Position numbers and translations under genes: made by a program
NCBI GenBank assembly: GCA_043804755.1
Contig: JAZDIT010000044.1
Location: forward strand, 24 to 64,023
Source: Patescibacteria group bacterium
GTDB taxonomy: Bacteria; Patescibacteriota; Minisyncoccia; Minisyncoccales; JAQTPW01
Reading direction: 5' to 3'
Length of the DNA: 64,000 nt
Shown: piece after piece, positions 1 to 64,000 of the stretch
Position numbering within the stretch: the stretch's first letter is position 1
Layout: every line of letters starts with the position of its first letter
The notes under the pieces: model-generated
Seen by the model: only the letters and a program-made list of their open reading frames with translations
What the model was told of the DNA's origin: nothing
Database searches by the model: none

Positions 1-71
1 TAAGGAGCGAGCCCGAAGCCAAAGCGCCCGCGAAGCGGGAAAGGGCGAGCGATTTTATTTGAATTATTACT

Positions 72-482
72 ATGCCAACAGTAAGACAATTAATTAAAAA
101 AGGAAGGGACAAAAAAAAGAAGCATACAAGAACGCCGGCTTTAAAATCCGGTTTTAATCCGTTGAAAAACCGGCCGAAGAAATTTTTATCTCCGTTTAAA
201 AGAGGAGTGTGCCTGAAGGTTTTTACCGTTACTCCCAAGAAGCCTAATTCGGCGCTGAGAAAAGTCTGCAGAGTACGCCTCACGAATCAAATGGAAGTTA
301 CGGCTTATATCCCGGGAGAAGGTCATAATTTGCAGGAACACTCAATCGTTCTAATAAGGGGAGGAAGAGTCAAGGATTTACCGGGTGTCAGATATCACGT
401 TGTCAGAGGAGTTTTGGATACGACCGGAGTTGAAAACAGAAAACAGGAAAGATCAAAATACGGAGTAAAAATGGCAAAGTAA
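72..482 (+). CDS. rpsL: 30S ribosomal protein S12
   Basis: Full-length S12 match ([11 protein letters not shown]...[15 protein letters not shown]...); first gene of the str operon order. Confidence 0.95.
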
Positions 483-485
483 TCT

Positions 486-950
486 ATGTCAAAAAAGAAA
501 ACAAGAAAAATAATACCGCCGGACATGAAATACAATAACGTCACGGTCCAAAAATTCATCAATCAGGTTATGAAAGGCGGGAAAAAAACAATAGCCAAAA
601 AATTAGTTTATGGCGCTTTTGATATTTTGAAGGAAAAAACCAAAAAAGATCCTTTGGAAATTTTCGATTTGGCGATTAAAAACGCATCGCCGCTTCTTGA
701 GGTAAAACCCAAAAGAATCGGAGGGGCCACTTATCAGGTTCCGAGAGAAGTGAGAGGAGACAGAAAACTGACGCTTGCAATAAGATGGATAATCCAGGCG
801 ACCAAAGCCAAAAAAGGAGTTCCGTTTAAAATAAAATTAGCCGAGGAAATAACAAATGCTGCGAATAACACAGGATCAGCAGTGAGGAAAAAGGAAGATA
901 CTCACCGTATGGCCGAGGCCAACAGGGCCTTTGCTCACTTTGCCTGGTAA
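486..950 (+). CDS. rpsG: 30S ribosomal protein S7
   Basis: S7 family sequence and position between rpsL and fusA. Confidence 0.93.
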
Positions 951-955
951 GATTT

Positions 956-3061
956 ATGCCCAGACTTTATCCAATTGAGAAATACCGTGATTTCGGAATA
1001 ATAGCTCACATAGACGCCGGAAAAACTACAACTTCCGAGCGAGTTTTATTTTACACGGGATTAACCCATAAAATCGGCGACATTGACGAGGGTACGACAG
1101 TAATGGATTTCATGATTCAAGAAAGAGAAAGGGGGATCACGATACAGTCGGCAGCTACGACTTGTTTTTGGAAACCGAGAAAAGAATCGCAGGGTAAAGA
1201 AAACGAATACAGGTTAAATCTTATCGATACTCCCGGCCACATTGATTTTACGGCCGAAGTCCAGAGATCTTTGAGGGTTTTGGACGGAGCGGTTGTCGTT
1301 TTTGACGGAGTTGCCGGAGTTGAACCCCAGTCGGAAACCGTTTGGAGACAAGCCGATAAATTCGGAACGCCGAGAATTTGTTTCATAAACAAAATGGACA
1401 GGATGGGTGCCGATTTCGAGGCCAGTTTGAAATCGATTTGGCAAAAATTGACCCCGAATGCGGTTGCCCTCCAAATTCCGATAGGTGCACAGGAAGATTT
1501 TGCCGGAGTCATCGATCTGATGGATATGAAATCCTTGAGATTCCAGGGGGACATGGGAGAAATTGTTATTGAAGAAGAAATTCCCCAAGACCTTAAGGGG
1601 AAAGCCGCAGAGTGGAGAAATAAAATGATTGAAAAAATTGCGGCAGAAGATGAAATTTTGCTTGAGAAATTTTTGGCGAAAGAAGAAATATCTGTCGATG
1701 AAATGCGCAAAGTCTTAAGAAAATCCACCATTGCATGCAAACTGGTTCCGGTGCTTTGCGGTTCTTCGTTGAAAAATAAGGGAGTCCAGCCGGTGCTTGA
1801 TGCAGTTTGTTTCTATCTGCCAAGCCCCATAGATCTTCCTCCGGTAAAAGGTATAGATCCGAAAACCGGTCAGGAAACCCAGAGGAAGGCTGACGATTCG
1901 GAACCATTTTCAGCTCTTGCATTTAAAATTACGGCAGATCCTTATGTAGGAACGCTGACTTTTTTCAGAGTTTATTCCGGTACCTTGCTTAAAGGCTCAT
2001 ATCTTTTGAACACATCGACCGGTGAGAAAGAAAGAATCGGAAGAGTTCTGAGGTTGTATGCGAATGAAAGAGAAGAAGTCGAAGAGGTTTTTGCCGGAGA
2101 CATCGCAGCTACCGTCGGTCTGAAGAATACTTTTACCGGTCATACGTTGTGCGATGAAAATCATCCTATAATTTTGGAGAAAATTATATTCCCCGAACCG
2201 GTAATCTCCATCAAAATCGAACCTAAGACAAAAGCCGATCAGGAAAAAATGGGCATGGCTTTAAAGAAAATGTCCGAAGAAGATCCGACTTTCAAGGTCA
2301 AAGGGGATTTGGAAACGGGAGATACGGTTATTTCCGGAATGGGGGAATTACATCTTGACATAATTGTCGACAGGATGAAAAGAGAATTCAAGGTTGAAGC
2401 CAATGTCGGCAGGCCACAAGTTGCCTACAAAGAGACGATTCGTCAGGAAGCTGAAGCAGAAGGCAAATACATTAAGCAATCCGGCGGTCGCGGCCAGTAC
2501 GGACATGTCTGGCTGAGGGTTAAACCTAAGGAAAGGGGCCAGGGATTTGAATTTATAGATGGCATTAAGGGAGGAACGATACCGCGGGAATTCATACCTG
2601 CCGTTGAAAAGGGTGTGAAAGAAGCAATGGACAAGGGAGTCATCGCCGGTTATCCTTTCGTGGATGCGGAAGTGACTTTATACGATGGTTCATTCCATGA
2701 AGTTGATTCTTCAGAAGTCGCATTCAAAATCGCGGCTTCAATGGCTCTTCAGGAAGCGGCAAAAAGAGCAAAGCCGGTTTTATTGGAACCGATAATGAAA
2801 TTGGAAGTGATAGTCCCCGAAGAATTTTTCGGAGACGCGATAGGAGATTTATCATCAAGAAGAGGAAAAATCGAAGAAACAAAAGACAGGCTGAATCTGA
2901 AGGTAATCGACGTAAAGGTGCCTTTGTCGGAAATGTTCGGGTATGCGACGGCTTTGAGATCCTTGACAGAAGGCCGAGGAACTTTTACTATGGAATTTGA
3001 CCATTATGAAGAAGTCCCTCCGAATATCACGCAGGAAATAGTCGAGGGTAAGAGGAAATAA
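956..3061 (+). CDS. fusA: Elongation factor G
   Basis: GTPase motifs [18 protein letters not shown]; 701 aa EF-G architecture. Confidence 0.95.
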
Positions 3062-3149
3062 GGAGGGATTTACAACATTGACAAATCGTTTAAAATCACT
3101 AAAATAACATTATAACTTTAATAAGCTAAATAATTAAAAATACAAATCT

Positions 3150-4349
3150 ATGGCAGAAAAAGAAAAATTTTTGAGGGAAAAGCCTCACGTAAATATCGGA
3201 ACGATAGGCCACGTCGACCATGGTAAAACCACAACCGTGGCGGCGATTTTGCATGTTTTAAAACTGAATGGTTTTAAAGCAAACGAAAAAGGAGTCGATC
3301 AAATTGATGCTGCTCCCGAAGAGAAAGCAAGAGGATTGACGATTTCCATCTCGCATCTCGAATACGAGACTGCAAAAAGACACTATGCGCATATCGATTG
3401 CCCCGGCCACGCCGACTATATCAAAAACATGATTACCGGCGCCGCGCAGATGGATGGCGCAATTTTGGTGGTATCCGCTCCCGATGGCCCGATGCCTCAG
3501 ACGAGGGAACACATAATTTTGGCGAGACAGGTCGGATTGCCCGCTTTGGTAGTTTTTCTGAACAAGGTTGATGCGGTTGATGATCCGGAAATCATTGATT
3601 TGGTTGAAAGCGAGGTGAGAGAGCTTTTGAAGAAATACGAATTCCCCGGAGATGAAATTCCGATAATACGCGGATCCGCGCTGAAAGCAATCGCGGCCAC
3701 ATCGGCCGATGATCCTGCCGCAAAAGCGATTATGGACTTGATGAACGCGGTTGACACTTATATTCCCACACCGGTCCGTGAAACCGACAAGCCGTTTTTG
3801 ATGGCTGTCGAAGATGTGTTCACGATCGAAGGCAGGGGAACTGTCGCGACGGGAAGAATAGAAAGAGGAATTGTAAAACCCAATGACGAAGTTGAATTAG
3901 TCGGGATCAAGCCGACTTCCAAAACGACTGCAGTCAGCGTCGAAATGTTCAATAAAATGCTGGATGAAGGAATGGCGGGCGATAATGTCGGAATTTTGTT
4001 AAGAGGTTTGAAAAAAGAAGATGTGGAAAGAGGACAAGTCCTGGCAAAGCCGGGATCCAGTACTCCCCATGAAGAGTTTGATGGCAAGGTTTACGTATTG
4101 TCGAAGGAAGAAGGCGGAAGACATACTCCTTTCTTCACCGGCTATAAACCCCAGTTGTATTTCAGAACTACTGATATAACCGGAGATGTTACTTTGCCGG
4201 AAGGCACGGAAATGGTCATGCCCGGAGACACTGCGCAATTGAAAATAAAATTAATCGCTCCAATCGCCATGGAAGAAAACCAGAGATTCGCGATAAGAGA
4301 AGGAGGAAAGACGGTGGGTGCCGGAGTGATTACCAAGATAATAAAATAA
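3150..4349 (+). CDS. tuf: Elongation factor Tu
   Basis: [18 protein letters not shown] motifs; 399 aa. Confidence 0.96.
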
Positions 4350-4388
4350 GACCTGATTTTTTAGGAACGCCTTACCGATTTACGCAAA

Positions 4389-4724
4389 ATGGCAAAGCCG
4401 AAAACAGAAGCAACCGAAAACAAAGCAAAGATCCGCATCAAATTGCGGGCTTACGATCACAAAGTGATCGACAGTTCAGCAAAACAAATTGTTGAAACCG
4501 CTTTGCGCTATGGTGCCGAAGTTTCCGGGCCTGCGCCGCTGCCGACAGAAATCAACAAGTATACGGTAAACAGATCTTCCTTTGTCCATAAAGATGCGCG
4601 GGAACAGTTTGAAATGAGGATGCACAAGAGATTGATTGACATACTGAATCCGAATCAGAAAGTGATAGACGCCCTGATGAGCTTAAACCTTCCTGCAGGA
4701 GTGGACATTGAGATAAAAATGTAA
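4389..4724 (+). CDS. rpsJ: 30S ribosomal protein S10 (short N-terminal extension)
   Basis: [16 protein letters not shown]... S10 core; follows tuf. Confidence 0.9.
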
Positions 4725-4731
4725 TTGAAAA

Positions 4732-4755
4732 CCCGCCGCAAGGCGGGTTTTGGTT
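4732..4755 (+). terminator. Rho-independent terminator-like hairpin after rpsJ (CCCGCCGCAAGGCGGG + TTTTGGTTT)
   Basis: GC stem with GCAA loop followed by a T-run, 8 nt after the rpsJ stop. Confidence 0.55.
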
Positions 4756-4845
4756 TATACTTGAAATAAAATCGCATTCAGGATTTCTTTGATATTGGTT
4801 GACGGATATAGATTTATATTTTATCGTTTAAGAAAGGAGGGACGT

Positions 4846-4875
4846 ATGTCGTATTTTTATCTAGCTTCAGCGTGA
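4846..4875 (+). CDS. 9-codon upstream ORF (MSYFYLASA) with consensus ribosome-binding site; possible leader peptide
   Basis: AAGGAGG at 4834-4840, ATG 5 nt downstream, stop TGA at 4873-4875; lies inside the rpsJ-rplC non-coding insert. Confidence 0.3.
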   Translation: MSYFYLASA

Positions 4876-5024
4876 GGCTGCCCAAAACCGCAAGACTATC
4901 CAGGTATGTAATTTCTGATTGGCAACTAGTCTTGTCGCCGGTATTCAGCAGCCTAACCCAATATGCCCGTTTATCTGTCTGTTGAAACATACCAACAGCT
5001 CTAAACGGGTCCTTTTTATTTTTT

Positions 5025-5048
5025 CCGCCGAAAGGCGGGTTTTGGTTT
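5025..5048 (+). terminator. Second copy of the terminator-like hairpin (CCGCCGAAAGGCGGG + TTTTGGTTTATA)
   Basis: Near-identical 30-nt direct repeat of the 4732-4760 element. Confidence 0.45.
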
Positions 5049-5114
5049 ATAGCTTAAATTTACCCGACAGGATTAAGATGGGTTTTCTAAATATTCTTGA
5101 ACTGGGGAAAACTG

Positions 5115-5143
5115 TTGACATTATGTTTGGCTTAATATATACT
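5115..5143 (+). promoter_or_regulatory. Candidate sigma70 promoter for rplC and downstream genes (TTGACA-17-TATACT)
   Basis: Consensus -35 hexamer, 17-nt spacer, 5/6 match at -10; about 115 nt upstream of rplC. Confidence 0.45.
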
Positions 5144-5217
5144 TTCTTTATGAGTATACTATCTACATCCTTCGTCTGTTGACGAAAGATTAGAACAAGT
5201 ACTAACCGTTTTAATTC

Positions 5218-5244
5218 GCGGGGTTAGTGCCCCGTGTTTTGTTG
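5218..5244 (+). promoter_or_regulatory. Attenuator-like hairpin in the rplC leader (GCGGGG-TTAGTG-CCCCG + TGTTTTGTTG)
   Basis: GC stem plus T-rich tail, ending 14 nt before the rplC ATG. Confidence 0.3.
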
Positions 5245-5258
5245 AAGAAACAAAAAGA

Positions 5259-5849
5259 ATGAAATTCATCATAGGAAAAAAAGTCGGAATGACGCAAATG
5301 TTTGATGAAAAAGGGAATATAACACCCCTGACTTTGATTGAAGCCGGCCCATGCGAAGTTTTGCAGTTAAAGAATATGGAAAAAGATGGCTATGAAGCTA
5401 CTCAGATTGGTTTTCAAAAAATAGAAAAGGCAAAAAGAATCAAAAAACCGCAAACCAGCAAACCTTTCAAGTTTATGAAAGAATTCAAGGGAGAAAACCT
5501 GAAAGTCGGAGATAAAATAGACGTTTCGGTTTTTAAAGAAGGAGACAAGGTGAAAATATCCGGAATTTCAAAAGGAAAAGGTTTCCAGGGGCCGATGAAG
5601 CGCCATGGTTTTCATGGCAGAGCTTCGGTAAGCCACGGTACGAAACACGAATTGAGAACTCCGGGATCCACCGGCTCTTCAATGCCGGAGCACGTTGCCA
5701 AGGGAAAGAAAATGGCCGGTCACATGGGGGCCGAAAGAGTGAGCGTTAAGGGTTTGAAAATAATGAAAATTGATTTGGAGAATAATTTGATAGCAATAAA
5801 GGGAGCAGTCCCCGGAAGAAGGGGGACTTTATTGGAAATAAAAGGATAA
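5259..5849 (+). CDS. rplC: 50S ribosomal protein L3
   Basis: L3 family sequence (KKVGMTQMFDEKGN...). Confidence 0.93.
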   Translation: MKFIIGKKVGMTQMFDEKGNITPLTLIEAGPCEVLQLKNMEKDGYEATQIGFQKIEKAKRIKKPQTSKPFKFMKEFKGENLKVGDKIDVSVFKEGDKVKISGISKGKGFQGPMKRHGFHGRASVSHGTKHELRTPGSTGSSMPEHVAKGKKMAGHMGAERVSVKGLKIMKIDLENNLIAIKGAVPGRRGTLLEIKG

Positions 5850-6481
5850 TGGTTAAAATAACAGCTTACAACCAGGAAGGGGAAGAAACGACAGAAGTCC
5901 TTTTGCCGAAGGAGGTTTTTGAAGTTAAAATGAACCCGGATTTGATACACCAGATAATTGTTTCACAGCTGTCTAACCAAAGGCAGGTTATTGCCAGCAC
6001 CAAAACCAGAAGCGAGGTTTCGGGAGGAGGCAGAAAACCATGGAGACAGAAAGGAACGGGTCGCGCGAGGCACGGTTCGACCAGATCTCCTTTGTGGCGC
6101 CATGGCGGGATAACTTTTGGGCCGAGAAACAAGGTTGTTTTCAAAAGAGAAATTCCCGAAAAGATGAGAAAAACGGCTCTTTTTATAGCGTTATCGGATA
6201 AAGTAAAAGACAATCTGCTGATAGTTTTGGATGATTTAAAATTGGAAAAGACAAAGACCAAAATTATGGCAGGCATTTTAAATAAACTTCCCTTAAAGGG
6301 AAAAACAGCATTGATTGTTTTGCCGAAAATGGAAAAGAGTTTGATCTCGGCTTCCCGCAATATCCCCGGAATCGGCACAACTCAGGCCAAAGATCTGAAT
6401 TGTCTGGACGTGCTTTCATATAAATACCTGATTTTATTAAAGGACAGCATAAAAGTAATAAAGGAAATTCTTTGTAAATAA
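5849..6481 (+). CDS. rplD: 50S ribosomal protein L4
   Basis: L4 family; overlaps the rplC stop. Confidence 0.9.
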   Translation: MVKITAYNQEGEETTEVLLPKEVFEVKMNPDLIHQIIVSQLSNQRQVIASTKTRSEVSGGGRKPWRQKGTGRARHGSTRSPLWRHGGITFGPRNKVVFKREIPEKMRKTALFIALSDKVKDNLLIVLDDLKLEKTKTKIMAGILNKLPLKGKTALIVLPKMEKSLISASRNIPGIGTTQAKDLNCLDVLSYKYLILLKDSIKVIKEILCK

Positions 6482-6486
6482 AAGTT

Positions 6487-6879
6487 ATGGCTTTTAATAT
6501 TTTTAAAAAAGAGGAATCCGGTGCGAAAGAAGTTGCGGTTCCGAAAAGCGAGGAGAAAAAAGAAAAAACAGCGAGAACGCCGAAAGGAAAGAGGCCCGGT
6601 TTTGCCTGGAGGATTCTAAAAGCTGCGCATGTCACCGAAAAAGCAACCGATTTATCCAATAAGGACAAGTATATTTTCAACGTTTACAAGAATGCAAATA
6701 AAAACGAAATACGGAAAGAAGTAGAAAACATATACGGCGTAAATGTCGTTTCTGTGAACATAATCAACGTCCATGGAAAGAAAAGAAGATTGGGAAAGAC
6801 CATGGGAATCAAGCCGGGATACAAGAAAGCGATCGTCGGAATACAAAAAGGACAAAAAATAGAACTGATGCCGAGATAA
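6487..6879 (+). CDS. rplW: 50S ribosomal protein L23 (N-terminal basic extension)
   Basis: L23 core in the C-terminal 90 aa; operon position. Confidence 0.88.
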   Translation: MAFNIFKKEESGAKEVAVPKSEEKKEKTARTPKGKRPGFAWRILKAAHVTEKATDLSNKDKYIFNVYKNANKNEIRKEVENIYGVNVVSVNIINVHGKKRRLGKTMGIKPGYKKAIVGIQKGQKIELMPR

Positions 6880-6891
6880 TTTTAAACAAGT

Positions 6892-7683
6892 ATGGTTTAT
6901 TCGAAATTATTTACAAAAAAAGAACCCGAAAAAAGATTGCTTTTGTCTTTGAGAAGAAAGGCGGGACGCTCCACTTCATCGGGAAGAATAACGGTCAGGC
7001 ATCAGGGAGGCGGCGTGAAAAGACTTTACAGGATAATCGATTTCGGTCAGGAAAAAATAAACGTTCCGGGCAAAATTTCGGCCATTGAATACGATCCCAA
7101 CAGAACTTCTTTCATAGGTTTGGTAGAATATAATGACGGCGATAAAAGATATGTTATTTTGGCCAAAAATTTAAATGTGGGAGATTCAGTAATTTGTGCC
7201 GATAATACGGAATTGAAAATCGGCAATCGGACAAAACTGAAAAATATACCAATCGGTACGGAAGTTTATAATATAGAAATCGAGCCCGGAAAAGGCGGAA
7301 AACTCGTGCGGGGAGCGGGAACTGCAGCAAAAGTTATCGCCCAGGAGCCTCCGTTTACGCATTTGGAAATGCCGTCGGGGGAAAGCAGAAAATTTCCTCA
7401 GGAAAGTTTTACTTCATTGGGAGTAGTTTCGCACGAAAAGCACACATTCGAAATTTTGGGTAAAGCAGGTCTTAACAGAAAGAAAGGAATCAGGCCGACA
7501 GTACGCGGAACCGCGATGAATCCCGTTGACCACCCCCACGGAGGGGGAGAAGGAAAGACAACGACCGGGTTGAAGTATTCGAAGACGCCCTGGGGTAAGC
7601 CGGCACGGGGAGTCAAAACCAGAAAGAGATTTTGGACAGACAGATTTATTCTTAAGAGAAGACAAAAAAAGAACAAGAAATAA
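6892..7683 (+). CDS. rplB: 50S ribosomal protein L2
   Basis: L2 motifs (GRNxxGxITxRHxGGG, MNPVDHPHGGGEG). Confidence 0.95.
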   Translation: MVYSKLFTKKEPEKRLLLSLRRKAGRSTSSGRITVRHQGGGVKRLYRIIDFGQEKINVPGKISAIEYDPNRTSFIGLVEYNDGDKRYVILAKNLNVGDSVICADNTELKIGNRTKLKNIPIGTEVYNIEIEPGKGGKLVRGAGTAAKVIAQEPPFTHLEMPSGESRKFPQESFTSLGVVSHEKHTFEILGKAGLNRKKGIRPTVRGTAMNPVDHPHGGGEGKTTTGLKYSKTPWGKPARGVKTRKRFWTDRFILKRRQKKNKK

Positions 7684-7704
7684 GTTTTAATATTCAAAAT
7701 AAAC

Positions 7705-8043
7705 ATGTCTAGATCACTTAAAAAAGGTCCCTTTGTCGATCAAAGACTTCTGGAAAAAATTCAGAAGCTGAAACCGGATTCAAAGGATATCATAAAAACC
7801 TGGAAAAGAGCCTGTTCCATTACGCCGGAAATGGTTGGTTTTACTTTCGGAGTGCATAACGGAAAGGATTTCATAACCGTAAAAGTGAATGAAGATATGG
7901 TAGGCCACAAACTGGGCGAGTTTTCCCCGACGACTAAATTTTCAAGACATGGAGGAAGAATGCAAAGGGAATTGGAATCCAAAGTGGTTGAAAAAGAGGC
8001 CGTAAAGGTTGAAGAAGTAAAGAAAGAACCTAAAGCAAAATAA
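7705..8043 (+). CDS. rpsS: 30S ribosomal protein S19 (C-terminal Lys/Glu-rich extension)
   Basis: S19 core ([11 protein letters not shown]...HNGK...). Confidence 0.92.
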
Positions 8044-8095
8044 GAACCTGCGCAAGCGTAGAACCTTGATTCTTCGCTCCGCTCAGAAAAAAATT
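8041..8095 (+). repeat. Intercistronic palindromic repeat unit (variant), rpsS-rplV junction
   Basis: TAAGAACCTGCGCAAGCGTAGAACCTTGATTCTTCGCTCCGCTCAGAAAAAAATT-ATG; member of the family seen at six loci. Confidence 0.8.
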
Positions 8096-8620
8096 ATGAT
8101 TGCCACCGCAAAGCTTAAATATTTAAGGATAGCTCCCAGAAAAGTCAGGCTCGTAGCGGATTTGATAAGAGGAAAAAGAACTGATAGGGCTCAGGCCGTT
8201 TTGAGCTTTGCGAACAAAAAATCGGCACTAATTATCCTTAAACTTTTAAAACAGGCGATAGCCAACGCAAAAAACAATTTGCATCTGGACGAGTCAAATT
8301 TATACATATCGAAAATAACAGTTGACGGAGGACCTATGCTGAAAAGATTCCGGCCGCGAGCCAGAGGGTCAGCTTATGAAATTCAGAAAAAAACTTCGCA
8401 TATCCTGATCGTCCTCGATGAAATTGAAAAAAGAGGGAAAAAAGAAAAAATCGTCAGAGAACCTGTAAAGGCGGAAGAAGAAGTGGCCGCTGAAAAACCG
8501 CAGGAAAAATCCGGTGAGGAAGTGACGGCGAAAAAATCGAAAATGAAAGTGGAAAAAGAAATCGCAAGGCCGAGAACAGGAAAGGGAACCACTAAAATTT
8601 TCAGAAGGAAATCTTTTTAG
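8096..8620 (+). CDS. rplV: 50S ribosomal protein L22 (C-terminal Lys/Glu-rich extension)
   Basis: Start moved to the ATG at 8096 (MIATAKLKYLRIAPRKVRLVADLIRG); the track's TTG start at 8066 lies inside the repeat. Confidence 0.9.
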   Translation: MIATAKLKYLRIAPRKVRLVADLIRGKRTDRAQAVLSFANKKSALIILKLLKQAIANAKNNLHLDESNLYISKITVDGGPMLKRFRPRARGSAYEIQKKTSHILIVLDEIEKRGKKEKIVREPVKAEEEVAAEKPQEKSGEEVTAKKSKMKVEKEIARPRTGKGTTKIFRRKSF

Positions 8621-8623
8621 AAT

Positions 8624-9277
8624 ATGACACACAAAGTTCACCCTAAAATTTTTCGGATAAGAGTAACGGCGGATTGGGATTCGAGATGGCTGGATAAAAA
8701 GAGATTTGTTTACAATTTGGAAGAGGATTATAGAATCCGCGAATTTTTAAATAAAAAACTGGCCAAAGTCGGAATAGAAAAAATTGAAATCGAGAGAGCA
8801 CCTGGAAAGGTTAATGTAATCTTATCCAGCGCGCGGCCTGGTTTGATTTTCGGAAGAGGAGGTGCGGGCATCGAAGAAATAAAGAAGGAAATAAGCAGAA
8901 AGATATTGAAAAAAGTGGCCGGGAAAGTTCCCGAATTCAGGCTGGAAGTGAAGGAAATCAGAAATCCCTGGTTGTCCTCGACCTTATCTGCACAATATAT
9001 AGCCCAGCAGCTTGAAAAAAGAATGCCGTTCAGGAGAGTTTTGAAGCAGGTTATGGGTAAAATTACCGCGAATAAAGAGGTAAAGGGAGCAAGGATAAAT
9101 GTCGGAGGCAGATTGGACGGATCGGAAATAGCAAGAAAGGAAGTCATGAAACAGGGTCGGCTTCCCCGCCAGACGATAAGAGCCGACATAGATTATGGAA
9201 CCGCGGAAGCTAATTGTACTTATGGAATAATCGGGATTAAAATCTGGATATATAAAGGAGAAAAATTCGAATCATAA
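8624..9277 (+). CDS. rpsC: 30S ribosomal protein S3
   Basis: S3 family, KH domain. Confidence 0.93.
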   Translation: MTHKVHPKIFRIRVTADWDSRWLDKKRFVYNLEEDYRIREFLNKKLAKVGIEKIEIERAPGKVNVILSSARPGLIFGRGGAGIEEIKKEISRKILKKVAGKVPEFRLEVKEIRNPWLSSTLSAQYIAQQLEKRMPFRRVLKQVMGKITANKEVKGARINVGGRLDGSEIARKEVMKQGRLPRQTIRADIDYGTAEANCTYGIIGIKIWIYKGEKFES

Positions 9278-9298
9278 TGAAAAATACAAACGAAATTC

Positions 9299-9703
9299 AT
9301 GTTGCAACCAAAAAGAGTAAAACATAGAAAATGGAAAAAAGGAGTATCAATCGGTATTGAAACGCGGGGGACGACTTTGGTTTTCGGAACGTACGGATTG
9401 AAAAGCATGGGTTCATCTTTTATTACGGCAAGGCAATTGGAAGCAGCAAGACGCACCATTTTGAGATATTTGAAAAAGGGCGGAAAATTTTGGATAAGAA
9501 TTTTTCCCGATAATCCGGTTACAAGCAAAGGATCGGAAGTTCCGATGGGAGGCGGGAAAGGAATGGTTGACCATTACGCGGCCCACGTGAATCCTGGAAG
9601 AATAATTTTCGAACTGGAAGGGTTGAAGGAGGAGGTTGCCAAAGTGGCTTTGGGCATGGCTGCCGATAAATTGTCGGTAAAAACAAAATTTGTTAAAAGA
9701 TAA
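9299..9703 (+). CDS. rplP: 50S ribosomal protein L16
   Basis: L16 family (MLQPKRVKHRK...). Confidence 0.93.
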   Translation: MLQPKRVKHRKWKKGVSIGIETRGTTLVFGTYGLKSMGSSFITARQLEAARRTILRYLKKGGKFWIRIFPDNPVTSKGSEVPMGGGKGMVDHYAAHVNPGRIIFELEGLKEEVAKVALGMAADKLSVKTKFVKR

Positions 9704-9745
9704 GAATCTTACCTTCGGTAAGAGTCTTGATTCCATAAATTTCAC
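9701..9745 (+). repeat. Degenerate intercistronic repeat unit, rplP-rpmC junction
   Basis: TAAGAATCTTACCTTCGGTAAGAGTCTTGATTCC...; UUCG-loop hairpin flanked by AGAAYCTT direct repeats. Confidence 0.6.
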
Positions 9746-9771
9746 TACGTTCAATTTATGAAAATAAAAAA

Positions 9772-9960
9772 ATGAAAATCAGCGAATTACGTCAAAAATC
9801 AAAAGATGAATTGAAAAAAATTTCTGATGATAGCCGGGAGAAATTGAGGCAGTTGAGATTTGATTTAGCCTCAGGCAAAGTGAAGAATGTACGCGAGATA
9901 CGTCAGATAAAAAAAGACATCGCGAGAATAATGACATTATTTAAACAAAATCTTAAATAA
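9772..9960 (+). CDS. rpmC: 50S ribosomal protein L29
   Basis: L29 family, 62 aa, operon position. Confidence 0.88.
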   Translation: MKISELRQKSKDELKKISDDSREKLRQLRFDLASGKVKNVREIRQIKKDIARIMTLFKQNLK

Positions 9961-9965
9961 TATTT

Positions 9966-10295
9966 ATGGCAAAAAAGCAACTAAAAGGAAAAATTGTTTC
10001 GAATAAAATGCTGGAAACGGTCGTTGTTAAGATTGTAAGGATAAAAGAACACAAAAAATACAAAAGGCGTTACAAGACGCAAAAGAAATACAAGGCCGAT
10101 ACCCTGAAAAAGGTTTATAATGTCGGTGATACGGTTTTGATAGAAGAATGCAGCCCGATTTCCAAAGACAAAAAATGGAAAGTCATTAAAAGATTGGCGG
10201 AAAGCAAGTTGATTGAGGCGGAAGAGATTATTGAGCCGGAAATCGAAAAAAAAGAGGAAATAAAGACAGAAGAAAAAACAACAGAGGTAAAATAA
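9966..10295 (+). CDS. rpsQ: 30S ribosomal protein S17 (C-terminal acidic extension)
   Basis: S17 core (GKIVSNKMLETVVVKIVR...). Confidence 0.9.
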   Translation: MAKKQLKGKIVSNKMLETVVVKIVRIKEHKKYKRRYKTQKKYKADTLKKVYNVGDTVLIEECSPISKDKKWKVIKRLAESKLIEAEEIIEPEIEKKEEIKTEEKTTEVK

Positions 10296-10296
10296 A

Positions 10297-10668
10297 ATGA
10301 TACAACTGAGAACAAGATTAAAAGTCGCCGATAATACGGGAGCGAAAATCCTGCAGTGTTTTCATATTTTAGGAGGAAGCAAAAGGAAATGGGGCCAACT
10401 GGGCGACATGATAGTCGGCGTCGTAAAAGAAGCGGAGCCCAGGAGATTGGTAAAAAAACATGAGGTAATCAGGGCGGTTATCATAAGGCAAAAGAAATTA
10501 TACAAGAGACGGGACGGTTCATATATCCGTTTTGACGACAATGCCTGTGTCATTTTGGAAGGAAAAACCAAGGAACCGAAAGGGGGACGAATTTTAGGTC
10601 CCGTTGCAAAGGAAGTGAAAGAAAAGGGATTTGACAATGTTGCGGCTTTGGCCGAAGAGTTAATATAA
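10297..10668 (+). CDS. rplN: 50S ribosomal protein L14
   Basis: MIQLRTRLKVADNTGAK... L14. Confidence 0.95.
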   Translation: MIQLRTRLKVADNTGAKILQCFHILGGSKRKWGQLGDMIVGVVKEAEPRRLVKKHEVIRAVIIRQKKLYKRRDGSYIRFDDNACVILEGKTKEPKGGRILGPVAKEVKEKGFDNVAALAEELI

Positions 10669-10776
10669 GAACCTTCGCAAAGCGAAGAACCTTGGATGTC
10701 TGCGGCAAATAAGAACCTTGCCTTCGGCAAGAACCTTGTCTTTTCACTGCGGCTCAGAAATAAAATATTCAAAATT
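10666..10776 (+). repeat. Two tandem intercistronic repeat units, rplN-rplX junction
   Basis: TAAGAACCTTCGCAAAGCGAAGAACCTTGG... then TAAGAACCTTGCCTTCGGCAAGAACCTTGTC...GGCTCAGAAATAAAAT. Confidence 0.85.
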
Positions 10777-11082
10777 ATGAAATTGAAAAAAGGAGATACA
10801 GTTTTAATAATTTCGGGAAAATACCGTGGTAAAAAGGGAAAAGTTTTGGTTTCTTTTCCTGAAGCGGAAAAGGTTTTGGTTGAAGGGATTAATATAAGGA
10901 AAAAGCACCAGAAGGCAAAAAAAGAGGGACAAAAGGGTCAGATAATAGAGATGCCTGCTCCCATTTCGGTTTCGAATGCGATGCTGGTTTGTCCCAAATG
11001 CGGCCAGGCCACGAGAATTGGTTCAAAATTAGTTGAAAAAAAGAGATACAGGAGCTGCAAGAAATGCGGCCAAGAAATATAA
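10777..11082 (+). CDS. rplX: 50S ribosomal protein L24 with a C-terminal Cys4 zinc ribbon
   Basis: Start moved to the ATG at 10777 (MKLKKGDTVLIISGKYRGKKGKV); C-terminus CPKCGQ...CKKCGQ; the track's N-terminal extension is a translated repeat. Confidence 0.9.
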   Translation: MKLKKGDTVLIISGKYRGKKGKVLVSFPEAEKVLVEGINIRKKHQKAKKEGQKGQIIEMPAPISVSNAMLVCPKCGQATRIGSKLVEKKRYRSCKKCGQEI

Positions 11083-11134
11083 GAACCTTGCCTACGGCAA
11101 GAACCTTGTTTCTTCGCTGAGGCTCAGAAATAAA
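11080..11134 (+). repeat. Intercistronic repeat unit, rplX-rplE junction
   Basis: TAAGAACCTTGCCTACGGCAAGAACCTTGTTTCTTCGCTGAGGCTCAGAAATAAA-ATG. Confidence 0.85.
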
Positions 11135-11689
11135 ATGACATATTTGCAAGAAAAATATAAAAAAGAAGTTATTCCTGCAATGAAGGAAAAATTCGGATTC
11201 AAAAGTCCGATGGCGGTTCCCAGAATTGAAAAAATAGTCGTGAATACCGGTTTCGGAAGGGGAGTTGCCGGAAAGTCTTCTGAAGATCAAAAGAAAATAC
11301 AAAAGGGTATTTCGGACGATTTGGATTTGATTTGTGGCCAAAAGTCAATTTTAAAACCGGCCAAAAAATCCATAGCTAGTTTTAAAATTAGAGAAGATAT
11401 GCCCATAGGAGCCGCAGTTACCTTAAGGAGGAAAAAAATGTATGATTTTCTTGAAAGGCTAATTCAAATAACATTGCCGAGAATGCGCGACTTTCGGGGA
11501 GTGGATTCAAAGGCGGTTGATAAAAGAGGAAATTTGACTTTGGGGATAAAAGAACATATTGTTTTTCCGGAAGTATCACCCGAAAGAGCAAAAAACATCT
11601 TTGGATTGGAGATTACCATCGTTATGAATGCGAGAAACAAGGAAGAGGGCGTACAATTATTAAAATTAATGGGTTTTCCTTTAAAGTAA
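11135..11689 (+). CDS. rplE: 50S ribosomal protein L5
   Basis: Start moved to the ATG at 11135 (MTYLQEKYKKEVIPAM...); L5 family. Confidence 0.92.
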   Translation: MTYLQEKYKKEVIPAMKEKFGFKSPMAVPRIEKIVVNTGFGRGVAGKSSEDQKKIQKGISDDLDLICGQKSILKPAKKSIASFKIREDMPIGAAVTLRRKKMYDFLERLIQITLPRMRDFRGVDSKAVDKRGNLTLGIKEHIVFPEVSPERAKNIFGLEITIVMNARNKEEGVQLLKLMGFPLK

Positions 11690-11734
11690 ATTAAATAATA
11701 AACTTTCTGTTAATTTCTTATTATATCCGAAATT

Positions 11735-11920
11735 ATGGCAACGAAATCACAAATCGAAAAATCTAAAAAAAAGCCTAAATTCAAATGCAGGGTTGTCAGA
11801 AGATGCTTCAGATGCGGCAGAAAAAGAGCATATATGCGAAAATTCGGATTATGCAGGGTTTGTTTCAGGGAAATGGCCAACAAAGGATTGATCCCAGGGA
11901 TCAGGAAATCATCTTGGTAA
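11735..11920 (+). CDS. rpsN: 30S ribosomal protein S14, zinc-binding type Z
   Basis: 61 aa, [26 protein letters not shown]. Confidence 0.93.
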
Positions 11921-11959
11921 AAGAACAGAAAACAAAAATAATAAATTTCAAACATCACC

Positions 11960-12346
11960 ATGGATAAAATCTCCGAAATGCTAACCTCAATAAGAAATGC
12001 ACAAGCCGTGTTGAAACCGGCGATTTCTGTTCCTTATTCGGATTTGAAATACGAAATCGCAAAGATACTGGAAAAGGAAGGATTTGTCGAAAAAATTGAG
12101 AAAAAAGGGAAAAAAGTCAAAAAAACCTTTGAAATAAATTTGAAATACAAAGACGGATATCCAGCAATTTCCGGCCTGAAAAAAGTTTCAAAGCCTGGGC
12201 AAAGGATTTACGTAAATTACAAGGAGATTAAGCTGGTTATGGGAGGATTCGGATTTTCCGTCATTTCCACCTCAAAAGGCGTTTTGACCAACAAAGAAGC
12301 GAGAAAACAAAAAGTCGGAGGAGAATTAATTTGTGAAGTTTGGTAA
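11960..12346 (+). CDS. rpsH: 30S ribosomal protein S8
   Basis: S8 family. Confidence 0.92.
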   Translation: MDKISEMLTSIRNAQAVLKPAISVPYSDLKYEIAKILEKEGFVEKIEKKGKKVKKTFEINLKYKDGYPAISGLKKVSKPGQRIYVNYKEIKLVMGGFGFSVISTSKGVLTNKEARKQKVGGELICEVW

Positions 12347-12347
12347 C

Positions 12348-12914
12348 ATGAGCAGAATAGGGAAAAAGCCAATAAAAATACCAGAAAAAGTTGAGGTTAA
12401 AATAGATTGTGTCACACCAACGACCCAAAAGATTTTCGTTTCCGGACCGAAGGGTGAATTGTCTTTGGATGTTCCGAAAGAAGCCAGAGCCGAAATAAAA
12501 GAAGGCAGTATATTCGTTTATCCGCAGGTTGAAACGAAAAAAACTAAAGCAATGTGGGGATTATTTAGAGCGTTGATTTTTAATCTGATAGAGGGCGTAA
12601 CAAAAGGATATGAAAAGAAGCTGGAAATTGAGGGTATAGGTTATGGCGCTCAGGCGATAGGAGCAGAATTGGAATTAAAAGTCGGATATATTAATACTAT
12701 AAAGTTAAAGGCTCCCGCCGGAATAAATTTTTCGACTGAAAAGAACGTAATTACCGTTTCAGGGATAGATAAGGAATTGGTCGGCCAGATTGCGGCGAAA
12801 ATCAGGAAAATAAAACCAGTCGAACCCTATAAAGGGAAAGGAATAAAATATGTGGGAGAAGTTGTCAGGAGAAAAGTCGGTAAGAGAGTAGCTGCAACCA
12901 CTCCCGGAGCTTAA
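12348..12914 (+). CDS. rplF: 50S ribosomal protein L6
   Basis: Start at the ATG at 12348 ([12 protein letters not shown]); L6 family. Confidence 0.92.
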
Positions 12915-12919
12915 AAAAT

Positions 12920-13312
12920 ATGTTAGAAAGAAAAGGCAAAAGAATAAGGCGTCATAAAAGAATCAGAGCCAAAATAACCGGCACGAAAGAGAGGCCACGT
13001 CTTGGAGTTTTCTGTTCAAATGCACATATCTATGCGCAATTGATAAATGACGAAAAGGGCAAGGTTTTGGCGATTGCAAGCGATCTCAAATTGAAGAAGC
13101 AGCAAACCGGACAAAAAAGCGAAGTCAAAAAAGAAGGAGAGATAAAAAGAACGGGAAAGGTGGCCAAGGCTTTTGAAGTGGGCAAATTATTGGCAAAATC
13201 GGCCATGGAGCTGAAAATCGAAAATGTTGTTTTTGACAGAGGAGGTTTCCAGTATCACGGGGTGGTTAAAGCTTTGGCAGACGGAGCCAGAGAGGGAGGA
13301 TTAAAATTTTAA
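12920..13312 (+). CDS. rplR: 50S ribosomal protein L18
   Basis: L18 family. Confidence 0.9.
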
Positions 13313-13329
13313 ATTAAACATCAGAGAAA

Positions 13330-13872
13330 ATGGAAAACACGCAAAAAGAAACAAGTAAAAAAACGGACAGGCCTCAATTTTCGATGAACAGGCGGTCGTT
13401 TTCTCCTAAACCGGCTTCGGAGTTTGATTCGAAACTTCTGGATTTGGCGAGGGTTACAAGAGTCACTAAAGGTGGAAAACAAATGAGATTCCGTGCCGTT
13501 GTCGTCATCGGAGACAAGATAAAAAGAGTCGGCGTAGGAGTTGCAAAGGGTCTGGATGTCCAGCAAGCCGTTGAAAAAGCGACAAGGATGGCCAGAAAGA
13601 ACATGATTGAAGTGCCGATAGTCCAGGGTTCAATTCCGCACGAAGTTTATGCGAAATACGGACCGGCTGAAGTTTTACTCCGTCCGCAAAGGAAAGGAAG
13701 AGGTTTGGTGGCGGGAGGAACCGTAAGGGTTATTTGCGCTTTGGGAGGAATAAAGGATATTTCTTCGAAAATTTTAGGAAGAACGGGAAATAAATTGAAC
13801 AATGCAATGGCGACAATCATAGCATTAAAAAAGATTAAACATGGAATTACACCAGTTAAGGCCAACTCATAA
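13330..13872 (+). CDS. rpsE: 30S ribosomal protein S5
   Basis: S5 family (dsRBD plus S5 C-terminal domain). Confidence 0.92.
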   Translation: MENTQKETSKKTDRPQFSMNRRSFSPKPASEFDSKLLDLARVTRVTKGGKQMRFRAVVVIGDKIKRVGVGVAKGLDVQQAVEKATRMARKNMIEVPIVQGSIPHEVYAKYGPAEVLLRPQRKGRGLVAGGTVRVICALGGIKDISSKILGRTGNKLNNAMATIIALKKIKHGITPVKANS

Positions 13873-14272
13873 GCGGAAAAAAACAAAAAGAATAGGAAGA
13901 GGAGGCGTCCATGGATTCAATTGCGGCAGGGGAGCCAAGGGCCAGAATTCGAGAGCCGGAAAGAAATTCAAGCCGATTATCCGCGAATTGATTAAAAGAT
14001 ATCCCAAACTGAGAGGTTACAGATCCAAGAAAATTAATGATAAGCCCGCGGTTTTGAATTTGGAAATTCTGGACAAAAAGTTTGAAAGTGGGGATAAAAT
14101 ATCGCCGAAAGTGTTGATAGAAAAAAGAATAATCCGTAGAATAAATGGTAGAGTCCCCAAAGTCAAGATTCTGAGCAAGGGGGAGTTGAAAAAAGCCTTG
14201 ATTTTCGAAAATATCTCAGTTTCAAAAATCGCAAAAGAGAAAATCGAGAAAGCCGGCGGCGAAATAAAATAG
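13841..14272 (+). CDS. rplO: 50S ribosomal protein L15 (follows S5 directly; no L30 gene)
   Basis: MELHQLRPTHKRKKTKRIGRGG... L15; overlaps the rpsE 3' end by 32 nt. Confidence 0.9.
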   Translation: MELHQLRPTHKRKKTKRIGRGGVHGFNCGRGAKGQNSRAGKKFKPIIRELIKRYPKLRGYRSKKINDKPAVLNLEILDKKFESGDKISPKVLIEKRIIRRINGRVPKVKILSKGELKKALIFENISVSKIAKEKIEKAGGEIK

Positions 14273-14293
14273 AGGAATCGTTTCAAAAAATAA

Positions 14294-15574
14294 ATGAATT
14301 GGTTCAATAAATTAATCCAAATTTTCAAAACACCGGATCTGAGGAAAAAAATCCTCTTTGTATTGGGGATTTTTGCTATTTTCAGGATAATGGCGAATAT
14401 TCCCGTCCCGGGGATCGACGCCGAAAATATCAAGAATTTCTTCAATCAATTCCAGGTTTTCGGACTTTTGAATGCTTTCACCGGAGGAGCTTTGGATAAT
14501 CTTTCAATCATTATGTTAGGATTAGGGCCTTATATCACCGCCACGATTATTTTTCAGTTGCTGACGATGATTTTTCCCCAACTCGAAAAAATATACAAGG
14601 AAGAAGGAGCAGCCGGACGCCAAAAATTCAATCAGTATTGCCGGATAGGCGCCGTACCTTTGGCCGCTCTTCAGGCCTATGCAATGCTTATGCTTTTCCA
14701 AAGACAGAACGTCATCGGCACATTGTCGCCGAGCGTACTTTTAACTTCTATAGTCACAATTACCGCGGGCGCAGTATTTTTGATGTGGCTCGGAGAATTG
14801 ATTTCCGAAAAAGGAATAGGAAACGGAGTTTCTCTCCTTATTTTTGCCGGAATCGTAGCCGATTTTCCGAACAGTTTACGGCAGATACTTGTCGCCTGGG
14901 ACCCTTCTAAAATTCTTTTTTATATTTTATTTTTCACGATGTCTCTGCTTATCATAGCTGGCGTCGTTTTAATCAATGAGGCAAGAAGAAACATACCCGT
15001 TTCTTACGCCAAAAGAGTTCGGGGCACGAAAATGTACGGGGGCGTTTCCACCTACCTGCCTCTGAACGTAAATCCGGCAGGTGTAATCCCCATAATTTTC
15101 GCATTGTCGATTTTAATGATTCCCGGAATGGTGGGAAGTTTCTTGAGCGGGGCGAGCGGCCAAGTCGGGAACATTGCAAAAGGCGTTGCCGATTTTTTCC
15201 AGGATCCCTGGACGAACGGTATATTTTATTTCGTACTGGTCGTCGTTTTCACTTACTTTTATACCGCAGTCACGTTTGATCCCAAAGCCATTTCGGAAAA
15301 TCTTCAAAAAATGGGTGGATTTGTGCCGGGAATTCGTCCCGGGCAGTCAACCGCAAGTTTCATGTATTATATCCTGAATCGAGTGCTGTTAATCGGAGCT
15401 TTATTTTTGGGCACGATCGCCATCATGCCTTCGATTGTCCAGGGCATAACCAATATCCAGCAATTCCAATTTTTAGTCGGGGGCACTTCGCTACTCATCG
15501 TTGTTTCCGTTGTTCTGGAGACCATGAGGCAGATAAAAGCCCAGCTTCAGATGAGGGATTATGAAACTTTCTAA
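14294..15574 (+). CDS. secY: Preprotein translocase subunit SecY
   Basis: 10-TM SecY family; spc operon position. Confidence 0.95.
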   Translation: MNWFNKLIQIFKTPDLRKKILFVLGIFAIFRIMANIPVPGIDAENIKNFFNQFQVFGLLNAFTGGALDNLSIIMLGLGPYITATIIFQLLTMIFPQLEKIYKEEGAAGRQKFNQYCRIGAVPLAALQAYAMLMLFQRQNVIGTLSPSVLLTSIVTITAGAVFLMWLGELISEKGIGNGVSLLIFAGIVADFPNSLRQILVAWDPSKILFYILFFTMSLLIIAGVVLINEARRNIPVSYAKRVRGTKMYGGVSTYLPLNVNPAGVIPIIFALSILMIPGMVGSFLSGASGQVGNIAKGVADFFQDPWTNGIFYFVLVVVFTYFYTAVTFDPKAISENLQKMGGFVPGIRPGQSTASFMYYILNRVLLIGALFLGTIAIMPSIVQGITNIQQFQFLVGGTSLLIVVSVVLETMRQIKAQLQMRDYETF

Positions 15575-16238
15575 AAAAAATCCACTAATTATAATTTTAC
15601 TCGGCAAATCCGGCTCCGGAAAAGGTACGCAGGCCGATCTTTTGGTTGAAAAGTTCAAGCTTGATTATATAGGAAGCGGAGACCTGTTAAGGAACAGGGC
15701 AAAGAAAAACGACTTTGTCGGCAAAAGAATTGCCCAAATTCTTTCAGAAGGAGATCTTATCCCGCTGCCTGCGATTTTTAAATTATGGATGGATGAAACG
15801 GAGAAAATCATAAACAAAAACAAAAACTTCCGGGGTATGGTTATGGACGGAAATCCTAGAAGAATCATGGAAGCTTACCTCATTGACGATGTTTTCAAAT
15901 TTTACAGATGGGACAAAAATGTGAAAGTGTTTCTGGTAGATATTTCCGACAAGGAGGCGATTTGGCGGCTGACAAACAGGAGAATCTGCAAAAAGTGCAA
16001 AGAAATAGTTCCTTTCACGAAAGAGTTCAGAAACATAAAAGTTTGCCCGCAGTGTGGCGGCGAGCTTGAAAAACGATCAGATGATACGATAAGCTCCGTC
16101 AAAAAAAGATTGGCCTGGTTTCGGAAAGACGTACAGCCGATAGTGAATTATTACAAAAAAGCGGGAAAACTGGTAAAAATTGACGGGGAGCAGAGCATAG
16201 AAAACGTTTTCAAAGACATTTTAAAGGCGCTTAAATGA
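15561..16238 (+). CDS. adk: Adenylate kinase with a zinc-binding lid
   Basis: GKSGSGKGTQ P-loop; lid CKKC...CPQC. Confidence 0.93.
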   Translation: MKLSKKNPLIIILLGKSGSGKGTQADLLVEKFKLDYIGSGDLLRNRAKKNDFVGKRIAQILSEGDLIPLPAIFKLWMDETEKIINKNKNFRGMVMDGNPRRIMEAYLIDDVFKFYRWDKNVKVFLVDISDKEAIWRLTNRRICKKCKEIVPFTKEFRNIKVCPQCGGELEKRSDDTISSVKKRLAWFRKDVQPIVNYYKKAGKLVKIDGEQSIENVFKDILKALK

Positions 16239-16251
16239 CCTTTTGGGAAAC

Positions 16252-17061
16252 ATGATCAAAATAAAAACTTCCGAAGAGATTGAAATAATATCAGAGGGTG
16301 GAAAAATCCTGGCAGGAATTATGAAAGAGCTGGAAAAGCAGGTTAAGCCGGGAATTGCCACAAAAGAACTAGACAGGCTCGCAGAGGGCCTGATTTTAAA
16401 TTCAGGAAGCGAATGTTCGTTCAAAAATTATTGTGTGCCAGATGACAGTTCTTTGCGGGATCCGTATCCCTCCTGTCTTTGCACTTCCATAAATGAAGAA
16501 ATCGTCCATGCGATACCTTCCGTAAGGGTCTTAAAAGAAGGGGATATCCTTTCGCTGGATTTGGGACTGAAACATAACGGTTTCCATTCTGATATGGCCC
16601 TGACCGTTCCGGTGGGCGAAGTTGACCAAAAGGTCAGGAAACTGATTGAGGTTACTAAAGAGGCATTGGAAATAGGGATAAAACAAATAAAGCCGGGAAA
16701 CAAGATCGGCGACATCAGCCGGGCCATACAAAAATACGTAGAAGGCTGGGGGTTCAACGTCGTCCGTGAACTTTGCGGCCATGGCATAGGAAAAGATGTC
16801 CACGAAGATCCGGAAATTCTGAATTCTGTTTCTTTTGACAAGATAACCGTGGATAAAGTGGATTATTACGGTAACGGGGAAATAGAATTGAAAGAAGGCA
16901 TGGTTTTGTGCGTGGAACCGATGGTGACGGTGGGCGATTGGCGGATCAAAAGATCAAAAGACGGATTCGGATTTGAAACGAAGGACGGTAGTTTGTCGTG
17001 CCACTTCGAGCACACGATAGCCGTCACAAAAAACGGCCATTCGATTTTAACTGCACTATAG
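16252..17061 (+). CDS. map: Methionine aminopeptidase type I
   Basis: MetAP fold; start set at the ATG at 16252 (the track used TTG at 16243). Confidence 0.9.
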   Translation: MIKIKTSEEIEIISEGGKILAGIMKELEKQVKPGIATKELDRLAEGLILNSGSECSFKNYCVPDDSSLRDPYPSCLCTSINEEIVHAIPSVRVLKEGDILSLDLGLKHNGFHSDMALTVPVGEVDQKVRKLIEVTKEALEIGIKQIKPGNKIGDISRAIQKYVEGWGFNVVRELCGHGIGKDVHEDPEILNSVSFDKITVDKVDYYGNGEIELKEGMVLCVEPMVTVGDWRIKRSKDGFGFETKDGSLSCHFEHTIAVTKNGHSILTAL

Positions 17062-17066
17062 GAACT

Positions 17067-17090
17067 GCGCCGGGCATCCGGCGCTTTTTA
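17067..17090 (+). terminator. Rho-independent terminator after map (GCGCCGGGCATCCGGCGC + TTTTTA)
   Basis: Perfect GC hairpin followed by a T-run. Confidence 0.7.
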
Positions 17091-17136
17091 ATTTTAAGAT
17101 TGATTTAAGATCTGCAAAACGGTAAAATAACATAAT

Positions 17137-17859
17137 ATGCATCTATCCGTTGTCATTCCGGCCTATAATGAAGAAAAAAGATTGCCCAAAACTCTTGAGG
17201 TAATTGACTTGTATCTGGAAAAGAAAAATTACGATTATGAGATAATCGTTGTTTCGGACGGATCGAAAGATAAAACTGCTGAAACCGTGAATAGTTTGAA
17301 ATCGCATATTGCAAACTTGAAATTGATCGATAATAAAGAAAATCGCGGTAAAGGATATGTCACGAGACAGGGAATGCTTGCAGCTGCCGGAGATTTCAGA
17401 TTGTTTACCGACGCCGATGATTCAACCTCAATCGATCAAATCGAAAAAATGTGGCCCGAATTTGAAAACGGTTACGATATAGTCATCGGTTCACGGGACG
17501 TGAAAGGCGCCATTTTGGATCCGCCTCAGCCGTGGATAAGGAAAAACGTTCTGGGCGAAGGATTTGAACTGTTCAGAAAAATTGTCATCGGCCTTTGGGA
17601 CATCCATGATACCCAGTGCGGATTCAAATGTTTTACGAAAAAATCGGCGGAAGCAATTTTTCCGAAATGCACCATTGACCGTTTCGCATTCGATCCGGAA
17701 ATTCTGGTTATTGCCAGAAAAATGGAATGCAAAATAAAAGAAATTCCCGTCATCTGGAAAAACGACCTGTCTTCCACGGTTAAATTGAAATCAATGATAA
17801 AGATGGCCCTCGATTTGATAAAAATCAGACTGAATTTGATTAATAAAAAATATGGATAA
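17137..17859 (+). CDS. GT2 family glycosyltransferase (polyprenol/dolichol-phosphate sugar transferase-like)
   Basis: VVIPAYNEE ... DADDS ... GFKCF motifs of GT-A family 2. Confidence 0.8.
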   Translation: MHLSVVIPAYNEEKRLPKTLEVIDLYLEKKNYDYEIIVVSDGSKDKTAETVNSLKSHIANLKLIDNKENRGKGYVTRQGMLAAAGDFRLFTDADDSTSIDQIEKMWPEFENGYDIVIGSRDVKGAILDPPQPWIRKNVLGEGFELFRKIVIGLWDIHDTQCGFKCFTKKSAEAIFPKCTIDRFAFDPEILVIARKMECKIKEIPVIWKNDLSSTVKLKSMIKMALDLIKIRLNLINKKYG

Positions 17860-18910
17860 AAAACCTGCCCCGTCCCGAATCGGAAGTTCCGGTGCGGGGT
17901 TTCCTTCGGAGTTGAGGTTCGATCCTGTCAGCAGGGATTGGGTTGTTATTGCCACTGGACGGGCGAAAAGACCGGAAATGTTCAAGGACGAATCGAGAAA
18001 AAAAGAAAACGCGCCGAAAGAAGATTGTCCGTTTTGTAAAATGAGCAAGCAGGAAAAACCCGCTTTAATCATATCCGGCGGGAAAAAAGCGGTGATTGGC
18101 GATAAATTGCCGGACGACTGGTCGGTAGTCGTAATACCGAACAAATACCCCGCTTTCTGCAAATCTGATTCATTGAACGCAAGATCTGACGGTCCCTATC
18201 AGATAATGGATAGCGTCGGTTTCCACGAAGTCGTCATAACGCGGGACCATGAGAAAAAACTGGCCAATTTATCTTTAGAGCAAATGAAAGAGGTGATTGA
18301 CGCGTATCAGGATAGATATCTGGTTTTGAAAAAAAACAAATTCGTATCTTATATTTTGATTTTTCACAACAGCTCCCGGGAAGCCGGAGCTTCCATCGCC
18401 CATCCGCACTCGCAAATAATTGCAATTCCTTTTATAGATCCCGATCTCCATTCCAGTATTAACGGTTCCAGGGTTTATTTCCAAACTCACGAAGAATGCG
18501 TCCATTGCGTGATGTTGGATTGGGACAGAAAGGATGGCAGGAGAATCGTTTTCGAAAACGAAGATTTTGTCGTTTTAATACCATTCGCTTCCCGGATAGC
18601 TTTCGAAACGAGGGTTTATCCCAAAAAACATCAGGTGCATTTCGAGGATATAACCGATAACCAGAAAAAATTCTTTGCCGAGGCCCTTAAAGTCGCCCTG
18701 GAAAAGCTTTACAAAGGGCTTGATGACCCTCCGTACAATTTTTTCATCCATACGGCTCCCTGCGACGGCAGAGATTATGGCCATTATCACTGGCATCTGG
18801 AAATTTTTCCCAAAACTTCCACGTGGGCCGGATTCGAACTTGGAGCGGGTATCGAGATTTCAACTATTGAGCCGGAAGCGGCCGCGGAGTACTTAAGAAA
18901 GCAGAAATAA
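17852..18910 (+). CDS. galT: Galactose-1-phosphate uridylyltransferase (HIT family, class I)
   Basis: CPFC zinc site, HPHSQ active-site motif, 352 aa. Confidence 0.8.
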   Translation: MDKKPAPSRIGSSGAGFPSELRFDPVSRDWVVIATGRAKRPEMFKDESRKKENAPKEDCPFCKMSKQEKPALIISGGKKAVIGDKLPDDWSVVVIPNKYPAFCKSDSLNARSDGPYQIMDSVGFHEVVITRDHEKKLANLSLEQMKEVIDAYQDRYLVLKKNKFVSYILIFHNSSREAGASIAHPHSQIIAIPFIDPDLHSSINGSRVYFQTHEECVHCVMLDWDRKDGRRIVFENEDFVVLIPFASRIAFETRVYPKKHQVHFEDITDNQKKFFAEALKVALEKLYKGLDDPPYNFFIHTAPCDGRDYGHYHWHLEIFPKTSTWAGFELGAGIEISTIEPEAAAEYLRKQK

Positions 18911-18913
18911 TTT

Positions 18914-19675
18914 ATGAAGCCATTAATTGTTGCAAACTGGAAATGCAAACCCGCGACTTCTAAAGAGGCCGTTGAACTCTTCAATAAGATATCGGAAGGC
19001 GTGGAAGATGCCAGAAACGTTGAGGTTGTTATTTGCCCTCCTTTTATTTATCTCCCTGAAATCAATAATAAATATCACATATCACTTGGCGCCCAGAATT
19101 GTTTTTTAGATAAAAAAGATGTTTCCAGCCAGGTTATTTCTCCGCAAGCTGCGAAAGAAGCCGGATGCGAATATATAATTATCGGGCATTCTTCACGAAG
19201 AATTTTTTTAGGGGAAACTGACGAAATAGTAAACAGGGGGTTAAAGGATGCCCTTTTTGCCGGTCTTTTGCCGATCTTTTGCACGGGCGAGACAAACAAA
19301 GAGAGAGAAATGGGTCGGACTGAAGATGTTTTAGAAAGGCAAATTAGAAAAGGATTGGATGGAATCTCCGCCAGTGAGGTTTCGAAGATCGTGATCACAT
19401 ATGAACCCGTATGGGCGATCAGTGAAGGCGATCCTTACAAGACAAAAGAAATTCCCACTCCCGAGAATATAAAAAAAGCCAAAGTTTTTATCGAAAATAT
19501 TCTTAAGAAAATCTACGGTAGTGGTGGTGGTACCATCAGAATTATTTATGGCGGCAGTGCCAATGCGGATAATTCAAAATGGATTTTAGAGGACGCCGGC
19601 ATGGATGGGCTTCTGGTGGGCGGCGCTTCTCTTGACCCGCAGGAGTTCTTGAAAATTGTAAAAAACTGCCGCTAA
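18914..19675 (+). CDS. tpiA: Triosephosphate isomerase
   Basis: ANWK, IIGHSSRR, YEPVWAI, GGS motifs. Confidence 0.9.
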   Translation: MKPLIVANWKCKPATSKEAVELFNKISEGVEDARNVEVVICPPFIYLPEINNKYHISLGAQNCFLDKKDVSSQVISPQAAKEAGCEYIIIGHSSRRIFLGETDEIVNRGLKDALFAGLLPIFCTGETNKEREMGRTEDVLERQIRKGLDGISASEVSKIVITYEPVWAISEGDPYKTKEIPTPENIKKAKVFIENILKKIYGSGGGTIRIIYGGSANADNSKWILEDAGMDGLLVGGASLDPQEFLKIVKNCR

Positions 19676-19698
19676 ACAAGCTGTAAAATTCCAAAAAT

Positions 19699-19718
19699 GC
19701 CGCTTTGAGCGGCGTTTT
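19699..19718 (+). terminator. Rho-independent terminator after tpiA (GCCGCTTTGAGCGGC + GTTTT)
   Basis: Hairpin plus T tract. Confidence 0.6.
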
Positions 19719-19721
19719 CAT

Positions 19722-19750
19722 TAGACAGTTTACATTCGTTATTTTATAAT
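19722..19750 (+). promoter_or_regulatory. Candidate promoter TAGACA-17-TATAAT; ATG at 19757 sits at +7 (leaderless start)
   Basis: 5/6 at -35 and 6/6 at -10, 17-nt spacer; no ribosome-binding site before the ATG. Confidence 0.4.
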
Positions 19751-19756
19751 AAATCT

Positions 19757-20008
19757 ATGAAGGAAGATTATTTAAAAAATTTAAAGGAGTTTTCTCAAGG
19801 TCTAATAGGCCTCGGCCAGCTTATAGAGGAAAGCTTGTTACGAAAGCAGTCCCTCGAAGATGAGATAAAAAAAAGAGAAGCGGAAATAAGAAAGATACAG
19901 AACGATATTTTCGCCTTAAAAAGCGAATTAACCAAAGTCGGAATGGATCTGGTGAATCTTGAAGCGAGAAGAGAAGAGATCGGGAAGAAAAAGGATAAAA
20001 ATGCCTAA
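19757..20008 (+). CDS. Small coiled-coil protein (83 aa), function unknown
   Basis: Heptad-rich Glu/Lys sequence; overlaps the alaS start by 8 nt. Confidence 0.4.
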   Translation: MKEDYLKNLKEFSQGLIGLGQLIEESLLRKQSLEDEIKKREAEIRKIQNDIFALKSELTKVGMDLVNLEARREEIGKKKDKNA

Positions 20009-21776
20009 TATGAATTCCGTGGAACTTCGTAAGTCTTTTCTGGATTTTTTCAGGGAGAAAGGACATACCATCATACCATCGGCTTCTTTGATCCCCGAAA
20101 ACGATCCGACGGTGCTTTTTACCACCGCCGGCATGCACCCTCTGGTGCCTTTTTTGTTGGGGGAGAAACATCCCGGTGGAAAGAAATTGGCGAATGTTCA
20201 GATTTGCATCCGGACGGACGATATTGAGGAAGTAGGAGACGAAGTCCACCATACTTTTTTTGAGATGTTGGGTAACTGGTCACTTGGCGATTATTTCAAA
20301 GAGGAGACTATTAAATTGAGTTTTGAATTTTTAACATCAGAAAAATGGCTGAATATCAATAAAGACAATCTGGCCGTTTCTGTTTTTGTTGGAGATGAAG
20401 ATGCCCCAAAAGATCAGGAATCGAAAAAAATCTGGCTTGATCTTGGTATCTCCGAATCAAGAATAAAAGAACTTCCCAAGAAAGACAACTGGTGGGGACC
20501 GGCCGGGCAAACCGGGCCTTGCGGTCCGGATACGGAAATGTTTTATTGGGTCGGGACGGAAGCGGTTCCTAAAGAGTTTAATCCGACAGACAAAAGATGG
20601 GTGGAGATTTGGAATGATGTTTTTATGCAGTATTTCAAGGATATGGATGGAAAATATGAACCGCTTCCCCAGAAAAATGTTGATACCGGCATGGGTCTGG
20701 AAAGGATGCTGTCTGCGATGAACGGTCTGGCAGACGATTATAAAACGGATGTTTTCTTGCCGATCATCGAAAAAATAGAGGAATTGTCTGGCAAAAAATA
20801 TGAAGAAAACAAAAAAGAATTCAGGATTATTGCCGACCACGTTAAAGCCGCCACTTTTATCATTGGCGACCGAAAGGGAGTAGAACCGTCCAATTCTGGC
20901 CGAGGTGACGTAGTTAGACGCCTGTTAAGAAGAGCCATTCTTAGCGGAAGGGAATTAAGTTTACCGAAATTTTTTTTGGTACCATTAGTTAAAAAAATTA
21001 TTAAAATTTATGGTACTGCTTATCCGGAAATTAAGAGAAAAGAAAATGATGTTATAACTATAGTTGAAAATTGGGAAGAAAAATTCGAGAAAAGTATAGA
21101 AGCTGGAATAAAAGAAACTACTTCGCAAATAAGGACTTACAATGGGCTAACAGGAGTCGCAGCTTTTAAATCTTATCAAAGTTCAGGAACGCCCATCTCG
21201 GGTAGTATAAAAATAGCTAAAAAATTAGGTGTTAAAATCTCTCCAAATATAGAGCAAGAATTTAAGGAAGAACTTAGAAAACATCAAGAACTTTCCAGAA
21301 CCGCTTCCGCCGGAATGTTCAAAGGTGGTTTGGCTGATTCGGGCCTTCAGGCTACAAAATACCATACTGCAACCCATCTTTTGTTGGCGGTCCTGAGGCA
21401 GGTTTTAGGAGAGGGAGTTTTCCAAAAAGGCAGCAACATCACTGCGGAAAGAATGAGATTCGATTTCTCCCATCCCCAAAAAATGACGGAAGAAGAGATA
21501 AATAAAGTGCAGGACTTGGTGAATCAAAAAATCAAGGAAGATATGTCCGTAATATGCGAAGAAATGCCCCTGTCGGAAGCCAAAGAAAAAAAAGTAATGG
21601 GTGTTTTCGAAAGCAAATACGGAGACATCGTGAAGGTTTATACGATAGGCGATTTTTCACGGGAAATTTGCGGTGGTCCGCACGTTGCAAAAACATTCTC
21701 ATTGGGTAAATTTAAAATTGTAAAAGAAGAATCTTCTGGTGCGGGAGTCAGAAGAATAAAGGCGGTTTTGGAGTAG
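20001..21776 (+). CDS. alaS: Alanyl-tRNA synthetase, short form (catalytic plus editing core; no C-terminal C-Ala/DHHA1 region)
   Basis: Class II AlaRS N-terminal domain, HTATHLL editing motif; start set at the ATG at 20001. Confidence 0.85.
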   Translation: MPNMNSVELRKSFLDFFREKGHTIIPSASLIPENDPTVLFTTAGMHPLVPFLLGEKHPGGKKLANVQICIRTDDIEEVGDEVHHTFFEMLGNWSLGDYFKEETIKLSFEFLTSEKWLNINKDNLAVSVFVGDEDAPKDQESKKIWLDLGISESRIKELPKKDNWWGPAGQTGPCGPDTEMFYWVGTEAVPKEFNPTDKRWVEIWNDVFMQYFKDMDGKYEPLPQKNVDTGMGLERMLSAMNGLADDYKTDVFLPIIEKIEELSGKKYEENKKEFRIIADHVKAATFIIGDRKGVEPSNSGRGDVVRRLLRRAILSGRELSLPKFFLVPLVKKIIKIYGTAYPEIKRKENDVITIVENWEEKFEKSIEAGIKETTSQIRTYNGLTGVAAFKSYQSSGTPISGSIKIAKKLGVKISPNIEQEFKEELRKHQELSRTASAGMFKGGLADSGLQATKYHTATHLLLAVLRQVLGEGVFQKGSNITAERMRFDFSHPQKMTEEEINKVQDLVNQKIKEDMSVICEEMPLSEAKEKKVMGVFESKYGDIVKVYTIGDFSREICGGPHVAKTFSLGKFKIVKEESSGAGVRRIKAVLE

Positions 21777-21792
21777 ATGTTTTTGTGATAAA

Positions 21793-23013
21793 ATGGAAAA
21801 GGTAGGAAAAATCAAAGGGATGAAATCTTTTTTATTCAATAGATCCAGAAGAAAAGCCCTTTTGGCCGTAGATTTTGGAAGCGAATCGGTAAAATCTCTC
21901 GCATTCGGGAAGGAAAACGGGAAAATTCTGATTTTCGGCCATTCGATCCATTATTTTGAAAACCCGGAAATATTCGGAAGAGCCGCTTTGGCGGAAGAAT
22001 TCGTAAAAACGGCAATTTCAAATTCAATAAATGACTTGAAAAGACAGAATAATAAGGAACTCGACGGGGTAATTCTCGGATTGCCGTCCAGCATTCTGAA
22101 GGCGAGAATTTTCTGCGAAACATATGAACGGGGGAAAAGCCCGAAGAAAATTAGCGGGAAAGAAGAAAAAAATATTTACGGTTTGGTTATTGAGCAGGCG
22201 AAAAAGAACATATCCCGGATTTATGCCGAAGACCACGGAATTATGCCTCAGGATATCCATTTTATTGTTCTGAAAATATCAGGGATAAAAATCGATGGCT
22301 ATGAGGTGGAAAAAATTTCAGGTTTTTCGGGAGAAACGATAGAATTTAAGTTTGTGGCAACTTTTTTGCCGAAACATTATCTGGAAATTTTTGAGAGGAT
22401 TTTTAACCAACTGGGGTTAAAAATCCTGCGGATAACCCATGAGATAGAATTGTTGCCGGATATTATTTCGAATACGGCTTCGGATGGCATTTTCATCGAT
22501 TTGGGAGGAGATATCACCCAAATATTCCTTGTAAGGAAAGGTGAATTAGAAAAGTTTGAAGAAGTGAACGTTGGCGGAAGAATTTTTTCGAGAATAATTT
22601 CTCAAACGCTCGGGATTTCCGATGATGAAGCGAGAATTATAAAAGAAAAATACACGAATAAAGAACTGTCTGAAGAAGGCAGGAGAAAATTAAAAGAGAT
22701 TATTTCAAGAGATTTGCAGAATTGGTTCGATAATTTAAAATTAAAACTGTTCAAGAATAAAAAGTTCTTGCCTTCGCAGATTTTCATCTTCGGAGGGGGA
22801 AGCCGGATGCTTGGGGTTGAGGATATTCTTACTGATGGTGACTGGGGATCCAATCCGCTTTCCGAAGACCCTGTTTTGGCAGAGCCTTATTTTTCATTTA
22901 TTTCCAACCCCAAAGCTAAACCAATTTCGCCCTTCGATATCAAAAAGAACATAGATATTATAAAAGGATTAAATAACCCGCAATTTACGCCAGTTTTTCT
23001 TCAAATAAAATGA
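21793..23013 (+). CDS. Actin-fold ATPase of the PilM/FtsA family
   Basis: LLAVDFGSESVKS, IDLGGDITQI, FGGGSRMLG phosphate/adenosine motifs. Confidence 0.55.
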   Translation: MEKVGKIKGMKSFLFNRSRRKALLAVDFGSESVKSLAFGKENGKILIFGHSIHYFENPEIFGRAALAEEFVKTAISNSINDLKRQNNKELDGVILGLPSSILKARIFCETYERGKSPKKISGKEEKNIYGLVIEQAKKNISRIYAEDHGIMPQDIHFIVLKISGIKIDGYEVEKISGFSGETIEFKFVATFLPKHYLEIFERIFNQLGLKILRITHEIELLPDIISNTASDGIFIDLGGDITQIFLVRKGELEKFEEVNVGGRIFSRIISQTLGISDDEARIIKEKYTNKELSEEGRRKLKEIISRDLQNWFDNLKLKLFKNKKFLPSQIFIFGGGSRMLGVEDILTDGDWGSNPLSEDPVLAEPYFSFISNPKAKPISPFDIKKNIDIIKGLNNPQFTPVFLQIK

Positions 23014-24290
23014 ACAATCAACCTCCAAAAATTTTCGATATACTGCCTCCGCAAAAACAAAAAATAGAATATAATCTATCCCCCAAAAAACCGGAAAAAC
23101 GTCCGTCGGCAACGTCCGAAAAGAAAAACGATTCCAGGCCCTCTTTTCTCAAGAAATTCCTGATACTTTTATTTTTTTTGATAATAATATTCGTTTTGGC
23201 TTCGCAATTTCTTCTGGCGAGAACTGAAATCCAAATTTGGCCCGAAACCCAAACTCTCGGTTCAAAAGAAAAGATAACGGTAAATACGGCTCAGAGTACG
23301 GTAAGCGTTTCTGCAAAAAGCATTCCCGGGAAGATTTTCGAAGAGGAAAAAACGGTTTCACAGGAGTTTCTGGCAACCGGAAAAGTCACAAAGGGCGAGA
23401 AAGCCCAAGGCAAGATTGTGGTTTATAATAATTATTCCACCGCAGCGCAGGTTTTAGTGGCTAATACGAGATTCATTTCCTCCGACGGAAAACTTTTCAG
23501 GACCGTTGAAAAAGTTACGATACCGGGCGGCACTCTTTCTGGCGGTAAACTTCAGCCGGGCTCACTCGAAATAAAAGTTGTCGCGGACCAGGCTGGTGAG
23601 GATTACAATATCGGAGCCACGACATTTTCCATACCGGGTTTCGTGGGTACTCCGAAATACACTGCTTTTTACGGAAAATCTTTTGAGAAAATGACGGGCG
23701 GATCAATCGGCGAAGTTCCGCAGGTTACGAAAGAAGATCTCGATAAGGCTAAAAAAGCCCTGACAGACAGAGTTCTCGAGGAAGGCGAAGCGTCTTTGAA
23801 AGTCAAAATTCCCTCTGACTATATTTTGCTTGACGGAGCGATAACTTCCGAAATTATTTCGGCTACCTCTTCCGCGATTGTAGGAAAAGAAAGCAAAAAT
23901 TTCACTTATCAAGCCAAAGCAAAATTAAAAGCAGTAGTTTTTAAGGAATCAGATTTCAAAAATTTTCTCATGGAAATAGCCGTTTCCAAAAAGCCGGATG
24001 GACAAAAAATCCAGGAAGAGAGTTTGAAATCGGGATCGATTACCGTTGATTCGATTGATATAAATGCGGGGAAAATTTCTTTGAGTTTTGATATGTCCGC
24101 CAAAACTTATTCGGACATTAATGAAGAACAGCTGAGGGAAGCATTGAATGGAAAGCCCATTGAAGAAGCCCAACAAATAATGTCCAACCAAGAGGGAATT
24201 GTCAAAGCTCAGATAAAATCCTGGCCTTTCTGGATAAGCAGGATGCCGGAAGACGCCGAAGAAGTCAAAATAGAGCTCATTCTTGACTAG
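23010..24290 (+). CDS. Bitopic membrane protein, PilN-like N-terminus plus large extracytoplasmic domain
   Basis: N-terminal KIFDILPP peptide, then a single TM helix; 4-nt overlap with the upstream ATPase gene. Confidence 0.4.
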   Translation: MNNQPPKIFDILPPQKQKIEYNLSPKKPEKRPSATSEKKNDSRPSFLKKFLILLFFLIIIFVLASQFLLARTEIQIWPETQTLGSKEKITVNTAQSTVSVSAKSIPGKIFEEEKTVSQEFLATGKVTKGEKAQGKIVVYNNYSTAAQVLVANTRFISSDGKLFRTVEKVTIPGGTLSGGKLQPGSLEIKVVADQAGEDYNIGATTFSIPGFVGTPKYTAFYGKSFEKMTGGSIGEVPQVTKEDLDKAKKALTDRVLEEGEASLKVKIPSDYILLDGAITSEIISATSSAIVGKESKNFTYQAKAKLKAVVFKESDFKNFLMEIAVSKKPDGQKIQEESLKSGSITVDSIDINAGKISLSFDMSAKTYSDINEEQLREALNGKPIEEAQQIMSNQEGIVKAQIKSWPFWISRMPEDAEEVKIELILD

Positions 24291-24326
24291 GGGAGGATAA
24301 TCTGGTAATATTTAACCATTGCCCAT

Positions 24327-24551
24327 TTGATGAACCAAGATAAAAGAAATTTACAGAAAAGAGGAATAGTTCTGGAGGCTTTACCAAGCACGCTTTTTAA
24401 GGTAAAGTTGGAAGACGGGAAAGAGGTTTTAGCCCATTTGGCTGGAAAATTAAGAATATTCAGAATCAAAATTTTACCAGGTGATAAAGTGATGGTGGAA
24501 ACTAATCCCTATGACGAAAAGAGGGGAAGAATAGTTTACAGGGGAAAATAA
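24327..24551 (+). CDS. infA: Translation initiation factor IF-1
   Basis: S1-like OB fold; IF-1 family. Confidence 0.92.
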
Positions 24552-24639
24552 TCTCACTCGGCGCGATATGGGCGCGTAATAACGAATTGTTGTTGACCAA
24601 TAATTCGTTTCATGTTATATATTTAATGTTTTGTCATAA

Positions 24640-24753
24640 ATGAAAGTTAAGCCTTCCGTCAAAAAAATTTGTAAAAATTGTGAAGTCGTCCGCAGAAAGG
24701 GGCGAGTTTATATAATATGCAAAAACCCCAAGCATAAACAGCGTCAGGGGTAA
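24640..24753 (+). CDS. rpmJ: 50S ribosomal protein L36 (zinc ribbon)
   Basis: [37 protein letters not shown]; missed by the 60-aa ORF cutoff. Confidence 0.93.
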
Positions 24754-24770
24754 ACTCTTATCAATATTTT

Positions 24771-25160
24771 ATGCCGAGAATCGCAGGGATAAGCATCCCG
24801 GAAAACAAACAAATAGGGATAGCGTTGGGATATATTTATGGAATAGGTCCTTCTTTAAGCAGGAAAATTTTGAATGAGGCCAAGATTGAACCTACGCGAA
24901 AGGCATCCGAATTGACCACGGATGAGGTTTCGCGTCTGAAAGACATTATTGAAAAAAATTACAAAATCGAGGGGGAACTGAGGAGAGAAATTATGATGAA
25001 TATAAAGCGATTAAAAGATATAAACAGCTGGAGAGGCGTTCGTCATATTAAGGGACTGCCGGTCAGGGGACAAAGGACTAAAACAAATACGAGAACCGTC
25101 AGAGGAAATGTCAGAAAAACCGTAGGTTCCGGAAGAAAACCTGCGGCGGAAGCAACGTAA
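24771..25160 (+). CDS. rpsM: 30S ribosomal protein S13
   Basis: MPRIAGISIPENKQIGIALGYIYGIG... Confidence 0.95.
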   Translation: MPRIAGISIPENKQIGIALGYIYGIGPSLSRKILNEAKIEPTRKASELTTDEVSRLKDIIEKNYKIEGELRREIMMNIKRLKDINSWRGVRHIKGLPVRGQRTKTNTRTVRGNVRKTVGSGRKPAAEAT

Positions 25161-25172
25161 TAGATAATCTAA

Positions 25173-25628
25173 ATGGGGAAAAAGCACGTAATTAAAAAAA
25201 GCGAAGAAGAATTGGTGAAAGAAGGGGCTAAGATGGAAGAAAATTTGAAAAAAGAGCCCCAAATAGTCGCGCCATCAAAAAGGATTGACGAGGGGCGCGT
25301 CTATATCAAATCTTCCTATAATAACACGATAATTACTTTGACCGATAAGAACGGCAATGTTTTAGGTTGGGTAAGTTCTGGCGGAATCGGATTTAAGGGA
25401 AGCAAAAAAGCCACCCCGTTTGCCGCGTCGAAAGTCGCGGAAAATGTCGCACAGATTGCCCAAAAGATCGGGGTTTCGAAGATCGCGGTTTTTGTGAAAG
25501 GGATAGGATCGGGCAGAGAATCGGCAATAAGGTCATTAGCAGCCAGAGGATTCGATATCCTTTCCATTAAAGACGAGACACCCATACCTCACAACGGTTG
25601 TCGTCCGCCAAAAACAAGAAGGGTTTAA
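25173..25628 (+). CDS. rpsK: 30S ribosomal protein S11 (N-terminal extension)
   Basis: S11 core ([27 protein letters not shown]). Confidence 0.9.
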
Positions 25629-25650
25629 CAATTTTCGTCACACTCAAATT

Positions 25651-26280
25651 ATGGAAGATCCAAAATGTAAAATTTGCAGAAGATTAGGAACCAAAGTCTT
25701 TTTGAAAGGAGACCGCTGTTATTCTGCGAAATGCGCTTTCTTAAGAAGACCATATCCGCCAGGTCCGAAACACAAAAGAAGGACACGCCAGCTTTCCGAA
25801 TACGGAAAAGAATTAGCCGAAAAGCAAAAATTAAAAAATTGGTATAATTTGAATGAGGGGCAGTTCAGAAATTACGTTAAAAAGGTTCTTTCCAAGCGAG
25901 GAAAAGTGGAGAATGCGGCCGAGGAACTTATCGTCAATCTGGAGAATCGTTTTGACAACGTGGTTTTTCGGCTGGGGTTCGCTCCTTCAAGGCCTCAGGC
26001 TCAGCAGATAGTTTCTCACGGTCTTTTGTCCGTTAACGGAAAAACTATAGATACTCCGTCTCACAAAATGAAAATCGGAGACGTCATAAGCCCTCGTCCT
26101 CAGAAAATTAAAAAAATTATTTTCCAAAATCTTAAAAATATTATTAAAAATTATAAAACTCCGAAATGGCTGCAGCTTGATGCCGAAAAATTGGAAGGGA
26201 AGGTAATCGGAAAGCCGACCATTGGAGAAGCGGCGCCGCCAGCGGAGGTTTCAGTTATTTTCGAATTTTATTCTCGATAA
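25651..26280 (+). CDS. rpsD: 30S ribosomal protein S4 (zinc-ribbon N-terminus)
   Basis: CKICRRLG...CYSAKC Cys4; S4 domain. Confidence 0.92.
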   Translation: MEDPKCKICRRLGTKVFLKGDRCYSAKCAFLRRPYPPGPKHKRRTRQLSEYGKELAEKQKLKNWYNLNEGQFRNYVKKVLSKRGKVENAAEELIVNLENRFDNVVFRLGFAPSRPQAQQIVSHGLLSVNGKTIDTPSHKMKIGDVISPRPQKIKKIIFQNLKNIIKNYKTPKWLQLDAEKLEGKVIGKPTIGEAAPPAEVSVIFEFYSR

Positions 26281-26303
26281 ATTAACCATTAATAAACTAA
26301 TTC

Positions 26304-27089
26304 ATGATTCCCTTACCAACTCAACCAAAAATCGTCAAAAGAGAAGGAAACAAAGTCCTGTTCGAGATAGAGGCTTTATATCCCGGATACGGGGTCACGG
26401 TCGGAAACTCCTTGAGAAGGGTTTTGTTGTCGTCTCTGCAGGGGGCCGCAGTAACCCAAATGAAAATAAAAGGTGTTTCCCATGAATTCTCGACCATCCC
26501 GGGCATCAAAGAAGACGTCATAACGATAATGCTCAATTTGAAAAAATTGAGGTTCCGCGCCTTTTCCGACGAGCCTCAAATGGGCAGACTGCATATAAAG
26601 GGCGAGAAAGAAGTAAAGGGCTCCGATTTTGAATTACCGAGCCAGGTGGAACTGATAAATGGCGACAGCCATATAGCTTCTTTGACCGCCAAAACTTCCG
26701 ATTTGGAACTGGAAATAACGATAGAAAAGGGAATCGCATATTCTCCGCGCGAAGGCAGAAAAAAAGAAAAAGTAGAGATAGGAACGATTCCCATAGATGC
26801 GATTTTCTCTCCGATTAAAAGAATAAGTTTTAAAGTTGAAAATATGCGCGTCGGTGAAAGAACTGATTTTGACAAGCTTTCTCTGGAGATTGAAACCGAT
26901 GGTACGGTAAAGCCGGAAACGGCATTCGCACAGGCTTCAGAAACCCTGGTCAAACATTTTTCATTGCTTGCAGAGACATTTCAAACAGAAGAATCATTAC
27001 CGTCGGCTAAAACCGCATCGGGAAAAAAGGCAAGAAAGAAAAAGACAGTTTCTTCCGTAAAAAAACATGAGAAAAAGAAAAAAGGGTAG
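26304..27089 (+). CDS. rpoA: DNA-directed RNA polymerase alpha subunit, N-terminal domain only (no alpha-CTD; Lys-rich tail)
   Basis: Alpha NTD motifs (GNSLRRVLLSS...); 261 aa ending in KKARKKKTVSSVKKHEKKKKG. Confidence 0.88.
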   Translation: MIPLPTQPKIVKREGNKVLFEIEALYPGYGVTVGNSLRRVLLSSLQGAAVTQMKIKGVSHEFSTIPGIKEDVITIMLNLKKLRFRAFSDEPQMGRLHIKGEKEVKGSDFELPSQVELINGDSHIASLTAKTSDLELEITIEKGIAYSPREGRKKEKVEIGTIPIDAIFSPIKRISFKVENMRVGERTDFDKLSLEIETDGTVKPETAFAQASETLVKHFSLLAETFQTEESLPSAKTASGKKARKKKTVSSVKKHEKKKKG

Positions 27090-27417
27090 AAAATTAAGCC
27101 TGAAAACCGATCAGAGAAAAGCGCTTTTGAGATCGGTGGCAGAATCTCTTTTCTTAAAAGAAAAGATAAAAACTACTGAAGCCAAAGCCAAGGAGGTTGC
27201 CGGTTTGGTGGAAAAAATGATAACGAAAGCCAAAAAAGGCGACATGGCGGCAGTGCGAAGTCTATCGAGATTTTTTTCGGATAGAATAGTGAAAAAGCTG
27301 ATAAAAGAAATCGCACCGAGATATGTGGCCAGAATGGGAGGCTATACCAGAATAATCAAACTTGGACCGAGGAAAAACGATGCCTCAAAAATGGCGATAG
27401 TGGAATTAGTTAAATAA
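27067..27417 (+). CDS. rplQ: 50S ribosomal protein L17
   Basis: L17 family. Confidence 0.9.
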   Translation: MRKRKKGRKLSLKTDQRKALLRSVAESLFLKEKIKTTEAKAKEVAGLVEKMITKAKKGDMAAVRSLSRFFSDRIVKKLIKEIAPRYVARMGGYTRIIKLGPRKNDASKMAIVELVK

Positions 27418-27555
27418 GAACCTTCGCTTCGCGAAGAACCTTGATTCTTCAGAAATAAGAACCTTCGCTTCGCGAAGAACCTCGATTCTTCGGAAATAAG
27501 AGCATTCGCTTCGCAAAGAACCTTGATTCTTCGCAAGCTCAAAAATGAAAATAAA
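27415..27555 (+). repeat. Tandem array of three intercistronic palindromic repeat units (41-nt period), rplQ-rplM junction
   Basis: TAAGAACCTTCGCTTCGCGAAGAACCTTGATTCTTCAGAAA, then a near-identical second unit, then a third unit extended to GCTCAAAAATGAAAATAAA-ATG. Confidence 0.9.
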
Positions 27556-27903
27556 ATGGAGCGCAAAACTTATACAATAGACGCAACAAACAGAGTATTG
27601 GGAAGATTGGCGGTGCAGATAGCAAATTTATTGAGGGGGAAAAGGAAAACGGATTACGTTCCTTATAAAGATATGGGAGATTTCGTCGTGGTGAAGAATA
27701 TCAAAAGCATCATGGTGACCGGGAAAAAAACCGATCAAAAAAAGTACTACAGCCATTCCGAGTATTTGGGAGGCCTCAAGGAAATATCCTATAAAAAACT
27801 TTTCGAAAAAAATCCGGCGGAAGTCCTGAAAAGAGCCGTTTTCGGGATGCTGCCCATAAATAAGCTCAGAAACGAGCAAATTAAAAGATTGATAATAGAG
27901 TAA
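27556..27903 (+). CDS. rplM: 50S ribosomal protein L13
   Basis: Start moved to the ATG at 27556 (MERKTYTIDATNRVLGRLAVQIANLLRGK). Confidence 0.92.
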   Translation: MERKTYTIDATNRVLGRLAVQIANLLRGKRKTDYVPYKDMGDFVVVKNIKSIMVTGKKTDQKKYYSHSEYLGGLKEISYKKLFEKNPAEVLKRAVFGMLPINKLRNEQIKRLIIE

Positions 27904-27910
27904 ACCAATT

Positions 27911-28432
27911 ATGGAAAAAACCGTTACCAAAAAAATCGTAAAGAAGGAAGCAAAAGATGTGAAAGAAAAAAAACCGAGAGCGGTGAAGACTAAGAAAAAG
28001 GCTGAAATTTCAGCAGAAGTGGTCAAACTGGTTTCAAAACCCGGAAAATATTTTGAAGCTGTCGGAAGAAGAAAAACTTCAATAGCCAGAGTGAGAATTT
28101 TTCCGCAGGACGAAGGAGATTTTTCGGTCAACGGAAAAACCCTCGATCAATATTTCGGCGACAAAGATCTCCAAACGATAGCTCAAGATTCTCTGAATGC
28201 GATGAATACTTCCGATAAATTCCGCGTTTCAGTCGTATTAAAGGGCGGCGGTTTGCACTCACAGGCCGAAGCGATAAGACATGGAATAGCAAGAGCCTTG
28301 GTTTTATTTAATTCTGAATTCAAGAAAAAATTAAAAAAAGCAGGATTCTTGACGAGAGATCCGAGAATGAGAGAGAGAAAGAAGTTCGGTTTGAAGAGAG
28401 CAAGAAGAGCGCCACAGTGGCAAAAACGGTAA
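27911..28432 (+). CDS. rpsI: 30S ribosomal protein S9 (about 40-aa Lys-rich N-terminal extension)
   Basis: S9 core with C-terminal ...KRARRAPQWQKR. Confidence 0.9.
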   Translation: MEKTVTKKIVKKEAKDVKEKKPRAVKTKKKAEISAEVVKLVSKPGKYFEAVGRRKTSIARVRIFPQDEGDFSVNGKTLDQYFGDKDLQTIAQDSLNAMNTSDKFRVSVVLKGGGLHSQAEAIRHGIARALVLFNSEFKKKLKKAGFLTRDPRMRERKKFGLKRARRAPQWQKR

Positions 28433-28458
28433 AATCCATCATCCACACAATGATTTCA

Positions 28459-28485
28459 GGGTTGAGTTTTACTCAACCCTTTTAA
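28459..28485 (+). terminator. Rho-independent terminator after rpsI (GGGTTGAGTTTTACTCAACCC + TTTT)
   Basis: 8-bp stem plus T-run. Confidence 0.65.
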
Positions 28486-28520
28486 ATAATCCGTTATTCC
28501 TGTATAATTACATTACTAAT

Positions 28521-29204
28521 ATGCTACACGAGATTATAGATAAATTTTATTTGGACAGGCAAAAAGACAAAGATCAACGCCATTTTTATATTACCGATGC
28601 GGGAAAATGTCCGCGGGCTATATTCTTCAAATTCAAAAACGCTCCCAGGGAAGAAATGGGTGCGAATATTCTGAGAATGTTCGATCACGGAGATCACATC
28701 CATCAGTTGATAATGAAGCCTTTACTTTCCGTCAGGGAAATCCATGTGGTCGCTTCCGAAGTGAATATCCCGCCCCAGGCGCTTATTTCGGGCCGGGCAG
28801 ATGCGATTTTAAGCGATGGGAAAGATTTGTATGTTCTTGATATAAAAAGCATGAACAGCATGATTTTTAAAAACCTTGAAGCTGCCAAAGAAGAAAATAT
28901 TGATCAAGTCCAGCTATATTTGCACTATTTCAGGATTCCCAAAGGGTTGCTCTTATACGTTGATAAGGACAGGCTCGATTTGAAAGAGTTTGAGGTGGTC
29001 TATGACAAAGAAAGGGCGGAAAATCTTCTAAAAAATTTGAGTGAATTGAAAGAAAAAATAGATAAAAACACTATCCCTACGAGAATCGCAAGCTATCCCG
29101 ATGATTGGCAATGTAAATATTGCGCTTTCAAAGAAATTTGCAAAATGGCGAATGGCGGTGAGATTGGCTGGGAGGATTTCAAAAAAAAGATAGAAAAAAG
29201 TTAA
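28521..29204 (+). CDS. Cas4-like PD-(D/E)xK nuclease with Fe-S cluster cysteines (DUF83/RecB-nuclease family), standalone
   Basis: N-terminal Cys (GKCP), GRADAIL, LDIK, QLYLHY motifs; C-terminal C-x2-C-x5-C (CKYCAFKEIC). Confidence 0.7.
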   Translation: MLHEIIDKFYLDRQKDKDQRHFYITDAGKCPRAIFFKFKNAPREEMGANILRMFDHGDHIHQLIMKPLLSVREIHVVASEVNIPPQALISGRADAILSDGKDLYVLDIKSMNSMIFKNLEAAKEENIDQVQLYLHYFRIPKGLLLYVDKDRLDLKEFEVVYDKERAENLLKNLSELKEKIDKNTIPTRIASYPDDWQCKYCAFKEICKMANGGEIGWEDFKKKIEKS

Positions 29205-29240
29205 CAAAAAAACAGCCCGTACGGGCTGTTTTTTTGTTTG
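29205..29240. terminator. Bidirectional terminator between convergent genes (A7-CAGCCCGTACGGGCTG-T7)
   Basis: Perfect palindrome flanked by an A-run and a T-run. Confidence 0.75.
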
Positions 29241-29245
29241 AAAAC

Positions 29246-30538
29246 TTATGGAAGCAACTTCGCTGAAGAGAGAATATCGCCTTCCGACAATGCGTAAAGC
29301 CTGTTATCGGCGGTGTTGAAAGATAATTCAGGCGCATTGAATTCTCCGAAATCGTAAATGTTTATTTTGTCCCGATTGTCAATTTCGCTGATTTTTATGC
29401 TGTTTCCGGTATTGAACGCAATATAATTGGAATTTATCCAGAAGATATCTCCGATTTTTTCAGAAAAGCGGTTCAGGAACAATTTGTCGCCGGTTTTCCC
29501 CAGCGGCGGCTCATTGCTGTCCTGCAGGAAAAGAATCCAAATTTCGTAATCAGAAAAGTAGACGATTTTTCTCGAATCAGGCGATAACTTCAGGCCTTTT
29601 ATTGGTTCAAAGAATTCTTCAAAAATTCCCGATTGTGAATTCAACTGATATAATACTTGATTCTCCTGGATGAAAATTTGCCCGGGGAAAATAACTAATT
29701 TATATTCGGTTTCCTGTTTCAAAGAAAATGGTGTTGAATTGATTTTTTCCTTTTGCATATATGTTAGATCGGATTTGTAGACATACCCCGAATTATCCAG
29801 ATAATAAATATTACTGTTAATTCTTTGGGAAACGATAATATCCGCGGGAATCGAGGTGGTTGCTTTTTCTGTGAGAACCGGCGGATTTTTGCCGATATCG
29901 AGAGTAAAATTTTTCATCTGTTCTTTCATGCCGATATCCAGATTGATTTCAAGGGGATTTTGAGTAAATTGGACATTCAACAAATCTGCCCCCTTCTGAT
30001 AAATATCTTTTTCGCTAATCAGCTGGCTTTTGACGCCATTCGAAAGATTGTACAATTTTAACGTCCATATATCCGTTCCTCCTGCGGCTTGATTTTCCCG
30101 AATAACCATATTCTTTCCGTCAGGCGATAACCAAAAATCTTCTGCATTTTCGGTCAGAATTGTATAATTCTGATTTTCTGGAAACAAAACTATTGATTTT
30201 ATCTCGGTCACGGTTTTTTCTTTTATTTCCAGATTCTTTTCCCACGATTTGTATCCTTCCTTTTTTACAGTAATTTTATAATTTTTGGGCAATAAATTTT
30301 CAATAAGAATTGAACCGAAGAAAAAATCGGTCCTTTTCGACAACTTATCGTCAACATAGATTTCGGCTTGTTTTGGGTCAGTTTTTACGAAAATTCCGCC
30401 CGTTTGAGTTATTTTTTTGGCGGTAAAATCGAATCTATATCCCTGAGAATACAAAACCGCGACGGGAGCCGCTATTAAAAATAAAAGAAAGCAAGCGAAA
30501 AAGAGTATAGTTCGGGTTCTTTTAGTCATTTTAAACAT
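29246..30538 (-). CDS. Membrane-anchored PEGA-domain / TolB-like beta-propeller protein
   Basis: N-terminal TM helix; PEGA-like block (PKNYKITVKKEGYKSW); repeated SPDG/SPDS propeller-like motifs; start set at MFKM because the track's upstream extension covers a promoter. Confidence 0.55.
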   Translation of the reverse strand: MFKMTKRTRTILFFACFLLFLIAAPVAVLYSQGYRFDFTAKKITQTGGIFVKTDPKQAEIYVDDKLSKRTDFFFGSILIENLLPKNYKITVKKEGYKSWEKNLEIKEKTVTEIKSIVLFPENQNYTILTENAEDFWLSPDGKNMVIRENQAAGGTDIWTLKLYNLSNGVKSQLISEKDIYQKGADLLNVQFTQNPLEINLDIGMKEQMKNFTLDIGKNPPVLTEKATTSIPADIIVSQRINSNIYYLDNSGYVYKSDLTYMQKEKINSTPFSLKQETEYKLVIFPGQIFIQENQVLYQLNSQSGIFEEFFEPIKGLKLSPDSRKIVYFSDYEIWILFLQDSNEPPLGKTGDKLFLNRFSEKIGDIFWINSNYIAFNTGNSIKISEIDNRDKINIYDFGEFNAPELSFNTADNRLYALSEGDILSSAKLLP

Positions 30539-30542
30539 TCCT

Positions 30543-30571
30543 ATTCTACAACAAAAATGCGCTTTTTGCAA
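30543..30571 (-). promoter_or_regulatory. Candidate minus-strand promoter (TTGCAA-17-TAGAAT) for the PEGA protein gene
   Basis: Reverse-complement reading of 30543-30571. Confidence 0.4.
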
Positions 30572-30581
30572 TTGTGCTTAT

Positions 30582-30610
30582 TTGACAAAACTGTGATAAT
30601 TAGGTAGAAT
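30582..30610 (+). promoter_or_regulatory. Consensus-like sigma70 promoter TTGACA-17-TAGAAT for the GC-rich island genes
   Basis: 6/6 at -35, 17-nt spacer, 5/6 at -10; GGAGG ribosome-binding site 5 nt before the ATG at 30656. Confidence 0.55.
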
Positions 30611-30655
30611 ATTCCATAGTGGAAACAGCACCTGAACAACTGAAACGGAGGCGAA

Positions 30656-30892
30656 ATGGCTGCTAACATCGTCATCAGGACCCAGAGTAATACTGTCCAT
30701 GTGTTTGATAAAAATAACAATCCGGTTCCCTTATTTGAGGGGAAGTATGAGGAGGTAAAATATCGAATTTGCTTGCAGTTTCAAGGAAACGACACAATTT
30801 TTGTAAATCAAACGCGACCGGGTCAGAACGACTTGGTCAAGAAAAGGGAGTGGCAATATGAAAGCGGAAGAACTCAAAAAGGAATTCTATGA
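30656..30892 (+). CDS. Hypothetical protein (78 aa), GC-rich island
   Basis: ORF with promoter plus ribosome-binding site; about 50% GC against a 38% background. Confidence 0.5.
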   Translation: MAANIVIRTQSNTVHVFDKNNNPVPLFEGKYEEVKYRICLQFQGNDTIFVNQTRPGQNDLVKKREWQYESGRTQKGIL

Positions 30893-31580
30893 CGCCGGTA
30901 AGTTTACTGAAGGTCTGGCTGCGGTCATCAAGGCACTTCAGGATTCGACTGGGAACGATGATCCTGAATGGCCCAATTTGCTCGCCCTAAAAGCGTGGTT
31001 CCATTACCGCCTCAAAGACTATGCTCTCGCCCAGGATTCGGCAAAGGAAGCAGGGCCGGTTTTATGGGCCCGAGAGTGTTTGGCCTACATTGCCGCTTAC
31101 GTGGATAAAGATGATGCGGCATTGCGGCAATTTCTGGATGAGCTCGGCGATAACATCAACGTCACCAATGCCATGATCATTCGTGCCAGAGATAATGACA
31201 GCACTATTGCTCACGGCGAAGTCCTCATGAGAACACTTCTCATCCGCGGCGAAGGGGTAGAGACTGCTAATCTCTATCATAACGCCGGTCGTTACTTCCT
31301 GGCAAAGCCGAGGGACGACAGCGACTACGTTCTGGCTCTGGGATTTTTCACGGTCGCTGCGGCTCTATATGGCACTACTGGAAATTGGCATCACCGGGGC
31401 GCTCTCGCCTTCTGGCGATCTAGTGCCCTAGAACATTTTATGGACAAAAAATCTGCCATAAGCGCCGTCGAAGATTCTCTCCGCTGCTGGACCGAGGCGA
31501 TAGCTCTTGATCCGACAAACAAGCAGCATCTGGAAAAATGGCAAGGCGCCATTAACCGGTTAAGCGAACTCCGGAAATAA
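30858..31580 (+). CDS. Hypothetical alpha-helical protein (240 aa), GC-rich island
   Basis: AAAAGGGAG ribosome-binding site before the ATG; GC-rich codons; no recognisable family. Confidence 0.55.
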   Translation: MKAEELKKEFYDAGKFTEGLAAVIKALQDSTGNDDPEWPNLLALKAWFHYRLKDYALAQDSAKEAGPVLWARECLAYIAAYVDKDDAALRQFLDELGDNINVTNAMIIRARDNDSTIAHGEVLMRTLLIRGEGVETANLYHNAGRYFLAKPRDDSDYVLALGFFTVAAALYGTTGNWHHRGALAFWRSSALEHFMDKKSAISAVEDSLRCWTEAIALDPTNKQHLEKWQGAINRLSELRK

Positions 31581-31585
31581 TCAAT

Positions 31586-31627
31586 GCGCCCGGTCGACGT
31601 TGTCGACCAGGCGCTATTTTATTTCGT
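31586..31627 (+). terminator. Rho-independent terminator (13-bp GC-rich stem GCGCCCGGTCGAC/GTCGACCAGGCGC + TATTTTATTTCGTTTTT)
   Basis: Long hairpin plus T-rich tail. Confidence 0.75.
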
Positions 31628-31649
31628 TTTTAAATAGTAGAATATTAAA

Positions 31650-32834
31650 ATGACCATTTTCCCTAAAATAGAACAAATAACCAGAGATGCGACACTATCG
31701 CATTTCTTTTTGATGTTCGGATACAAGCTGTTTTCCATTTACTTTCCCTTGTTTTTGGTTTCAAAGAATTTTTCATTACACCAAATAGGGTATACAAATT
31801 TTCTCATATATCTTCCGATGGCGCTTTTTGCTCCAATTGCCGGATATCTCAGTCACAGAATAAATCTGGCGGTTCTTTCAGCCTTGGGCATCGCAGGATA
31901 CGGAATCTATGCTTTGGGGATGATTATTTTCCCCACTAATTTTACTTTTTATTTATTCCAGATAGTTTTGGGTATTTCAGCCGCTCTGTTTTTTGTCTCT
32001 TCCCGGGCGATGCTGATGGGTTCTAAATTGGAGAGCTACGACAGGGCTTTTGCATGGTTTTATTCGGCCAATTCCTATGCTGCCGCCATTTCCCCGGCAA
32101 TAGGGGCTTTAATCATCTGGAGATTCGGTTTTATCGGTGTTTTCGTTTTGAGTTTGGTTTTGCAGTTTTTCAACGCCATTTTCTTCTTTAGGCGATTTAA
32201 GAAACAAGTTACTCACCTGCCCGATAATATTAAGATTGGGGAATCTGTGAAAAATTATTTTTCATCCCTTGGAAAGATTAAGAATAAAAACAACTCTCCT
32301 TTCATTTTGATTTCTTTTTTAGTTTTGATTTTAGCCGGGTTTAACAATACCTTTTTTGTCTTGTATTTAAAAAATCTTGGTATGTCGCAGAGTCAAATTT
32401 TAATATTCAATTCTCTCTTAAACCTGGTGTTCTTGCCAACCTCTCTGTGGGTGATAAAATGGGTTTCCAAATTCAGGAGCGAGATCAATGTTTCTTGGGG
32501 AAGTCAGGTTGCCGGATTTTTTTCTTTTTTGCTTGGTGGATTCTACAGCATCATGAATTTTTATACCGTATTTGTTGTGACACTCGGAAACTACATTGGA
32601 AGCTTGATCGCCGACTCCGGTCGAAGCGGTCTTTTGTCCAGAAAGTTAAAAGATCACACCGAAGAATCGGCGGCTATCGATACTATTTTTTCTCCATTGG
32701 CCACGTCGATCGGGGCCGTAATCGGAGGATTGATCATCGGTCCCCTGGGGTATCCTTTGATATTCGTCGGTTTCGGGGCGTTGCTTTTCGGTTCGGGATT
32801 TTTTACGAGAATATTTACAAAGAGCGGAAATTAA
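31650..32834 (+). CDS. MFS transporter
   Basis: 12 predicted TM helices, MFS-like loop motifs. Confidence 0.75.
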   Translation: MTIFPKIEQITRDATLSHFFLMFGYKLFSIYFPLFLVSKNFSLHQIGYTNFLIYLPMALFAPIAGYLSHRINLAVLSALGIAGYGIYALGMIIFPTNFTFYLFQIVLGISAALFFVSSRAMLMGSKLESYDRAFAWFYSANSYAAAISPAIGALIIWRFGFIGVFVLSLVLQFFNAIFFFRRFKKQVTHLPDNIKIGESVKNYFSSLGKIKNKNNSPFILISFLVLILAGFNNTFFVLYLKNLGMSQSQILIFNSLLNLVFLPTSLWVIKWVSKFRSEINVSWGSQVAGFFSFLLGGFYSIMNFYTVFVVTLGNYIGSLIADSGRSGLLSRKLKDHTEESAAIDTIFSPLATSIGAVIGGLIIGPLGYPLIFVGFGALLFGSGFFTRIFTKSGN

Positions 32835-32925
32835 CTACACTCTGTTTCGGAAAGCACCCGTTGCCAGCCGATCGGGCGCTATTTTATTTCTTTTAAATTC
32901 TGCTAAAATATTGATGTTTCGGGGT

Positions 32926-32954
32926 TTGTCAAAAACAAAAAAATCGGATAATAT
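32926..32954 (+). promoter_or_regulatory. Candidate promoter TTGTCA-17-TAATAT upstream of mreB
   Basis: Spacing and hexamer matches. Confidence 0.3.
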
Positions 32955-32979
32955 TAAAAAAGCAAAGCGATAAAATTAC

Positions 32980-33993
32980 ATGTCTATATTCGTAAGAAAA
33001 ATCGGAATCGATTTGGGGACCTGCAACTCGGTCGTATTTATACCGGGCAAAGGGCCCGTTTTACAGGAGCCGTCAGTAGTGGCGGTGACTTTGGATGACA
33101 ACAAAATTCTGGCGGTAGGGGAGGCGGCAAAAGAAATGACAGGAAGGACTCCCGACACAATAAAAGTGTATCGTCCTTTGCGGGACGGCGTCATAGCCGA
33201 TTACAGGGTTACCCAGGCAATGCTTAAACATTTCATCGATAAAGTTTCGGGTACCCTGAAATTTTTAAAACCTGAATTGTTGATAGGAGTTCCCGCAGGC
33301 ATTACTTCCACGGAAAGGAGGGCGGTTATCGAAGCCGGAGTCTCGGCAGGAGCCAAAGCGGTTTATATAGCGAAAGAACCAATACTGTCTGCTATCGGAG
33401 CGGGGGTTCCCATTAATTCCTGTTCGGGACACATGATTGTAGATATTGGCGGAGGAACGTCGGAAGTGGCTGTAATTTCTTTGGGAGGAATAGTAACCTG
33501 CCATTCTCTGAGAGTAGCTGGAGACAAACTTGATGCCGCAGTTTCCGATTACATAAAGAAAAAATATAATCTCGCAATCGGGGAGCAGACTGCCGAAGAA
33601 ATCAAAATAAGAGTGGGTACCGCTTTGCCCGAAAAAGAGGAAAAATTCATCGAAATAAGAGGAAGAGATCTGGTTTTGGGTCTTCCCAAAAATATCAGAG
33701 TTTCTTCAAGCGAAGTTTGTGAAGCAATGAGCGACACTCTCGCCGAAATAATCCAGGTCATAAAATTGGTATTGAGGGACACTCCGCCGGAATTGTCGGC
33801 GGACATTATGGATAAAGGCATGGTTTTAGCCGGCGGCGGGGCTTTACTGCGGAATATCGACAAATTGATTTCCCAGAATACCGGAGTTCCGTGCATCCTG
33901 GCTGAAGATCCTCTGTTGTGCGTTGCAAAGGGAACGGGCTTGATGCTTGAAAGCTTGGACGTTTATAAAAAGAGCTTAATGAGCAAAAAATGA
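32980..33993 (+). CDS. mreB: Rod shape-determining protein MreB (paralog 1)
   Basis: GIDLGTCNSVVF ... actin-fold MreB family. Confidence 0.9.
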   Translation: MSIFVRKIGIDLGTCNSVVFIPGKGPVLQEPSVVAVTLDDNKILAVGEAAKEMTGRTPDTIKVYRPLRDGVIADYRVTQAMLKHFIDKVSGTLKFLKPELLIGVPAGITSTERRAVIEAGVSAGAKAVYIAKEPILSAIGAGVPINSCSGHMIVDIGGGTSEVAVISLGGIVTCHSLRVAGDKLDAAVSDYIKKKYNLAIGEQTAEEIKIRVGTALPEKEEKFIEIRGRDLVLGLPKNIRVSSSEVCEAMSDTLAEIIQVIKLVLRDTPPELSADIMDKGMVLAGGGALLRNIDKLISQNTGVPCILAEDPLLCVAKGTGLMLESLDVYKKSLMSKK

Positions 33994-34871
33994 AAATAAT
34001 CGGCCATCAAAATAACTGGCGGTTTCTGAAAAATTTGGCGGAAATCGGTAATTTTTCGCATGCATTTCTTTTTTGCGGCCGCGAGCATCTGGGCAAGAAA
34101 ACGATAGCGGTTGAATTCTTAAAACTGGTTTTCGGAAAAGATATTTCAATGCATTCCGATTTCAACCTTGTGGAGCCCCTGGAAAATGAAATTCAGATTT
34201 CCCAGATAAGGGATTTGAACTGGAAGCTTTCTTTAAAACCTTTTTCTGCGCCATTCAAGGCCGCGATAATAGATAAAGCGCATTTGATGAATCAGGAGGC
34301 ACAGAATTGTTTCCTGAAAACGCTGGAAGAGCCGAAGGGCAAAACGGTACTTATTTTAATCAGCGAATATCCCGAGTTACTATTACCGACGATACGTTCG
34401 AGGGTCCAAAAAGTGAAATTTTATCCGGTTGGGAAAAAAGAAATAGAAAATTATTTAACGGAAGAAAAGAGATCTCTGGAAGAGATAAAATTGCTTTCCG
34501 AAATTTCCATGGGCAGACCGGGGATAGCGATTGATTTCATTTCCGATCCGCAAAAACTGACCGGTTTCAAGAAAAGGGTCAGGGAGCTTACCGCCGTTTT
34601 AAATTCCGATTTGGCCTCGCGTTTCCAATACGCAAAAGATTTATCGGAGGCAGGCGATCTGAAAGAAATCCTGAATATCTGGCTTGATTACTTCAGAAAT
34701 ATCCTTCTTTCAAACTTGAAATTGCAGAAAAACTGGATGACTCTGAAAAAGGATTATACGCTTGAAAAGCTGAAAATCATTTTAAAAAACATACAAACCA
34801 CGATATTCCTGATTTCAACGACAAATATAAATCAGAAACTGGCTTTGGAATTATTACTAATGGAAATATAA
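33990..34871 (+). CDS. holB: DNA polymerase III delta-prime subunit
   Basis: Degenerate Walker A, CFLKTLEEP and PTIRSR clamp-loader motifs. Confidence 0.75.
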   Translation: MKIIGHQNNWRFLKNLAEIGNFSHAFLFCGREHLGKKTIAVEFLKLVFGKDISMHSDFNLVEPLENEIQISQIRDLNWKLSLKPFSAPFKAAIIDKAHLMNQEAQNCFLKTLEEPKGKTVLILISEYPELLLPTIRSRVQKVKFYPVGKKEIENYLTEEKRSLEEIKLLSEISMGRPGIAIDFISDPQKLTGFKKRVRELTAVLNSDLASRFQYAKDLSEAGDLKEILNIWLDYFRNILLSNLKLQKNWMTLKKDYTLEKLKIILKNIQTTIFLISTTNINQKLALELLLMEI

Positions 34872-34874
34872 CAT

Positions 34875-35435
34875 ATGGCAATTTACCAAGATATCATCGA
34901 CAGGATAAAGCCCGAATGCGACAAAACCGTTTCGTTCTTCAACAGAGAAATGGAAAAAATAAGGACCGGCAGGGCAACACCGGCTTTGGTCGAAGACGTG
35001 GTTGTTGATTGTTTCAACCAGAAGCTTCCTCTAAAGCAATTAGGAGCCATTTCGATTCCTGAAGCCAGACAGATTCTCATACAGCCGTGGGATGCGTCCT
35101 ATATTCCCGGAATAGTCGCGGCTCTCGAAAGGACCGGAGTCGGTGCAAATCCGATAGTCGATAAAAATTCAATCCGGATAAGCCTTCCTTTGATTACGGC
35201 GGATTACCGCAAGGATTTGATGCGCTTGATTTCCGAAAAGCAGGAAGAAGCCCGCAAAACGATCAGAAAATGGCGCGAGGAAGCGTGGAACGAAATACAG
35301 GTGGGTTTTCGCGAAAGTACTGTCAGGGAAGACGACAAGTTCAGGGCAAAAGACGATTTGCAAAAATTGGTCGATGAATATAGCAAAAAAATAGAAGAGA
35401 TAGGGGAAAGGAAGAAAAAAGAAACCGAACTTTAA
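34875..35435 (+). CDS. frr: Ribosome recycling factor
   Basis: RRF family. Confidence 0.92.
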   Translation: MAIYQDIIDRIKPECDKTVSFFNREMEKIRTGRATPALVEDVVVDCFNQKLPLKQLGAISIPEARQILIQPWDASYIPGIVAALERTGVGANPIVDKNSIRISLPLITADYRKDLMRLISEKQEEARKTIRKWREEAWNEIQVGFRESTVREDDKFRAKDDLQKLVDEYSKKIEEIGERKKKETEL

Positions 35436-35436
35436 A

Positions 35437-36519
35437 ATGTTTTTGACAATTACCATCGCTTTTTTTAGTTTAATAGGGCTTGTTGTTCTCCATGAATTCG
35501 GGCATTTTATCGTTGCCAAGCGCTTTGGCGTGAGAGTCGAGGAATTCGGCATCGGCTATCCTCCGAAATTATTCGGAAAGAAAATCGGCGAAACCGTTTA
35601 TTCCCTGAACCTTCTGCCTTTCGGCGCCTTCGTGAAAATGCCGGGCGAAATCGAACAATCCGACGACCCGAGGAGTTTTTTCAATAAACCGGTATGGCAA
35701 AGAGCGCTGATTGTCGTTGCCGGAGTGGTATCATTCTGGATAATTGCAGCCGTTTTATTCAGCATAGTTTTAATGATGGGGGCGCCTACGGCCATTTCCG
35801 ATGAGGAAACGGCTGGCATTGTGAATCCAAAGGTTCAGATTACCGCAGTTGCGAAAGATTCTCCCGCTTTTGTGGCCGGTTTGCAGGCTGGAGATAACAT
35901 AATAGGAATAAAAGTTCCCGGTGCGGATTTCACGGATATCAACAAGGTGAAAGATTTTCAGGATTTTGTAAATTTGTCCAAAGGGCAAAGCATCGATTTA
36001 AAAATAGAAAGGGGTAATGAAAATTTCGAGGTCAATCTGGTTTCGCGCTTAAATCCTCCCAACGGAGAAGGCCCCTTGGGGGTAGCTTTGGTCAGAGTTG
36101 CGATTATGAGCCATCCCTGGTGGCAAGCTCCCTGGCAGGGGATTCTAGCCACTTTTGACACGACAAAGGGAGTCATTTTGGGTTATGCCAGAGCTTTAAC
36201 GAATCTTTTTAACGGATTGCCTACGGGAGTAGAACTTACGGGGCCTGTCGGAATAGTATCTTTATTCAGCCAGGTCGGAAAATTGGGAGTGAATTATTTT
36301 CTGCAGTTTGTCGCAATCATCGCCGTTTATGTCGCGATATTCAACATTTTACCCATTCCTTCGGTTGATGGCGGGAAACTTTTATTTCTTGCCATAGAAG
36401 CAGTACGGAGAAAGCCCGTCAATCCGAAAATCGAGCAGGGCATTACCACCGTTTTTTTCACCCTTCTGCTTTTAGTGATGGTTTGGGTAACTATAAAAGA
36501 CGTAATAAGATTGTTTTGA
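35437..36519 (+). CDS. rseP: RIP metalloprotease RseP (site-2 protease, M50, with PDZ domain)
   Basis: LHEFGHF HExxH motif within a TM helix; PDZ region. Confidence 0.85.
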   Translation: MFLTITIAFFSLIGLVVLHEFGHFIVAKRFGVRVEEFGIGYPPKLFGKKIGETVYSLNLLPFGAFVKMPGEIEQSDDPRSFFNKPVWQRALIVVAGVVSFWIIAAVLFSIVLMMGAPTAISDEETAGIVNPKVQITAVAKDSPAFVAGLQAGDNIIGIKVPGADFTDINKVKDFQDFVNLSKGQSIDLKIERGNENFEVNLVSRLNPPNGEGPLGVALVRVAIMSHPWWQAPWQGILATFDTTKGVILGYARALTNLFNGLPTGVELTGPVGIVSLFSQVGKLGVNYFLQFVAIIAVYVAIFNILPIPSVDGGKLLFLAIEAVRRKPVNPKIEQGITTVFFTLLLLVMVWVTIKDVIRLF

Positions 36520-36550
36520 TATAAACAAAATCAAGATTTTATTTTAAAAA

Positions 36551-37795
36551 ATGCGCCAATCAAAACTTTTTACAAAGATTTCAAAAGAATTTCCAAAAGA
36601 TGAAAGCAGCATCAACGCCCGTTTTCTGATAAGAGCCGGTTTTATCGACAAATTAATGTCGGGCGTATTTTCATTTCTTCCGTTGGGTTTGGCTGTCATG
36701 GGAAAAATTGAAAACATCATCCGCGAAGAAATGAACAAAATCGGAGGCCAGGAAATTTTATTGCCGGCTCTGCATCCCAAAGAAAACTGGCAGCTTACCG
36801 ACAGATGGAAATATCCCGAGATGTTTAAACTCAAGAATCGGGCGGAAAAAGATTTCAGTCTGGGGTGGACTCATGAGGAAATCGTCACGCCTTTGATCAA
36901 AAAATTCGTAAAATCCTACAAAGATCTTCCGGTTTACGTTTACCAGTTTCAGGATAAATTTCGCGACGAATTGCGGGCAAAATCCGGTCTTTTGAGAGGG
37001 ATGGAATTCACAATGAAAGATCTCTATTCTTTTCATGCGAGTGAGAGCGATTTAGACGAATATTATGAAAAGGTAAAAGGAGCTTATTTCAGGATTTTCG
37101 AGCGCTGCGGTCTTGGGAAAGTGACTTTTCTGACTTTGGCCTCGGGGGGCGCTTTCAGCAAATATTCCCACGAATTTCAGACGATAACCCCCTATGGGGA
37201 AGACGAGATACATCTCTGCCCTAAATGCAAAATTGCCGTCAATAAGGAAATTATCGAAGACGAAAAACATATGTGTCCCGGATGCAAACGCAAGAATATG
37301 GAAGCCAAGAAATCAATTGAAGTCGGCAATATTTTCAAACTCGGAAATAAATTTTCAGAACCCTTCGGGCTGAAATTCAAGGAAAAAGACGGCAGTGAAA
37401 AGTTATTGTCGATGGGATGCTACGGAATAGGTTTGGGGCGATTAATGGGAGCCGTCGTCGAAGTTCACCACGACGAAAAGGGAATTATCTGGCCAAGAAC
37501 CGTATCTCCTTTCCTGGCGCATCTGATTGAAATAAAGGGACAAAATTCGAAAGTTAAAAAAGAAGCCGAAAAACTTTATCAGGTTTTACAGAAAAAAGAA
37601 GTAGAAGTATTATATGACGATAGGGACGACAAAACTGCCGGAGAAAAGTTCGCAGAGTGCGATCTCATCGGGATTCCCGTTAGAATAGTCGTTTCCGAGA
37701 GAACTTTGGAAAGGGGCTGCGCCGAAATCAAAGGAAGGCAGGAAGAAAAAACAAAATTAATAAAATTAAGCCAAGTCACAAAAAATGTTGGATAA
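36551..37795 (+). CDS. proS: Prolyl-tRNA synthetase, short bacterial-type without editing insertion; Cys4 insert
   Basis: Class II motifs; CPKC...CPGC insertion. Confidence 0.85.
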   Translation: MRQSKLFTKISKEFPKDESSINARFLIRAGFIDKLMSGVFSFLPLGLAVMGKIENIIREEMNKIGGQEILLPALHPKENWQLTDRWKYPEMFKLKNRAEKDFSLGWTHEEIVTPLIKKFVKSYKDLPVYVYQFQDKFRDELRAKSGLLRGMEFTMKDLYSFHASESDLDEYYEKVKGAYFRIFERCGLGKVTFLTLASGGAFSKYSHEFQTITPYGEDEIHLCPKCKIAVNKEIIEDEKHMCPGCKRKNMEAKKSIEVGNIFKLGNKFSEPFGLKFKEKDGSEKLLSMGCYGIGLGRLMGAVVEVHHDEKGIIWPRTVSPFLAHLIEIKGQNSKVKKEAEKLYQVLQKKEVEVLYDDRDDKTAGEKFAECDLIGIPVRIVVSERTLERGCAEIKGRQEEKTKLIKLSQVTKNVG

Positions 37796-38837
37796 AATTT
37801 GGAAAATATTTTCGGAAGACATCGCAATTGATTTGGGAACGGCAAATTCCGAGGTTTATGTAAGGGGGCGGGGAATAATCATCCAGGAACCGAGCGTCGT
37901 TGCCATCAACCAAAAAACCGGGCAGATTCTTGCAATAGGCGAGGAGGCGAAAAAAATGGTTGGCAGAACGCCGGCTCATATCGTGGCTACAAGACCTCTG
38001 AGATCGGGCGTGATTTCCGATTTTGAAGTGACCGAGCAGATGCTCAGATATTTTATTGAAAAAGCCCAACGGAAAAAATTCGCTTTGTCGGCCAGGCCAA
38101 GAGTTATAATAGGTATTCCTTCCGGGGTGACGGAGGTGGAGAAAAAAGCCGTGATAGATGCCGCAAAATCGGCCGGAGCGAGGGAAGTTTTTTTGATTGA
38201 AGAACCAATGGCTGCTGCGATAGGCGCACGGCTTCCGGTACAGGAAGCGGGCGGGAATTTCATAGTCGATATCGGCGGAGGAACCGCGGAAATCGCAATA
38301 ATCTCCCTTGGCGGAATAGTTTTATCCAAAAGTTTGAGGATAGCGGGCGACAAACTGAATGAAGACATAATCCAGTTTGCTCAGGAAGAATATAAGCTCC
38401 TTATCGGGGAAAGAACCGCCGAAGCGATTAAAATCGGAATAGGATCGGCTTATCCGCTGAAGGAAAAAAGGGAGCTTCCCATGCGCGGAAGGAACTTGGT
38501 AACGGGCCTTCCTGAAGAAATACTCGTTTCGGATGAAGATATAAGGAGAGCCATGGAAAAATCCGTAAAGAGAATTGTCACTGAAATCAAAACCGCAGTG
38601 GAAGAGAGTCCGCCGGAATTGCTGGCTGACATCATGGCGTCGGGAATTTATTTTTCGGGCGGGGGATCTTTGTTGCGCGGATTGGATATTCTTGTGGCTA
38701 AAGAAACGAAAATTCCCACGCGCCTTATTGAAGACCCGATGACTGCGGTTGTGAGGGGAGCGGGAATGGTTCTGGAAAATCTTGATGAACTCGAAGACGT
38801 GCTCGTGGAAACTGCGGAACTCGAACCGCCAAAATAA
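37785..38837 (+). CDS. mreB: Rod shape-determining protein MreB (paralog 2)
   Basis: AIDLGTANSEVYV...; full MreB fold. Confidence 0.9.
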   Translation: MLDKIWKIFSEDIAIDLGTANSEVYVRGRGIIIQEPSVVAINQKTGQILAIGEEAKKMVGRTPAHIVATRPLRSGVISDFEVTEQMLRYFIEKAQRKKFALSARPRVIIGIPSGVTEVEKKAVIDAAKSAGAREVFLIEEPMAAAIGARLPVQEAGGNFIVDIGGGTAEIAIISLGGIVLSKSLRIAGDKLNEDIIQFAQEEYKLLIGERTAEAIKIGIGSAYPLKEKRELPMRGRNLVTGLPEEILVSDEDIRRAMEKSVKRIVTEIKTAVEESPPELLADIMASGIYFSGGGSLLRGLDILVAKETKIPTRLIEDPMTAVVRGAGMVLENLDELEDVLVETAELEPPK

Positions 38838-38890
38838 GAACCTTCGCTTCGCGAAGAACCTTGATTCCTCGCTAACGCTCAGAAATAACG
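38835..38890 (+). repeat. Intercistronic repeat unit, mreB-gatC junction
   Basis: TAAGAACCTTCGCTTCGCGAAGAACCTTGATTCCTCGCTAACGCTCAGAAATAACG-ATG. Confidence 0.85.
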
Positions 38891-39175
38891 ATGTTATCTA
38901 AAGAAGAAGTACAACATATCGCAAAACTTGCGAGATTAGGCATTACTTCCGAAGAAGAAGGAGAATTTGCGAAAGATCTTTCTTCGATTTTGGATTACAT
39001 TGAAAAACTTAAAAAAGTAGACGTTTCGAATATCCCGCCTGCCAGCCATGCCGTTTTGGTTGAGAATATGATGAGAGAAGATTCGGAGGGGGAAAAATCC
39101 GACGGCCAAAAACTATTGGGTTTGTCTCCGGAAACGAAAGACGGATTTTTAAAAGTAAAATCGATTTTCAAATGA
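38891..39175 (+). CDS. gatC: Glu/Asp-tRNA amidotransferase subunit C
   Basis: GatC family, 94 aa. Confidence 0.88.
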
Positions 39176-40596
39176 TGGATCCGACCTCACTCACAATCGA
39201 AGAAACTCATGAAGGACTGGAAAAAAAAGAATTTTCAGCCGTTGAATTGTGCAAATCCTACCTTAATTCGATAAAAGAAAAGGACAAGGAAATCCATGCC
39301 TTCCTTTCTTTAAACGAAGAGTCTGCTCTTTCTCAGGCGAAAGATATTGATAATCTAATTTCGGAAAAAAAATCAATTTCGGTTTTGTCCGGGATTCCTT
39401 CGGCGATAAAAGATGTCATCTTGGTCGAAGGATTAAAATGCACGGCAGGTTCCAAGATACTTGAAAATTATAAAGCTCCTTATGATGCAACTGTCATCAA
39501 AAAGTTAAAGGCACAGGGTGTAGTGATACTCGGCAAGACGAATATGGACGAGTTTGCCATGGGAAGTTCTACCGAAAATTCCGCTTTCGGACCGACCAAG
39601 AATCCTCACAATTTGGAAAGAGTTTCCGGCGGGTCTTCGGGCGGATCGGCGGCGGCAGTCGCGGCAAATATGTGCACATTCGCCCTCGGGTCTGATACAG
39701 GCGGATCTATACGGCAGCCCGCATCGTTTTGCGGAGTTGTAGGATTGAAACCGACCTACGGGGCGGTTTCCCGATATGGTTTGATGGCGATGGCTTCTTC
39801 ACTGGACCAAATAGGACCGTTTGCGAAAACGGTTGCAGATTGCAAAACCGTTTTTGACATAATAAAAGGAAAGGATACTTTCGATTCGACCAGCGTTGAC
39901 ATTAATCTAAAATCTGAAATTTTAAATCTTAAATCTTTAAAGATCGGCGTTCCCAAAGAATATTTTATAAAAGGAATGGATCCAGAAGTTGAACGGCTTG
40001 TGAGGGAAGCGATAAAAAAAATTGAAAACACGGGAGCAAAAATAGAAGAAATCAGTTTGCCGCATACGGAATATGCATTGGCAACCTATTATATAATTAT
40101 GCCGGCCGAAGTTTCCGCCAATTTGGCGAGATACGACGGGATAAAATACGGGTTATCCAAAAGCGGCGGCAAGGATCTGCTGGATGTTTACTTGCAGAGC
40201 AGGGAAGAAGGATTCGGCAAGGAAGCCAGAAGGAGGATAATGCTGGGAACCTACACTTTATCAGCCGGATATTACGATGCCTATTATCTGAGGGCTCAAA
40301 AGGTCAGGACATTGATAAAAAACGACTTCGAGGATGTTTTCAAAAAAGTTGATGCCATTTTTACGCCCGTATCTCCGACTACGGCATTCAAAATAGGCGA
40401 AAAAGTAGAAGATCCGTTAACGATGTATCTGTCCGATATTTTCACCGTTTCGGTGAATCTGGCGGGTTTACCTGCAATTTCCATACCTTGTGGTAAAATA
40501 AATAAATTGCCGGTCGGTTTGCAAATTATCGGCAAGCCCTTCGAGGAACAGAAAATTTTGGAAATCGGAGAAATTATCGAAAAACAATTGAAATAA
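39172..40596 (+). CDS. gatA: Glu/Asp-tRNA amidotransferase subunit A
   Basis: Amidase signature ([12 protein letters not shown]). Confidence 0.93.
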
Positions 40597-40598
40597 AT

Positions 40599-41126
40599 AT
40601 GCCGACAGATATAAACGATATAATCCAATATTTGAGTCCGATTATTTCAACCATTTACAGATGGTTGCCCGTATTAAGGATTGTCTTTTTGGCGATCTCC
40701 GTATTTCTTTTTGGGTTTATAATTTTCGCTTTGCTTAATACAACCTGGCTGAATAAATTATATCTGTGGGATGCGAAGGAATTTCTTACCAAACAGCCCT
40801 ATACGGTCAAAAAACTTTTTAAACAATGGCAGAAAATAAAAGTCCGGTTGGAGACAGGTATGGAAACGGAATATAAGCTGGCCGTTATTGAAGCGGACTC
40901 TCTCACTGATGATATTTTAAAGAGGATGGGATTTTTTGGAGAAACGCTGGGAGAAAGATTGGAAAAGGTGACAACAGCTATTCTCCCCGATATTGCCGAA
41001 TTGGCGGAAGCGCATAAAATCCGCAATAATATAGTCCGTGACCCCGACTACAGGTTATCAGCGGACGAAACAAAGAAAGTAATCGGTTCGTACGAAAAAG
41101 CCTTGGTCGAATTGCAGGCGCTGTAA
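40599..41126 (+). CDS. Hypothetical membrane-anchored protein
   Basis: N-terminal TM helix, then a helical cytoplasmic domain. Confidence 0.5.
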   Translation: MPTDINDIIQYLSPIISTIYRWLPVLRIVFLAISVFLFGFIIFALLNTTWLNKLYLWDAKEFLTKQPYTVKKLFKQWQKIKVRLETGMETEYKLAVIEADSLTDDILKRMGFFGETLGERLEKVTTAILPDIAELAEAHKIRNNIVRDPDYRLSADETKKVIGSYEKALVELQAL

Positions 41127-41133
41127 CGGATTA

Positions 41134-41162
41134 TTGAAATCGGGAGGAAAACGTGTTAAACT
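41134..41162 (+). promoter_or_regulatory. Candidate promoter TTGAAA-17-TAAACT upstream of the tRNA cluster
   Basis: Hexamer matches and spacing. Confidence 0.3.
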
Positions 41163-41177
41163 GTAGGCACCGCGCAT

Positions 41178-41249
41178 CGCGGGGTAGAGAACGGGTTATC
41201 TCGCGACTCTCATAAGGTCGAGAAGTGGGTTCAAGTCCCACCCCCGCAA
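41178..41249 (+). tRNA. tRNA-Met (CAU), initiator-like
   Basis: Hand-folded cloverleaf: acceptor CGCGGGG/CCCCGCA with C1:A72 mismatch, A11:U24 in the D stem, anticodon loop CUCAUAA, T arm GTGGG-TTCAAGT-CCCAC. Confidence 0.65.
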
Positions 41250-41295
41250 CAATCTGACTTCTCCGCCTAATAGGCGCTAAAAAGCCTCAGACCAG

Positions 41296-41367
41296 GCCGG
41301 CATAGCTCAGTGGTAGAGCAATGGCATCATAAGCCAGTGGTCGAGGGTCCGAATCCCCCTGCCGGCA
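41296..41367 (+). tRNA. tRNA with CAU anticodon (elongator Met or Ile2)
   Basis: Acceptor GCCGGCA/TGCCGGC, D arm GCTCAGTGGTAGAGC, anticodon loop AUCAUAA. Confidence 0.6.
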
Positions 41368-41379
41368 TAAAGAAAACGA

Positions 41380-41455
41380 GGACTCATGGTGTAGCCTGGT
41401 CTAACACGCCTCCCTGTCACGGAGGAGATCGGGGGTTCAAATCCCCCTGGGTCCG
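41380..41455 (+). tRNA. tRNA-Asp (GUC)
   Basis: Acceptor GGACTCA/TGGGTCC, anticodon loop CUGUCAC, T arm GGGGG-TTCAAAT-CCCCC, discriminator G. Confidence 0.65.
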
Positions 41456-41502
41456 CAACATAAAATATCCTTTTTGGATGTTTTTTGTTTTTGTTGGAAA
41501 AT

Positions 41503-41536
41503 TAATAAAAATAAAAACCCCGGTCTCGAACCGGGG
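41503..41536 (-). terminator. Rho-independent terminator for the minus-strand pyrEF gene (CCCCGGT-CTCGA-ACCGGGG, then a T-run on the minus strand)
   Basis: Hairpin with an A-run on the plus side (a T-run for the minus transcript). Confidence 0.65.
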
Positions 41537-41559
41537 CTTCACGCATTTATGATTGCGTG

Positions 41560-42867
41560 TTAGTTGATGTTAAGCTCCTCCTTCAGGAGGCGTTTCACTT
41601 CGGCAACGGGATCGGCCGCGCCGAAAATCTGTCGGCCCATCACGAGCTTGCTGGCGCCATTGTTTCTGGCATTGACCGGAGTATCTACCCTCCCTTGGTC
41701 GTTTGGATCAACACCAGGCGAACGGATTCCCGGAGTCGCGAGTTCCTTGTCGGGATAAAGGCGCTTGAGTTCTGACACCTCTTCCGCAGAACAGACGAAA
41801 CCATGGACGCCGGCGCGATTGGCAATCTCCGCCAGCTTCAGGACTTCTTCCATCGGGCGGCGTGTATAAATTTCCTCACAGGTGCCTTCCTTGAGCGAGG
41901 TCAGTACGGTAACTGCGAGAACCTTTGTCGGAGTGTCTTTGAGTAACTCGACCGCTGCCTTTGCCATCTCCTCCCCACCCGATGCATGGATGGTTGCGGC
42001 CCATGGTGGGTTGGGAAGCAAGTGTTTGATGATATTCTCCACAGTGTTCTTGATGTCATGGCATTTGAGGTCTGCCATGACCCGGCCGTACACCTGCAGG
42101 TTCGGGATGAGGTCCTTGATCCCCTCGTTTAGGAGGAGGTCGTTAGCCTTCAGGATACATCCTGAAGTTCTCAACTGGTCGATCACCGGCAGGATTTCCT
42201 CCCAGCTCTTTCCGTCCAGAGCGACTATGAGGGGATTTTTCTGTTCCACCTCGGCATCGCACCGCAACATGAGCCCGCTCGTAATGAGATATTTGCGGAT
42301 GTCATGAAGAGTTAAACCGGGCCAGATGCCTACCTTGATGCCCATTTCCTGGAACTTCTTTTTCCATCCCTGTTGCCGGTCAACCAGCACGATGTGGGGC
42401 AGAACTTGGAGTCCCATGGAAACGCACTTTAGGTATGGCGCTAGTTTGGAGGCGCCGTCGGTTATGACGTCATCGATTATGCACACGCTTTCATCGAATC
42501 TTGCCTCGCCGATGACGTCTGCTTTGGCCACCCTTCCTTCTTTCGGTTTCTCCCGAAGGGTAACGTAGGGGATGCCCGTTTTGACGGATATGAGGCCAGC
42601 AAAACAGCTGACCGCATCGGGCACTTCCGCGAACCGGTCGGGGCCGAGGCGCCGCAGTGCGTTGGCATATGTCTCCGCTAAGAAATCTAGCGCCTTTGGG
42701 TAGTTTCTGGCGTCTCTCAGATTAATATAAATATCTGTCTTCCCGCCACTCTTAAGCGGCAGGCTCCGGGCGTTGTCGGACTTGATCAAACCGTAATGGA
42801 GGAGCTCCTCTATTACAGAGATCTGTTCCCATTTAGTCAGCCAGGGTTGTCCAGAAATGTCCATCAT
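41560..42867 (-). CDS. Fused orotate phosphoribosyltransferase / OMP decarboxylase (PyrE-PyrF, UMP-synthase-like); GC-rich, probably acquired
   Basis: N-terminal PRPP-binding motif (IIDDVITDGAS); C-terminal OMPdecase motifs (LIVALDG, DLKCHDIKNT); about 55% GC; GGAGGGAG ribosome-binding site. Confidence 0.75.
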   Translation of the reverse strand: MMDISGQPWLTKWEQISVIEELLHYGLIKSDNARSLPLKSGGKTDIYINLRDARNYPKALDFLAETYANALRRLGPDRFAEVPDAVSCFAGLISVKTGIPYVTLREKPKEGRVAKADVIGEARFDESVCIIDDVITDGASKLAPYLKCVSMGLQVLPHIVLVDRQQGWKKKFQEMGIKVGIWPGLTLHDIRKYLITSGLMLRCDAEVEQKNPLIVALDGKSWEEILPVIDQLRTSGCILKANDLLLNEGIKDLIPNLQVYGRVMADLKCHDIKNTVENIIKHLLPNPPWAATIHASGGEEMAKAAVELLKDTPTKVLAVTVLTSLKEGTCEEIYTRRPMEEVLKLAEIANRAGVHGFVCSAEEVSELKRLYPDKELATPGIRSPGVDPNDQGRVDTPVNARNNGASKLVMGRQIFGAADPVAEVKRLLKEELNIN

Positions 42868-43029
42868 CTTTCTCCCTCCCTTTTTAGATTTTGAGCCAAT
42901 AAAATCTTATAAATTTACCTCCTTTTATTTATTGAATTTTCGGCTTGCTGACCCCAATATGCCACAAAATTTAAAAAAAATCAAGAGGCACTTTTGGCTG
43001 GCTATTAGAGTTTTCCACATATTTTGGGG

Positions 43030-43058
43030 TTGATTTCAGCTTAAAATTAAGGTAAAAT
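43030..43058 (+). promoter_or_regulatory. Candidate promoter TTGATT-17-TAAAAT for pheST
   Basis: Hexamers and spacing; 9 nt before the ATG region. Confidence 0.4.
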
Positions 43059-43066
43059 GATAGAAT

Positions 43067-44104
43067 ATGGCGGTCAAATTTAATCTGAAAATACTGAAAA
43101 ATCAGATCAAAAAAGGGATAGATAGCGCAAAAGACGAGAAAGAACTGAATGATATTCTAAAGGAATATATGGGTAAAAAAGGGCATCTGACCCTTATTTT
43201 GCGTTCTTTAGAGAGATTGCCTAAAGCAAAAAGAGCAAAAATAGGCAAAGAAGCAAATGAACTGAAAAATTATTTTCGGGTTCAGTTTGAAGAAAAAGCC
43301 GGGAAAGTCAAAGAAAAAATGCATAATGAAGCGGATGCGAAAGAGTGGATTGATATAACCGTGCCAGGGAAGAAACCGGCTCTCGGCCATTTAAATCCTT
43401 TGACGTTGGCAAAAATGGAAGTGGAGGAAATTTTCCAGTCAATGGGGTTTTCTGTTGTACAAGGTCCCGACATCGAAACCGAATGGTATAATTTCGATGC
43501 TTTGAATATTCCCAAAGATCATCCCGCAAGAGACCAATGGGACACTTTTTGGCTGAAAACCGATAATAACCCGCAACTGCTGCTTAGAACGCACACAAGC
43601 CCCGTCCAGGCGCGCTACATGGAAAAAAACAATCCGCCCTTGAGGATAATCGTTCCGGGAGACGTTTTCAGGCATGAAGCCACCGACGCCTCGCACGAAT
43701 TCCAGCTTTATCAGGTGGAAGGATTGATGGTGGATAAGGGAATTTCCGCCGCAAATTTCAAGGCGATTGTGGAAGAATTCTTTAAAAGATTTTTCAAAAA
43801 AGAGACAAAAATAAGATTAAGGCCTGATTTTTTCCCTTTTACGGAACCTTCCTTTGACGTCAGCATAAGTTGCCTGGTTTGCGGAGGAAAGGGTTGCCCA
43901 GTTTGCAAACAAACCGGTTGGGTGGAAGTTGCCGGCGCCGGAATGGTTCACCCGAACGTTTTCAAAAATTCAGGGCTGAATCCCAAAGAATGGCAGGGAT
44001 GGGCATTCGGTTTCGGTTTGGAAAGATTGACTATGATGAAATATAAAATAGATGATATCAGATTGTTCCGTTCCGGAGATTTAAGATTTTTAAATCAATT
44101 CTGA
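43067..44104 (+). CDS. pheS: Phenylalanyl-tRNA synthetase alpha subunit
   Basis: Class II core motifs. Confidence 0.92.
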   Translation: MAVKFNLKILKNQIKKGIDSAKDEKELNDILKEYMGKKGHLTLILRSLERLPKAKRAKIGKEANELKNYFRVQFEEKAGKVKEKMHNEADAKEWIDITVPGKKPALGHLNPLTLAKMEVEEIFQSMGFSVVQGPDIETEWYNFDALNIPKDHPARDQWDTFWLKTDNNPQLLLRTHTSPVQARYMEKNNPPLRIIVPGDVFRHEATDASHEFQLYQVEGLMVDKGISAANFKAIVEEFFKRFFKKETKIRLRPDFFPFTEPSFDVSISCLVCGGKGCPVCKQTGWVEVAGAGMVHPNVFKNSGLNPKEWQGWAFGFGLERLTMMKYKIDDIRLFRSGDLRFLNQF

Positions 44105-46140
44105 TGAAATTTTCATATAACTGGTTACAATCTTTTTTCACAAAAAAATTGCCTATACCCGAAGAACTGGCAAAAGTTTTAACGTTACATTTCGCGGAAG
44201 TTGAAGATGTAAAAAAAGAAGGAAACGATTCCGTCCTGGATATCGATGTCAGGCCTAACAGGGCCGGCGATTGCTTATCTCATATTGGCATTGCGCGGGA
44301 AATATCAGCGATATTGAATTACAAATTAAAAATTCCGGATTCCAAATTTATTGAAGATAAAAAGCTTAAAGCAAGAGATTTTGTAAGCGTAAGATTTGAA
44401 GGTAAGGGTCCCTGTGCAAGATATACGGCAAGGGTCGTCAGCGGATTGGAAGTGGGTCCTTCGCCGGAATGGATTCAGGAAAGGCTGCGAGTCTGCGGTT
44501 TGAGGCCGATTAACAACGTCGTTGATATAGCAAACTACGTTATGCTTGAAACGGGTCAACCTCTGCATGCCTTTGATAATGAGAAAATAGAGGGCAGGGG
44601 AATAGTGGTGAGATTCGCAAAAAACGGGGAAAGAATCGTAACTCTGGACGAAAACAAATATGATCTGGATGATGAAATATTAGTGATTGCCGACAGTAAA
44701 AAACCGATGGCGATAGCGGGTATTAAAGGCGGAAAAATTCCCGAAGTGGATAAAAATACGAAAACGATAGTCATAGAGTCGGCAAATTTCAATTCTCAGG
44801 TTATCAGAAGGGCTTCAGGGAAAATAAATTTAAAAACGGATGCTTCTTTGAGATTTGAGCATGGGATAGACCCGAACATGGCGGAATCTGCGATAAACAG
44901 GGCGGCATATCTGATTAAAAAAATTGCCGGCGGGAGAGTAACAGGAGGATTAATCGATATTTACCCGAAAAAAATTTTCCCGAAGTTTATAAAACTGGAT
45001 TTGGCATATGCAAAAAGTCTTTTAGGAGTGGAAATTCCCACGGAAAAGATAAAAACTATTCTCGAAAATCTTGATTTCGAAATCAGAAACAGAAAATTAA
45101 AGAATCCGAAATTTTTGGACATCAAAGTCCCGACCCGCAGGATTGACGTTTCAATACCGGAAGACCTGATCGAAGAAATCGGAAGAATTTACGGTTATGG
45201 AAAAATTACCGCCGTTTTCCCCAGAACCTCTCTTATCCCTCCGAAAAGGAACTTGGATATTTTCTGGGAGGATGCAGTGAAGAATATTCTGAAAGAAATC
45301 GGTTTCACGGAGGTTTACAATTATTGTTTCATATCGGATGCGGATAAAGACATATTCGGTAACGGGAAACTGATTGAAATTGAAAATCCTTTGAGTGTCG
45401 ACCAAAAATATCTGAGGCCGAGCTTGGTACCGAATTTATTGAAAGCCGTCCAAAAAAACGAAAAGAATTCGGGGAAAATTAAAATTTTCGAACTCGGGAA
45501 AACTTTTAAAAAAGAAGGAAGCGATTTTAAAGAGAAAAGAATGCTTACCCTTGCGGTTTTGGGAGAAGAATTTTACGGGTTAAAAGGCGTTGCTGATGCA
45601 TTGTTGGAGAAGCTTGGCATAGGAAATGTCTGGTATGATTCGTTCAAGCCGACTCCCGAGGAAACCAAATTATCGATGTGGCATTCAAAAAAGTGCGCGG
45701 AAGTCAAAATCGACGATAAGGAAATCGGCTTTCTTGGAGAAATTTCCCCAAGAGTTCTCGGAGATCTGAAAATTTCCAGAACAACCGTGCTGGATATTGA
45801 TTTCGATTTATTGTGCAAACATTGTTCGGAAGAGCATGAATACCGGCCGATTTCCAAATTTCCGGCCGCAGTGCGCGATATTTCAATCCTGGTTCCAAAA
45901 GACGTATTGGTTGAGGAAGTTTTAAATAAAATCGAAAAAGCCGGAGGAAACACCATACGCGACATAGATCTTTTCGATATTTATGAAGGTAATGAACTCC
46001 CCGGGCAGAAGAAAAATCTGGCTTTCCATATAATCTATCAGGCAGAAGACAGAACGCTGTCTTCGGTCGAAATAGACGAGATACAAAATAAAATAATAAA
46101 AGCTTTGGAAAAGATGTCGGAATGGCAGGTAAGAAAATAA
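44104..46140 (+). CDS. pheT: Phenylalanyl-tRNA synthetase beta subunit (short form)
   Basis: B3/B4, B5 and anticodon-binding domains; 678 aa. Confidence 0.9.
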   Translation: MKFSYNWLQSFFTKKLPIPEELAKVLTLHFAEVEDVKKEGNDSVLDIDVRPNRAGDCLSHIGIAREISAILNYKLKIPDSKFIEDKKLKARDFVSVRFEGKGPCARYTARVVSGLEVGPSPEWIQERLRVCGLRPINNVVDIANYVMLETGQPLHAFDNEKIEGRGIVVRFAKNGERIVTLDENKYDLDDEILVIADSKKPMAIAGIKGGKIPEVDKNTKTIVIESANFNSQVIRRASGKINLKTDASLRFEHGIDPNMAESAINRAAYLIKKIAGGRVTGGLIDIYPKKIFPKFIKLDLAYAKSLLGVEIPTEKIKTILENLDFEIRNRKLKNPKFLDIKVPTRRIDVSIPEDLIEEIGRIYGYGKITAVFPRTSLIPPKRNLDIFWEDAVKNILKEIGFTEVYNYCFISDADKDIFGNGKLIEIENPLSVDQKYLRPSLVPNLLKAVQKNEKNSGKIKIFELGKTFKKEGSDFKEKRMLTLAVLGEEFYGLKGVADALLEKLGIGNVWYDSFKPTPEETKLSMWHSKKCAEVKIDDKEIGFLGEISPRVLGDLKISRTTVLDIDFDLLCKHCSEEHEYRPISKFPAAVRDISILVPKDVLVEEVLNKIEKAGGNTIRDIDLFDIYEGNELPGQKKNLAFHIIYQAEDRTLSSVEIDEIQNKIIKALEKMSEWQVRK

Positions 46141-46161
46141 GAAATCATATTATTATTCAAC

Positions 46162-48084
46162 ATGACAAAAGAAAACAAACCAGAATCAAACTATACGGCA
46201 AAAGATATTTATGTTTTGGAAGGGCTTGATCCGGTCAGGAAACGGCCGGCAATGTATATAGGTTCTACGGGACCGGACGGTCTTCATCATTTGGTTTGGG
46301 AAGTGGTTGATAATTCGCTTGATGAAGCGATGGCCGGCTTCGCAAAAAACATTGAAGTTGCTTTGCTTGTGCATGACAGAGTGAGAACAAGCGATGACGG
46401 AAGGGGAATTCCCGTTGATATACATAAGCAAACGAAAAAATCCGCCCTGGAAACAGTTATTACCACTTTGCATGCGGGTGGAAAATTCGGCGGAGAGGCC
46501 TATAAAGTTTCAGGAGGTTTGCACGGAGTCGGAATTTCGGTGGTCTGTGCACTATCTACATGGATGAGGGCGGAAGTTTGCCGGGACGGATTTCTGCACG
46601 CGCAGGAATATTCAAAAGGAAAAGTGAAAACACCCGTCAGAAAAGAAGGAAAATGCAAAAAAACCGGAACGACAATAATCTTTGAACCCGATGTGGAAAT
46701 TTTCAAAGAAATAAAGTTTGAATCGAAAAGAATAATCAACCATCTGAGGCAACAGGCCTATCTTACGAAAGGAGTCAGGATCAACATTATCGACAGCAGA
46801 GAAAAACCGGAAAAAACATACACATTTTATTTTGAAGGAGGTCTCGCTTCATATGTGAAGTATCTTATAAAAGGAAGCGTTCCAAGGCATCCGAATCTGT
46901 TTTACGTTTCTGGAGAATACGGCGGAATTTTGGTTGAAGCCGGTTTCCAATATACCGAAGAATTCGAAACCTATGAAGAAAGTTTCGCAAATAACATCTG
47001 GACGCAAGAAGGAGGCACTCACCTTACCGGTTTCAGGACTGCGATAACAAGAACATTCAACGATTATGCAAGGAAAAACAGTCTTCTCAAAGAAGATGAA
47101 GAGAATTTAAGCGGAGAAGATATAAGGGAAGGACTGACCGGAGTCGTTTCGGTGAAAATACAGGAACCTCAATTCGAGGGCCAGACAAAAGCAAAACTCG
47201 GCAATGCCGAGGCAAAAGTATCAGTAGAAAACGTGGTCTCCGATGCTTTGGCGGATTTTCTCGAGAGAAACCCGCAGGATGCGAGAGCTATCATCGAAAA
47301 ATGCATTTTGTCACAAAAGGCGAGGAAAGCTGCAAAAGTTGCAAAGGAAACGGTTTTAAGAAAGGGAATTCTCGATGGGTTGGCTTTACCCGGAAAATTG
47401 GCGGATTGCACCTCGCGAAAACCAGAAGAATGTGAATTATTTATAGTAGAAGGTGAATCGGCTGGTGGTTCAAGCCGCCAGGCGAGAGACAGACATTTTC
47501 AGGCCATTTTGCCCTTAAGAGGGAAAATACTGAATGTGGAAAGAGCGCGCCTCGATAAAATTTTGGAATCAAAAGAAATTAAATCTTTGATCATAGCTTT
47601 GGGCATGGCTATTGCGGATGATTTTGATATTGAAAAAGCCAGATACCATAAAATAGTTATAATGTGTGATGCCGATTCGGATGGAAACCACATAAGGACT
47701 TTGCTTTTGACCTTCTTTTACCGGCACTTCAGGCCTATAATCGAGAGGGGATATTTGTATATCGCCCAGCCGCCTCTTTACAGAATCCAGTCGGGAAAAG
47801 ACATAAAATACGCATATTCAGAGGAACAGAAGAATGAAGTGGTAAAATCCCTTAAAAAAGCAATCGGTATAAATATCCAAAGATATAAGGGTTTGGGAGA
47901 AATGAACGCTGAACAACTCTGGGAGACGACAATGGATCCAAAAAACAGGGTTTTGTTGCAGGTTGCCATTGATAATACAAAAGAGGCCGACAGAACCTTC
48001 GATATTTTGATGGGCGACGAGGTTTTACCGAGAAAAAAATTCATCCAGACGTACGCAAAGAAAGTGAGAAATCTGGACATATAA
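46162..48084 (+). CDS. gyrB: DNA gyrase / topoisomerase IV subunit B
   Basis: GHKL ATPase, TOPRIM (EGESAGG, DADSDG). Confidence 0.92.
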   Translation: MTKENKPESNYTAKDIYVLEGLDPVRKRPAMYIGSTGPDGLHHLVWEVVDNSLDEAMAGFAKNIEVALLVHDRVRTSDDGRGIPVDIHKQTKKSALETVITTLHAGGKFGGEAYKVSGGLHGVGISVVCALSTWMRAEVCRDGFLHAQEYSKGKVKTPVRKEGKCKKTGTTIIFEPDVEIFKEIKFESKRIINHLRQQAYLTKGVRINIIDSREKPEKTYTFYFEGGLASYVKYLIKGSVPRHPNLFYVSGEYGGILVEAGFQYTEEFETYEESFANNIWTQEGGTHLTGFRTAITRTFNDYARKNSLLKEDEENLSGEDIREGLTGVVSVKIQEPQFEGQTKAKLGNAEAKVSVENVVSDALADFLERNPQDARAIIEKCILSQKARKAAKVAKETVLRKGILDGLALPGKLADCTSRKPEECELFIVEGESAGGSSRQARDRHFQAILPLRGKILNVERARLDKILESKEIKSLIIALGMAIADDFDIEKARYHKIVIMCDADSDGNHIRTLLLTFFYRHFRPIIERGYLYIAQPPLYRIQSGKDIKYAYSEEQKNEVVKSLKKAIGINIQRYKGLGEMNAEQLWETTMDPKNRVLLQVAIDNTKEADRTFDILMGDEVLPRKKFIQTYAKKVRNLDI

Positions 48085-48126
48085 GAGATTTGACATTTTT
48101 ACCGTCTTCGGTTACCATAAAAGTGT

Positions 48127-48145
48127 GGCCGAAAGGCCGTTTTTT
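48127..48145 (+). terminator. Rho-independent terminator after gyrB (GGCCGAAAGGCC + TTTTTT)
   Basis: GNRA-like loop hairpin plus T6. Confidence 0.7.
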
Positions 48146-48165
48146 AAAACGCAAAATTTATTACC

Positions 48166-48357
48166 ATGGGAATTTTTACAAAAATTACAACATTTTTTAA
48201 GGAGGTCGCAATAGAAATGAAAAAGGTTAACTGGCCCACCCGCCAGGAAACGATAAAATACACCTTGATAGTTCTGGGTATTTCGGTAGGAGTGGCCATT
48301 TATCTCGGTGGCCTCGATTTTCTGTTTACTACGATATTAAACAGGTTTGTATTTTAA
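48166..48357 (+). CDS. secE: Preprotein translocase subunit SecE
   Basis: 63 aa, single C-terminal TM; precedes nusG. Confidence 0.85.
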   Translation: MGIFTKITTFFKEVAIEMKKVNWPTRQETIKYTLIVLGISVGVAIYLGGLDFLFTTILNRFVF

Positions 48358-48359
48358 CC

Positions 48360-48905
48360 ATGCCAAGACAAATTCTTCCACAAGAAAGAAATTGGTACGT
48401 ACTCCACACGTATTCGGGTTATGAAGATGCTGTTGCCAAAAATTTGAAACAGCGTATTGAATCGTTGGGAATGGAAGATAAGATTTTCAACGTCATTGTG
48501 CCAAAGGAAAAAAAGATTAAAATAAAGGACGGAAAGAGAAGAGTGACCGAAGAAAAGGTTTATCCGGGATATGTATTGGTGGAAATGGTAGTTACCGATG
48601 ATTCCTGGTATGTCGTCAGAAATACTCCGAATGTAACCGGATTTGTCGGAGCGGGTACCACTCCTGTACCGGTTTCAAAAGAAGAAATAGACAATCTGAA
48701 AAAGAGAATGGGGGTTGAAGAACCGCAATATAAGATAGAAGTTGAAGTCGGAGATTTGGTAAAAATTGTCGACGGCCCTTTCAAGGATTTCGACGGAAAA
48801 GTTTCCGAAGTCGATGCCGAAAGGGGAAAAGTGAAAGTGTTGGTCAATATGTTCGGTCGAGATACTCCAGTCGAATTGGATTCGTTACAAATTAAGAAAG
48901 TTTAA
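48360..48905 (+). CDS. nusG: Transcription termination/antitermination factor NusG
   Basis: NGN plus KOW domains. Confidence 0.92.
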   Translation: MPRQILPQERNWYVLHTYSGYEDAVAKNLKQRIESLGMEDKIFNVIVPKEKKIKIKDGKRRVTEEKVYPGYVLVEMVVTDDSWYVVRNTPNVTGFVGAGTTPVPVSKEEIDNLKKRMGVEEPQYKIEVEVGDLVKIVDGPFKDFDGKVSEVDAERGKVKVLVNMFGRDTPVELDSLQIKKV

Positions 48906-48917
48906 TTACTAATCACT

Positions 48918-49340
48918 ATGGCTAAAAAGATAAAAGCGGTACTTAAATTGCATATTCCTGCTTCACAAGCTACTCCCGCGCCTCCCGTAGGACCGGCTTT
49001 GGCTCAGCACGGATTAAACATTATGGAATTCTGCCAGAAATTCAATGCCGCTACAAAAGATCTGGTTGGCTTTAAAATTCCCGTTGAAATCATCGTTTAC
49101 GAAAACAGGACATATGATTTTGTTTTGCATCAGCCGCCTGCGTCAGAACTATTGAAAAAAGCTTTAGGAATCGAAAAGGGTTCAGGCGAACCCAATAAGA
49201 CCAAAGTCGCCAAGATCACGAAAGCTCAGCTTCGCGAAATTGCTGAAAAGAAAATGCAGGATCTGAATGCAAACGATATTGAAGCTGCGATGAAGATTAT
49301 CGAAGGAACTGCTAAAAACATGGGAATTACTGTTGAGTAA
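48918..49340 (+). CDS. rplK: 50S ribosomal protein L11
   Basis: L11 family ([19 protein letters not shown]). Confidence 0.95.
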
Positions 49341-49354
49341 TTCCTGTTTTTTAT

Positions 49355-49894
49355 ATGGCACAAAGACCATCAAAAGACGAATATTATCTCAATATTTCGA
49401 GACAAATCGGTTTAAGATCAACCTGTTTTAGAAATAAAGGGGGCGCGCTTATTGTTCGCGAAGATCAGATTGTTGCCACCGGTTATATCGGCGCTCCGAG
49501 GAAGACAAAAGACTGTTTGGAAAGAGGTGAATGCTTAAGAGACAGATTAAAAATTCCTCACGGGAAAAGGTACGAGATGTGTCGTTCGGTGCATGCCGAA
49601 ATGAATGCGATAGTCAACGCAGCCAGAGCTGGAGTAAGTCTTCTCGGCGCGGATATTTACATTTCCTTTGAAAATCCTAAAGATGGTACTCCTAGAGACA
49701 GTTTTCCGTGCTTTATATGCAAAAAATTAATCATCAATTGCGGAATAAACAGGGTAGTTTGTTCTACCGCAGAAGATAAAATGATAACCTTTCGGGTGTC
49801 TGATTGGGTTAAAGATTGGCAGGAAAAGGATCTCGTGGACGATGAACATCAATTCGGCACAGATTTAAATCTCAAGGAAGGACTCAAGGAATAA
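49355..49894 (+). CDS. dCMP deaminase (cytidine/deoxycytidylate deaminase family)
   Basis: HAEMNAI ... PCFICKKLI zinc-binding motifs. Confidence 0.85.
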   Translation: MAQRPSKDEYYLNISRQIGLRSTCFRNKGGALIVREDQIVATGYIGAPRKTKDCLERGECLRDRLKIPHGKRYEMCRSVHAEMNAIVNAARAGVSLLGADIYISFENPKDGTPRDSFPCFICKKLIINCGINRVVCSTAEDKMITFRVSDWVKDWQEKDLVDDEHQFGTDLNLKEGLKE

Positions 49895-49895
49895 C

Positions 49896-50468
49896 ATGCA
49901 AAATAAAATTGTTTGCGTTGTGGGTATGGCGGGTTCGGGAAAGAGCATAGTGTCTGATGAGCTGGTTAAAACCGGCTTTTTATATTTAAGATTCGGTCAG
50001 ATCACACTTGATAAAATCAAAGAAGATGGACTTGAAGTAAATGAGGTTAATGAAAAAAAAGTGAGGGAGGATTTTAGAAAACAGTTTGGAATGGGGGCTT
50101 TTGCAATTTTGAACATTCCTAAAATTGAAGAATTGCTAAAAAAGACAAATGTGGCAGTTGACGGACTTTACAGCTGGTCGGAATACAGAATCCTAAAGGA
50201 GAAATACGGCGATTCGATGTATGTTGTGGCAGTGTATGCTCCGCCGAAAATGAGGTATGATAGATTAGAAAATCGGAGTGCCGAAAATGACAATAATAAC
50301 CGTTTCCGGCCGTTCACAAGAAAAGAAGCAAAGAATAGAGATTACGCAGAGATCGAAAACATAGAGAAGGGGGGACCGATCGCGATGGCGGATTTCACCA
50401 TAATGAATACCGGTACGACAGATGAACTTAAAAAAGAGATTAATAAATTTTTAACGCTTATTGGATAA
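49896..50468 (+). CDS. P-loop nucleoside/nucleotide kinase of unknown specificity
   Basis: GMAGSGKS Walker A; NMP-kinase-like size; sits between dCMP deaminase and tmk. Confidence 0.45.
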   Translation: MQNKIVCVVGMAGSGKSIVSDELVKTGFLYLRFGQITLDKIKEDGLEVNEVNEKKVREDFRKQFGMGAFAILNIPKIEELLKKTNVAVDGLYSWSEYRILKEKYGDSMYVVAVYAPPKMRYDRLENRSAENDNNNRFRPFTRKEAKNRDYAEIENIEKGGPIAMADFTIMNTGTTDELKKEINKFLTLIG

Positions 50469-50473
50469 ACACC

Positions 50474-51106
50474 ATGCAAAAAAACACATATCCCGGGAAA
50501 TTCATAGTTTTTGAAGGTTTGGACGGTTCGGGGCAGAGCACGCAGGCAGGAAAATTAGTTGATTTTTTGAACGAACCGAAACAAAAATTAAAATTCGGGC
50601 ATACCGGTGCTCATCTTACAAAAGAGCCTACTTCATACTTGATAGGAGGTCTCCTCAGAAGCCAATTGAGTGGAGATTGGAAATCTTCGCAGGAATGTCT
50701 CCAATTGCTTTTTTCAGCCGATAGAGCACATCATTTGGAGAAAGAAATTATTCCCTTGCTTGAAAGAGGAGTAACTGTTGTTTGCGATCGTTATTTTTTT
50801 TCAACAATGGCTTACGGTTCTTTGGATATAAAAGATAAAAAATGGTTGGTAGATTTGAATAGAAATTTTCTGTATCCCGATATAACTTTTTTATTAAAAG
50901 TTTCTCCGAAAGTCTGTATAGAAAGAATTAATAAAACTCGTTACGGAGTAACTTTATTTGAGAAAGAGCAATCATTAGCGAAGGTATGGCAGAATTTTAT
51001 TGTTCTACCAAAGAAATTCAAAAACATCCATGTTATTAATGGAGAAAAATCAGTTGACAAAGTTTTTGAAGACATACGGAAGATTATAAATGGGAAATTA
51101 GTATAA
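50474..51106 (+). CDS. tmk: Thymidylate kinase
   Basis: FIVFEGLDGSGQST P-loop; DRY motif. Confidence 0.88.
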   Translation: MQKNTYPGKFIVFEGLDGSGQSTQAGKLVDFLNEPKQKLKFGHTGAHLTKEPTSYLIGGLLRSQLSGDWKSSQECLQLLFSADRAHHLEKEIIPLLERGVTVVCDRYFFSTMAYGSLDIKDKKWLVDLNRNFLYPDITFLLKVSPKVCIERINKTRYGVTLFEKEQSLAKVWQNFIVLPKKFKNIHVINGEKSVDKVFEDIRKIINGKLV

Positions 51107-52401
51107 TGGCGAAAATCTTCGTTTACGATGAATTTGCACCCGAGGACATTGCGATGATGCAGGCTCTTTATTCGAGGAGCCCAAAAAGCGTTACAGAGCA
51201 TGTTGAACAGGTAAAACAGACTGGCTCGGGCAAGTTCATGGAACGGTTTTATGTCGGTTACGGACATGCGAGCATTGCCGATTGCGGAAGTACCACCATT
51301 TTTATCGAAGGAATCAGCATTTTGGGGGATAAAGCAATCCAGGATTGGCCTTTTTACAGCGGACAGGAAACAAGCACCCGGTATGTTGATATGGCCAAAA
51401 GACCGATTGTCGATCCGATAGGCACGGGAGCATCGAAAAAGATACTCGATAAATGGATGGCATTCTACGCGGAAAATCTGCCCTTGATGGAAAGATTTTT
51501 AACAGGAAAGTACCCCAAAAAAGAATCCGACGATGAAAATGTTTACAAAAAAGCAATCAAAGCAAGAGCATTTGACATTTTGAGGGCATTTTTGCCAGCA
51601 GGAATCACAACACAACTTAGCTGGCACACAAATCTGAGGCAGGCTTGGGACAAGCTTTCCATTTTAAGGTATCACCCGTTAGATGAGGTCAGAACGACTG
51701 CAGAAAGCATCCTTGCAAAATTAAAAGAAAAGTATCCGCATAGTTTCAGCCATCGTCCGACGGAAGAGCAGGAGAGTTACAGGGAATATGCCGGCAAGAA
51801 TTACTTTTTATTCAATCCGCCGAAAGAAGAGGTGGTTGAATTTTCTTTAAAAACAGACATTAAGAAGGAAGAGTTGGAGAAATATAAGGATATAACAGAG
51901 AACAGACCCCCAAGGACGGGTCTCCCCATCTTCCTTTTCGAGTTGGGAATCTTGACCTTTGATCTTATTTTAGATTACGGCTCTTTCAGAGATTTGCACA
52001 GACACAGAAATGGGATTTGTCGGGTTCCGCTTTTGAGAACGGATATAGGGTTCAATCCCTGGTATCTGGAAGAATTGCCGGCCGATATAAAAGAAAAAGC
52101 TCTAAAACTTATAGAAGAACAGAAAGAGACAATCACGAAATTAAATGCGCCTCCGGAGATTTTGCAATATTATATCGCTCTCGGGTTCAATGTGCCATGC
52201 CACATTACTTACGGTTTGCCCGCGACCGTTTATGTCGTAGAATTGAGATGCGGGAAAATGGTACACCCGACTTTGAGAAAAATTGCGTTCAAGATGAGAG
52301 AGGCCTTGCTTGATAGATTTCCGAATCTTAAAATGAATTGCGACCTGGAACCCAGCGAATGGGACGTTTCAAGGGGTCTTCAGGATATAATAAAGAAATA
52401 A
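51106..52401 (+). CDS. ThyX-like (flavin-dependent thymidylate synthase family) protein, apparent tandem pseudo-dimer
   Basis: Second half has an RHR motif (LHRHRNG); first half has a GH...S..E.S.RY block resembling the ThyX substrate-binding region; 431 aa is about twice a ThyX monomer. Confidence 0.45.
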   Translation: MAKIFVYDEFAPEDIAMMQALYSRSPKSVTEHVEQVKQTGSGKFMERFYVGYGHASIADCGSTTIFIEGISILGDKAIQDWPFYSGQETSTRYVDMAKRPIVDPIGTGASKKILDKWMAFYAENLPLMERFLTGKYPKKESDDENVYKKAIKARAFDILRAFLPAGITTQLSWHTNLRQAWDKLSILRYHPLDEVRTTAESILAKLKEKYPHSFSHRPTEEQESYREYAGKNYFLFNPPKEEVVEFSLKTDIKKEELEKYKDITENRPPRTGLPIFLFELGILTFDLILDYGSFRDLHRHRNGICRVPLLRTDIGFNPWYLEELPADIKEKALKLIEEQKETITKLNAPPEILQYYIALGFNVPCHITYGLPATVYVVELRCGKMVHPTLRKIAFKMREALLDRFPNLKMNCDLEPSEWDVSRGLQDIIKK

Positions 52402-52403
52402 AT

Positions 52404-53096
52404 ATGGAAATTTCAAAATTAATCGACCAGACATTTTTAAAAGCTGATGCGACAGATGAAGAGATAAAAAAGGTTTGCGAAGAGACGGCGAAATACGGAT
52501 TCCGCGGGCTTTGTGTTTTACCCCAGCACACGAAATTGGCCAAAGAGTTGCTGAGGAATTCCGGAGTCAAAGTCACGACTCTGATTGATGAGCCGACTGG
52601 TGCGAGTTTGCATGAAAGAAGAATAGAAATGGTAAGAAAGGCGAAAGAGGACGGTTCCGATGAAGTTGATGTTGTTATGAAGATCGACATTTTCAAAAAC
52701 GGAAAATACGGTGAGGTTTTGGCCGATCTCAAGGAAATTACACCGATTCTTCCCACGAAAGTGATCATTGGTTCCGGTTATCTTACCGACGAAGAGATTA
52801 AGAAAGCATCTGAAACAGTAAAGGAATCCGGAGCAATTTGCGTAAAGACCGCTACCGTGAATGATCCTTTGGATCATTCGGAATTGGATGAAAAGACGAA
52901 ACATGTGAGAATAATGCGGGAATCAGCACCAGGATTATTGATAAAAGCGGCAGGTTCAATAAGAACTTTAGCTGATTTAAAACAGATATTTGAAGCCGGA
53001 GCTGATATCATCGGAACCAGTTCCGGTGTTGAAATCGTAAATGAAGCAACCGGTGCCGGGATAACAACTGACGAGGAGTGGAGGAAAATAGAGTAG
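52404..53096 (+). CDS. deoC: Deoxyribose-phosphate aldolase
   Basis: DeoC family (IDQTFLKADATDEEI, VKT Schiff-base lysine region); start moved to the ATG at 52404. Confidence 0.8.
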   Translation: MEISKLIDQTFLKADATDEEIKKVCEETAKYGFRGLCVLPQHTKLAKELLRNSGVKVTTLIDEPTGASLHERRIEMVRKAKEDGSDEVDVVMKIDIFKNGKYGEVLADLKEITPILPTKVIIGSGYLTDEEIKKASETVKESGAICVKTATVNDPLDHSELDEKTKHVRIMRESAPGLLIKAAGSIRTLADLKQIFEAGADIIGTSSGVEIVNEATGAGITTDEEWRKIE

Positions 53097-53254
53097 GGCG
53101 CTCAGGTAATGTTTTCCAAGGATATACAATAATTTTCCCAGCGTGAAAATTTTGTTCATTTCTCGGCTCGCTGTTTGTAACCATGCCAGCTCGCCTGCGA
53201 AGTGCTCCTTGCAAAGCATTGCCCTCGCTTTGGGAGAAAAATAAAATAAATAAA

Positions 53255-54703
53255 ATGCCTTATAAACCAACAATCGGGCTGGAAATTCACATAGAGCTGA
53301 ATACCAAAACGAAGATGTTCTGCGGTTCTTTGAACAACCCGGAAGAAAGACGTCCCAACGTCAATGTTTGCCCCGTCTGTATGGGCCATCCGGGAACTTT
53401 GCCCGTCATAAACGAAGAAGCGGTCAAAAAGACAATCAAAACTGGCCTTGCTCTAAACTGCCAAATTCCCGAATATTCCAAGTTTGACAGGAAAAATTAT
53501 TTTTATCCCGACCTGCCGAAGGGCTATCAGATTTCACAGTACGATATGCCTCTTTGCAAGGAAGGATATCTGGAAATTACCGGAAGAAAAATCAGAATAA
53601 CGCGCGTTCATCTGGAAGAAGATACCGGAAGGTTGATACATCCCGAGGGAGCCGGTTATTCCCTGGTTGATTTTAACAGGGCAGGAATTCCGTTGATGGA
53701 ACTTGTAACCGAGCCGGATATCGGTTCTGGCCAGGAAGCCAAAGATTTCGCCGAAGAACTACATCGAATTTTACATTACCTTGAAGTTTCCGATGCTGAT
53801 ATGGAAAAAGGCGAAATGCGAGTAGAAGTAAACATTTCTCTTTCAAAAAATGAGAAACTGGGGACAAAAGTTGAAATCAAAAACTTGAATTCATTCCGTT
53901 CAGTTGAGAGGGGAATTGATTTTGAAACCAAAAGGCAAGCCGAATTGCTAGAGAAGGGAGAAAAAATCATTCAGGAAACCCGGGGTTGGGATGACGTAAA
54001 GGGAATCACTTACAGCCAGCGGGAAAAAGAAGAAGCCCACGATTACAGATATTTTCCCGAACCGGATCTCCCTCCGCTTCATTTTGTTCCAGAATACATT
54101 ACAAAAATACGTGCCGAAGTTTCGGAATTGCCTCAGCAAAAACGGGCAAGATTCAAAAGGGAATTTGAATTGGATGAGAAAACGATTGAAATTTTTGTCC
54201 AAAATAAACACCTTGGAGAGTATTTCGAAAAAGTCATCAGTGAGTTTGGACCCAACCTCTCGCACGAGAAAATTATGGATCTCATAAAGCTTGCGTCAAA
54301 TTACCTGATTTCCGACCTGCTCGGATTGCTGAAAGGAGAGCCAATATCCGGGAATTTCCCGATAACTCCTGAAAACTTCGCACAGTTTATAGGTCTTATT
54401 TGCGATGAAAAAATATCCAGTAAACTGGCAAAGCAAATCTTGCCTGAAATGTTTACAACAGGTGCCGATCCCAACCATATTATAGAAGAAAAAGGGTTGG
54501 AACAGATAACCGATAAATTGGAGATTGAAAACATAATAAGAGAGATAATCGCAAAAAATCCCAAAGTTGTTGAGGACTACAAAAGAGGAAAAGAAAACTC
54601 TGTGCAGTTTCTTATAGGTCAGATAATGGCCCAAACGAATGGTAAAGCCAATCCCCAAATAGCCAGGGGAACATTGCTGGAAGAATTGACAAAACTGAAA
54701 TAA
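53255..54703 (+). CDS. gatB: Glu/Asp-tRNA amidotransferase subunit B
   Basis: GatB family; start moved to the ATG at 53255 (MPYKPTIGLEIH). Confidence 0.92.
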   Translation: MPYKPTIGLEIHIELNTKTKMFCGSLNNPEERRPNVNVCPVCMGHPGTLPVINEEAVKKTIKTGLALNCQIPEYSKFDRKNYFYPDLPKGYQISQYDMPLCKEGYLEITGRKIRITRVHLEEDTGRLIHPEGAGYSLVDFNRAGIPLMELVTEPDIGSGQEAKDFAEELHRILHYLEVSDADMEKGEMRVEVNISLSKNEKLGTKVEIKNLNSFRSVERGIDFETKRQAELLEKGEKIIQETRGWDDVKGITYSQREKEEAHDYRYFPEPDLPPLHFVPEYITKIRAEVSELPQQKRARFKREFELDEKTIEIFVQNKHLGEYFEKVISEFGPNLSHEKIMDLIKLASNYLISDLLGLLKGEPISGNFPITPENFAQFIGLICDEKISSKLAKQILPEMFTTGADPNHIIEEKGLEQITDKLEIENIIREIIAKNPKVVEDYKRGKENSVQFLIGQIMAQTNGKANPQIARGTLLEELTKLK

Positions 54704-54714
54704 TCTCGTATAAT
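54686..54714 (+). promoter_or_regulatory. Perfect consensus sigma70 promoter TTGACA-17-TATAAT upstream of mraZ
   Basis: 6/6 and 6/6 hexamers with a 17-nt spacer; AAGGAGG ribosome-binding site and ATG follow at 54738-54755. Confidence 0.65.
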
Positions 54715-54752
54715 ATTAAACTATAACGTTCATTCATAAGGAGGCGGGGAAA

Positions 54753-55184
54753 ATGGTTACGAGAGGATTTTTCGGCTCGCATTTGTGTCGTCTCGCTGGA
54801 AACAGATTGCCGCTTCCGAGTAAATATCGTTCAGCATTCGGAGGGAAAGCGTTTATCGGGTTGAGCCCTGATAAATGTTTGGTTCTGTTTCCTGACTTTC
54901 CCGGAAAATTTCCGGGGACGATTACAGTGCAGGAAATTTCTGTGTGTAGCGGCAGTTTGATTACTCTGTCAAGGATCACAACTGCCAAAGAGGTGGTAGT
55001 TGCAGGTTGCGGGGATTATCTTGAGATCTGGGACAGTTTTAAAAGGTGGGAAAAAGAAAAAAAGAAAGCACAGAGGTTTTTGTTTAAATTGTTGAAGACA
55101 AAGGAGGATAGCGCATGGATGTTATTCTTGAGGAACTTCGCAAGAAATTTCCTCCGTTTAATAGCAATTGGTCTGGGGAAATAA
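54753..55184 (+). CDS. mraZ: Transcriptional regulator MraZ
   Basis: Two MraZ-type repeats (GNRLPLPSKYR...CLVLFP and ...DYLEIWDSFKRW). Confidence 0.7.
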   Translation: MVTRGFFGSHLCRLAGNRLPLPSKYRSAFGGKAFIGLSPDKCLVLFPDFPGKFPGTITVQEISVCSGSLITLSRITTAKEVVVAGCGDYLEIWDSFKRWEKEKKKAQRFLFKLLKTKEDSAWMLFLRNFARNFLRLIAIGLGK

Positions 55185-55242
55185 AAAGGCGATGGCGGGA
55201 GTCGCGTAAACTTCTGAATTCTCGCCTTCGGGCAAGCAAAAA

Positions 55243-55270
55243 GCGCGGATAGTCGATGACTGTCCGCGCT
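55243..55270. terminator. Bidirectional terminator between mraZ and convergent miaA (GCGCGGATAGTC-GAT-GACTGTCCGCGC)
   Basis: 12-bp stem with one mismatch; T-run on the minus side. Confidence 0.7.
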
Positions 55271-55271
55271 A

Positions 55272-56174
55272 TTAATTTAGAAAAGGCTTAATCAGTTTCT
55301 CTGTTTCTATGTAGTTTTTTATCCAGTGTATGCGTTTGTCTCTTTTGAACCATGTCATCTGGCGTTTTGAGAAATGTCTAATTTTCTTTTGAAGGAGTTC
55401 AACCATTTCCTTATAACTTATTTTTTTCTGCAGATATAGGGCGATATATCGGTATTCCAAGCCAAATTCTTCCAATCTTTTCCAGGAAATTCCCGATTTG
55501 CGGAGTTTTTTTATTTCCGAAACCATTCCCGACTTCAATCTTCTTAGAAGGCGTTTGCGGATTAATTTTTTAAGTTCATCAGGTTCTTTTTTAACGCCAA
55601 TCAATAAAACGGGATAGGGGAGCGGTTTTCCTTTTAAAACAGGTATAGGTTTTTTAGTTTTTCTGACTATTTCAATCGCCCTTATCAGTCTTCGTGGATT
55701 ATTTTTATCAATGTTTCTTGCCCTTTTTGGGTCTAGTTCTTTCAAAATATCGTAAAGTTCTTTTACCGATTTTTTTTCAAGTTTTTTTCTTAGTTCCCAG
55801 TCAGGAATAACTTCAGGAATTATCGTTCCGTCTATCAGCGACTGTATATAGAATCCGGTTCCGCCGCAGATAATCGGAATTTTTTTCTTGGTGAAAATTT
55901 TATTCAGAGCTTTTTCCGCCAATTCCCTGTATTCCGTAACGGTGAATCTTTTTTTGGGACTGGAAACATCCAAAAGATAATGGGGAATATTCCGCATTTC
56001 TTTTTTAGTCACCTTGCCAGTCCCGATATCCATTCCTCTGTAAACCTGTCTGGAATCGGCCGAAATCACTTCTCCATCGAATTTTTTCGCAAGTTTTACG
56101 GCTAGGTCGGATTTGCCCGAAGCAGTGGGGCCCAAAACAACAATTATTTTTCTATTTATTTTTGGTTTTTTCAT
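55272..56174 (-). CDS. miaA: tRNA dimethylallyltransferase
   Basis: GPTASGKS P-loop; MiaA family. Confidence 0.9.
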   Translation of the reverse strand: MKKPKINRKIIVVLGPTASGKSDLAVKLAKKFDGEVISADSRQVYRGMDIGTGKVTKKEMRNIPHYLLDVSSPKKRFTVTEYRELAEKALNKIFTKKKIPIICGGTGFYIQSLIDGTIIPEVIPDWELRKKLEKKSVKELYDILKELDPKRARNIDKNNPRRLIRAIEIVRKTKKPIPVLKGKPLPYPVLLIGVKKEPDELKKLIRKRLLRRLKSGMVSEIKKLRKSGISWKRLEEFGLEYRYIALYLQKKISYKEMVELLQKKIRHFSKRQMTWFKRDKRIHWIKNYIETEKLIKPFLN

Positions 56175-57162
56175 TTATCAATTTGTTTAGGATTTTCCAC
56201 CTCCTTATTTTTTCCATTGAAGAGATGTTATCTTTCATTTTCGAAACCGCGGTTTCCGGACGCGGAGAGTATTTATTCACAAACGCAATGTCAAACTTCA
56301 AATCTTTCGCGAACTTTCTTGTATTCTCGAATTGCAGCCGTGTTTCACCCGGAAATCCGACGATGAAATCGGTGGCCAGATTAACATCCGGGATTTTTTT
56401 CCTTATTTTTTCGATTAGTTTTTTATATTCCCTTGCAGTATAAGTGCGGTTCATCAATTTTAAAATTTTATCGTCTCCCGACTGTACTGGAATGTACAGA
56501 TATTTTGATATTTTTTTATTTCCGGCAATCGTGTTGATAAGCTTATCCGAAAAATCTTTCGGGTTAGAAGACAGAAAATGAATTGAGAAGTCTCCGGTAA
56601 TATCGCTTACTTTCTTGAGCAGTTTTGCGAAATTAATGTTTCCCGCTTTATAATCATTAACATTCTGTCCGAGAAGACATATCTCTTTGTAGCCATTTTT
56701 AACCGCTCGTTTTGCTTCCCTGATGATTTCTTCTGAAGGACGGCAGGACAGACTGCCTCTTGTTTGCGGAACGACGCAATATGTGCAGGAATTTTTGCAT
56801 CCGTAGGAAATCGGGATCAAAGCTCTTTTATCGTTCCTGCAAGGAGAAGTGTCGGAATACTTTTTATTGTCGATAAAGAGATCAAATTTATCTTTAAGTT
56901 TTTTCAGGTCTTGTTTTAAAACACAGCCAGCCAGCGCTATTTTGAGTTTTGGATTTTTATCTTTAAGTTCTTGAAAGTTTTTGACAACGCCATAAATCCT
57001 GTCTACGGCAGATTGCCTTACCGAGCACATATTTACCACCAAAAAATCCGCTTCGATGATATCCAGGGCGGGTTTATATTTTTTTCTTTCCAAATCCGCC
57101 GCGATTCTCTCCGAGTCCGATTTATTCATCTGACAGCCGTAGGTAAGGATAAAGTATTTCAT
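56152..57162 (-). CDS. Radical-SAM methylthiotransferase (MiaB/RimO family) without the C-terminal TRAM domain
   Basis: N-terminal MTTase domain plus CKNSCTYC radical SAM motif; 336 aa. Confidence 0.75.
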   Translation of the reverse strand: MKYFILTYGCQMNKSDSERIAADLERKKYKPALDIIEADFLVVNMCSVRQSAVDRIYGVVKNFQELKDKNPKLKIALAGCVLKQDLKKLKDKFDLFIDNKKYSDTSPCRNDKRALIPISYGCKNSCTYCVVPQTRGSLSCRPSEEIIREAKRAVKNGYKEICLLGQNVNDYKAGNINFAKLLKKVSDITGDFSIHFLSSNPKDFSDKLINTIAGNKKISKYLYIPVQSGDDKILKLMNRTYTAREYKKLIEKIRKKIPDVNLATDFIVGFPGETRLQFENTRKFAKDLKFDIAFVNKYSPRPETAVSKMKDNISSMEKIRRWKILNKLINEKTKNK

Positions 57163-57181
57163 CTTTTACATATTAAAATAG

Positions 57182-57206
57182 AAAAACAGCTCCTTTGGGC
57201 TGTTTT
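57182..57206. terminator. Terminator-like hairpin (A5-CAGCTCCTTTGGGCTG-T4) between minus-strand genes
   Basis: Palindrome with flanking A and T runs. Confidence 0.45.
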
Positions 57207-57218
57207 CCTTATTTTCAA

Positions 57219-58814
57219 TTAATGAATCTCCTCTTTCTTTTCCTTTATGAAATATCTCCATTGTTCCAAAAGTTCTACGAAAATCTGGAAAGGCAGGTCT
57301 ATGAGGGCGATTACGAATACCAGAGCAGTGTTATACTTGTTCCATTGTCCGGAAAGCCATTTACCCAGTCTTATGAAGGGGAGCGAAATCCAGTCAATCA
57401 AGAATCCGAGAAATCCACCCTTTTCTTCCTCAATAGATAATTCTTTCGCTCTTTCTTTTATTTTTGTACCGGCAAAGAAAATGAGCGAAAAAAACAGGAC
57501 AAATATTATTCTTGATGGCCAACTGAAGTCTAATTTTCCAAGCCCCCACCAGATCAGACAGAATGTCAGGAAAAAAGTTGCGGAATAAAGTATGAAAATT
57601 GTGCCCTCCATTATGGCATTTTTTATGTAAGCGGAATGTATCGGATAAACGTCTTTTTTCTCGGTTTCGTAAACAACCTTCATCGTTTCCATAATGACTT
57701 TTTCCAGATTGCTTTTCCTGGGAGGTGTGATGCTCAGAACTAAAATAAGCATCAGAAGCGGGGGAATCGCGACATTCAGCCCCATGGCCTGCCAGCTGAA
57801 TTGGTGGAGTATTTTTGTGTCGATGGGCCATTCAATCAGAAGGGCCAGAAGCATTTTTGTAATGAAAATGGAAATCGTGCTGTAGGCCGCCGCACGCGAC
57901 ACCCTGGATTTCTGCTGCCGTAATCTCAACTGGTAAAATTCCCTTATTTTGGTTTCAAGAATTTCAGGATTACTCAAATTCTCATAGGCTCTGGTCGGGT
58001 CGTTTGATAAAATGTCGCTTAAAATCAAGTAAGGAGTGTCGTATTTTTCGCAGACTCTGTAAAATTTTTCAGAAAGCGGATGACGAAGCTGTTTCGAAAT
58101 ATCATCCCAGATAGAATAGACGTTTTTTGTCACTTCATCCAGTACGCTTTTGTTGGATTCTTCCAAAAGGAGGTTCCATTGCGGGAATCTTCTTTTCAGC
58201 AGATGATAAACGACGATTGGGGCATCCAGCTTGAAAAGAGCCTTATGGACGGCGATATAAATTTGGATGTTTTTTTCTTCATCGGACAGGCCGTCTATAA
58301 GCTTAATTTTCTCCTTCATCAGATCCGACATATACTCTATCATTATTCTTTCTTCCCTTGACGGATCAAGTATTTCTTCCACTTCGCATGCCGCAATCGT
58401 GGACATCCAGTCCTGAAGCCGGACTCTGCTTTTCCCTCCTTCCGGATGGCTGTTTTCGATTATGAATATATATTTGTCCAGTACTTTCTGGACGGTGCCT
58501 ATTTTCGATTCGGGTATTTTGTCGTTCGGGAAATGGCCCCCTCTTATCAATTCGAGCACGAACGGCTGGGCCTCGATTTTTTGCCCCACTCTCAGAAATA
58601 ATTTTCTTTTGAGAATTCTTTCTATGGCACCTCTCCTGAGAAGGTGTTCTTCGCGCCAGTCTATTACGCCCCTGATTTTTTCGTAAAAAGCGGCAACCTG
58701 GCTGGCAACTTCATCGACGTGTATCGTAGCGACGCCCTCTTTTTTCTGGAGGGAATCGTACCAGGCTTTGTGCTGCTGCAGCAATTTTTGCGTTTGTTGG
58801 GATAATTCTGTCAT
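57219..58814 (-). CDS. Hypothetical protein with a large soluble N-terminal domain and a C-terminal polytopic membrane region
   Basis: 531-aa ORF; several hydrophobic helices in the last 230 aa; no recognised motif. Confidence 0.5.
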   Translation of the reverse strand: MTELSQQTQKLLQQHKAWYDSLQKKEGVATIHVDEVASQVAAFYEKIRGVIDWREEHLLRRGAIERILKRKLFLRVGQKIEAQPFVLELIRGGHFPNDKIPESKIGTVQKVLDKYIFIIENSHPEGGKSRVRLQDWMSTIAACEVEEILDPSREERIMIEYMSDLMKEKIKLIDGLSDEEKNIQIYIAVHKALFKLDAPIVVYHLLKRRFPQWNLLLEESNKSVLDEVTKNVYSIWDDISKQLRHPLSEKFYRVCEKYDTPYLILSDILSNDPTRAYENLSNPEILETKIREFYQLRLRQQKSRVSRAAAYSTISIFITKMLLALLIEWPIDTKILHQFSWQAMGLNVAIPPLLMLILVLSITPPRKSNLEKVIMETMKVVYETEKKDVYPIHSAYIKNAIMEGTIFILYSATFFLTFCLIWWGLGKLDFSWPSRIIFVLFFSLIFFAGTKIKERAKELSIEEEKGGFLGFLIDWISLPFIRLGKWLSGQWNKYNTALVFVIALIDLPFQIFVELLEQWRYFIKEKKEEIH

Positions 58815-58819
58815 ATAAT

Positions 58820-60544
58820 TTATTTTTTCTCCGTTACCTCCATTTTAATCCTTTCTAAGAATTTAGTTAATTTCAATACTTCAATTTCTTTTTTGCCTCT
58901 CGACCTTACTGCAACCGACTTTGCTTTCACTTCCTTGTCGCCGACAACCAGCAGGTAGGGAATTTTCTGCATTTCCCCGTTTCTTATTCTTTTGGAAACC
59001 GTGTCATTGTCATTGCTCAGCTCACAACGGATGTCAGCTTCTACAAGGGTTTTGACCACCTGTTCCGCATATTTATTATGGGTTTCGGAAATCGGAATTA
59101 CGCAGGCCTGTATCGGGCTTATCCAAAGAGGAAATGCACCGCCGAAATGCTCGGTGAGAATTCCTATAAACCTTTCAAGGGAGCCGTATATTACTCTGTG
59201 GATTACAACGGGAGTTTTCTCTTTTCCGTCTTTGTCTATGAAAGTGAGTTTGAAATTTTTCGGTATCTGAAAATCAAGCTGAATTGTTCCCAACTGCCAT
59301 TCCCGTCCCAGCGAATCTTTCATCAGAATGTCGATCTTCGGTCCGTAAAAAGCTCCGTCTCCTTCTAACACCACGAAAGGTTTTTTACTGCCCTTTAGGA
59401 TTTCTTTCAGTTCTTTTTCCGCCTTATCCCAGGTGCTCACATCACCCATGAATTTTTCAGGTCTTGTACCAAATCTGAAAGAATATTCAAGGTTGAATAT
59501 AGAATAAAACTTTTCGGCTATTTCAAATATTTTTTCATACTCTTCTTTTATCTGGTCTTCGGAGATGAAAATATGGGCATCGTCTTGGGTAAATTCCCGT
59601 ACCCTGAGCAATCCGTTAAGAGTGCCGGAACGTTCATAACGGTGCAGGATATCGCAGTCGGACAGGCGGAGAGGAAGTTCACGATAACTTCTGCTTTTGC
59701 TTCCGAAAACAATCATCGCATTCGGGCAATTCATAGGCTTCAATCCATATATTTCGCTTTCTTCCGTTTCACAAAGAAACATTTCTTCGCGATAATGATC
59801 CCAATGGCCCGACGTTATATACAGCTCTTTTTTATTCAAAAGGGGACTTCTTATTTCTTTGTAGCCGTATTTTATATGTTCCTTTCTCCAAAAATCCAGA
59901 AGTTGATTCAGCAGAATAATGCCTTTGGGCAGCCAGTAAGCCATTCCGGGCGCGGTTTCGTGAAACATAAACAAATCCAGTTGCGGACCCAGCTTCCGGT
60001 GGTCTCTTTTTTCGGTTTCTTCCTGCAATTTCAGATAATCCTCGAGTTCTTTTTTAGTTTCGAAGGCCAAGCCGTAAATTCTGGTCAGCATCTGGTTTTT
60101 TTCCGAGCCTCTCCAATAAGCTCCAGCCAGTTTGAGCAGTTTGAAGGCATCTGTCGGAATTTCTTTCGTTGACTCCACATGTGGTCCGGCGCAGAGGTCT
60201 ATGAATCCGACGGCTCCCGAAGGAAGAATGGTTTCATAAATAGTGATATTTCCTTCCAATTCATTTACAAGTTCTATTTTATAAGGCTGGCTGGCAAATA
60301 TTTTTTCCGCTTCGGACTTTGATACACATTTTTTAACGAATTTTATATCTTGCCCTATCAATTCCCGCATTTCCCTTTCTATTATCGGAAGATCCTCCAA
60401 GGTTATGGGGTTTTTCAATCCAAAATCGTAATAAAAGCCGTTTTCTATCGCAGGCCCTATCCCGAATTTTACATCTGGATACAGTTTCTGGACGGCAAAA
60501 GCCATGATGTGCGATAACGAATGGCGAGTTGTTTCCTGTTTCAT
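58820..60544 (-). CDS. thrS: Threonyl-tRNA synthetase (short form, no N-terminal TGS domain)
   Basis: Class II core, anticodon-binding domain, editing HxxxH region. Confidence 0.9.
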   Translation of the reverse strand: MKQETTRHSLSHIMAFAVQKLYPDVKFGIGPAIENGFYYDFGLKNPITLEDLPIIEREMRELIGQDIKFVKKCVSKSEAEKIFASQPYKIELVNELEGNITIYETILPSGAVGFIDLCAGPHVESTKEIPTDAFKLLKLAGAYWRGSEKNQMLTRIYGLAFETKKELEDYLKLQEETEKRDHRKLGPQLDLFMFHETAPGMAYWLPKGIILLNQLLDFWRKEHIKYGYKEIRSPLLNKKELYITSGHWDHYREEMFLCETEESEIYGLKPMNCPNAMIVFGSKSRSYRELPLRLSDCDILHRYERSGTLNGLLRVREFTQDDAHIFISEDQIKEEYEKIFEIAEKFYSIFNLEYSFRFGTRPEKFMGDVSTWDKAEKELKEILKGSKKPFVVLEGDGAFYGPKIDILMKDSLGREWQLGTIQLDFQIPKNFKLTFIDKDGKEKTPVVIHRVIYGSLERFIGILTEHFGGAFPLWISPIQACVIPISETHNKYAEQVVKTLVEADIRCELSNDNDTVSKRIRNGEMQKIPYLLVVGDKEVKAKSVAVRSRGKKEIEVLKLTKFLERIKMEVTEKK

Positions 60545-60577
60545 AAAATTATTTAAAATCTCTTTTGAATTTATTTT

Positions 60578-60739
60578 TTAGATAGGTGCAGACTCCTTCG
60601 CAATCTTTAATTTTTTCGCAAATGCTGCAACACCTCGGCAGCACGCATTTTCTGTGGCGTTGGATCTGTCTTTGCACATTTTCCATAATTGTTTTTCGCA
60701 TTTTTCAGCGGAAAAGATATATTCTTTTAAAGTTGCCAT
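60578..60739 (-). CDS. Small Cys-containing hypothetical protein (about 53 aa)
   Basis: ORF beginning MATLKEY..., four Cys; weak ribosome-binding site. Confidence 0.3.
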   Translation of the reverse strand: MATLKEYIFSAEKCEKQLWKMCKDRSNATENACCRGVAAFAKKLKIAKESAPI

Positions 60740-61074
60740 ATCTTTCTCAGCTCGGCGGAATTGGATACAGAGAATTTCAAATCCCCCCGTTCGTAAAATT
60801 TCCATTCCTTCTTTTCCAGTGCGAATTTGAATAACGACAGACCTTCTTCCCTGAAATTTTGTTCCGTGCTGTTTCCCTCAAAATATTCTATCGAGTATTC
60901 GTCTCCGCTTCCTTCGTAAGATTGCTTGCCGTAATTTTTCATTAAGTCATAGGCGTCTTTCTCGAAGTCTGTAAATTCGGCGGTATAGCCCACGGGAGTT
61001 ATGGAGTCCTTTCTGGCCAAACCGCAGCATCCTATCCGTGTATTTTTGAATTCTACTCTTCGTAATACAATCAT
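60727..61074 (-). CDS. Hypothetical protein (115 aa) immediately downstream of dnaE
   Basis: ORF starts 4 nt after the dnaE stop; no recognised family. Confidence 0.4.
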   Translation of the reverse strand: MIVLRRVEFKNTRIGCCGLARKDSITPVGYTAEFTDFEKDAYDLMKNYGKQSYEGSGDEYSIEYFEGNSTEQNFREEGLSLFKFALEKKEWKFYERGDLKFSVSNSAELRKIWQL

Positions 61075-61077
61075 ATT

Positions 61078-64000
61078 CTAAGCTTCCAAAACTTCTTCAA
61101 TCGTTTCACAGATGACCTTTATGGTTCCGTCGCGCGAATCTGTGCGTCCGGAAATGAATACTATCTTATTTTCCTGGAAAACCGCCGGATTCCTTTCTAT
61201 TACGCTGGGAAAAACCACTATCTCTATTTTATCATTCAAATCCTCAAGATTCACGAATAACATCGGTTTTCCGTTTTTTGTGATTATTTTCTTGAAAGAG
61301 GAAATAATACCTCCCACTTTGACATTTTTATTTTTCGCGCCTGATTTCACTTTGGAAATCGGAGAAACTTTTTTTTCAAAAATCTGTCTGAAATTTTCCA
61401 GCGGGTTGCTCGTGACAAAAAGCCCCAATAATTCCTTTTCCCAGGCCAACTTTTCGCGTTCGGTTGCGGGAGCGGCAGGCGATAATTGGAAATTGTGGCT
61501 TTGCTTTTGCTGTTCTCCGAGGGATTCAAACAGGCCCTTTTGCCCGTTCAGCTTGTTTTTTTGGGTTTCTCTGGCTATTTCAAGCAGTCTTTCAAGATTG
61601 GATAAAAGCAGATTTCTTTCGGCTAATCTATCAAAAGCCCCGGCTTTTATCAAGCTTTCAAGCGATTTCTTATTCAGGTCTTTGGAGTTTACCCTGTTTA
61701 CGAAATCCTCAATTGACGGAAAGGGGCCGTTGGCTTTTCTCTCGCTGGTAATCGCCTCAACCACATTCGTGCCCACATTTTTAACGGCTGTCAATCCGAA
61801 ACGAATCTGATTCTGGCCGGGCACCACGGTAAAGTTTGCCAAGCTTTCGTTAACATCGGGAGGCAGAACTTCGACTCCCATTTTTTTGCTTTCACCGATG
61901 AGAAACCCGATTCTTTCCACGTCGGTTCTTTCCGAAGTCAGAAGAGAGCCCATAAATTCAACAGGAAAATGAGTTTTTAGGTATGCCGTCTGATAAGCTA
62001 TCAGCGCGTAAGCCGTAGCATGAGACCTGTTGAAGGAGTAGCTGGCGAACGGTTCTATCCAGTGCCAAATTTTTTTTGCTATATCTTCCCTGACGCCGTT
62101 ATTTTTAGCTCCCATTATGAATTTTTCTTTCTGATCGGCCATCAGTTTTTTTATTTTCTTTCCGATGGCTTTTCTTAAAACGTCCGCTTCCCCCAGCGTG
62201 AAACCGCACAGTTCTCTGGCAATTTTCATGACCTGTTCCTGGTAGACTATGATTCCGTAAGTCGATTCAAGAATGGGTTTCAGTTTCGGATGCAGATATT
62301 CCACAATTTTCTTCTTGTTCTTTCCCGCCACGTAATCGGGTATCAAAGCCATAGGACCGGGTCTGTACAGGGCGCACATCACGATTATATCTTCCAAATC
62401 GGTGGGTTTTAACTGCTTCAAATACATCTGCATGCCTTCCGATTCAAGTTGGAACACTCCTATGGTATTTCCTTTTTGGAGGTTGCGGTAAGTTTCCTTG
62501 TCGTCAAGCGGGATCTTTTCCAGATCTATTTTTTTATTCTGTACTACGTAAATTCTGGCAAGGGTGTCTTCGATGATCGTCAGGTTCTTCAGCCCCAGCA
62601 GATCCATTTTCAAAAGTCCCAGATCTTCGATGGAATGCATTTCGTACTGGGTTACGATGTTGAGATCGTCTTGGGTGGGGTGCTGGAGAGGGACGATATT
62701 GTCCAGTGAATCGGCGGAAATCACTACTCCGCAGGCGTGCGTTGAAGCATGTCTTGCGACCCCTTCAAGCTTTTTTGCAAAATCAACCAATTTCTTGGCT
62801 TTAGGATCTTCCAGATATTCCTGCCTGAATTCTTTTATGCTCGCAAGCGATTGTTCGAGAGTGAAGCCGAAGGGTATTAATTTTGCGATTCTGTCGCAAT
62901 AGCTGTAAGGGTAGGCGAGAGCCCTTCCCACATCCCTTATCACGGCTCTTGCCGCCATTGTTCCGAAGGTGATGATTTGGGCGACGTGGTCTTTGCCGTA
63001 TTTTTCCGAAATATAATTTAGAACCTCGTTTCTTCTCCTGTCGGTGAAATCCAGATCAATATCGGGCATGGAAATTCTTTCGGGATTCAGAAATCTCTCA
63101 AAGAGAAGGTCGTACTTGATCGGGTCGATATTTGTGATTCCCAAGACATAAGATACTATTGACCCTCCGGCCGATCCTCTGCCCGGGCCCACGACTACGC
63201 GGTTTTGTTTTGCCCAGTTTACGAAATCCTGGACGATCAGGAAGTAGCCGGCAAATCCCGTTTTTTCGATTACAGACAATTCATATTCCAAACGTTCAAT
63301 AACTTCCTTGGATTTTTCCGGATATTTGTTTTCTAATCTCTGGTAGCAGAGTTCCTTCAGGTACTCTTCAGCTGTTTTTCCTTCCGGCAGCGACGGATAT
63401 TTAGGCAATTTTGTTTTGCCCAGTTCGAATTCAAAATTGCACATGTCCGCGATTTTCTGCGTGTTCTCCAGCGCTTCAGGAGAGTCCTTGAACGCTTCCG
63501 ACATTTCGTCGGGGCTTTTTAGCGAGAAATCTTCCCCCTTCATCGTCAGCCTTTCGGGGTCGTTCGGATCGGCACCGGTATTAATCAGCATCAGGATATC
63601 CTGGGCTTCGGCATCTTCGGGTTTCAGATAATGGGAGTCGCATGTCGCAACCAGCGGGATGCCGGTTTTTTTTGACATCGCAATCAGGGCATCGTTTATG
63701 ATTTTTTGCGAAGGTGTATTCGGATGATTCTGGATTTCCAGATAAAAACTGTCTGTACCGAACATCTTCTGATATTTCAAAGCAAGCTCTTCGGCTTCCT
63801 TTAATTTCTTTGACAGAATCAACTGGGGTATTTCTCCCTGAAGGCAGGCGGAAAGAGCCACTAAACCTCCGCTGTGTTTCTCAAGAAGTTCGTGGTCTAC
63901 CCGCGGCTTATAATAAAAACCCTCGAGGTGTGCTCGAGTAGTAAGTTTGACTAAATTTCTGTAACCTTCGGCATCCTTTGCCAAAAGGATCAGATGATAT
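61078..64000 (-). CDS. dnaE: DNA polymerase III alpha subunit, 5' end beyond the window
   Basis: Polymerase core motifs (palm/fingers), OB fold; the ORF runs off the window end. Confidence 0.92.
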   Translation of the reverse strand, partial: YHLILLAKDAEGYRNLVKLTTRAHLEGFYYKPRVDHELLEKHSGGLVALSACLQGEIPQLILSKKLKEAEELALKYQKMFGTDSFYLEIQNHPNTPSQKIINDALIAMSKKTGIPLVATCDSHYLKPEDAEAQDILMLINTGADPNDPERLTMKGEDFSLKSPDEMSEAFKDSPEALENTQKIADMCNFEFELGKTKLPKYPSLPEGKTAEEYLKELCYQRLENKYPEKSKEVIERLEYELSVIEKTGFAGYFLIVQDFVNWAKQNRVVVGPGRGSAGGSIVSYVLGITNIDPIKYDLLFERFLNPERISMPDIDLDFTDRRRNEVLNYISEKYGKDHVAQIITFGTMAARAVIRDVGRALAYPYSYCDRIAKLIPFGFTLEQSLASIKEFRQEYLEDPKAKKLVDFAKKLEGVARHASTHACGVVISADSLDNIVPLQHPTQDDLNIVTQYEMHSIEDLGLLKMDLLGLKNLTIIEDTLARIYVVQNKKIDLEKIPLDDKETYRNLQKGNTIGVFQLESEGMQMYLKQLKPTDLEDIIVMCALYRPGPMALIPDYVAGKNKKKIVEYLHPKLKPILESTYGIIVYQEQVMKIARELCGFTLGEADVLRKAIGKKIKKLMADQKEKFIMGAKNNGVREDIAKKIWHWIEPFASYSFNRSHATAYALIAYQTAYLKTHFPVEFMGSLLTSERTDVERIGFLIGESKKMGVEVLPPDVNESLANFTVVPGQNQIRFGLTAVKNVGTNVVEAITSERKANGPFPSIEDFVNRVNSKDLNKKSLESLIKAGAFDRLAERNLLLSNLERLLEIARETQKNKLNGQKGLFESLGEQQKQSHNFQLSPAAPATEREKLAWEKELLGLFVTSNPLENFRQIFEKKVSPISKVKSGAKNKNVKVGGIISSFKKIITKNGKPMLFVNLEDLNDKIEIVVFPSVIERNPAVFQENKIVFISGRTDSRDGTIKVICETIEEVLEA

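Follow-up and report, generated by a model that had tools for sequence, protein, structure and literature searches.

A tandem array of a palindromic, probably mobile element between rplQ and rplM of a Patescibacteria bacterium

The rplQ-rplM junction

The spacer between the ribosomal protein genes rplQ and rplM is probably made up of three copies of a palindromic, non-autonomous mobile element, which would have inserted at the rplQ stop codon and multiplied there. The junction lies in a window of 64,000 nucleotides from a contig of a Patescibacteria group bacterium. The window contains nine copies of the element at six gene junctions, all on the plus strand (Table 1).

The original prediction had described three head-to-tail copies of a dispersed element between rplQ and rplM, in a spacer of about 140 nt. 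Tandem Repeats Finder, the sequence itself and the Pfam annotation agreed with this description. A stretch of 138 nt (27418-27555) separates the stop codon of rplQ from the ATG of rplM and is occupied by units of 41, 41 and 55 nt in head-to-tail order. Tandem Repeats Finder reported a period of 41 with 3.0 copies, 92% matches and a score of 209 at 27412-27533. A 37-nt unit pattern with up to three mismatches matched three times in the window and not once in 100 dinucleotide shuffles. Pfam identified the flanking genes as those of the ribosomal proteins L17 (rplQ) and L13 (rplM). The nearest database L17 proteins share just 76% identity with the rplQ product of the window.

The predicted unit boundaries (27415-27455, 27456-27496 and 27497-27555) and the predicted unit differences (CTTG versus CTCG, GAACCTT versus GAGCATT) are present in the sequence. 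Unit 2 is 95% identical to unit 1 and differs by the changes CTTG to CTCG and TTCAG to TTCGG. Unit 3 is 88% identical to unit 1. It has a degenerate 5' flank (GAGCATT), two mismatches in hairpin 1 (27504-27518) and an almost full-length hairpin 2 (27526-27546). After the TAA of unit 3, a single A precedes the rplM ATG at 27556. The opening of each unit with TAAG, and hence with a stop codon, is real. Each unit has this stop codon because copies of the element are located at TAA triplets and have a TAA on either end; rplQ itself terminates at the first of these (27415-27417).

The short form of hairpin 2 (GATTCTTC[A/G]GAAAT) is private to units 1 and 2 among the window copies. This favours a local duplication of the 41-nt unit. 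The proposed multiplication in place gains support from this shared private feature, with serial insertion into a recreated TAA as the alternative route to the same arrangement.

An assembly artefact in the number of units, with the element itself being real, is improbable. The units can be distinguished by diagnostic positions, and a typical read exceeds the length of the whole array (137 nt). The layout of the window array recurs in L129, a metagenome contig of independent origin: 3 x 41 nt with the short hairpin 2, right before an ATG. On the other side, the exact L17 protein was found on one other contig, L001, a short-read contig of the same organism, and this contig ends after the first 24 nt of the array. 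The hairpin-1 sequence of the array is found again at 38836, where assembly graphs would be expected to branch for this reason. The searches found no second assembly spanning the junction, no other record of the window L13 protein and no match of a window-specific 28-mer in JGI metagenomes.

Table 1. Positions of the element copies and of the genes next to the array. Bit scores and E-values of copies are those of the covariance model.
Feature	Position	Strand	Evidence
rplQ ORF (L17)	27067-27417	+	Ribosomal_L17 (Pfam)
rplQ TAA stop, 5' TAA of unit 1 and insertion point	27415-27417	+	ORF and comparison with L003
Array unit 1, 41 nt	27415-27455	+	53.7 bits, E 2e-10
Unit 1, TAAGAAC flank, then hairpin 1 (CTTCGC-TTC-GCGAAG)	27422-27436	+
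Unit 1, AACCTTG flank, then short hairpin 2	27444-27456	+
Array unit 2, 41 nt, hairpin 1 at 27463-27477	27456-27496	+	47.4 bits
Array unit 3, extended, 55 nt to closing TAA (27552-27554)	27497-27554	+	33.1 bits
rplM (L13), downstream gene	27556-27903	+	Ribosomal_L13 (Pfam), E 3.9e-39
Single copy, rpsS/rplV, entirely from stop to start codon	8041-8095	+	50.6 bits; Pfam
Single diverged copy with enlarged hairpin 2, rplP/rpmC	9701-9771	+	35.9 bits; Pfam
Two neighbouring copies, rplN/rplX	10666-10763	+	26.7 and 54.4 bits; Pfam
Single full copy, rplX/rplE	11080-11134	+	61.9 bits, E 2.5e-12; Pfam
Single full copy, mreB stop to next ATG (38891)	38835-38890	+	56.7 bits; Pfam

Occupied and empty sites

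The array is absent from the same junction of a relative. In L003, the same final rplQ codons are followed by TAA-T-ATG without an insert. The window thus holds a 137-nt insert (27418-27554, corresponding to 41 + 41 + 55 nt) right after the rplQ stop codon. Another relative, L002, carries a different repeat, a 108-nt AT-rich palindromic sequence, at the rplQ/rplM and at the rpmJ/rpsM junction.

Besides the window junction, three pairs of occupied and empty sites revealed a gain of 42-48 nt at a TAA. A paralogous pair in L206 reads CCTAAA-TAA-ATCC at the empty and CCTAAA-TAA-[39 nt]-TAA-ATCC at the occupied site. The second pair concerns the rplE/rpsN junction (L073 against L050). The third is located in the N-terminus of a Cys-rich enzyme, with MKEAYLY-KKPNS in L028 and MKEVYLY-[KNLAESKNLDSRFAQN]-KKLSG in L158; the insert comprises exactly 48 nt and follows TAT-AA/A. 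In all four comparisons, the empty site has one TAA and the occupied site has a TAA at both ends of the insert. This pattern is compatible with a 3-bp duplication or with insertion next to a TAA, the element then having a terminal TAA of its own. A longer target duplication was rejected: L038 has a 9-nt direct repeat at both ends, but other copies do not. Judged from the occupied and empty pairs, the element begins with GAACCTTG and finishes with ...CTCGAAA(TAA). These two ends are not reverse-complementary, so the element is without terminal inverted repeats.

A two-hairpin element with covarying stems

The family consists of two-hairpin elements of about 48 nt (size range 41-60 nt) with the order TAAGAAC-hairpin-AACCTTG-hairpin-TAA. 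Hairpin 1 has a 6-bp stem of free sequence and a 3-nt loop. In hairpin 2, a conserved 2x2 UC/UC internal loop separates an A/T-rich stem from a GC stem, and both of these stems covary. The 9-mer AAGAACCTT occurs twice per element, 18 nt apart, and overlaps both arms of hairpin 1. A function as DNA-uptake sequence was rejected, as the 9-mer never occurs on the plus strand of the window outside the composite element.

A covariance model was built from 13 copies of other genomes and from none of the window. It recovered eight of the nine window copies (E ≤ 4e-4), all on the plus strand, and the next-best match in the window had an E-value of 0.24. The ninth copy, unit 2 of the array, was reported in a multi-locus model search. 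In an alignment of 54 copies, which was fitted to the model and therefore somewhat favours structure, 95% of the cells were paired, compared with 38-52% after sliding the partners; 85 cells had changed on both sides, versus 22 in shuffles, and compensatory changes were present in 9 of the 12 pairs. Hairpin 1 had 14 different fully complementary inner-stem types among 58 distinct sequences. Its single mismatches were nearly all transitions, with 8 G.U and 10 A.C and no strand bias. Such balanced mismatches fit a palindrome maintained at the DNA level better than selection on the RNA of one strand.

The family is apparently undescribed. No account of a two-hairpin TAA family was found in Rfam or in the literature searched. 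Rfam at the gathering threshold identified three tRNAs only in the window, and a search over the copies at E ≤ 10 gave nothing relevant beyond noise.

In the window, copies are located at the junctions S19/L22, L16/L29, L14/L24 (two copies), L24/L5, L17/L13 (three copies) and MreB/next gene. At all six junctions, the upstream gene terminates with the TAA of the element, whose other end lies a few bases short of the next ATG. Junctions of the same operons without the element measure 1-23 nt only. An element at a stop codon forms an intercistronic spacer with this codon still at its 5' end, and the next gene keeps its A-rich leader and its start codon unaltered. The two rplN/rplX copies differ in the hairpin-1 stem (CGC-AAA-GCG versus GCC-TTC-GGC), and the copy beside mreB has a hairpin-1 stem identical to that of array units 1 and 2. 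The rplX/rplE copy obtained the top score among the window copies with the model derived from other genomes. All full window copies share the signature GCTC-A-GAAA, with an extra A which is absent from the displayed copies of other genomes; these have variants of their own. Several ORFs of the window extend through the element.

Copies inside genes

The element also enters coding sequences. In-frame copies, in either orientation, were found in the genes for RecR, phosphomannomutase, phosphoglycerate kinase, a class I aminoacyl-tRNA synthetase, TatD, L18, MurC, MurB and a glycosyltransferase. Pfam domains span these inserts. Between 20 and 30 extra residues are present in RecR Toprim, PGM_PMM_IV, PGK, TatD, L18 and Mur_ligase_C; examples are Toprim_4 with 109 residues for 79 profile positions and PGK with 393 for 373. 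The TatD insert occupies the same orthologous site in two genomes (L043 and L006). An ORF of 791 residues for an AMP-binding enzyme contains at least seven units, four of them in tandem. PARCEL repeats were considered and rejected as unrelated: they are a 25-residue protein repeat (PMC2996958).

Of the six frames in which the element may be read, four are open; two of these are sense frames, precisely the ones used if the TAA falls out of phase with the gene. A TAA in phase is only possible as a stop, which explains the copies at gene junctions. Inside a gene, with the TAA out of frame, the 48-nt element of 16 codons is read in an open frame as a tolerated peptide insert.

Orientation and strand folding

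Gene context was evaluated for the 167 sites away from contig ends; the counts rest on simple ORF rules, include near-duplicate contigs and are approximate. Fifty-six of the 167 sites lie between two genes on the strand of the element, versus only four between two genes on the other strand. Sites inside ORFs amounted to 27 of 167, with 19 in sense and 8 in antisense orientation. The TAA of the element is the stop codon of the upstream ORF at 36 of the 167 sites.

The two strands differ in their folding. The consensus has a folding energy of -13.8 kcal/mol in antisense and -8.4 kcal/mol in sense orientation. For the window array, values of -49.8 (z = -3.7) for the minus and -32.4 (z = -2.0) for the plus strand were calculated. 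On the minus strand, the AAC/AAC internal loop turns into G.U, U.U and U.G, the UC/UC loop into tandem G.A, and TTCTTATTT follows the hairpin. With a simple scan, a terminator-like hairpin with a T-run was flagged on the minus strand for most window copies at the four junctions covered, which are those other than the junctions of 8041-8095 and 38835-38890.

These features could be read as a co-opted one-way terminator that blocks antisense or convergent transcription into operons and lets sense transcription pass. The minus-strand flags, the more stable antisense consensus and the strong orientation bias agree with such a role, but the bias is equally explained by selection against polar insertions, and neither the genic copies nor the tandem arrays are needed for it. 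A terminator function is a doubtful explanation for the element. On the reading as a mobile element, only sense copies would persist in operons, since the opposite strand folds into the terminator-like hairpin with T-run. Antisense copies within operons have presumably been removed by selection; the same bias would also arise if insertion were strand-specific. The motifs TTGATT ... TAAAAT were dismissed as a promoter: they are irregularly spaced, the putative -10 lies directly against the ATG, and a consensus scan gave only one weak site.

A cis-acting RNA element of the polycistronic mRNA is also unlikely, though slightly less so than the terminator. It could be an RNase processing or stabilising site, a spacer for translational coupling or a decoy for a ribosome-associated protein. 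On this view the cell would use the element, and its position between cistrons would result from that use. Covarying stems and invariant unpaired nucleotides speak for this explanation, together with the span from stop codon to start region at six of six window junctions and the sense bias inside operons (56 versus 4). The invariant 9-mer AAGAACCUU, which is CGCGAAGAACCUU in the window copies, is identical to a universal 16S rRNA segment, but a match of this length to rRNA has a chance probability of a few percent. The hairpin mismatches lack an excess of G.U on the transcribed strand, and an Rfam family match is missing. In-frame copies inside unrelated conserved genes, in both orientations, are not accounted for by an RNA role in operons, nor is the variable number of units. 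Orthologous junctions in relatives are empty or hold another repeat, and outside the window copies are not enriched beside ribosomal protein genes. As a secondary, co-opted function, a regulatory RNA role is compatible with the mobile reading. The copies between rplQ and rplM are probably a near-neutral passenger in the transcript.

Distribution and arrays in other genomes

The family was searched with the pattern AAGAACCTT-N9-AAGAACCTT in one genome per species. The composite element was among the matches listed for Nealsonbacteria, Paceibacteria, Minisyncoccales, Wildermuthbacteria, Gribaldobacteria and Shapirobacteria, generic Parcubacteria and Patescibacteria bins and bins labelled Saccharibacteria. 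The matches listed also included four bins recorded under the labels Gammaproteobacteria or Clostridia. The remaining matches listed, in unrelated phyla, were coding repeats. A stricter pattern was present in at least 120 metagenome stretches. Viral contigs in IMG/VR gave 0 matches, and a viral origin is thus unsupported. A link to diversity-generating retroelements was rejected; a reverse transcriptase of this type lies beside copies in L128 only.

A profile search over all fetched loci, near-duplicate contigs included, counted 192 sites, with 146 single copies and 46 arrays of 2-7 units. The commonest array period by far is 48; periods of 47, 45, 42, 41 and 36 were also observed. L202 has six identical units and a diverged one, and L176 has five units. 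The number of units varies among assemblies with the same flanks: five versus three (282 versus 186 nt), four versus two (198 versus 102 nt) and three versus two; these are short-read assemblies, in which identical repeats may collapse or expand. In the case of three versus two units, an artefact is less likely because the extra unit is distinct in sequence. At the level of the family, the differences in unit number between identical flanks support the view of an expanding or contracting array.

The tandem units had originally been compared with a CRISPR repeat without spacers. TIGR arrays are common in CPR and consist of 36-nt units, in which two alternating repeats of 8-12 nt are combined with variable spacers of 9 nt (A and B), beside a tas gene with a Nop domain (PMC12045711). 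Tandem short units with palindromic parts are shared with TIGR and CRISPR, and here two 9-mers flank a 9-nt segment. This segment is, however, a palindrome and identical between the units of an array, in contrast to variable TIGR spacers. The period is 41 or 48 nt, not 36. Differing from CRISPR, neighbouring units adjoin without a gap and share 88-95% identity along their entire length. No cas genes or leader lie beside the window array, where the neighbours are rpoA-rplQ and rplM-rpsI, and a tas gene with a Nop domain is likewise lacking there. Most sites are single (146 of 192) and many copies reside inside genes. A degenerate or novel guide RNA array, whether CRISPR without spacers or TIGR-like, is therefore a far-fetched explanation. 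The resemblance to CRISPR is superficial, as had been stated: near-identical units without variable spacers, no adjoining cas or tas gene, a predominance of single copies and in-frame copies in genes separate the two.

Comparison with known small repeats

Rickettsia palindromic elements (RPE) often occur in frame inside housekeeping genes, where they add a peptide (PMC10969869). They are the closest match in behaviour, and the likeness concerns behaviour only. Both are small palindromic elements without a transposase gene, dispersed in the reduced genome of a host-dependent bacterium. Both have copies between genes and in frame in unrelated protein genes, as found here. RPE are about 100-150 bp long and confined to Rickettsia, whereas the CPR element has 41-60 nt and occurs in many CPR lineages. 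Invariant flanks, a clear TAA site and perfect tandem arrays further distinguish the CPR element.

REP sequences and BIMEs share with the CPR element a hairpin with variable stem and short conserved single-stranded flank, many copies and clustering in arrays. In analogy to REP and RAYT, a HUH-type enzyme binding the folded single strand is a likely mode of recognition. REPs are strictly extragenic hairpins with a conserved 5' tetranucleotide. They are restricted to one genus or species, change orientation within BIMEs and surround a RAYT gene as inverted copies. The CPR element, in contrast, enters coding sequences (27 of 167 sites in ORFs) and forms head-to-tail arrays.

The pneumococcal BOX and SPRITE repeats are intergenic and fold stably. 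Within the dispersed BOX element, the boxB module is tandemly repeated in variable number, and SPRITE resembles a terminator. The CPR element thus shares a variable tandem module with BOX and a terminator-like strand with SPRITE. It differs from both in sequence, size and host, and BOX has three distinct modules. To our knowledge, neither BOX nor SPRITE has a TAA site or systematic in-frame copies in genes.

Miniature elements derived from IS200/IS605, which are PATE-like, have no terminal inverted repeats and possess two different subterminal hairpins. They insert beside a short fixed sequence that then flanks the copies, and they show strand and orientation bias. The CPR element likewise has no inverted ends, has subterminal hairpins and adjoins a fixed short site. 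It is far shorter than the known IS200/IS605 ends, and the distance from the presumed cleavage site to the hairpin is unlike the geometry of IS608. IS200/IS605 elements also insert without a target duplication, and a 3-bp duplication of TAA may be a further difference of the CPR element. Classical MITEs derived from DDE transposons differ by their terminal inverted repeats; a target-site duplication, their second trait, is one of the two readings of the TAA at both ends of the CPR element.

Size, TAA site and a length divisible by three set the CPR element apart from RPE, REP/BIME, BOX and SPRITE. So does its occurrence across phylum-level CPR lineages with near-invariant flanks.

Mobilisation and consequences

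The mobile reading of the rplQ-rplM spacer would start with the insertion of one copy at the stop codon of rplQ, at which the sequence of relatives is TAA-N-ATG. Slippage, unequal exchange or re-insertion into the TAA recreated by each copy may then have multiplied it locally. Mobilisation may depend on an enzyme acting in trans, which would recognise the folded hairpin and the invariant single-stranded flanks in the HUH/Y1 manner of REP/RAYT and IS200/IS605. The missing inverted ends, two different hairpins, invariant flanks, fixed site, head-to-tail arrays and orientation bias would all fit an HUH-type recognition. Alternatively, an enzyme of a different type may have duplicated the 3 bp of the TAA.

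The genes flanking the copies were screened for a partner. The 25 most frequent of 122 Pfam families in 108 flanking ORFs were ordinary housekeeping families, without a recurrent transposase or partner gene, a RAYT-like gene or a Nop family. A Y1 transposase was also not among these 25 families, for which genome pieces of 2-14 kb were available. No candidate enzyme for a TnpA partner was found near the copies.

The invariant nucleotides are conserved across very deep lineages and at the orthologous TatD site, an observation that speaks against a mobile element. Selfish repeats do not usually show such conservation, which could reflect a function for the host. A possible, still tentative extension of the mobile reading is a frame-neutral homing repeat of 16 codons. 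Targeting of TAA would be harmless in all three phases, since a TAA in phase becomes a stop codon and a TAA out of phase an open peptide. A conserved enzyme that recognises hairpins on single strands and copies or homogenises the repeat, or else a use by the host, may have kept it near-invariant across Patescibacteria, also within essential genes; arrays would represent the re-use of recreated TAA sites by this enzyme. The defined TAA site, the length divisible by three and the invariant flanks across phylum-level lineages point to a dedicated, conserved mobilising activity. Phyletic profiling with the covariance model could make the search for this activity directly testable.

CPR genomes are very small and their operons are tight. 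A repeat that forms most of the longer intercistronic spacers of a ribosomal protein cluster is therefore unexpected, as are 16-residue inserts in RecR, PGK, aminoacyl-tRNA synthetases, L18 and Mur ligases. Breaks in assemblies, gene calls that extend too far and odd 'insertions' in marker proteins of CPR are explained by the element. Its variable unit number provides a simple population marker.

Repeats at ribosomal protein gene junctions

Differing repeat families seem to land repeatedly at the gene junctions of ribosomal protein operons. In L002, a related Patescibacteria genome, the rplQ–rplM and rpmJ–rpsM junctions hold an AT-rich palindromic repeat that is unrelated to the element; a partial copy is also located between rpsK and rpsD. 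Within the window, the rpsJ–rplC gap spans 534 nt (4725–5258) and contains two copies of repeat family D16. Each of these copies looks like a terminator hairpin with a T-run.

Repeats and associated genes in the window and at the loci compared
Locus	Position	Strand	Feature	Remarks
Window	4733 and 5025		35-nt unit CCGCCG(C/A)AAGGCGGGTTTTGGTTTATA (D16)	two copies, 89% identical; inside rpsJ–rplC gap
L002	7638–7745 and 10344–10451		108-nt AT-rich palindromic repeat	rpmJ–rpsM and rplQ–rplM; copies 89% identical
L029	3900–3990	minus	GC-rich 42-nt unit TEADPSRVGFALR in topA	two tandem copies, in frame
L128	6091–7499		DGR-type (diversity-generating retroelement) reverse transcriptase and Avd-like four-helix protein	LGNLTSQ and YADD motifs in the reverse transcriptase
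L176	13200–13260 and 13530–13580		short repeat ATGCGAATT / AATTCGTAT	inverted copies flanking long array
L202	2570–2620		short repeat ATGCGAATT / AATTCGTAT	inverted copies flanking long array

Identity of a short segment of the element with 16S rRNA

The element has an invariant 9-mer, AAGAACCTT, located at 27434–27442 of the window and present in every other copy. In the window copies, a hairpin is followed by the 13-mer CGCGAAGAACCTT. Both match, in the same sense and not as a complement, the universally conserved 16S rRNA segment AACGCGAAGAACCTTACC, whose presence in the E. coli 16S rRNA was confirmed; the identity with CGCGAAGAACCTT concerns the window copies. The identity of the 9-mer may be due to chance, because a match of this length has an expected probability of a few percent. 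Alternatively, it could be a sign that an rRNA site is mimicked.

Surroundings of copies and arrays

The reverse transcriptase and the Avd-like protein of L128 adjoin the gene of an AMP-binding enzyme with seven units. Among the loci compared, a DGR-type reverse transcriptase was seen alongside the element at no other locus. In L038, another compared locus, a 9-nt direct repeat, TAGCAATAT, lies on either side of the element copy (6650–6720); other copies lack it. It may go back to an insertion event distinct from the others, or to duplication at the site.

In the window, the second of two MreB-like genes has a copy of the element 3′ of it. The two genes share a 100-nt stretch with 70% identity (33436–33535 and 38262–38361) and thus appear to be paralogues.

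Coding sequences and gene calls

The topA unit of L029, a further compared locus, differs from the element and may represent a second repeat family entering coding sequence. Further odd extra segments were present in the phosphomannomutase of L091 and the TatD of L043.

The mechanically called window ORFs 8066–8620, 10696–11082, 11033–11689 and 27523–27903 reach upstream across the element (e.g., MSAANKNLAFGKNLV...). In genomes with the element, automatic annotation likely assigns over-long N-termini to genes downstream of a copy.

What the first reader, a model, noticed from the sequence alone, without database searches (positions are those of the whole stretch)
28433..32979. Accessory stretch between rpsI and mreB with a standalone Cas4-like nuclease
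Between the conserved ribosomal block and the mreB-holB-frr block lies a convergent pair separated by a perfect bidirectional terminator. One gene is a Cas4/RecB-family PD-(D/E)xK nuclease with the four-cysteine Fe-S signature (C...C-x2-C-x5-C) and a QhxxY motif, with no CRISPR array or other cas genes in the window. The other is a membrane-anchored PEGA / beta-propeller protein. The GC-rich two-gene island and an MFS transporter follow. Standalone Cas4-like nucleases occur in phages and defence islands, so this context is suggestive.
Basis: partly seen in the sequence, partly recalled or inferred. Interest (0 to 1): 0.55.

Follow-up and report, generated by a model that had tools for sequence, protein, structure and literature searches.

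The report
Core solo-Cas4 nuclease beside rpsI
The Cas4-like nuclease is real, but it is a strongly conserved, fixed-position gene in a whole clade of tiny-genome Patescibacteria rather than part of a mobile or defence island, and solo Cas4 genes in these bacteria have already been reported.

Summary
There is a 227-aa Cas4-family PD-(D/E)xK nuclease with four Fe-S cysteines (28521-29204, +). It converges on a membrane-anchored PEGA protein across a perfect 18+18-nt bidirectional terminator. ORF78, a GC-rich ORF240 and an MFS transporter follow, then mreB. The window holds no CRISPR array and no cas gene.

The "accessory/defence" reading fails for the nuclease. Of 130 related loci with readable upstream flank, 122 have the gene directly downstream of rpsI. 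Of 103 with readable downstream flank, 82 have the convergent PEGA gene, followed by mreB-holB-frr. Six of six loci found through the PEGA protein alone also carry it. It is as conserved as the neighbouring ribosomal proteins (about 70% identity), and every catalytic and cysteine residue is invariant in 257 sequences (H61 is Q in 13). Phage and viral relatives reach only 29% identity or less.

Only the PEGA-mreB slot is variable. ORF240 is a rare TPR-like gene and looks horizontally acquired.

Solo-Cas4 in Candidate Phyla Radiation (CPR) bacteria, grouping with DPANN archaea, was published in 2017; its function is unknown.

I infer a housekeeping DNA-end-processing nuclease. One new detail is occasional gene-precise allele replacement at the fixed locus.

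The parts
27911..28432 (+). rpsI (ribosomal protein S9), the conserved upstream neighbour of the nuclease gene
   Evidence: Pfam Ribosomal_S9, 143 bits. It lies upstream on the same strand in 122 of 130 assessable related loci.
28458..28480 (+). Hairpin followed by UUUU in the 88-nt rpsI-nuclease spacer; a possible partial terminator or attenuator
   Evidence: RNA fold of 28433-28520 gives -17.3 kcal/mol, z -4.1. In many relatives this spacer is only 1-4 nt, so the hairpin is not a conserved feature.
28481..28508 (+). Promoter-like site TTTAAA-16-TATAAT, ending 12 nt before the nuclease ATG
   Evidence: Consensus scan, 10 of 12 matches. This is a pattern match only.
28521..29204 (+). Solo Cas4-family PD-(D/E)xK nuclease with a four-cysteine [4Fe-4S] site, 227 aa
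   Evidence: Family, structure and motif evidence. Catalytic and Cys residues are invariant in 257 unique orthologues. About 70% identity across the clade.
29203..29238 (.). Perfect 18+18-nt palindrome with A and T tracts: a bidirectional intrinsic terminator between the convergent genes
   Evidence: It is specific to this genome or a subset of genomes. In many relatives the two ORFs abut or overlap at their 3' ends.
29246..30571 (-). Membrane-anchored PEGA-domain protein (longest ORF; likely start ATG at 30529). It is the conserved convergent partner and lies divergent from mreB.
   Evidence: Pfam PEGA 30.1 bits; PD40 19.6 bits, below cutoff. A convergent orthologue is present in 82 of 103 assessable loci at about 43% identity. 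1103 homologues were found.
30543..30610 (.). Divergent promoter-like region: TTGCAA-17-TAGAAT on the minus strand for the PEGA gene, and TTGACA-17-TAGAAT on the plus strand for ORF78
   Evidence: Consensus scan; the plus-strand site scores 11 of 12. Pattern match only.
30656..30892 (+). ORF78, a small gene of unknown function with a GGAGG ribosome-binding site; first gene of the inserted pair
   Evidence: No family hits. One weak homologue (34% over 61 aa, E 2e-5) lies in the same variable slot of L020. GC is 40.5%.
30858..31580 (+). ORF240, a GC-rich all-helical TPR-like protein; rare and probably horizontally acquired
   Evidence: Only 7 other homologues among 5.8 billion proteins, one with a TPR_12 domain. 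The model has pLDDT 94.4 and 13 helices, with weak TPR structural matches. It sits in the same slot in L091 and L107 and next to msrA/msrB elsewhere. Its GC is 48-52% in every host, including a locus of 37% GC.
31586..31614 (+). GC-rich hairpin plus T-rich tail after ORF240 (terminator-like)
   Evidence: -23.7 kcal/mol, z -4.9.
31604..31629 (+). First copy of a 26-nt direct repeat (88% identical). The second copy is at 32869-32894, so the pair brackets the MFS gene. A second repeat pair lies at 31632-31650 and 32941-32959.
   Evidence: the repeat finder families D6 and D11. This may be a duplicated terminator-tail and promoter module, or a trace of an insertion; not resolved.
31650..32834 (+). 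MFS transporter, a frequent but not universal occupant of the PEGA-mreB slot
   Evidence: Pfam MFS_1, 86.8 bits. It is present in the slot in a minority of relatives.
32980..33993 (+). mreB, the start of the conserved mreB-holB-frr-rseP-proS block that closes the interval
   Evidence: Pfam MreB_Mbl, 450 bits. It lies downstream in 71 of 80 assessable loci.

Best explanation
The gene at 28521-29204 encodes a solo (non-CRISPR) Cas4-family nuclease. It has a PD-(D/E)xK metal-dependent active site (H61, D94, D107, K109, Q129, Y133) and a [4Fe-4S] cluster held by C30, C198, C201 and C207.

It is a vertically inherited core gene of a clade of Patescibacteria whose records are titled Nealsonbacteria, Gribaldobacteria, Paceibacterota and Minisyncoccales. 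It is fixed at the 3' end of the rplM-rpsI ribosomal-protein gene pair and is often so close to rpsI that the two must be co-transcribed.

Most likely function (inferred, not shown): a housekeeping DNA nuclease that processes DNA ends or flaps for recombination, repair or replication restart in these minimal genomes. It would act like the characterised stand-alone Cas4 enzymes and the nuclease domains of AddB, RecB, Dna2, Exo5 and MGME1.

The rest of the interval is not one functional unit.
- The PEGA envelope protein is another conserved core gene.
- The slot between PEGA and mreB is a small variable site. In this genome it holds ORF78, the horizontally acquired TPR-like ORF240, and an MFS transporter.
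For: Identity and intact chemistry:
- Pfam matches are above cutoff.
- PDB 4ic1 matches by sequence (E 1e-10) and by fold (E 1.4e-11; pLDDT 94.4).
- All catalytic and Cys residues are invariant in 257 unique orthologues.

Core gene, not accessory:
- Relatives were confirmed at 162 places in the GTDB species-representative genomes; the 80 loci examined come from 79 different assemblies.
- rpsI lies upstream in 122 of 130 loci. The gap is 20 nt or less in 40 and 150 nt or less in 87.
- The convergent PEGA gene is present in 82 of 103 loci, and mreB downstream in 71 of 80.
- Six of six loci sampled through the PEGA protein carry the nuclease.

Strong purifying selection:
- Mean identity to the window copy is 69.6%, against 59-75% for seven neighbouring ribosomal-protein and rpoA genes.
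- Pairwise distance is 0.33, against 0.34 for those genes concatenated.

Not CRISPR-linked:
- TIGR00372 scores 49.5 bits, below its cutoff of 65.
- No array and no cas genes were found in the 64-kb window.

Not viral:
- Identity is 29% or less in IMG/VR and in INPHARED phages.

Literature:
- Solo-Cas4 is reported in many CPR genomes, is mainly vertically inherited and groups with DPANN homologues (PMC5704561).
- A 47%-identical relative is annotated from a Woesearchaeota archaeon.
- A 48%-identical relative sits next to aIF5B-type IF2 and Kae1.
Against: - No experiment or partner gene ties this protein to repair. No helicase, recombinase or ligase is linked to it in any locus examined.
- I could not test whether these genomes lack RecBCD, AddAB or RecJ.
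- Its distances fit the ribosomal-protein tree worse than each control gene does. Spearman is 0.35 against 0.47-0.72, and the sd of z is 1.77 against about 1.0-1.1.
- There are clear gene-precise allele replacements. That pattern is more usual for conflict-related genes.
- In this particular window a hairpin and a promoter-like site separate the gene from rpsI, so co-transcription here is uncertain.
- The locus sets from the two collections partly overlap, so the counts are not fully independent.
Confidence: 0.6

Rival explanations
1. Innate, non-CRISPR defence nuclease, or a dual repair-and-defence hub like RecBCD. The solo Cas4 would degrade incoming linear phage or plasmid DNA. Occasional allele replacement would reflect pressure from phage-encoded inhibitors.
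For: - The closest profile matches are phage and Cas4 families: PHROG 1706 at 111 bits, and PADLOC Cas4 models.
- Gene-precise allele replacement and a mosaic gene sit at a fixed locus. L141 and L167 have flanks 85-99% identical but a gene interior only 59-73% identical. L032 and L014/L164 have the gene at about 84% nucleotide identity but ribosomal-protein genes at about 66%.
- The literature notes DPANN solo-Cas4 genes next to restriction-modification genes (PMC5704561).
Against: - Conservation equals that of ribosomal proteins, and the active site is invariant.
- No defence gene neighbours it in the window.
- Flanks of the related loci match housekeeping genes, and six gene-called loci show no defence-type Pfam family. 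Genes in their variable slots were not screened against defence models.
- Position is fixed and presence is universal in the clade.
- Only about 2% of locus pairs are discordant.
- Chimeric metagenome assembly could explain some mosaics.
Confidence: 0.18
2. Nucleotide-salvage nuclease. It would digest imported or host-derived DNA to feed nucleotide pools in bacteria that cannot make nucleotides de novo.
For: - The window encodes a nucleotide-salvage cluster: dCMP deaminase, kinases, ThyX and DeoC at 49355-53096.
- The CPR literature proposes DNA recycling (bioRxiv 10.1101/2022.04.20.488981).
- Universal presence and strong conservation fit an essential metabolic role.
Against: - The gene is not linked to salvage genes or to DNA-uptake genes in any locus.
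- Cas4-family enzymes characterised so far are end- or structure-specific processing nucleases, not bulk digestive DNases (my own knowledge; PMC12501428).
- The protein is cytoplasmic, with no signal peptide visible in the sequence.
Confidence: 0.12
3. A CRISPR adaptation Cas4 that works in trans with a cas1-cas2 module and array elsewhere in the genome.
For: - Family membership, and annotation as 'CRISPR/Cas system-associated exonuclease Cas4' by one source.
- One Nealsonbacteria genome is reported to have a type V system with cas4-cas1-cas2.
Against: - It scores below the trusted cutoff of the CRISPR Cas4 equivalog model: 49.5 against 65 bits.
- No cas gene or array lies in the 64-kb window, and the flanks of about 150 related loci match only housekeeping genes.
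- CRISPR-Cas is reported in only about 2.4% of Parcubacteria and Microgenomates (quoted), yet the gene is present throughout the clade.
- In the reported type V system the cas4 gene lies in the cas operon, not at rpsI.
Confidence: 0.03
4. One reading: a phage- or mobile-element-derived accessory gene inside a strain-variable island.
For: - Standalone Cas4-like genes do occur in phages.
- The interval includes a variable slot and a compositionally foreign ORF240.
- Seven loci have 1.2-4.4-kb insertions between rpsI and the nuclease gene.
Against: - Synteny is conserved in 94% of assessable loci.
- The gene's GC (39%) is close to the window's (41.7%).
- No integrase, repeats or att-like sites surround it.
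- The nearest viral homologues are 29% identical or less.
Confidence: 0.03

Closest known systems
Solo-Cas4 of Candidate Phyla Radiation bacteria and DPANN archaea (Hudaiberdiev et al. 2017, PMC5704561)
   Same: It is a stand-alone Cas4-family protein encoded outside cas loci in small-genome Parcubacteria. It is mainly vertically inherited, its nearest outgroup homologues are archaeal (Woesearchaeota; an aIF5B/Kae1 context), and its function is uncharacterised.
   Different: That paper does not mention ribosomal genes (the word 'ribosomal' occurs 0 times in it). Added here: the fixed position after rpsI, conservation at ribosomal-protein level, and gene-precise allele replacement.
SSO0001 Cas4 of Sulfolobus solfataricus (PDB 4ic1)
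   Same: It is the best sequence match (E 1e-10) and the best structural match (E 1.4e-11, TM about 0.6). It shares the metal ligands, the QxxxY motif and the four-Cys cluster.
   Different: Identity is only about 24%. SSO0001 is described as CRISPR-associated, whereas this protein has no cas context and falls below the TIGR00372 cutoff.
Solo-Cas4 of Methanosarcina mazei (PMC12501428)
   Same: It is also a stand-alone Cas4-family protein with a [4Fe-4S] cluster. It is a metal-dependent DNase whose expression did not respond to virus challenge (abstract).
   Different: It is archaeal and a high-order oligomer, and it is stated to lack the RecB motif. The protein here keeps a full RecB-type motif set. 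I did not compare the two sequences directly.
Phage Cas4-domain exonucleases (PHROG 1706 and 1990)
   Same: These are the highest-scoring profile matches, at 111 and 88.5 bits. They are single-domain proteins of similar size.
   Different: Actual phage proteins are 29% identical or less. The gene here is chromosomal, syntenic and has host-like GC.
Nuclease domains of AddB, RecB and AdnAB, and Dna2, Exo5 and MGME1
   Same: They share the PD-(D/E)xK fold. AddB, Dna2 and Exo5 also have the Fe-S 'staple'. All appear among the structural matches. They provide the mechanistic model for end resection.
   Different: There is no fused or adjacent helicase. Similarity is distant (13-19% identity in the structural alignments).

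Membership tests
Cas4 family (Pfam PF01930 / PF12705 Cas4-like PD-(D/E)xK nucleases) | Profile match above the curated cutoff | tested here: met
   Cas_Cas4 scores 30.9 bits (cutoff 22.7) and PDDEXK_1 scores 39 bits (cutoff 22).
Cas4 family (Pfam PF01930 / PF12705 Cas4-like PD-(D/E)xK nucleases) | RecB-type catalytic motifs: H, D, (D/E)xK and QxxxY | tested here: met
   H61, D94, D107-x-K109 and Q129-x3-Y133 align to the SSO0001 metal ligands. They are invariant in 257 orthologues, except that H61 is Q in 13.
Cas4 family (Pfam PF01930 / PF12705 Cas4-like PD-(D/E)xK nucleases) | Four cysteines (one N-terminal plus C-x2-C-x5-C) that bind a [4Fe-4S] cluster | tested here: met
   C30, C198, C201 and C207 are present and invariant. 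Actual cluster binding cannot be tested with these tools.
Cas4 family (Pfam PF01930 / PF12705 Cas4-like PD-(D/E)xK nucleases) | Cas4 / lambda-exonuclease-like fold | tested here: met
   The model has pLDDT 94.4. The top PDB matches are 4ic1, the Cas4-Cas1-Cas2 complex 8d3l, and 4r5q.
Cas4 family (Pfam PF01930 / PF12705 Cas4-like PD-(D/E)xK nucleases) | Metal-dependent DNA nuclease activity | not testable with these tools
   This requires purified protein.
CRISPR-associated Cas4 (adaptation module; NCBIfam TIGR00372 equivalog) | Score at or above the equivalog trusted cutoff | tested here: not met
   49.5 bits against a cutoff of 65.
CRISPR-associated Cas4 (adaptation module; NCBIfam TIGR00372 equivalog) | Encoded next to cas1/cas2 and a CRISPR array | tested here: not met
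   The window has no array and no cas gene among the ORFs scanned. The flanks of about 150 related loci match housekeeping genes.
Solo-Cas4 (Hudaiberdiev et al. 2017) | A Cas4-family gene outside any cas locus, predominantly vertically inherited | tested here: met
   Synteny is conserved. Distances broadly track the ribosomal proteins (ratio 0.95), with a minority of discordant pairs.
Defence island / accessory genomic island | Presence or absence varies between related genomes | tested here: not met
   The nuclease and PEGA genes are present in nearly all relatives. The feature is met only for ORF78 and ORF240, and partly for the MFS gene.
Defence island / accessory genomic island | Neighbouring genes belong to known defence systems or mobile elements | tested here: not met
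   PADLOC gives no hit for PEGA, ORF78, ORF240 or MFS. No integrase or flanking repeats were found around the nuclease.
Phage / mobile-element Cas4 (MGE-Cas4) | Encoded on a virus or mobile element, or closely related to such copies | tested here: not met
   IMG/VR relatives are 20-29% identical and INPHARED phage relatives are 29% or less.
AddAB / RecBCD / AdnAB helicase-nuclease | Nuclease domain fused to, or in an operon with, an SF1 helicase | tested here: not met
   It is a single-domain protein of 227 aa, and no helicase lies in any flank.

The most novel reading that the evidence does not exclude
In this Patescibacteria clade the solo Cas4 may be an essential, ribosomal-operon-embedded replacement for the missing RecBCD/AddAB-type end-processing machinery. 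It may also act as an innate barrier to foreign linear DNA. The gene-precise allele swaps at a fixed locus would then record conflict with phage-encoded nuclease inhibitors. That would assign the first biological role to the long-enigmatic solo-Cas4 proteins of CPR bacteria and DPANN archaea.
Probability: 0.15. Interest if true: 0.55.

Novelty: already known. Interest (0 to 1): 0.27.

Why it matters
It corrects a tempting misreading: a Cas4-like gene without CRISPR is not in itself a sign of a defence or phage island. In this clade it is one of the most conserved genes in the neighbourhood.

Solo-Cas4 proteins are over-represented in ultra-small bacteria and archaea, and their role is still unknown. 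Three observations here point to a clean system for future biochemical work:
- the fixed position after rpsI;
- conservation at the level of ribosomal proteins;
- occasional allele replacement.

None of this changes the current picture of the family.

Tried and rejected
(1) CRISPR context. The tandem-repeat finder and Rfam found no array. The only repeats are a 41-nt x3 intergenic element and short chance matches.

(2) Defence-model scan. PADLOC hit only Cas4 profiles for the nuclease and nothing for the four other proteins.

(3) Viral origin. A scan of IMG/VR and a tblastn of INPHARED phages gave only distant relatives.

(4) Wider family context. The first diverse alignment (A3) was too divergent to build search patterns. 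A narrower one (A4) mostly recovered the same orthologous group. It also returned ten distant homologues in unrelated contexts, of which I inspected two (L096 and L146, both among housekeeping genes).

(5) Functional partner. I looked for one in the 1.2-4.4-kb insertions between rpsI and the nuclease gene. They hold a 666-aa membrane protein, HAD-like, HicB-like and small unknown ORFs, with nothing consistent.

(6) Literature on RecBCD/AddAB/RecJ content of Patescibacteria. The searches returned nothing useful, so the claim that the nuclease replaces missing resection machinery stays untested.

(7) ORF240 function. No family hit; the fold is a generic TPR-like solenoid.

(8) Vertical-inheritance test. 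A first run with strict coverage left only 12 loci. I repeated it with 85 loci.

(9) Whole-genome search for cas1/cas2.

Full report
WHAT IS THERE

The window is almost the whole of a 64,026-bp contig of a Patescibacteria metagenome-assembled genome. The nuclease is 100% identical to an NCBI protein named 'PD-(D/E)XK nuclease family protein [Patescibacteria group bacterium]'. Between rpsI (27911-28432) and mreB (32980-33993) lie five ORFs.
- A 227-aa protein at 28521-29204 (+).
- A convergent 441-aa ORF at 29246-30571 (-). Its likely real start is the ATG at 30529, preceded by AGGA.
- ORF78 at 30656-30892 (+).
- ORF240 at 30858-31580 (+).
- A 394-aa MFS transporter at 31650-32834 (+).

THE NUCLEASE

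The 227-aa protein passes the Pfam cutoffs for PDDEXK_1 and Cas_Cas4. It matches the Sulfolobus Cas4 SSO0001 (PDB 4ic1) at E 1e-10, with all metal ligands and cysteines aligned. Its model is confident (pLDDT 94.4), and 4ic1 is the best structural match. Cas4-Cas1-Cas2 complexes, MGME1, lambda exonuclease, Exo5, AdnAB and Dna2 follow.

The convergent genes are separated by a perfect 18+18-nt palindrome with A and T tracts. It folds at about -25 kcal/mol on either strand.

I found no CRISPR array. None of the 35 window ORFs that I scanned against Pfam is a cas gene. They include tRNA synthetases, gyrB, dnaE, nusG, a nucleotide-salvage cluster and gatB. The small correction is that only ORF240 is GC-rich (51.5%); ORF78 is 40.5%.

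IS THE INTERVAL ACCESSORY? NO, NOT THE NUCLEASE

The protein has more than 1,800 homologues. The best 120 are all 71-84% identical, apart from the window's own sequence, and come from Nealsonbacteria, Pacebacteria, Wildermuthbacteria, Gribaldobacteria and unclassified Parcubacteria.

A scan of GTDB species-representative genomes confirmed relatives at 162 places. A metagenome scan added more. I mapped the window's own genes onto these loci.
- rpsI lies upstream on the same strand in 122 of 130 loci with enough upstream sequence. The stop-to-start gap is 20 nt or less in 40 and 150 nt or less in 87.
- The convergent PEGA gene is present in 82 of 103 loci.
- mreB lies 1.3-5.2 kb downstream in 71 of 80 loci.

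To avoid ascertainment through the nuclease itself, I also sampled six long contigs through homologues of the PEGA protein. All six have a roughly 230-aa PDDEXK_1 gene between rpsI and PEGA.

The minimal arrangement, seen in about 16-19 loci, is rpsI - nuclease - PEGA(-) - mreB with nothing else.

The two collections overlap in part, so the counts are not fully independent.

HOW CONSTRAINED IS IT?

Mean identity to the window copy is 69.6%. The comparison values are rpsI 62%, rplM 64.5%, rpoA 67%, rpsM 75%, mreB 75.5%, PEGA 43% and holB 50%. Across 85 loci plus the window copy (3,655 pairs) its mean pairwise distance is 0.33, against 0.34 for seven concatenated ribosomal-protein and rpoA genes. 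In 257 unique orthologues C30, D94, D107, K109, Q129, Y133, C198, C201 and C207 are invariant, and H61 is H in 244 and Q in 13. This is the profile of an active enzyme under strong purifying selection, not of an arms-race gene.

WHERE DOES IT SIT IN THE FAMILY?

It falls below the trusted cutoff of the CRISPR-Cas4 equivalog model (49.5 against 65 bits). Its best profile matches are phage 'Cas4-domain exonuclease' families (PHROG 1706 at 111 bits). Real viral proteins, however, are only 20-29% identical.

An exhaustive search of 1.84 billion cluster representatives shows a tight orthologous group. Only 23 representatives score E<1e-30, and identity then drops steeply to 35-54%.

Ten loci from the metagenome scan carry these more distant relatives, and none shows rpsI or any other window gene alongside. 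I inspected two in detail.
- One lies beside an aIF5B-type IF2 and Kae1, which suggests an archaeon.
- Another lies beside RNase HII.

A 47%-identical relative is annotated from a Woesearchaeota archaeon.

This matches Hudaiberdiev et al. 2017 (PMC5704561). That paper reports the following.
- Solo-Cas4 occurs in many CPR genomes, including Parcubacteria.
- Some of these proteins group with DPANN homologues.
- Inheritance is mainly vertical.
- The function is unknown.

The kind of gene is therefore already known. That paper never mentions ribosomal genes, so the rpsI linkage is a small addition.

AN UNEXPECTED DETAIL: ALLELE REPLACEMENT

The nuclease's distances follow the ribosomal-protein distances less well than each ribosomal gene follows the others. 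Spearman is 0.35 against 0.47-0.72. The standard deviation of standardised residuals is 1.77 against about 1.0-1.1. About 2% of pairs lie beyond z=4, against essentially none for the controls. The outliers trace to a few loci.
- L141 and L167 have flanks 85-99% identical, but the interior of the nuclease gene is only 59-73% identical. High identity returns at the gene's 3' end, so the gene is a mosaic.
- The opposite case involves two Nealsonbacteria (L032, from a complete genome, and L027) and Gribaldobacteria (L014 and L164). They share about 84% nucleotide identity exactly across the gene, while their ribosomal-protein genes are about 66% identical.

So the locus is fixed, but the allele is occasionally replaced by homologous exchange. 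Chimeric assembly could explain some cases, though hardly the complete-genome one.

THE REST OF THE INTERVAL

The PEGA protein is a conserved envelope protein. It has an N-terminal hydrophobic anchor and a PEGA domain. Propeller support is weak: PD40 is below its cutoff, although some sources name homologues as WD40 or TolB-like.

The perfect terminator is not conserved. In many relatives the two ORFs abut or overlap at their 3' ends.

The truly variable site is between PEGA and mreB, which adds 0 to about 3.8 kb. It often holds the MFS gene, and in one locus an EPSP-synthase-like gene.

ORF240 has only seven other homologues in 5.8 billion proteins.
- It is a TPR-like helical solenoid.
- It sits in the same slot in two relatives (L091, L107) but next to msrA/msrB in other genomes.
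- It keeps 48-52% GC whatever the host GC.

This points to a small horizontally spread gene.

ORF78 has a good ribosome-binding site and one weak homologue in the same slot of L020. A 26-nt direct repeat brackets the MFS gene.

MECHANISM

Shown: the fold, the complete active site, the Fe-S cysteines, the synteny and the level of constraint.

Inferred: the biological role. I commit to a housekeeping DNA-end or flap-processing nuclease serving recombination, repair or replication restart. It is transcribed with or just after rplM-rpsI. Confidence is about 0.6 for the whole statement and much higher for 'core solo-Cas4, not an island'.

Rivals:
- An innate-defence or dual RecBCD-like role (0.18), which the allele swaps favour.
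- Nucleotide salvage (0.12).
- Trans-acting CRISPR adaptation (0.03).

I could not scan whole genomes for cas1/cas2 or for other resection nucleases. That is the most useful missing computation.

VERDICT

The feature is an already described kind of gene. Interest is low to moderate.

Noticed in passing
window 27412-27533 and 38838-38872: A 35-41-nt intergenic element (GAACCTTCGCTTCGCGAAGAACCTTGATTCTTCGG, with an internal palindrome) occurs as three tandem copies between rplQ and rplM. A fourth copy lies directly after the second mreB paralogue and before gatC. None is expected by chance. It looks like a small REP- or MITE-like repeat, or a reused terminator module.
   Followed up: partly
L141 vs L167; L032/L027 vs L014/L164 (nuclease gene at locus coordinates 4515-5204, 4071-4751, 6001-6675, 3861-4538): There is gene-precise allele replacement or mosaicism of the solo-Cas4 at its fixed locus. 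The gene's interior is far more divergent, or in other pairs far more similar, than the flanking ribosomal-protein genes. Its distances are over-dispersed relative to seven control genes.
   Followed up: partly
window 41001-43000: This stretch is the most GC-rich in the window (50-53%). It holds three tRNA genes (41178-41455) and a minus-strand 435-aa ORF (41560-42867). The C-terminal half of that ORF is an OMP-decarboxylase/HUMPS-family domain; the N-terminal roughly 210 aa match nothing.
   Followed up: no
window 31604-31629 / 32869-32894 and 31632-31650 / 32941-32959: Two short direct repeats (26 nt at 88% identity and 19 nt at 84%) lie upstream of the MFS gene and upstream of mreB, so they bracket the MFS gene. 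They may be a duplicated terminator-tail and promoter module or a footprint of the MFS insertion.
   Followed up: no
L036, L093, L094, L105, L119, L133 (between rpsI and the nuclease gene): In 7 of 122 loci, 1.2-4.4 kb of extra genes are inserted between rpsI and the nuclease gene. Three of them (L036, L093, L094) share a 666-676-aa membrane protein followed by a HAD-like protein. L119 carries HicB-like small ORFs. This junction is a second, rarer insertion site.
   Followed up: partly
L086-L090 (ORF240 homologues): Outside the rpsI-mreB locus, the rare TPR-like ORF240 family sits between msrA and msrB (methionine sulfoxide reductases) in several groundwater contigs. This hints at a link to oxidative-stress repair.
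   Followed up: no
L035 and L044 (same assembly JBDRGQ01): One MAG carries two copies of the nuclease on two contigs, 68% and 67% identical to the window copy. One contig has the upstream half of the synteny and the other the downstream half. This probably reflects two strains binned together or duplicated contig ends.
   Followed up: no
window 49355-53096: A compact nucleotide-salvage cluster holds a dCMP/cytidine deaminase, a P-loop kinase, thymidylate kinase, a ThyX-like protein with a long extension (431 aa) and a DeoC-like aldolase. It lies just after nusG-rplK.
   Followed up: no
window 32980-33993 and 37785-38837: Two mreB paralogues lie 3.8 kb apart and are about 48% identical to each other's orthologues in relatives. 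Both are conserved across the clade's synteny block.
   Followed up: no

Follow-up and report, generated by a model that had tools for sequence, protein, structure and literature searches.

Why does one strongly GC-rich gene, encoding an orotate phosphoribosyltransferase (OPRT) joined to an OMP decarboxylase (OMPDC), lie on the minus strand within a plus-strand gene run of a Patescibacterial contig? The initial annotation saw it as a laterally acquired patch that interrupts a housekeeping gene run. We analysed the whole 64-kb stretch around it (hereafter the window) together with homologous and related loci, designated by L-numbers, among them 64 pyrEF loci from different genomes. In our judgement the following reading is probably correct: the gene, pyrEF, encodes a bifunctional enzyme, belongs to a Patescibacterial family, sits in a variable pyrimidine-gene slot where it was inverted locally, owes its high GC content to two layers, and was not recently imported.

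A GC-rich fusion gene with its own expression signals

The features of the locus are listed in Table 1. The ORF, domain and folding data confirmed that pyrE-pyrF is a real ORF, preceded by a strong ribosome-binding site and followed by a terminator of its own, as first proposed. The terminator hairpin and T-run, read from 41540 to 41514, folded with -25.5 kcal/mol (z = -4.9). According to the ORF list, pyrEF was the sole minus-strand gene from 30858 to 52401. No known regulatory RNA (PyrR site or riboswitch) was detected in its leader, the Rfam search at E<=1 returning just three tRNAs.

Table 1. Features of the pyrEF locus (window coordinates)
Feature	Position	Strand	Remarks
pyrE-pyrF fusion CDS	41560..42867	minus	435-aa ORF, ATG start; predicted bifunctional OPRTase/OMP decarboxylase
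Divergent OPRT-like domain, N-terminal, ~aa 1-205	42253..42867	minus	OPRT families and structures are the only matches
OMP decarboxylase domain, bacterial-type, C-terminal, ~aa 209-435	41563..42243	minus	PF00215, TIGR01740, structures
Shine-Dalgarno GGGAGGGAG	42872..42880	minus	4 nt 5' of the pyrEF ATG; direct sequence reading
Intrinsic terminator of pyrEF	41514..41540	minus	GC-rich hairpin and T-run
tRNA-Met, tRNA-Met, tRNA-Asp cluster	41178..41456	plus	Borders the variable pyr slot on the left
pheS leader/promoter region, conserved	43006..43058	plus	Right border of the slot; 85-87% identical in L084, L080
pheS	43067..44104	plus	Conserved right-hand neighbour of the slot; synteny
Conserved hypothetical gene, 3' of gatA, 5' of tRNAs	40599..41126	plus	Position-matched orthologues in L078-L082

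Among the 68 window ORFs of at least 100 aa (average including pyrEF: GC 0.416 +/- 0.033, GC3 0.438 +/- 0.051), pyrEF ranked first in both GC (0.541) and GC3 (0.647), with z values of 4.0 and 4.6, respectively, relative to the 50 other window ORFs of at least 150 aa. Its status as a compositional outlier was thus borne out and the GC content given for it (~55%) stood, while that of the neighbours had to be corrected from 38% to ~40-42%. Its own amino acids combined with the codon preferences of the window predict a GC of 0.459 and a GC3 of 0.458, so that synonymous codon choice contributes more than half of the excess. The favoured codons were GAC, GAG, AAG, ATC, CTC and CGC/CGG.

Both halves carry the residues of their enzymes

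The C-terminal half was recognised by PF00215 (aa 212-426; 2.1e-39, 136.2 bits, above the cut-off of 27) and by the NCBIfam pyrF model TIGR01740 (140.9 bits, above 92.3), and scored slightly under the cut-off of the equivalog PRK00230 (175 vs 193). The roles of the OMPDC catalytic Lys with DxKxxD and of the phosphate-gripper GR(Q/P)I come from the E. coli, B. subtilis and M. thermautotrophicus structures. K240, D266, K268, D271 and G411-R412-Q413 of PyrEF were invariant in an alignment of 24 homologues, the DLKxHD motif was invariant in the family, and the catalytic residues aligned with the DLKFHD and GRPI segments of the Vibrio OMPDC. When the AF2 model of PyrEF (pLDDT 85.7, pTM 0.84) was searched with Foldseek, OMPDC and OPRT structures were both matched. 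The C-domain superposed on TIM-barrel OMPDCs (E 4.5e-17, TM (target) 0.80-0.84; 3uwq, 8cso and 1eix), the top structures being the PyrF of Vibrio, Klebsiella and E. coli, and the PyrF proteins of gamma-proteobacteria and Bacillus were the nearest to this half.

The N-terminal half (aa 20-208) matched OPRT models and OPRT structures only, with scores of 1.6e-16 for PRK13809, 1.7e-17 for Leishmania UMP synthase (3qw4_B) and 8e-12 for human OPRT (2wns). Its nearest relatives were standalone proteins of 196-217 aa from metagenome contigs (39-49% identity). It missed the curated OPRT cut-offs (TIGR00336, 47 vs 106.8 bits; PRK13809, 60.3 vs 208) and the Pfam PRT model PF00156 gave no match at E<=0.01; a precomputed PF00156 match was present in 1/120 homologues (the best 120 of 784). 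As the domain lies under all curated cut-offs and is undetected by the Pfam PRT model, we infer its OPRT activity from homology and conserved residues. The motifs sought were hydrophobic x4-DD-hydrophobic-x-T-x-G, the flexible-loop Arg/Lys, the N-terminal LKSG Lys and the orotate-site Arg, residues whose roles are known from work on the OPRTs of Salmonella and E. coli. K39, R105, K109, D132-D133 and R164 of PyrEF aligned to K26, R99, K103, D124-D125 and R156 of E. coli PyrE. The PRPP motif VCIIDDVITDGAS, which aligned to D124-D125, and the aligned LPLKSGGK (K39) and DRQ (R164) segments were all family-invariant. Foldseek assigned a Type I PRT fold to the domain (OPRTs 3qw4_C and 4ohc; E ~1e-11, TM (target) 0.71).

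The sub-threshold scores with TIGR00336 and PRK13809, the lack of a PF00156 match and a family-specific N-terminal extension (PWL..E) missing in canonical PyrE would also suit a non-catalytic PRT-fold module with a regulatory or substrate-binding role, as in PyrR or PurR, which would leave the protein an OMP decarboxylase alone, as NCBI names it. We consider this very improbable, given that OPRTs alone were matched and PyrR or PurR never, that no family member departs from the PRPP motif, the flexible-loop Arg/Lys or the orotate-site Arg, that the fold is OPRT-like, and that fusion with the next enzyme of the pathway is consistent with catalysis. Domain matches, predicted fold and invariant catalytic residues agree on a catalytic role for both halves. 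From homology and the conserved catalytic residues, PyrEF is predicted to take orotate to UMP: the divergent N-terminal OPRT would convert orotate and PRPP to OMP, and the bacterial-type C-terminal decarboxylase would convert OMP to UMP.

PyrEF resembles eukaryotic UMP synthase in domain order and bacterial enzymes in origin

UMP synthases with different domain orders have been described (PMC2705460). The OPRT-OMPDC order of PyrEF (aa 20-208 and 209-430) is that of animal and plant UMP synthase, as had been noticed, and both activities would likewise reside in one chain. The best solved relatives of its OPRT domain were those of the Leishmania and human enzymes. It differs from the eukaryotic enzyme in its OMPDC half, which is of the E. 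coli/Vibrio type (30-35% identity, TM 0.8); the human OMPDC domain was not among the sequence and structure matches listed for PyrEF. Descent of both domains from the eukaryotic lineage was therefore not seen, and the bacterial-type OMPDC together with the standalone prokaryotic relatives of the N-domain indicate an independent bacterial fusion rather than a eukaryotic gene. The OMPDC-OPRT proteins of cyanobacteria, kinetoplastids, oomycetes and diatoms (PRK05500) contain the same two domains in the opposite order. This model matched PyrEF weakly, in the OPRT part (45.9 bits vs a cut-off of 656), and reverse-order fusions occurred among the distant matches of the N-domain. With separate E. coli-type PyrE and PyrF, the fusion shares the catalytic residues of both, and pyrB, pyrC or pyrD adjoin it in some relatives (L038, L019, L048 and L065). 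Its OPRT half, in contrast, shares just 22% identity with E. coli PyrE, and is fused and N-terminally extended.

We found no published Patescibacterial OPRT-OMPDC fusion in the literature. Public annotation names the members of the family (the best 120 of 784) "OMP decarboxylase" alone, because the OPRT half escapes the Pfam and curated NCBIfam cut-offs. As a consequence, pathway reconstructions for Patescibacteria may count pyrE as absent, and such reconstructions underlie the claim that de novo nucleotide synthesis is missing from 93% of the phylum (10.64898/2026.06.21.733656).

The fusion occupies a variable pyrimidine-gene slot

Relatives whose PheS is 72-76% identical share the gene order MreB...GatC-GatA-hypothetical-tRNAs-slot-PheS-PheT-GyrB; none with a PheS identity above ~77% was present in the database searched. 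The three tRNAs (Met, Met, Asp) were found at the equivalent place in L078, L079, L081 and L082. On the other side of the slot, the pheS leader includes a promoter-like site at 43030-43058. None of the five syntenic relatives carried the fusion in the slot, which held a pyrE-like PRT (L078, L079), a canonical pyrE (L080), a PRT with PyrD (L081) or PyrB, PyrF and a PRT-like protein (L082). The PRTs at this position were just ~31% identical to the PyrEF N-domain, which, with the lack of the fusion in all five, indicates that the fusion displaced something here at some point. Because relatives hold pyrE-like, pyrD, pyrB and pyrF genes between tRNA-Asp and pheS, the place is a conserved but variable pyrimidine-gene slot, and the proposed interruption of a housekeeping run was not supported. 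In the window itself, BLASTP with E. coli CarA/B, PyrB/C/D/G/H, Prs and Upp retrieved nothing else across the 64 kb, in agreement with the initial annotation, which had seen no other de novo pyrimidine gene.

The orientation of the gene was clarified by L084, whose PyrEF was the nearest homologue among the best 120 of 784 (76% nt and 83% aa identity) and lies in the same slot. There, pyrEF and its terminator are co-directional with pheS and directly 5' of the conserved pheS leader, the GC contrast resembles that of the window (0.544 vs 0.386), and the alignment extends to window position 41529, terminator included. Since the L084 copy is co-directional with pheS in the same slot, the minus strand of the window copy is best interpreted as the result of a local inversion of gene plus terminator within the slot. 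The gene would thus have been turned around on the spot and not freshly imported, in a lineage that presumably keeps this slot for changing pyrimidine genes. That related genomes retain differing late-pyrimidine-pathway fragments at one locus suggests that these symbionts draw on host pyrimidine intermediates at different steps. A conserved, variable slot thereby takes the place of a story of a horizontally acquired patch.

Recent import does not explain the composition

The search for homologues gave 784 matches at E<=1e-5, the best 120 of which were 429-472 aa long, 59-83% identical and all assigned by source name to Patescibacteria or an unclassified bacterium. The neighbour-joining (NJ) tree mostly agreed with the taxon labels. 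These data mark pyrEF as a typical representative of a large and strongly conserved family that spans the Patescibacteria. In 64/64 Patescibacterial loci pyrEF was GC-richer than its flanks (mean +0.086), which means that the excess by itself is no proof of recent import; a gene can stand out sharply in composition without being a newcomer. It was the highest-GC ORF in 31/50 loci, and only 2.7% of 629 other ORFs exceeded the mean GC of their locus by more than 0.08. Pairs in which PyrEF and shared flanks had diverged together (88 vs 88, 83 vs 79, 67 vs 62 and 58 vs 60% identity; 0.75 vs 0.74, 0.67 vs 0.60 and 0.35 vs 0.34 at four-fold sites) also had the GC excess. Its use as evidence of acquisition by this genome was not supported, given the 64/64 loci, the co-diverged pairs, the lack of an integrase or flanking repeat, and L084.

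Recent acquisition from a compositionally distant donor, with insertion beside the tRNA genes, would account for the GC and GC3 z values of ~4, the opposite strand, the gene's own ribosome-binding site and terminator, the three adjoining tRNA genes and the slots of the five relatives that have no fusion. We nevertheless regard it as very improbable. The closest homologue is just 83% identical, already occupies this slot and shows the same GC contrast, the close homologues are all Patescibacterial (best 120 of 784; 64 loci), a GC excess of this kind occurs in every family locus, and no integrase, direct or inverted bracketing repeat or att-like tRNA fragment was found around pyrEF. Recent acquisition is therefore not supported and, given L084, largely refuted. 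The site resembles a tRNA-adjacent genomic island in its three tRNA neighbours, its atypical composition and its variable content among relatives, but it is a single gene with neither integrase nor direct repeats, and its variable content always consists of pyrimidine-pathway genes. Neighbours of the window gene also lay near pyrEF in L028, L039, L052 and L012; as 4/64 loci is about the number estimated for chance placement, deep synteny was not used as proof of vertical descent.

Older replacement or gene-specific maintenance of GC

Two layers would make up the GC excess: the amino acids typical of the family (more Ala, Val, Pro, Leu and Asp; less Lys, Phe and Ile) and a GC-biased choice of synonymous codons in most family members. 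The second layer may reflect either gene-specific upkeep or the remnant of old transfers from GC-richer Patescibacteria.

An older lateral replacement within the phylum is plausible. In its specific form, a GC-rich Patescibacterial pyrEF cassette ousted a resident standalone pyrE or pyrE-like gene from the tRNA-Asp/pheS slot before the window and L084 split, and is still ameliorating toward its AT-rich host. The OPRT-type slot genes differ among syntenic relatives, the shift runs through the codons in general, which a gene from a GC-richer background would be expected to show, and nucleotide-synthesis genes are reported to be scattered in the phylum (10.64898/2026.06.21.733656). By a rough decay estimate, four-fold-site identity between the window and L084 was 0.47 vs 0.29 expected, and that to L003, L001 and L004 was 0.30-0.39 vs 0.27-0.31, so that each lineage would retain roughly 1/3 to 1/2 of the ancestral signal, which fits a decay of GC4 from ~0.9 to the present 0.56-0.79. 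Transfers do occur: the pyrEF genes of L020 and L025 are near-identical (0.82 at four-fold sites) between diverged flanks (0.35), showing that lateral exchange within the phylum happens, and PyrEF of L001 and L003 is 77% identical while UvrC is ~35%. However, this replacement requires donors with a GC3 of at least 0.9, and flanks above 0.55 GC were found in 0 of ~80 sampled loci; no sampled genome had a GC content at which the GC3 of 0.8-0.9 of some pyrEF copies would be in equilibrium. A positive excess in all 64 loci moreover demands that genes moved almost exclusively out of GC-rich into AT-rich genomes, the excess persists where gene and flanks have co-diverged, and mobile-element remnants are lacking. 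On balance this specific replacement seems rather unlikely to us.

We give slightly more credence, although still tentatively and short of even chances, to a gene-specific process, as opposed to recent transfer, that keeps Patescibacterial last-step pyrimidine genes far above the GC of their genomes. With the same reserve, it may extend from the pyrE-pyrF fusion to standalone pyrF and, less strongly, to neighbouring pyrB, purB and purH. Standalone pyrF relatives reached a GC3 of up to ~0.9 in genomes of 40% GC, and a GC3 of ~0.9 was seen in L063 and L099-L101, from genomes of 40-44% GC. Candidate causes are selection on the mRNA for high GC and strong folding, or GC-biased repair following repeated homologous exchange of this highly conserved gene. 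The pyrEF CDS folded more strongly than its block-wise synonymous shuffles (mean z -2.6 in 14 orthologues), compared with a mean z of -0.9 for same-genome and GC-matched control genes. A synonymous GC excess that runs through a whole gene family in reduced, AT-rich genomes offers a clean test case for selection vs biased conversion vs transfer.

Three other causes of the excess were considered and rejected. An embedded conserved RNA or overlapping element did not fit the flat third-position conservation and uniformly high GC3 of 62 orthologues. An mRNA shaped by pyrimidine economy was rejected because total pyrimidine goes up, U changing from 24.7% to 19.5% but C from 18.3% to 26.6%. As for translational selection of the highly-expressed type, the putative EF-Tu and ribosomal-protein ORFs had a GC3 of just 0.36-0.48, and the shift affected G-ending and C-ending codons and the first positions of Arg and Leu codons alike.

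The pyrEF product is a predicted bifunctional enzyme

Residues 212-426 of the pyrE-pyrF fusion (pyrEF) matched the Pfam OMPdecase family (2.1e-39) and, with a score over the cut-off, NCBIfam pyrF, while residues 20-208 matched solely models and structures of orotate phosphoribosyltransferase (OPRT), namely PRK13809 (1.6e-16), the OPRT domain of UMP synthase 3qw4 from Leishmania (1.7e-17) and human OPRT 2wns (8e-12). All OPRT scores of this N-domain were under the curated threshold, and the Pfam phosphoribosyltransferase (PRT) model did not match it. An AlphaFold2 model built from 24 homologues was confident (pLDDT 85.7, pTM 0.84); its C-terminal half superposed on solved OMP decarboxylases (OMPDC; TM 0.80-0.84) and its N-terminal half on solved OPRTs. 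K39, R105, K109, D132-D133 and R164 aligned with E. coli PyrE K26, R99, K103, D124-D125 and R156, the catalytic residues of that enzyme, and were invariant across the family. So were the functional OMPDC Lys/DxKxxD/GRQ motifs. Domain matches, superposition and conserved residues thus point to a bifunctional OPRT-OMPDC product, which would be a UMP-forming enzyme of already known type. The mRNA leader is AAAAAGGGAGGGAGAAAG-AUGAUG and the terminator hairpin is stable (-25.5 kcal/mol, z -4.9). The gene is flanked by AT-rich intergenic DNA, with three tRNA genes (Met, Met, Asp) immediately past its 3′ end and pheS 199 nt from its 5′ end.

Features in the window and in fetched loci (L numbers) from other genomes or metagenome contigs
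Locus	Position	Strand	Feature
Window	42867 down to 41560	minus	pyrEF, single 435-aa ORF
Window	41540->41514	minus	pyrEF terminator, hairpin and U-run ~20 nt past stop codon
Window	30858-31580	plus	240-aa ORF, GC 0.515, GC3 0.539
Window	32980-33993	plus	full-length MreB paralogue
Window	37785-38837	plus	full-length MreB paralogue
Window	49355-52401	plus	dCMP deaminase, AAA_18 kinase, thymidylate kinase, 431-aa ThyX
L078	slot	plus	OPRT-like PRT, 180 aa
L079	slot	plus	OPRT-like PRT, 241 aa
L080	slot	plus	canonical pyrE (TIGR00336, 153 bits)
L081	slot	plus	PRT and dihydroorotate dehydrogenase
L082	slot	plus	LAGLIDADG ORF, aspartate carbamoyltransferase, different-subtype OMP decarboxylase, 239-aa PRT-like gene
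L082	2611-3282		LAGLIDADG homing-endonuclease ORF, GC 0.335
L078	16435-20172		dCTP deaminase, ThyA, DHFR, dUTPase-like gene, dNMP kinase, Tmk
L076	6001-6633		standalone N-domain homologue
L077	1647-2237		standalone N-domain homologue
L028	10001-11302		disrupted pyrEF (MAG isolate ARS52)
L042	10001-11313		disrupted pyrEF (MAG isolate ARS1290)
L020	7506-8786		pyrEF
L025	966-2246		pyrEF
L063	10001-10684		standalone pyrF
L099	6001-6684		standalone pyrF
L100	2807-3490		standalone pyrF
L101	6001-6699		standalone pyrF
L038	2612-4090		492-aa PyrB homologue beside pyrEF, GC 0.61 (locus 0.53)
L022	11496-16179		putative PurB and PurH ORFs beside pyrEF, GC 0.54 (locus 0.46)

The fusion belongs to a large Patescibacterial family

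The pyrEF family of Patescibacteria is large and its OPRT half under-annotated. Among 5.8 billion proteins searched, 784 matched at E<=1e-5; the best 120 had 429-472 aa and 59-83% identity across 97-100% of the query. Named sources among these 120 were Patescibacteria or an unclassified "bacterium", and the named entries were annotated merely as "orotidine-5'-phosphate decarboxylase"; Moran-, Kaiser- and Jorgensenbacteria, Paceibacterota and Minisyncoccia were represented. Scanning one genome per species yielded 64 loci, essentially all from Patescibacterial MAGs, and in a neighbour-joining tree the sequences clustered mostly by taxon label. Two copies (L028 and L042) showed frameshift-like disruptions and in-frame stops and are pseudogenes or assembly errors.

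Both halves also have standalone relatives. Searching a library with just the N-domain identified proteins of 196-217 aa (39-49% identity); at least two are encoded by complete genes on 6-14-kb contigs without an adjoining pyrF. The homologues in L076 and L077 (196-210 aa) carried the PWL..E extension of the fusion N-domain, with neither a Pfam match nor an adjoining pyrF. The fusion C-domain, too, has standalone counterparts, pyrF genes with 62-65% identity. The domain order is that of animal and plant UMP synthase; cyanobacteria, kinetoplastids and oomycetes have OPRT/OMPDC fusions in the reverse order (PMC2705460). Since the OMPDC half is of bacterial type and the nearest relatives of the N-domain are prokaryotic, the fusion arose independently of both.

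pyrEF occupies a slot for pyrimidine genes

No database relative of the window's PheS exceeded 77% identity. The contigs with the best PheS matches were collinear with the window across at least 15 genes (protein identities 0.63-0.92), in the order MreB, HolB, RRF, RseP, class II aminoacyl-tRNA synthetase, MreB, GatC, GatA, conserved hypothetical, tRNA-Met, tRNA-Met, tRNA-Asp, a variable slot, PheS, PheT, GyrB, SecE, NusG and L11. The slot is a clade-wide site of late pyrimidine-pathway genes whose set differs per genome. Hence pyrEF, which the initial annotation saw as interrupting a housekeeping run, is not placed at random: the same slot holds pyrimidine genes in L078-L082. The PRTs there are only ~31% identical to the fusion N-domain. 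In L082 the homing-endonuclease ORF separates tRNA-Met from tRNA-Asp at the left slot edge. The two MreB paralogues, 4 kb apart in the window, keep this arrangement in the syntenic relatives.

The closest PyrEF homologue (P0002; 83% amino acid and 76% nucleotide identity) is on the 2-kb contig L084. There, pyrEF (GC 0.544 vs 0.386 in the flanks) and the same terminator immediately precede the conserved pheS leader and the start of pheS, and point in the same direction as pheS. Four-fold identity between the two copies was 0.47 vs 0.29 expected. The fusion was therefore in the slot before these lineages diverged, and the opposite orientation in the window probably reflects a local inversion of gene and terminator.

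High GC content is shared across the family

The window copy is a compositional outlier, as initially proposed: at 54.1% GC and GC3 0.647 it ranked first for both among the window's 68 ORFs that reach 100 aa (mean 41.6 +/- 3.3% GC, GC3 0.438 +/- 0.051, pyrEF counted). Adjoining genes measured 40-42% GC rather than the ~38% claimed. Recoding the protein with the window's codon preferences gave an expected 45.9% GC and GC3 0.458, so that synonymous choice makes up the larger share of the excess and amino-acid composition the rest. GC3 was elevated over the full length, in a general shift towards GAC, GAG, AAG, ATC, CTC and CGC/CGG and away from TTG, AGA, AAA and GAA. A second GC outlier, the 240-aa ORF, matched nothing in Pfam and lacked homologues throughout the fetched loci.

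GC content of pyrEF exceeded that of its flanks in 64/64 loci (mean +0.086, range +0.016 to +0.176), as well as in metagenome loci fetched subsequently. Fifty loci had enough other ORFs for ranking: pyrEF was the GC-richest ORF in 31 and in the top two in 39, and its GC3 was above the locus mean in 45; GC3 was not raised in a few loci (L005, L007, L023). An excess of >0.08 over the locus mean occurred in only 2.7% of other ORFs (n=629). The GC excess of pyrEF, taken initially as a sign of lateral acquisition, is thus not by itself a mark of recent foreign origin; its family-wide persistence is the sole puzzling feature of pyrEF. The four standalone pyrF genes in the table had GC 0.64-0.66 and GC3 0.89-0.91 between flanks of 40-44% GC (excess +0.20 to +0.26), and a 213-aa PRT-like gene just upstream of the L101 copy was also 62% GC.

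Inheritance is mostly vertical

In loci with common flanking genes, PyrEF diverged about as much as its flanks, both in protein and at four-fold-degenerate sites: amino acid identities were 88 vs 88% (four-fold 0.75 vs 0.74) for L053/L055, 83 vs 79% (0.67 vs 0.60) for L015/L021, 75 vs 69% (0.35 vs 0.34) for L030/L062 and 67 vs 62% (0.28 vs 0.33) for L023/L024. By contrast, the L020 and L025 copies were 93% identical in protein and 0.82 at four-fold sites between saturated syntenic flanks (0.35), indicating recent exchange or replacement between diverged Patescibacteria, and L001 and L003 were 77% identical in PyrEF vs ~35% in UvrC. The family is therefore mostly vertical with some exchange within the phylum, which fits the report that nucleotide-synthesis genes are scattered over Patescibacteria, 93% of genomes being without complete pathways (bioRxiv 10.64898/2026.06.21.733656). 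No repeats or mobility genes flank the window copy. Of the lateral origin first proposed, an older replacement within Patescibacteria is plausible, but recent acquisition is not supported.

Two readings of the GC bias

Four-fold identity between the window copy and those of L003, L001, L004 and L011 was near random (0.30-0.39 vs 0.27-0.32 expected), yet GC4 was 0.56-0.91 in all copies, with genome flanks at 36-49% GC. One reading is decay from a very GC-rich ancestral pyrEF after an old transfer; a back-of-envelope estimate based on the residual four-fold identity permits this, provided ancestral GC4 was ~0.9. The other reading is a gene-specific force. It agrees with the one-sidedness of the excess (64/64), and with the ~80 sampled loci, none of which had flanks >55% GC and which offered no known donor in equilibrium with GC3 of 0.8-0.9. 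Standalone pyrF keeps its high GC3 inside 40-44% GC genomes, and the bias is common to adjoining pyrB (L038) and to genes that we take to be purB and purH (L022). Coding sequences of pyrEF were also more stably folded than shuffles of synonymous codons inside 30-codon blocks: mean z was -2.6 over 14 orthologues (-3.2 for the window copy). Sixteen other genes of the window averaged -0.86 (Mann-Whitney p = 1.4e-4), and 28 GC-matched ORFs averaged -0.90. As support for a gene-specific force, this folding stability is suggestive only, because the shuffles break dinucleotides at codon junctions. Among the GC-matched controls, the L038 PyrB gene had the most negative z (-2.95).

Pyrimidine metabolism around pyrEF

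As the initial annotation noted, other de novo genes are missing from view: the 64-kb window held no homologues of carAB, pyrB, pyrC or pyrD, nor of pyrG, pyrH, prs or upp. Elsewhere in the phylum (L038, L019, L048, L065), pyrEF has pyrB, pyrC or pyrD directly beside it, which assigns the family to the de novo pathway. The earlier steps may be encoded in other parts of this genome, or orotate may be taken up. The patchwork of partial pyr sets that the slot shows among related genomes makes putative scavenging of intermediates a reasonable idea. About 6.5 kb downstream, the window encodes a pyrimidine deoxynucleotide cluster, in which ThyX occupies the position of ThyA and DHFR in the corresponding cluster of L078.
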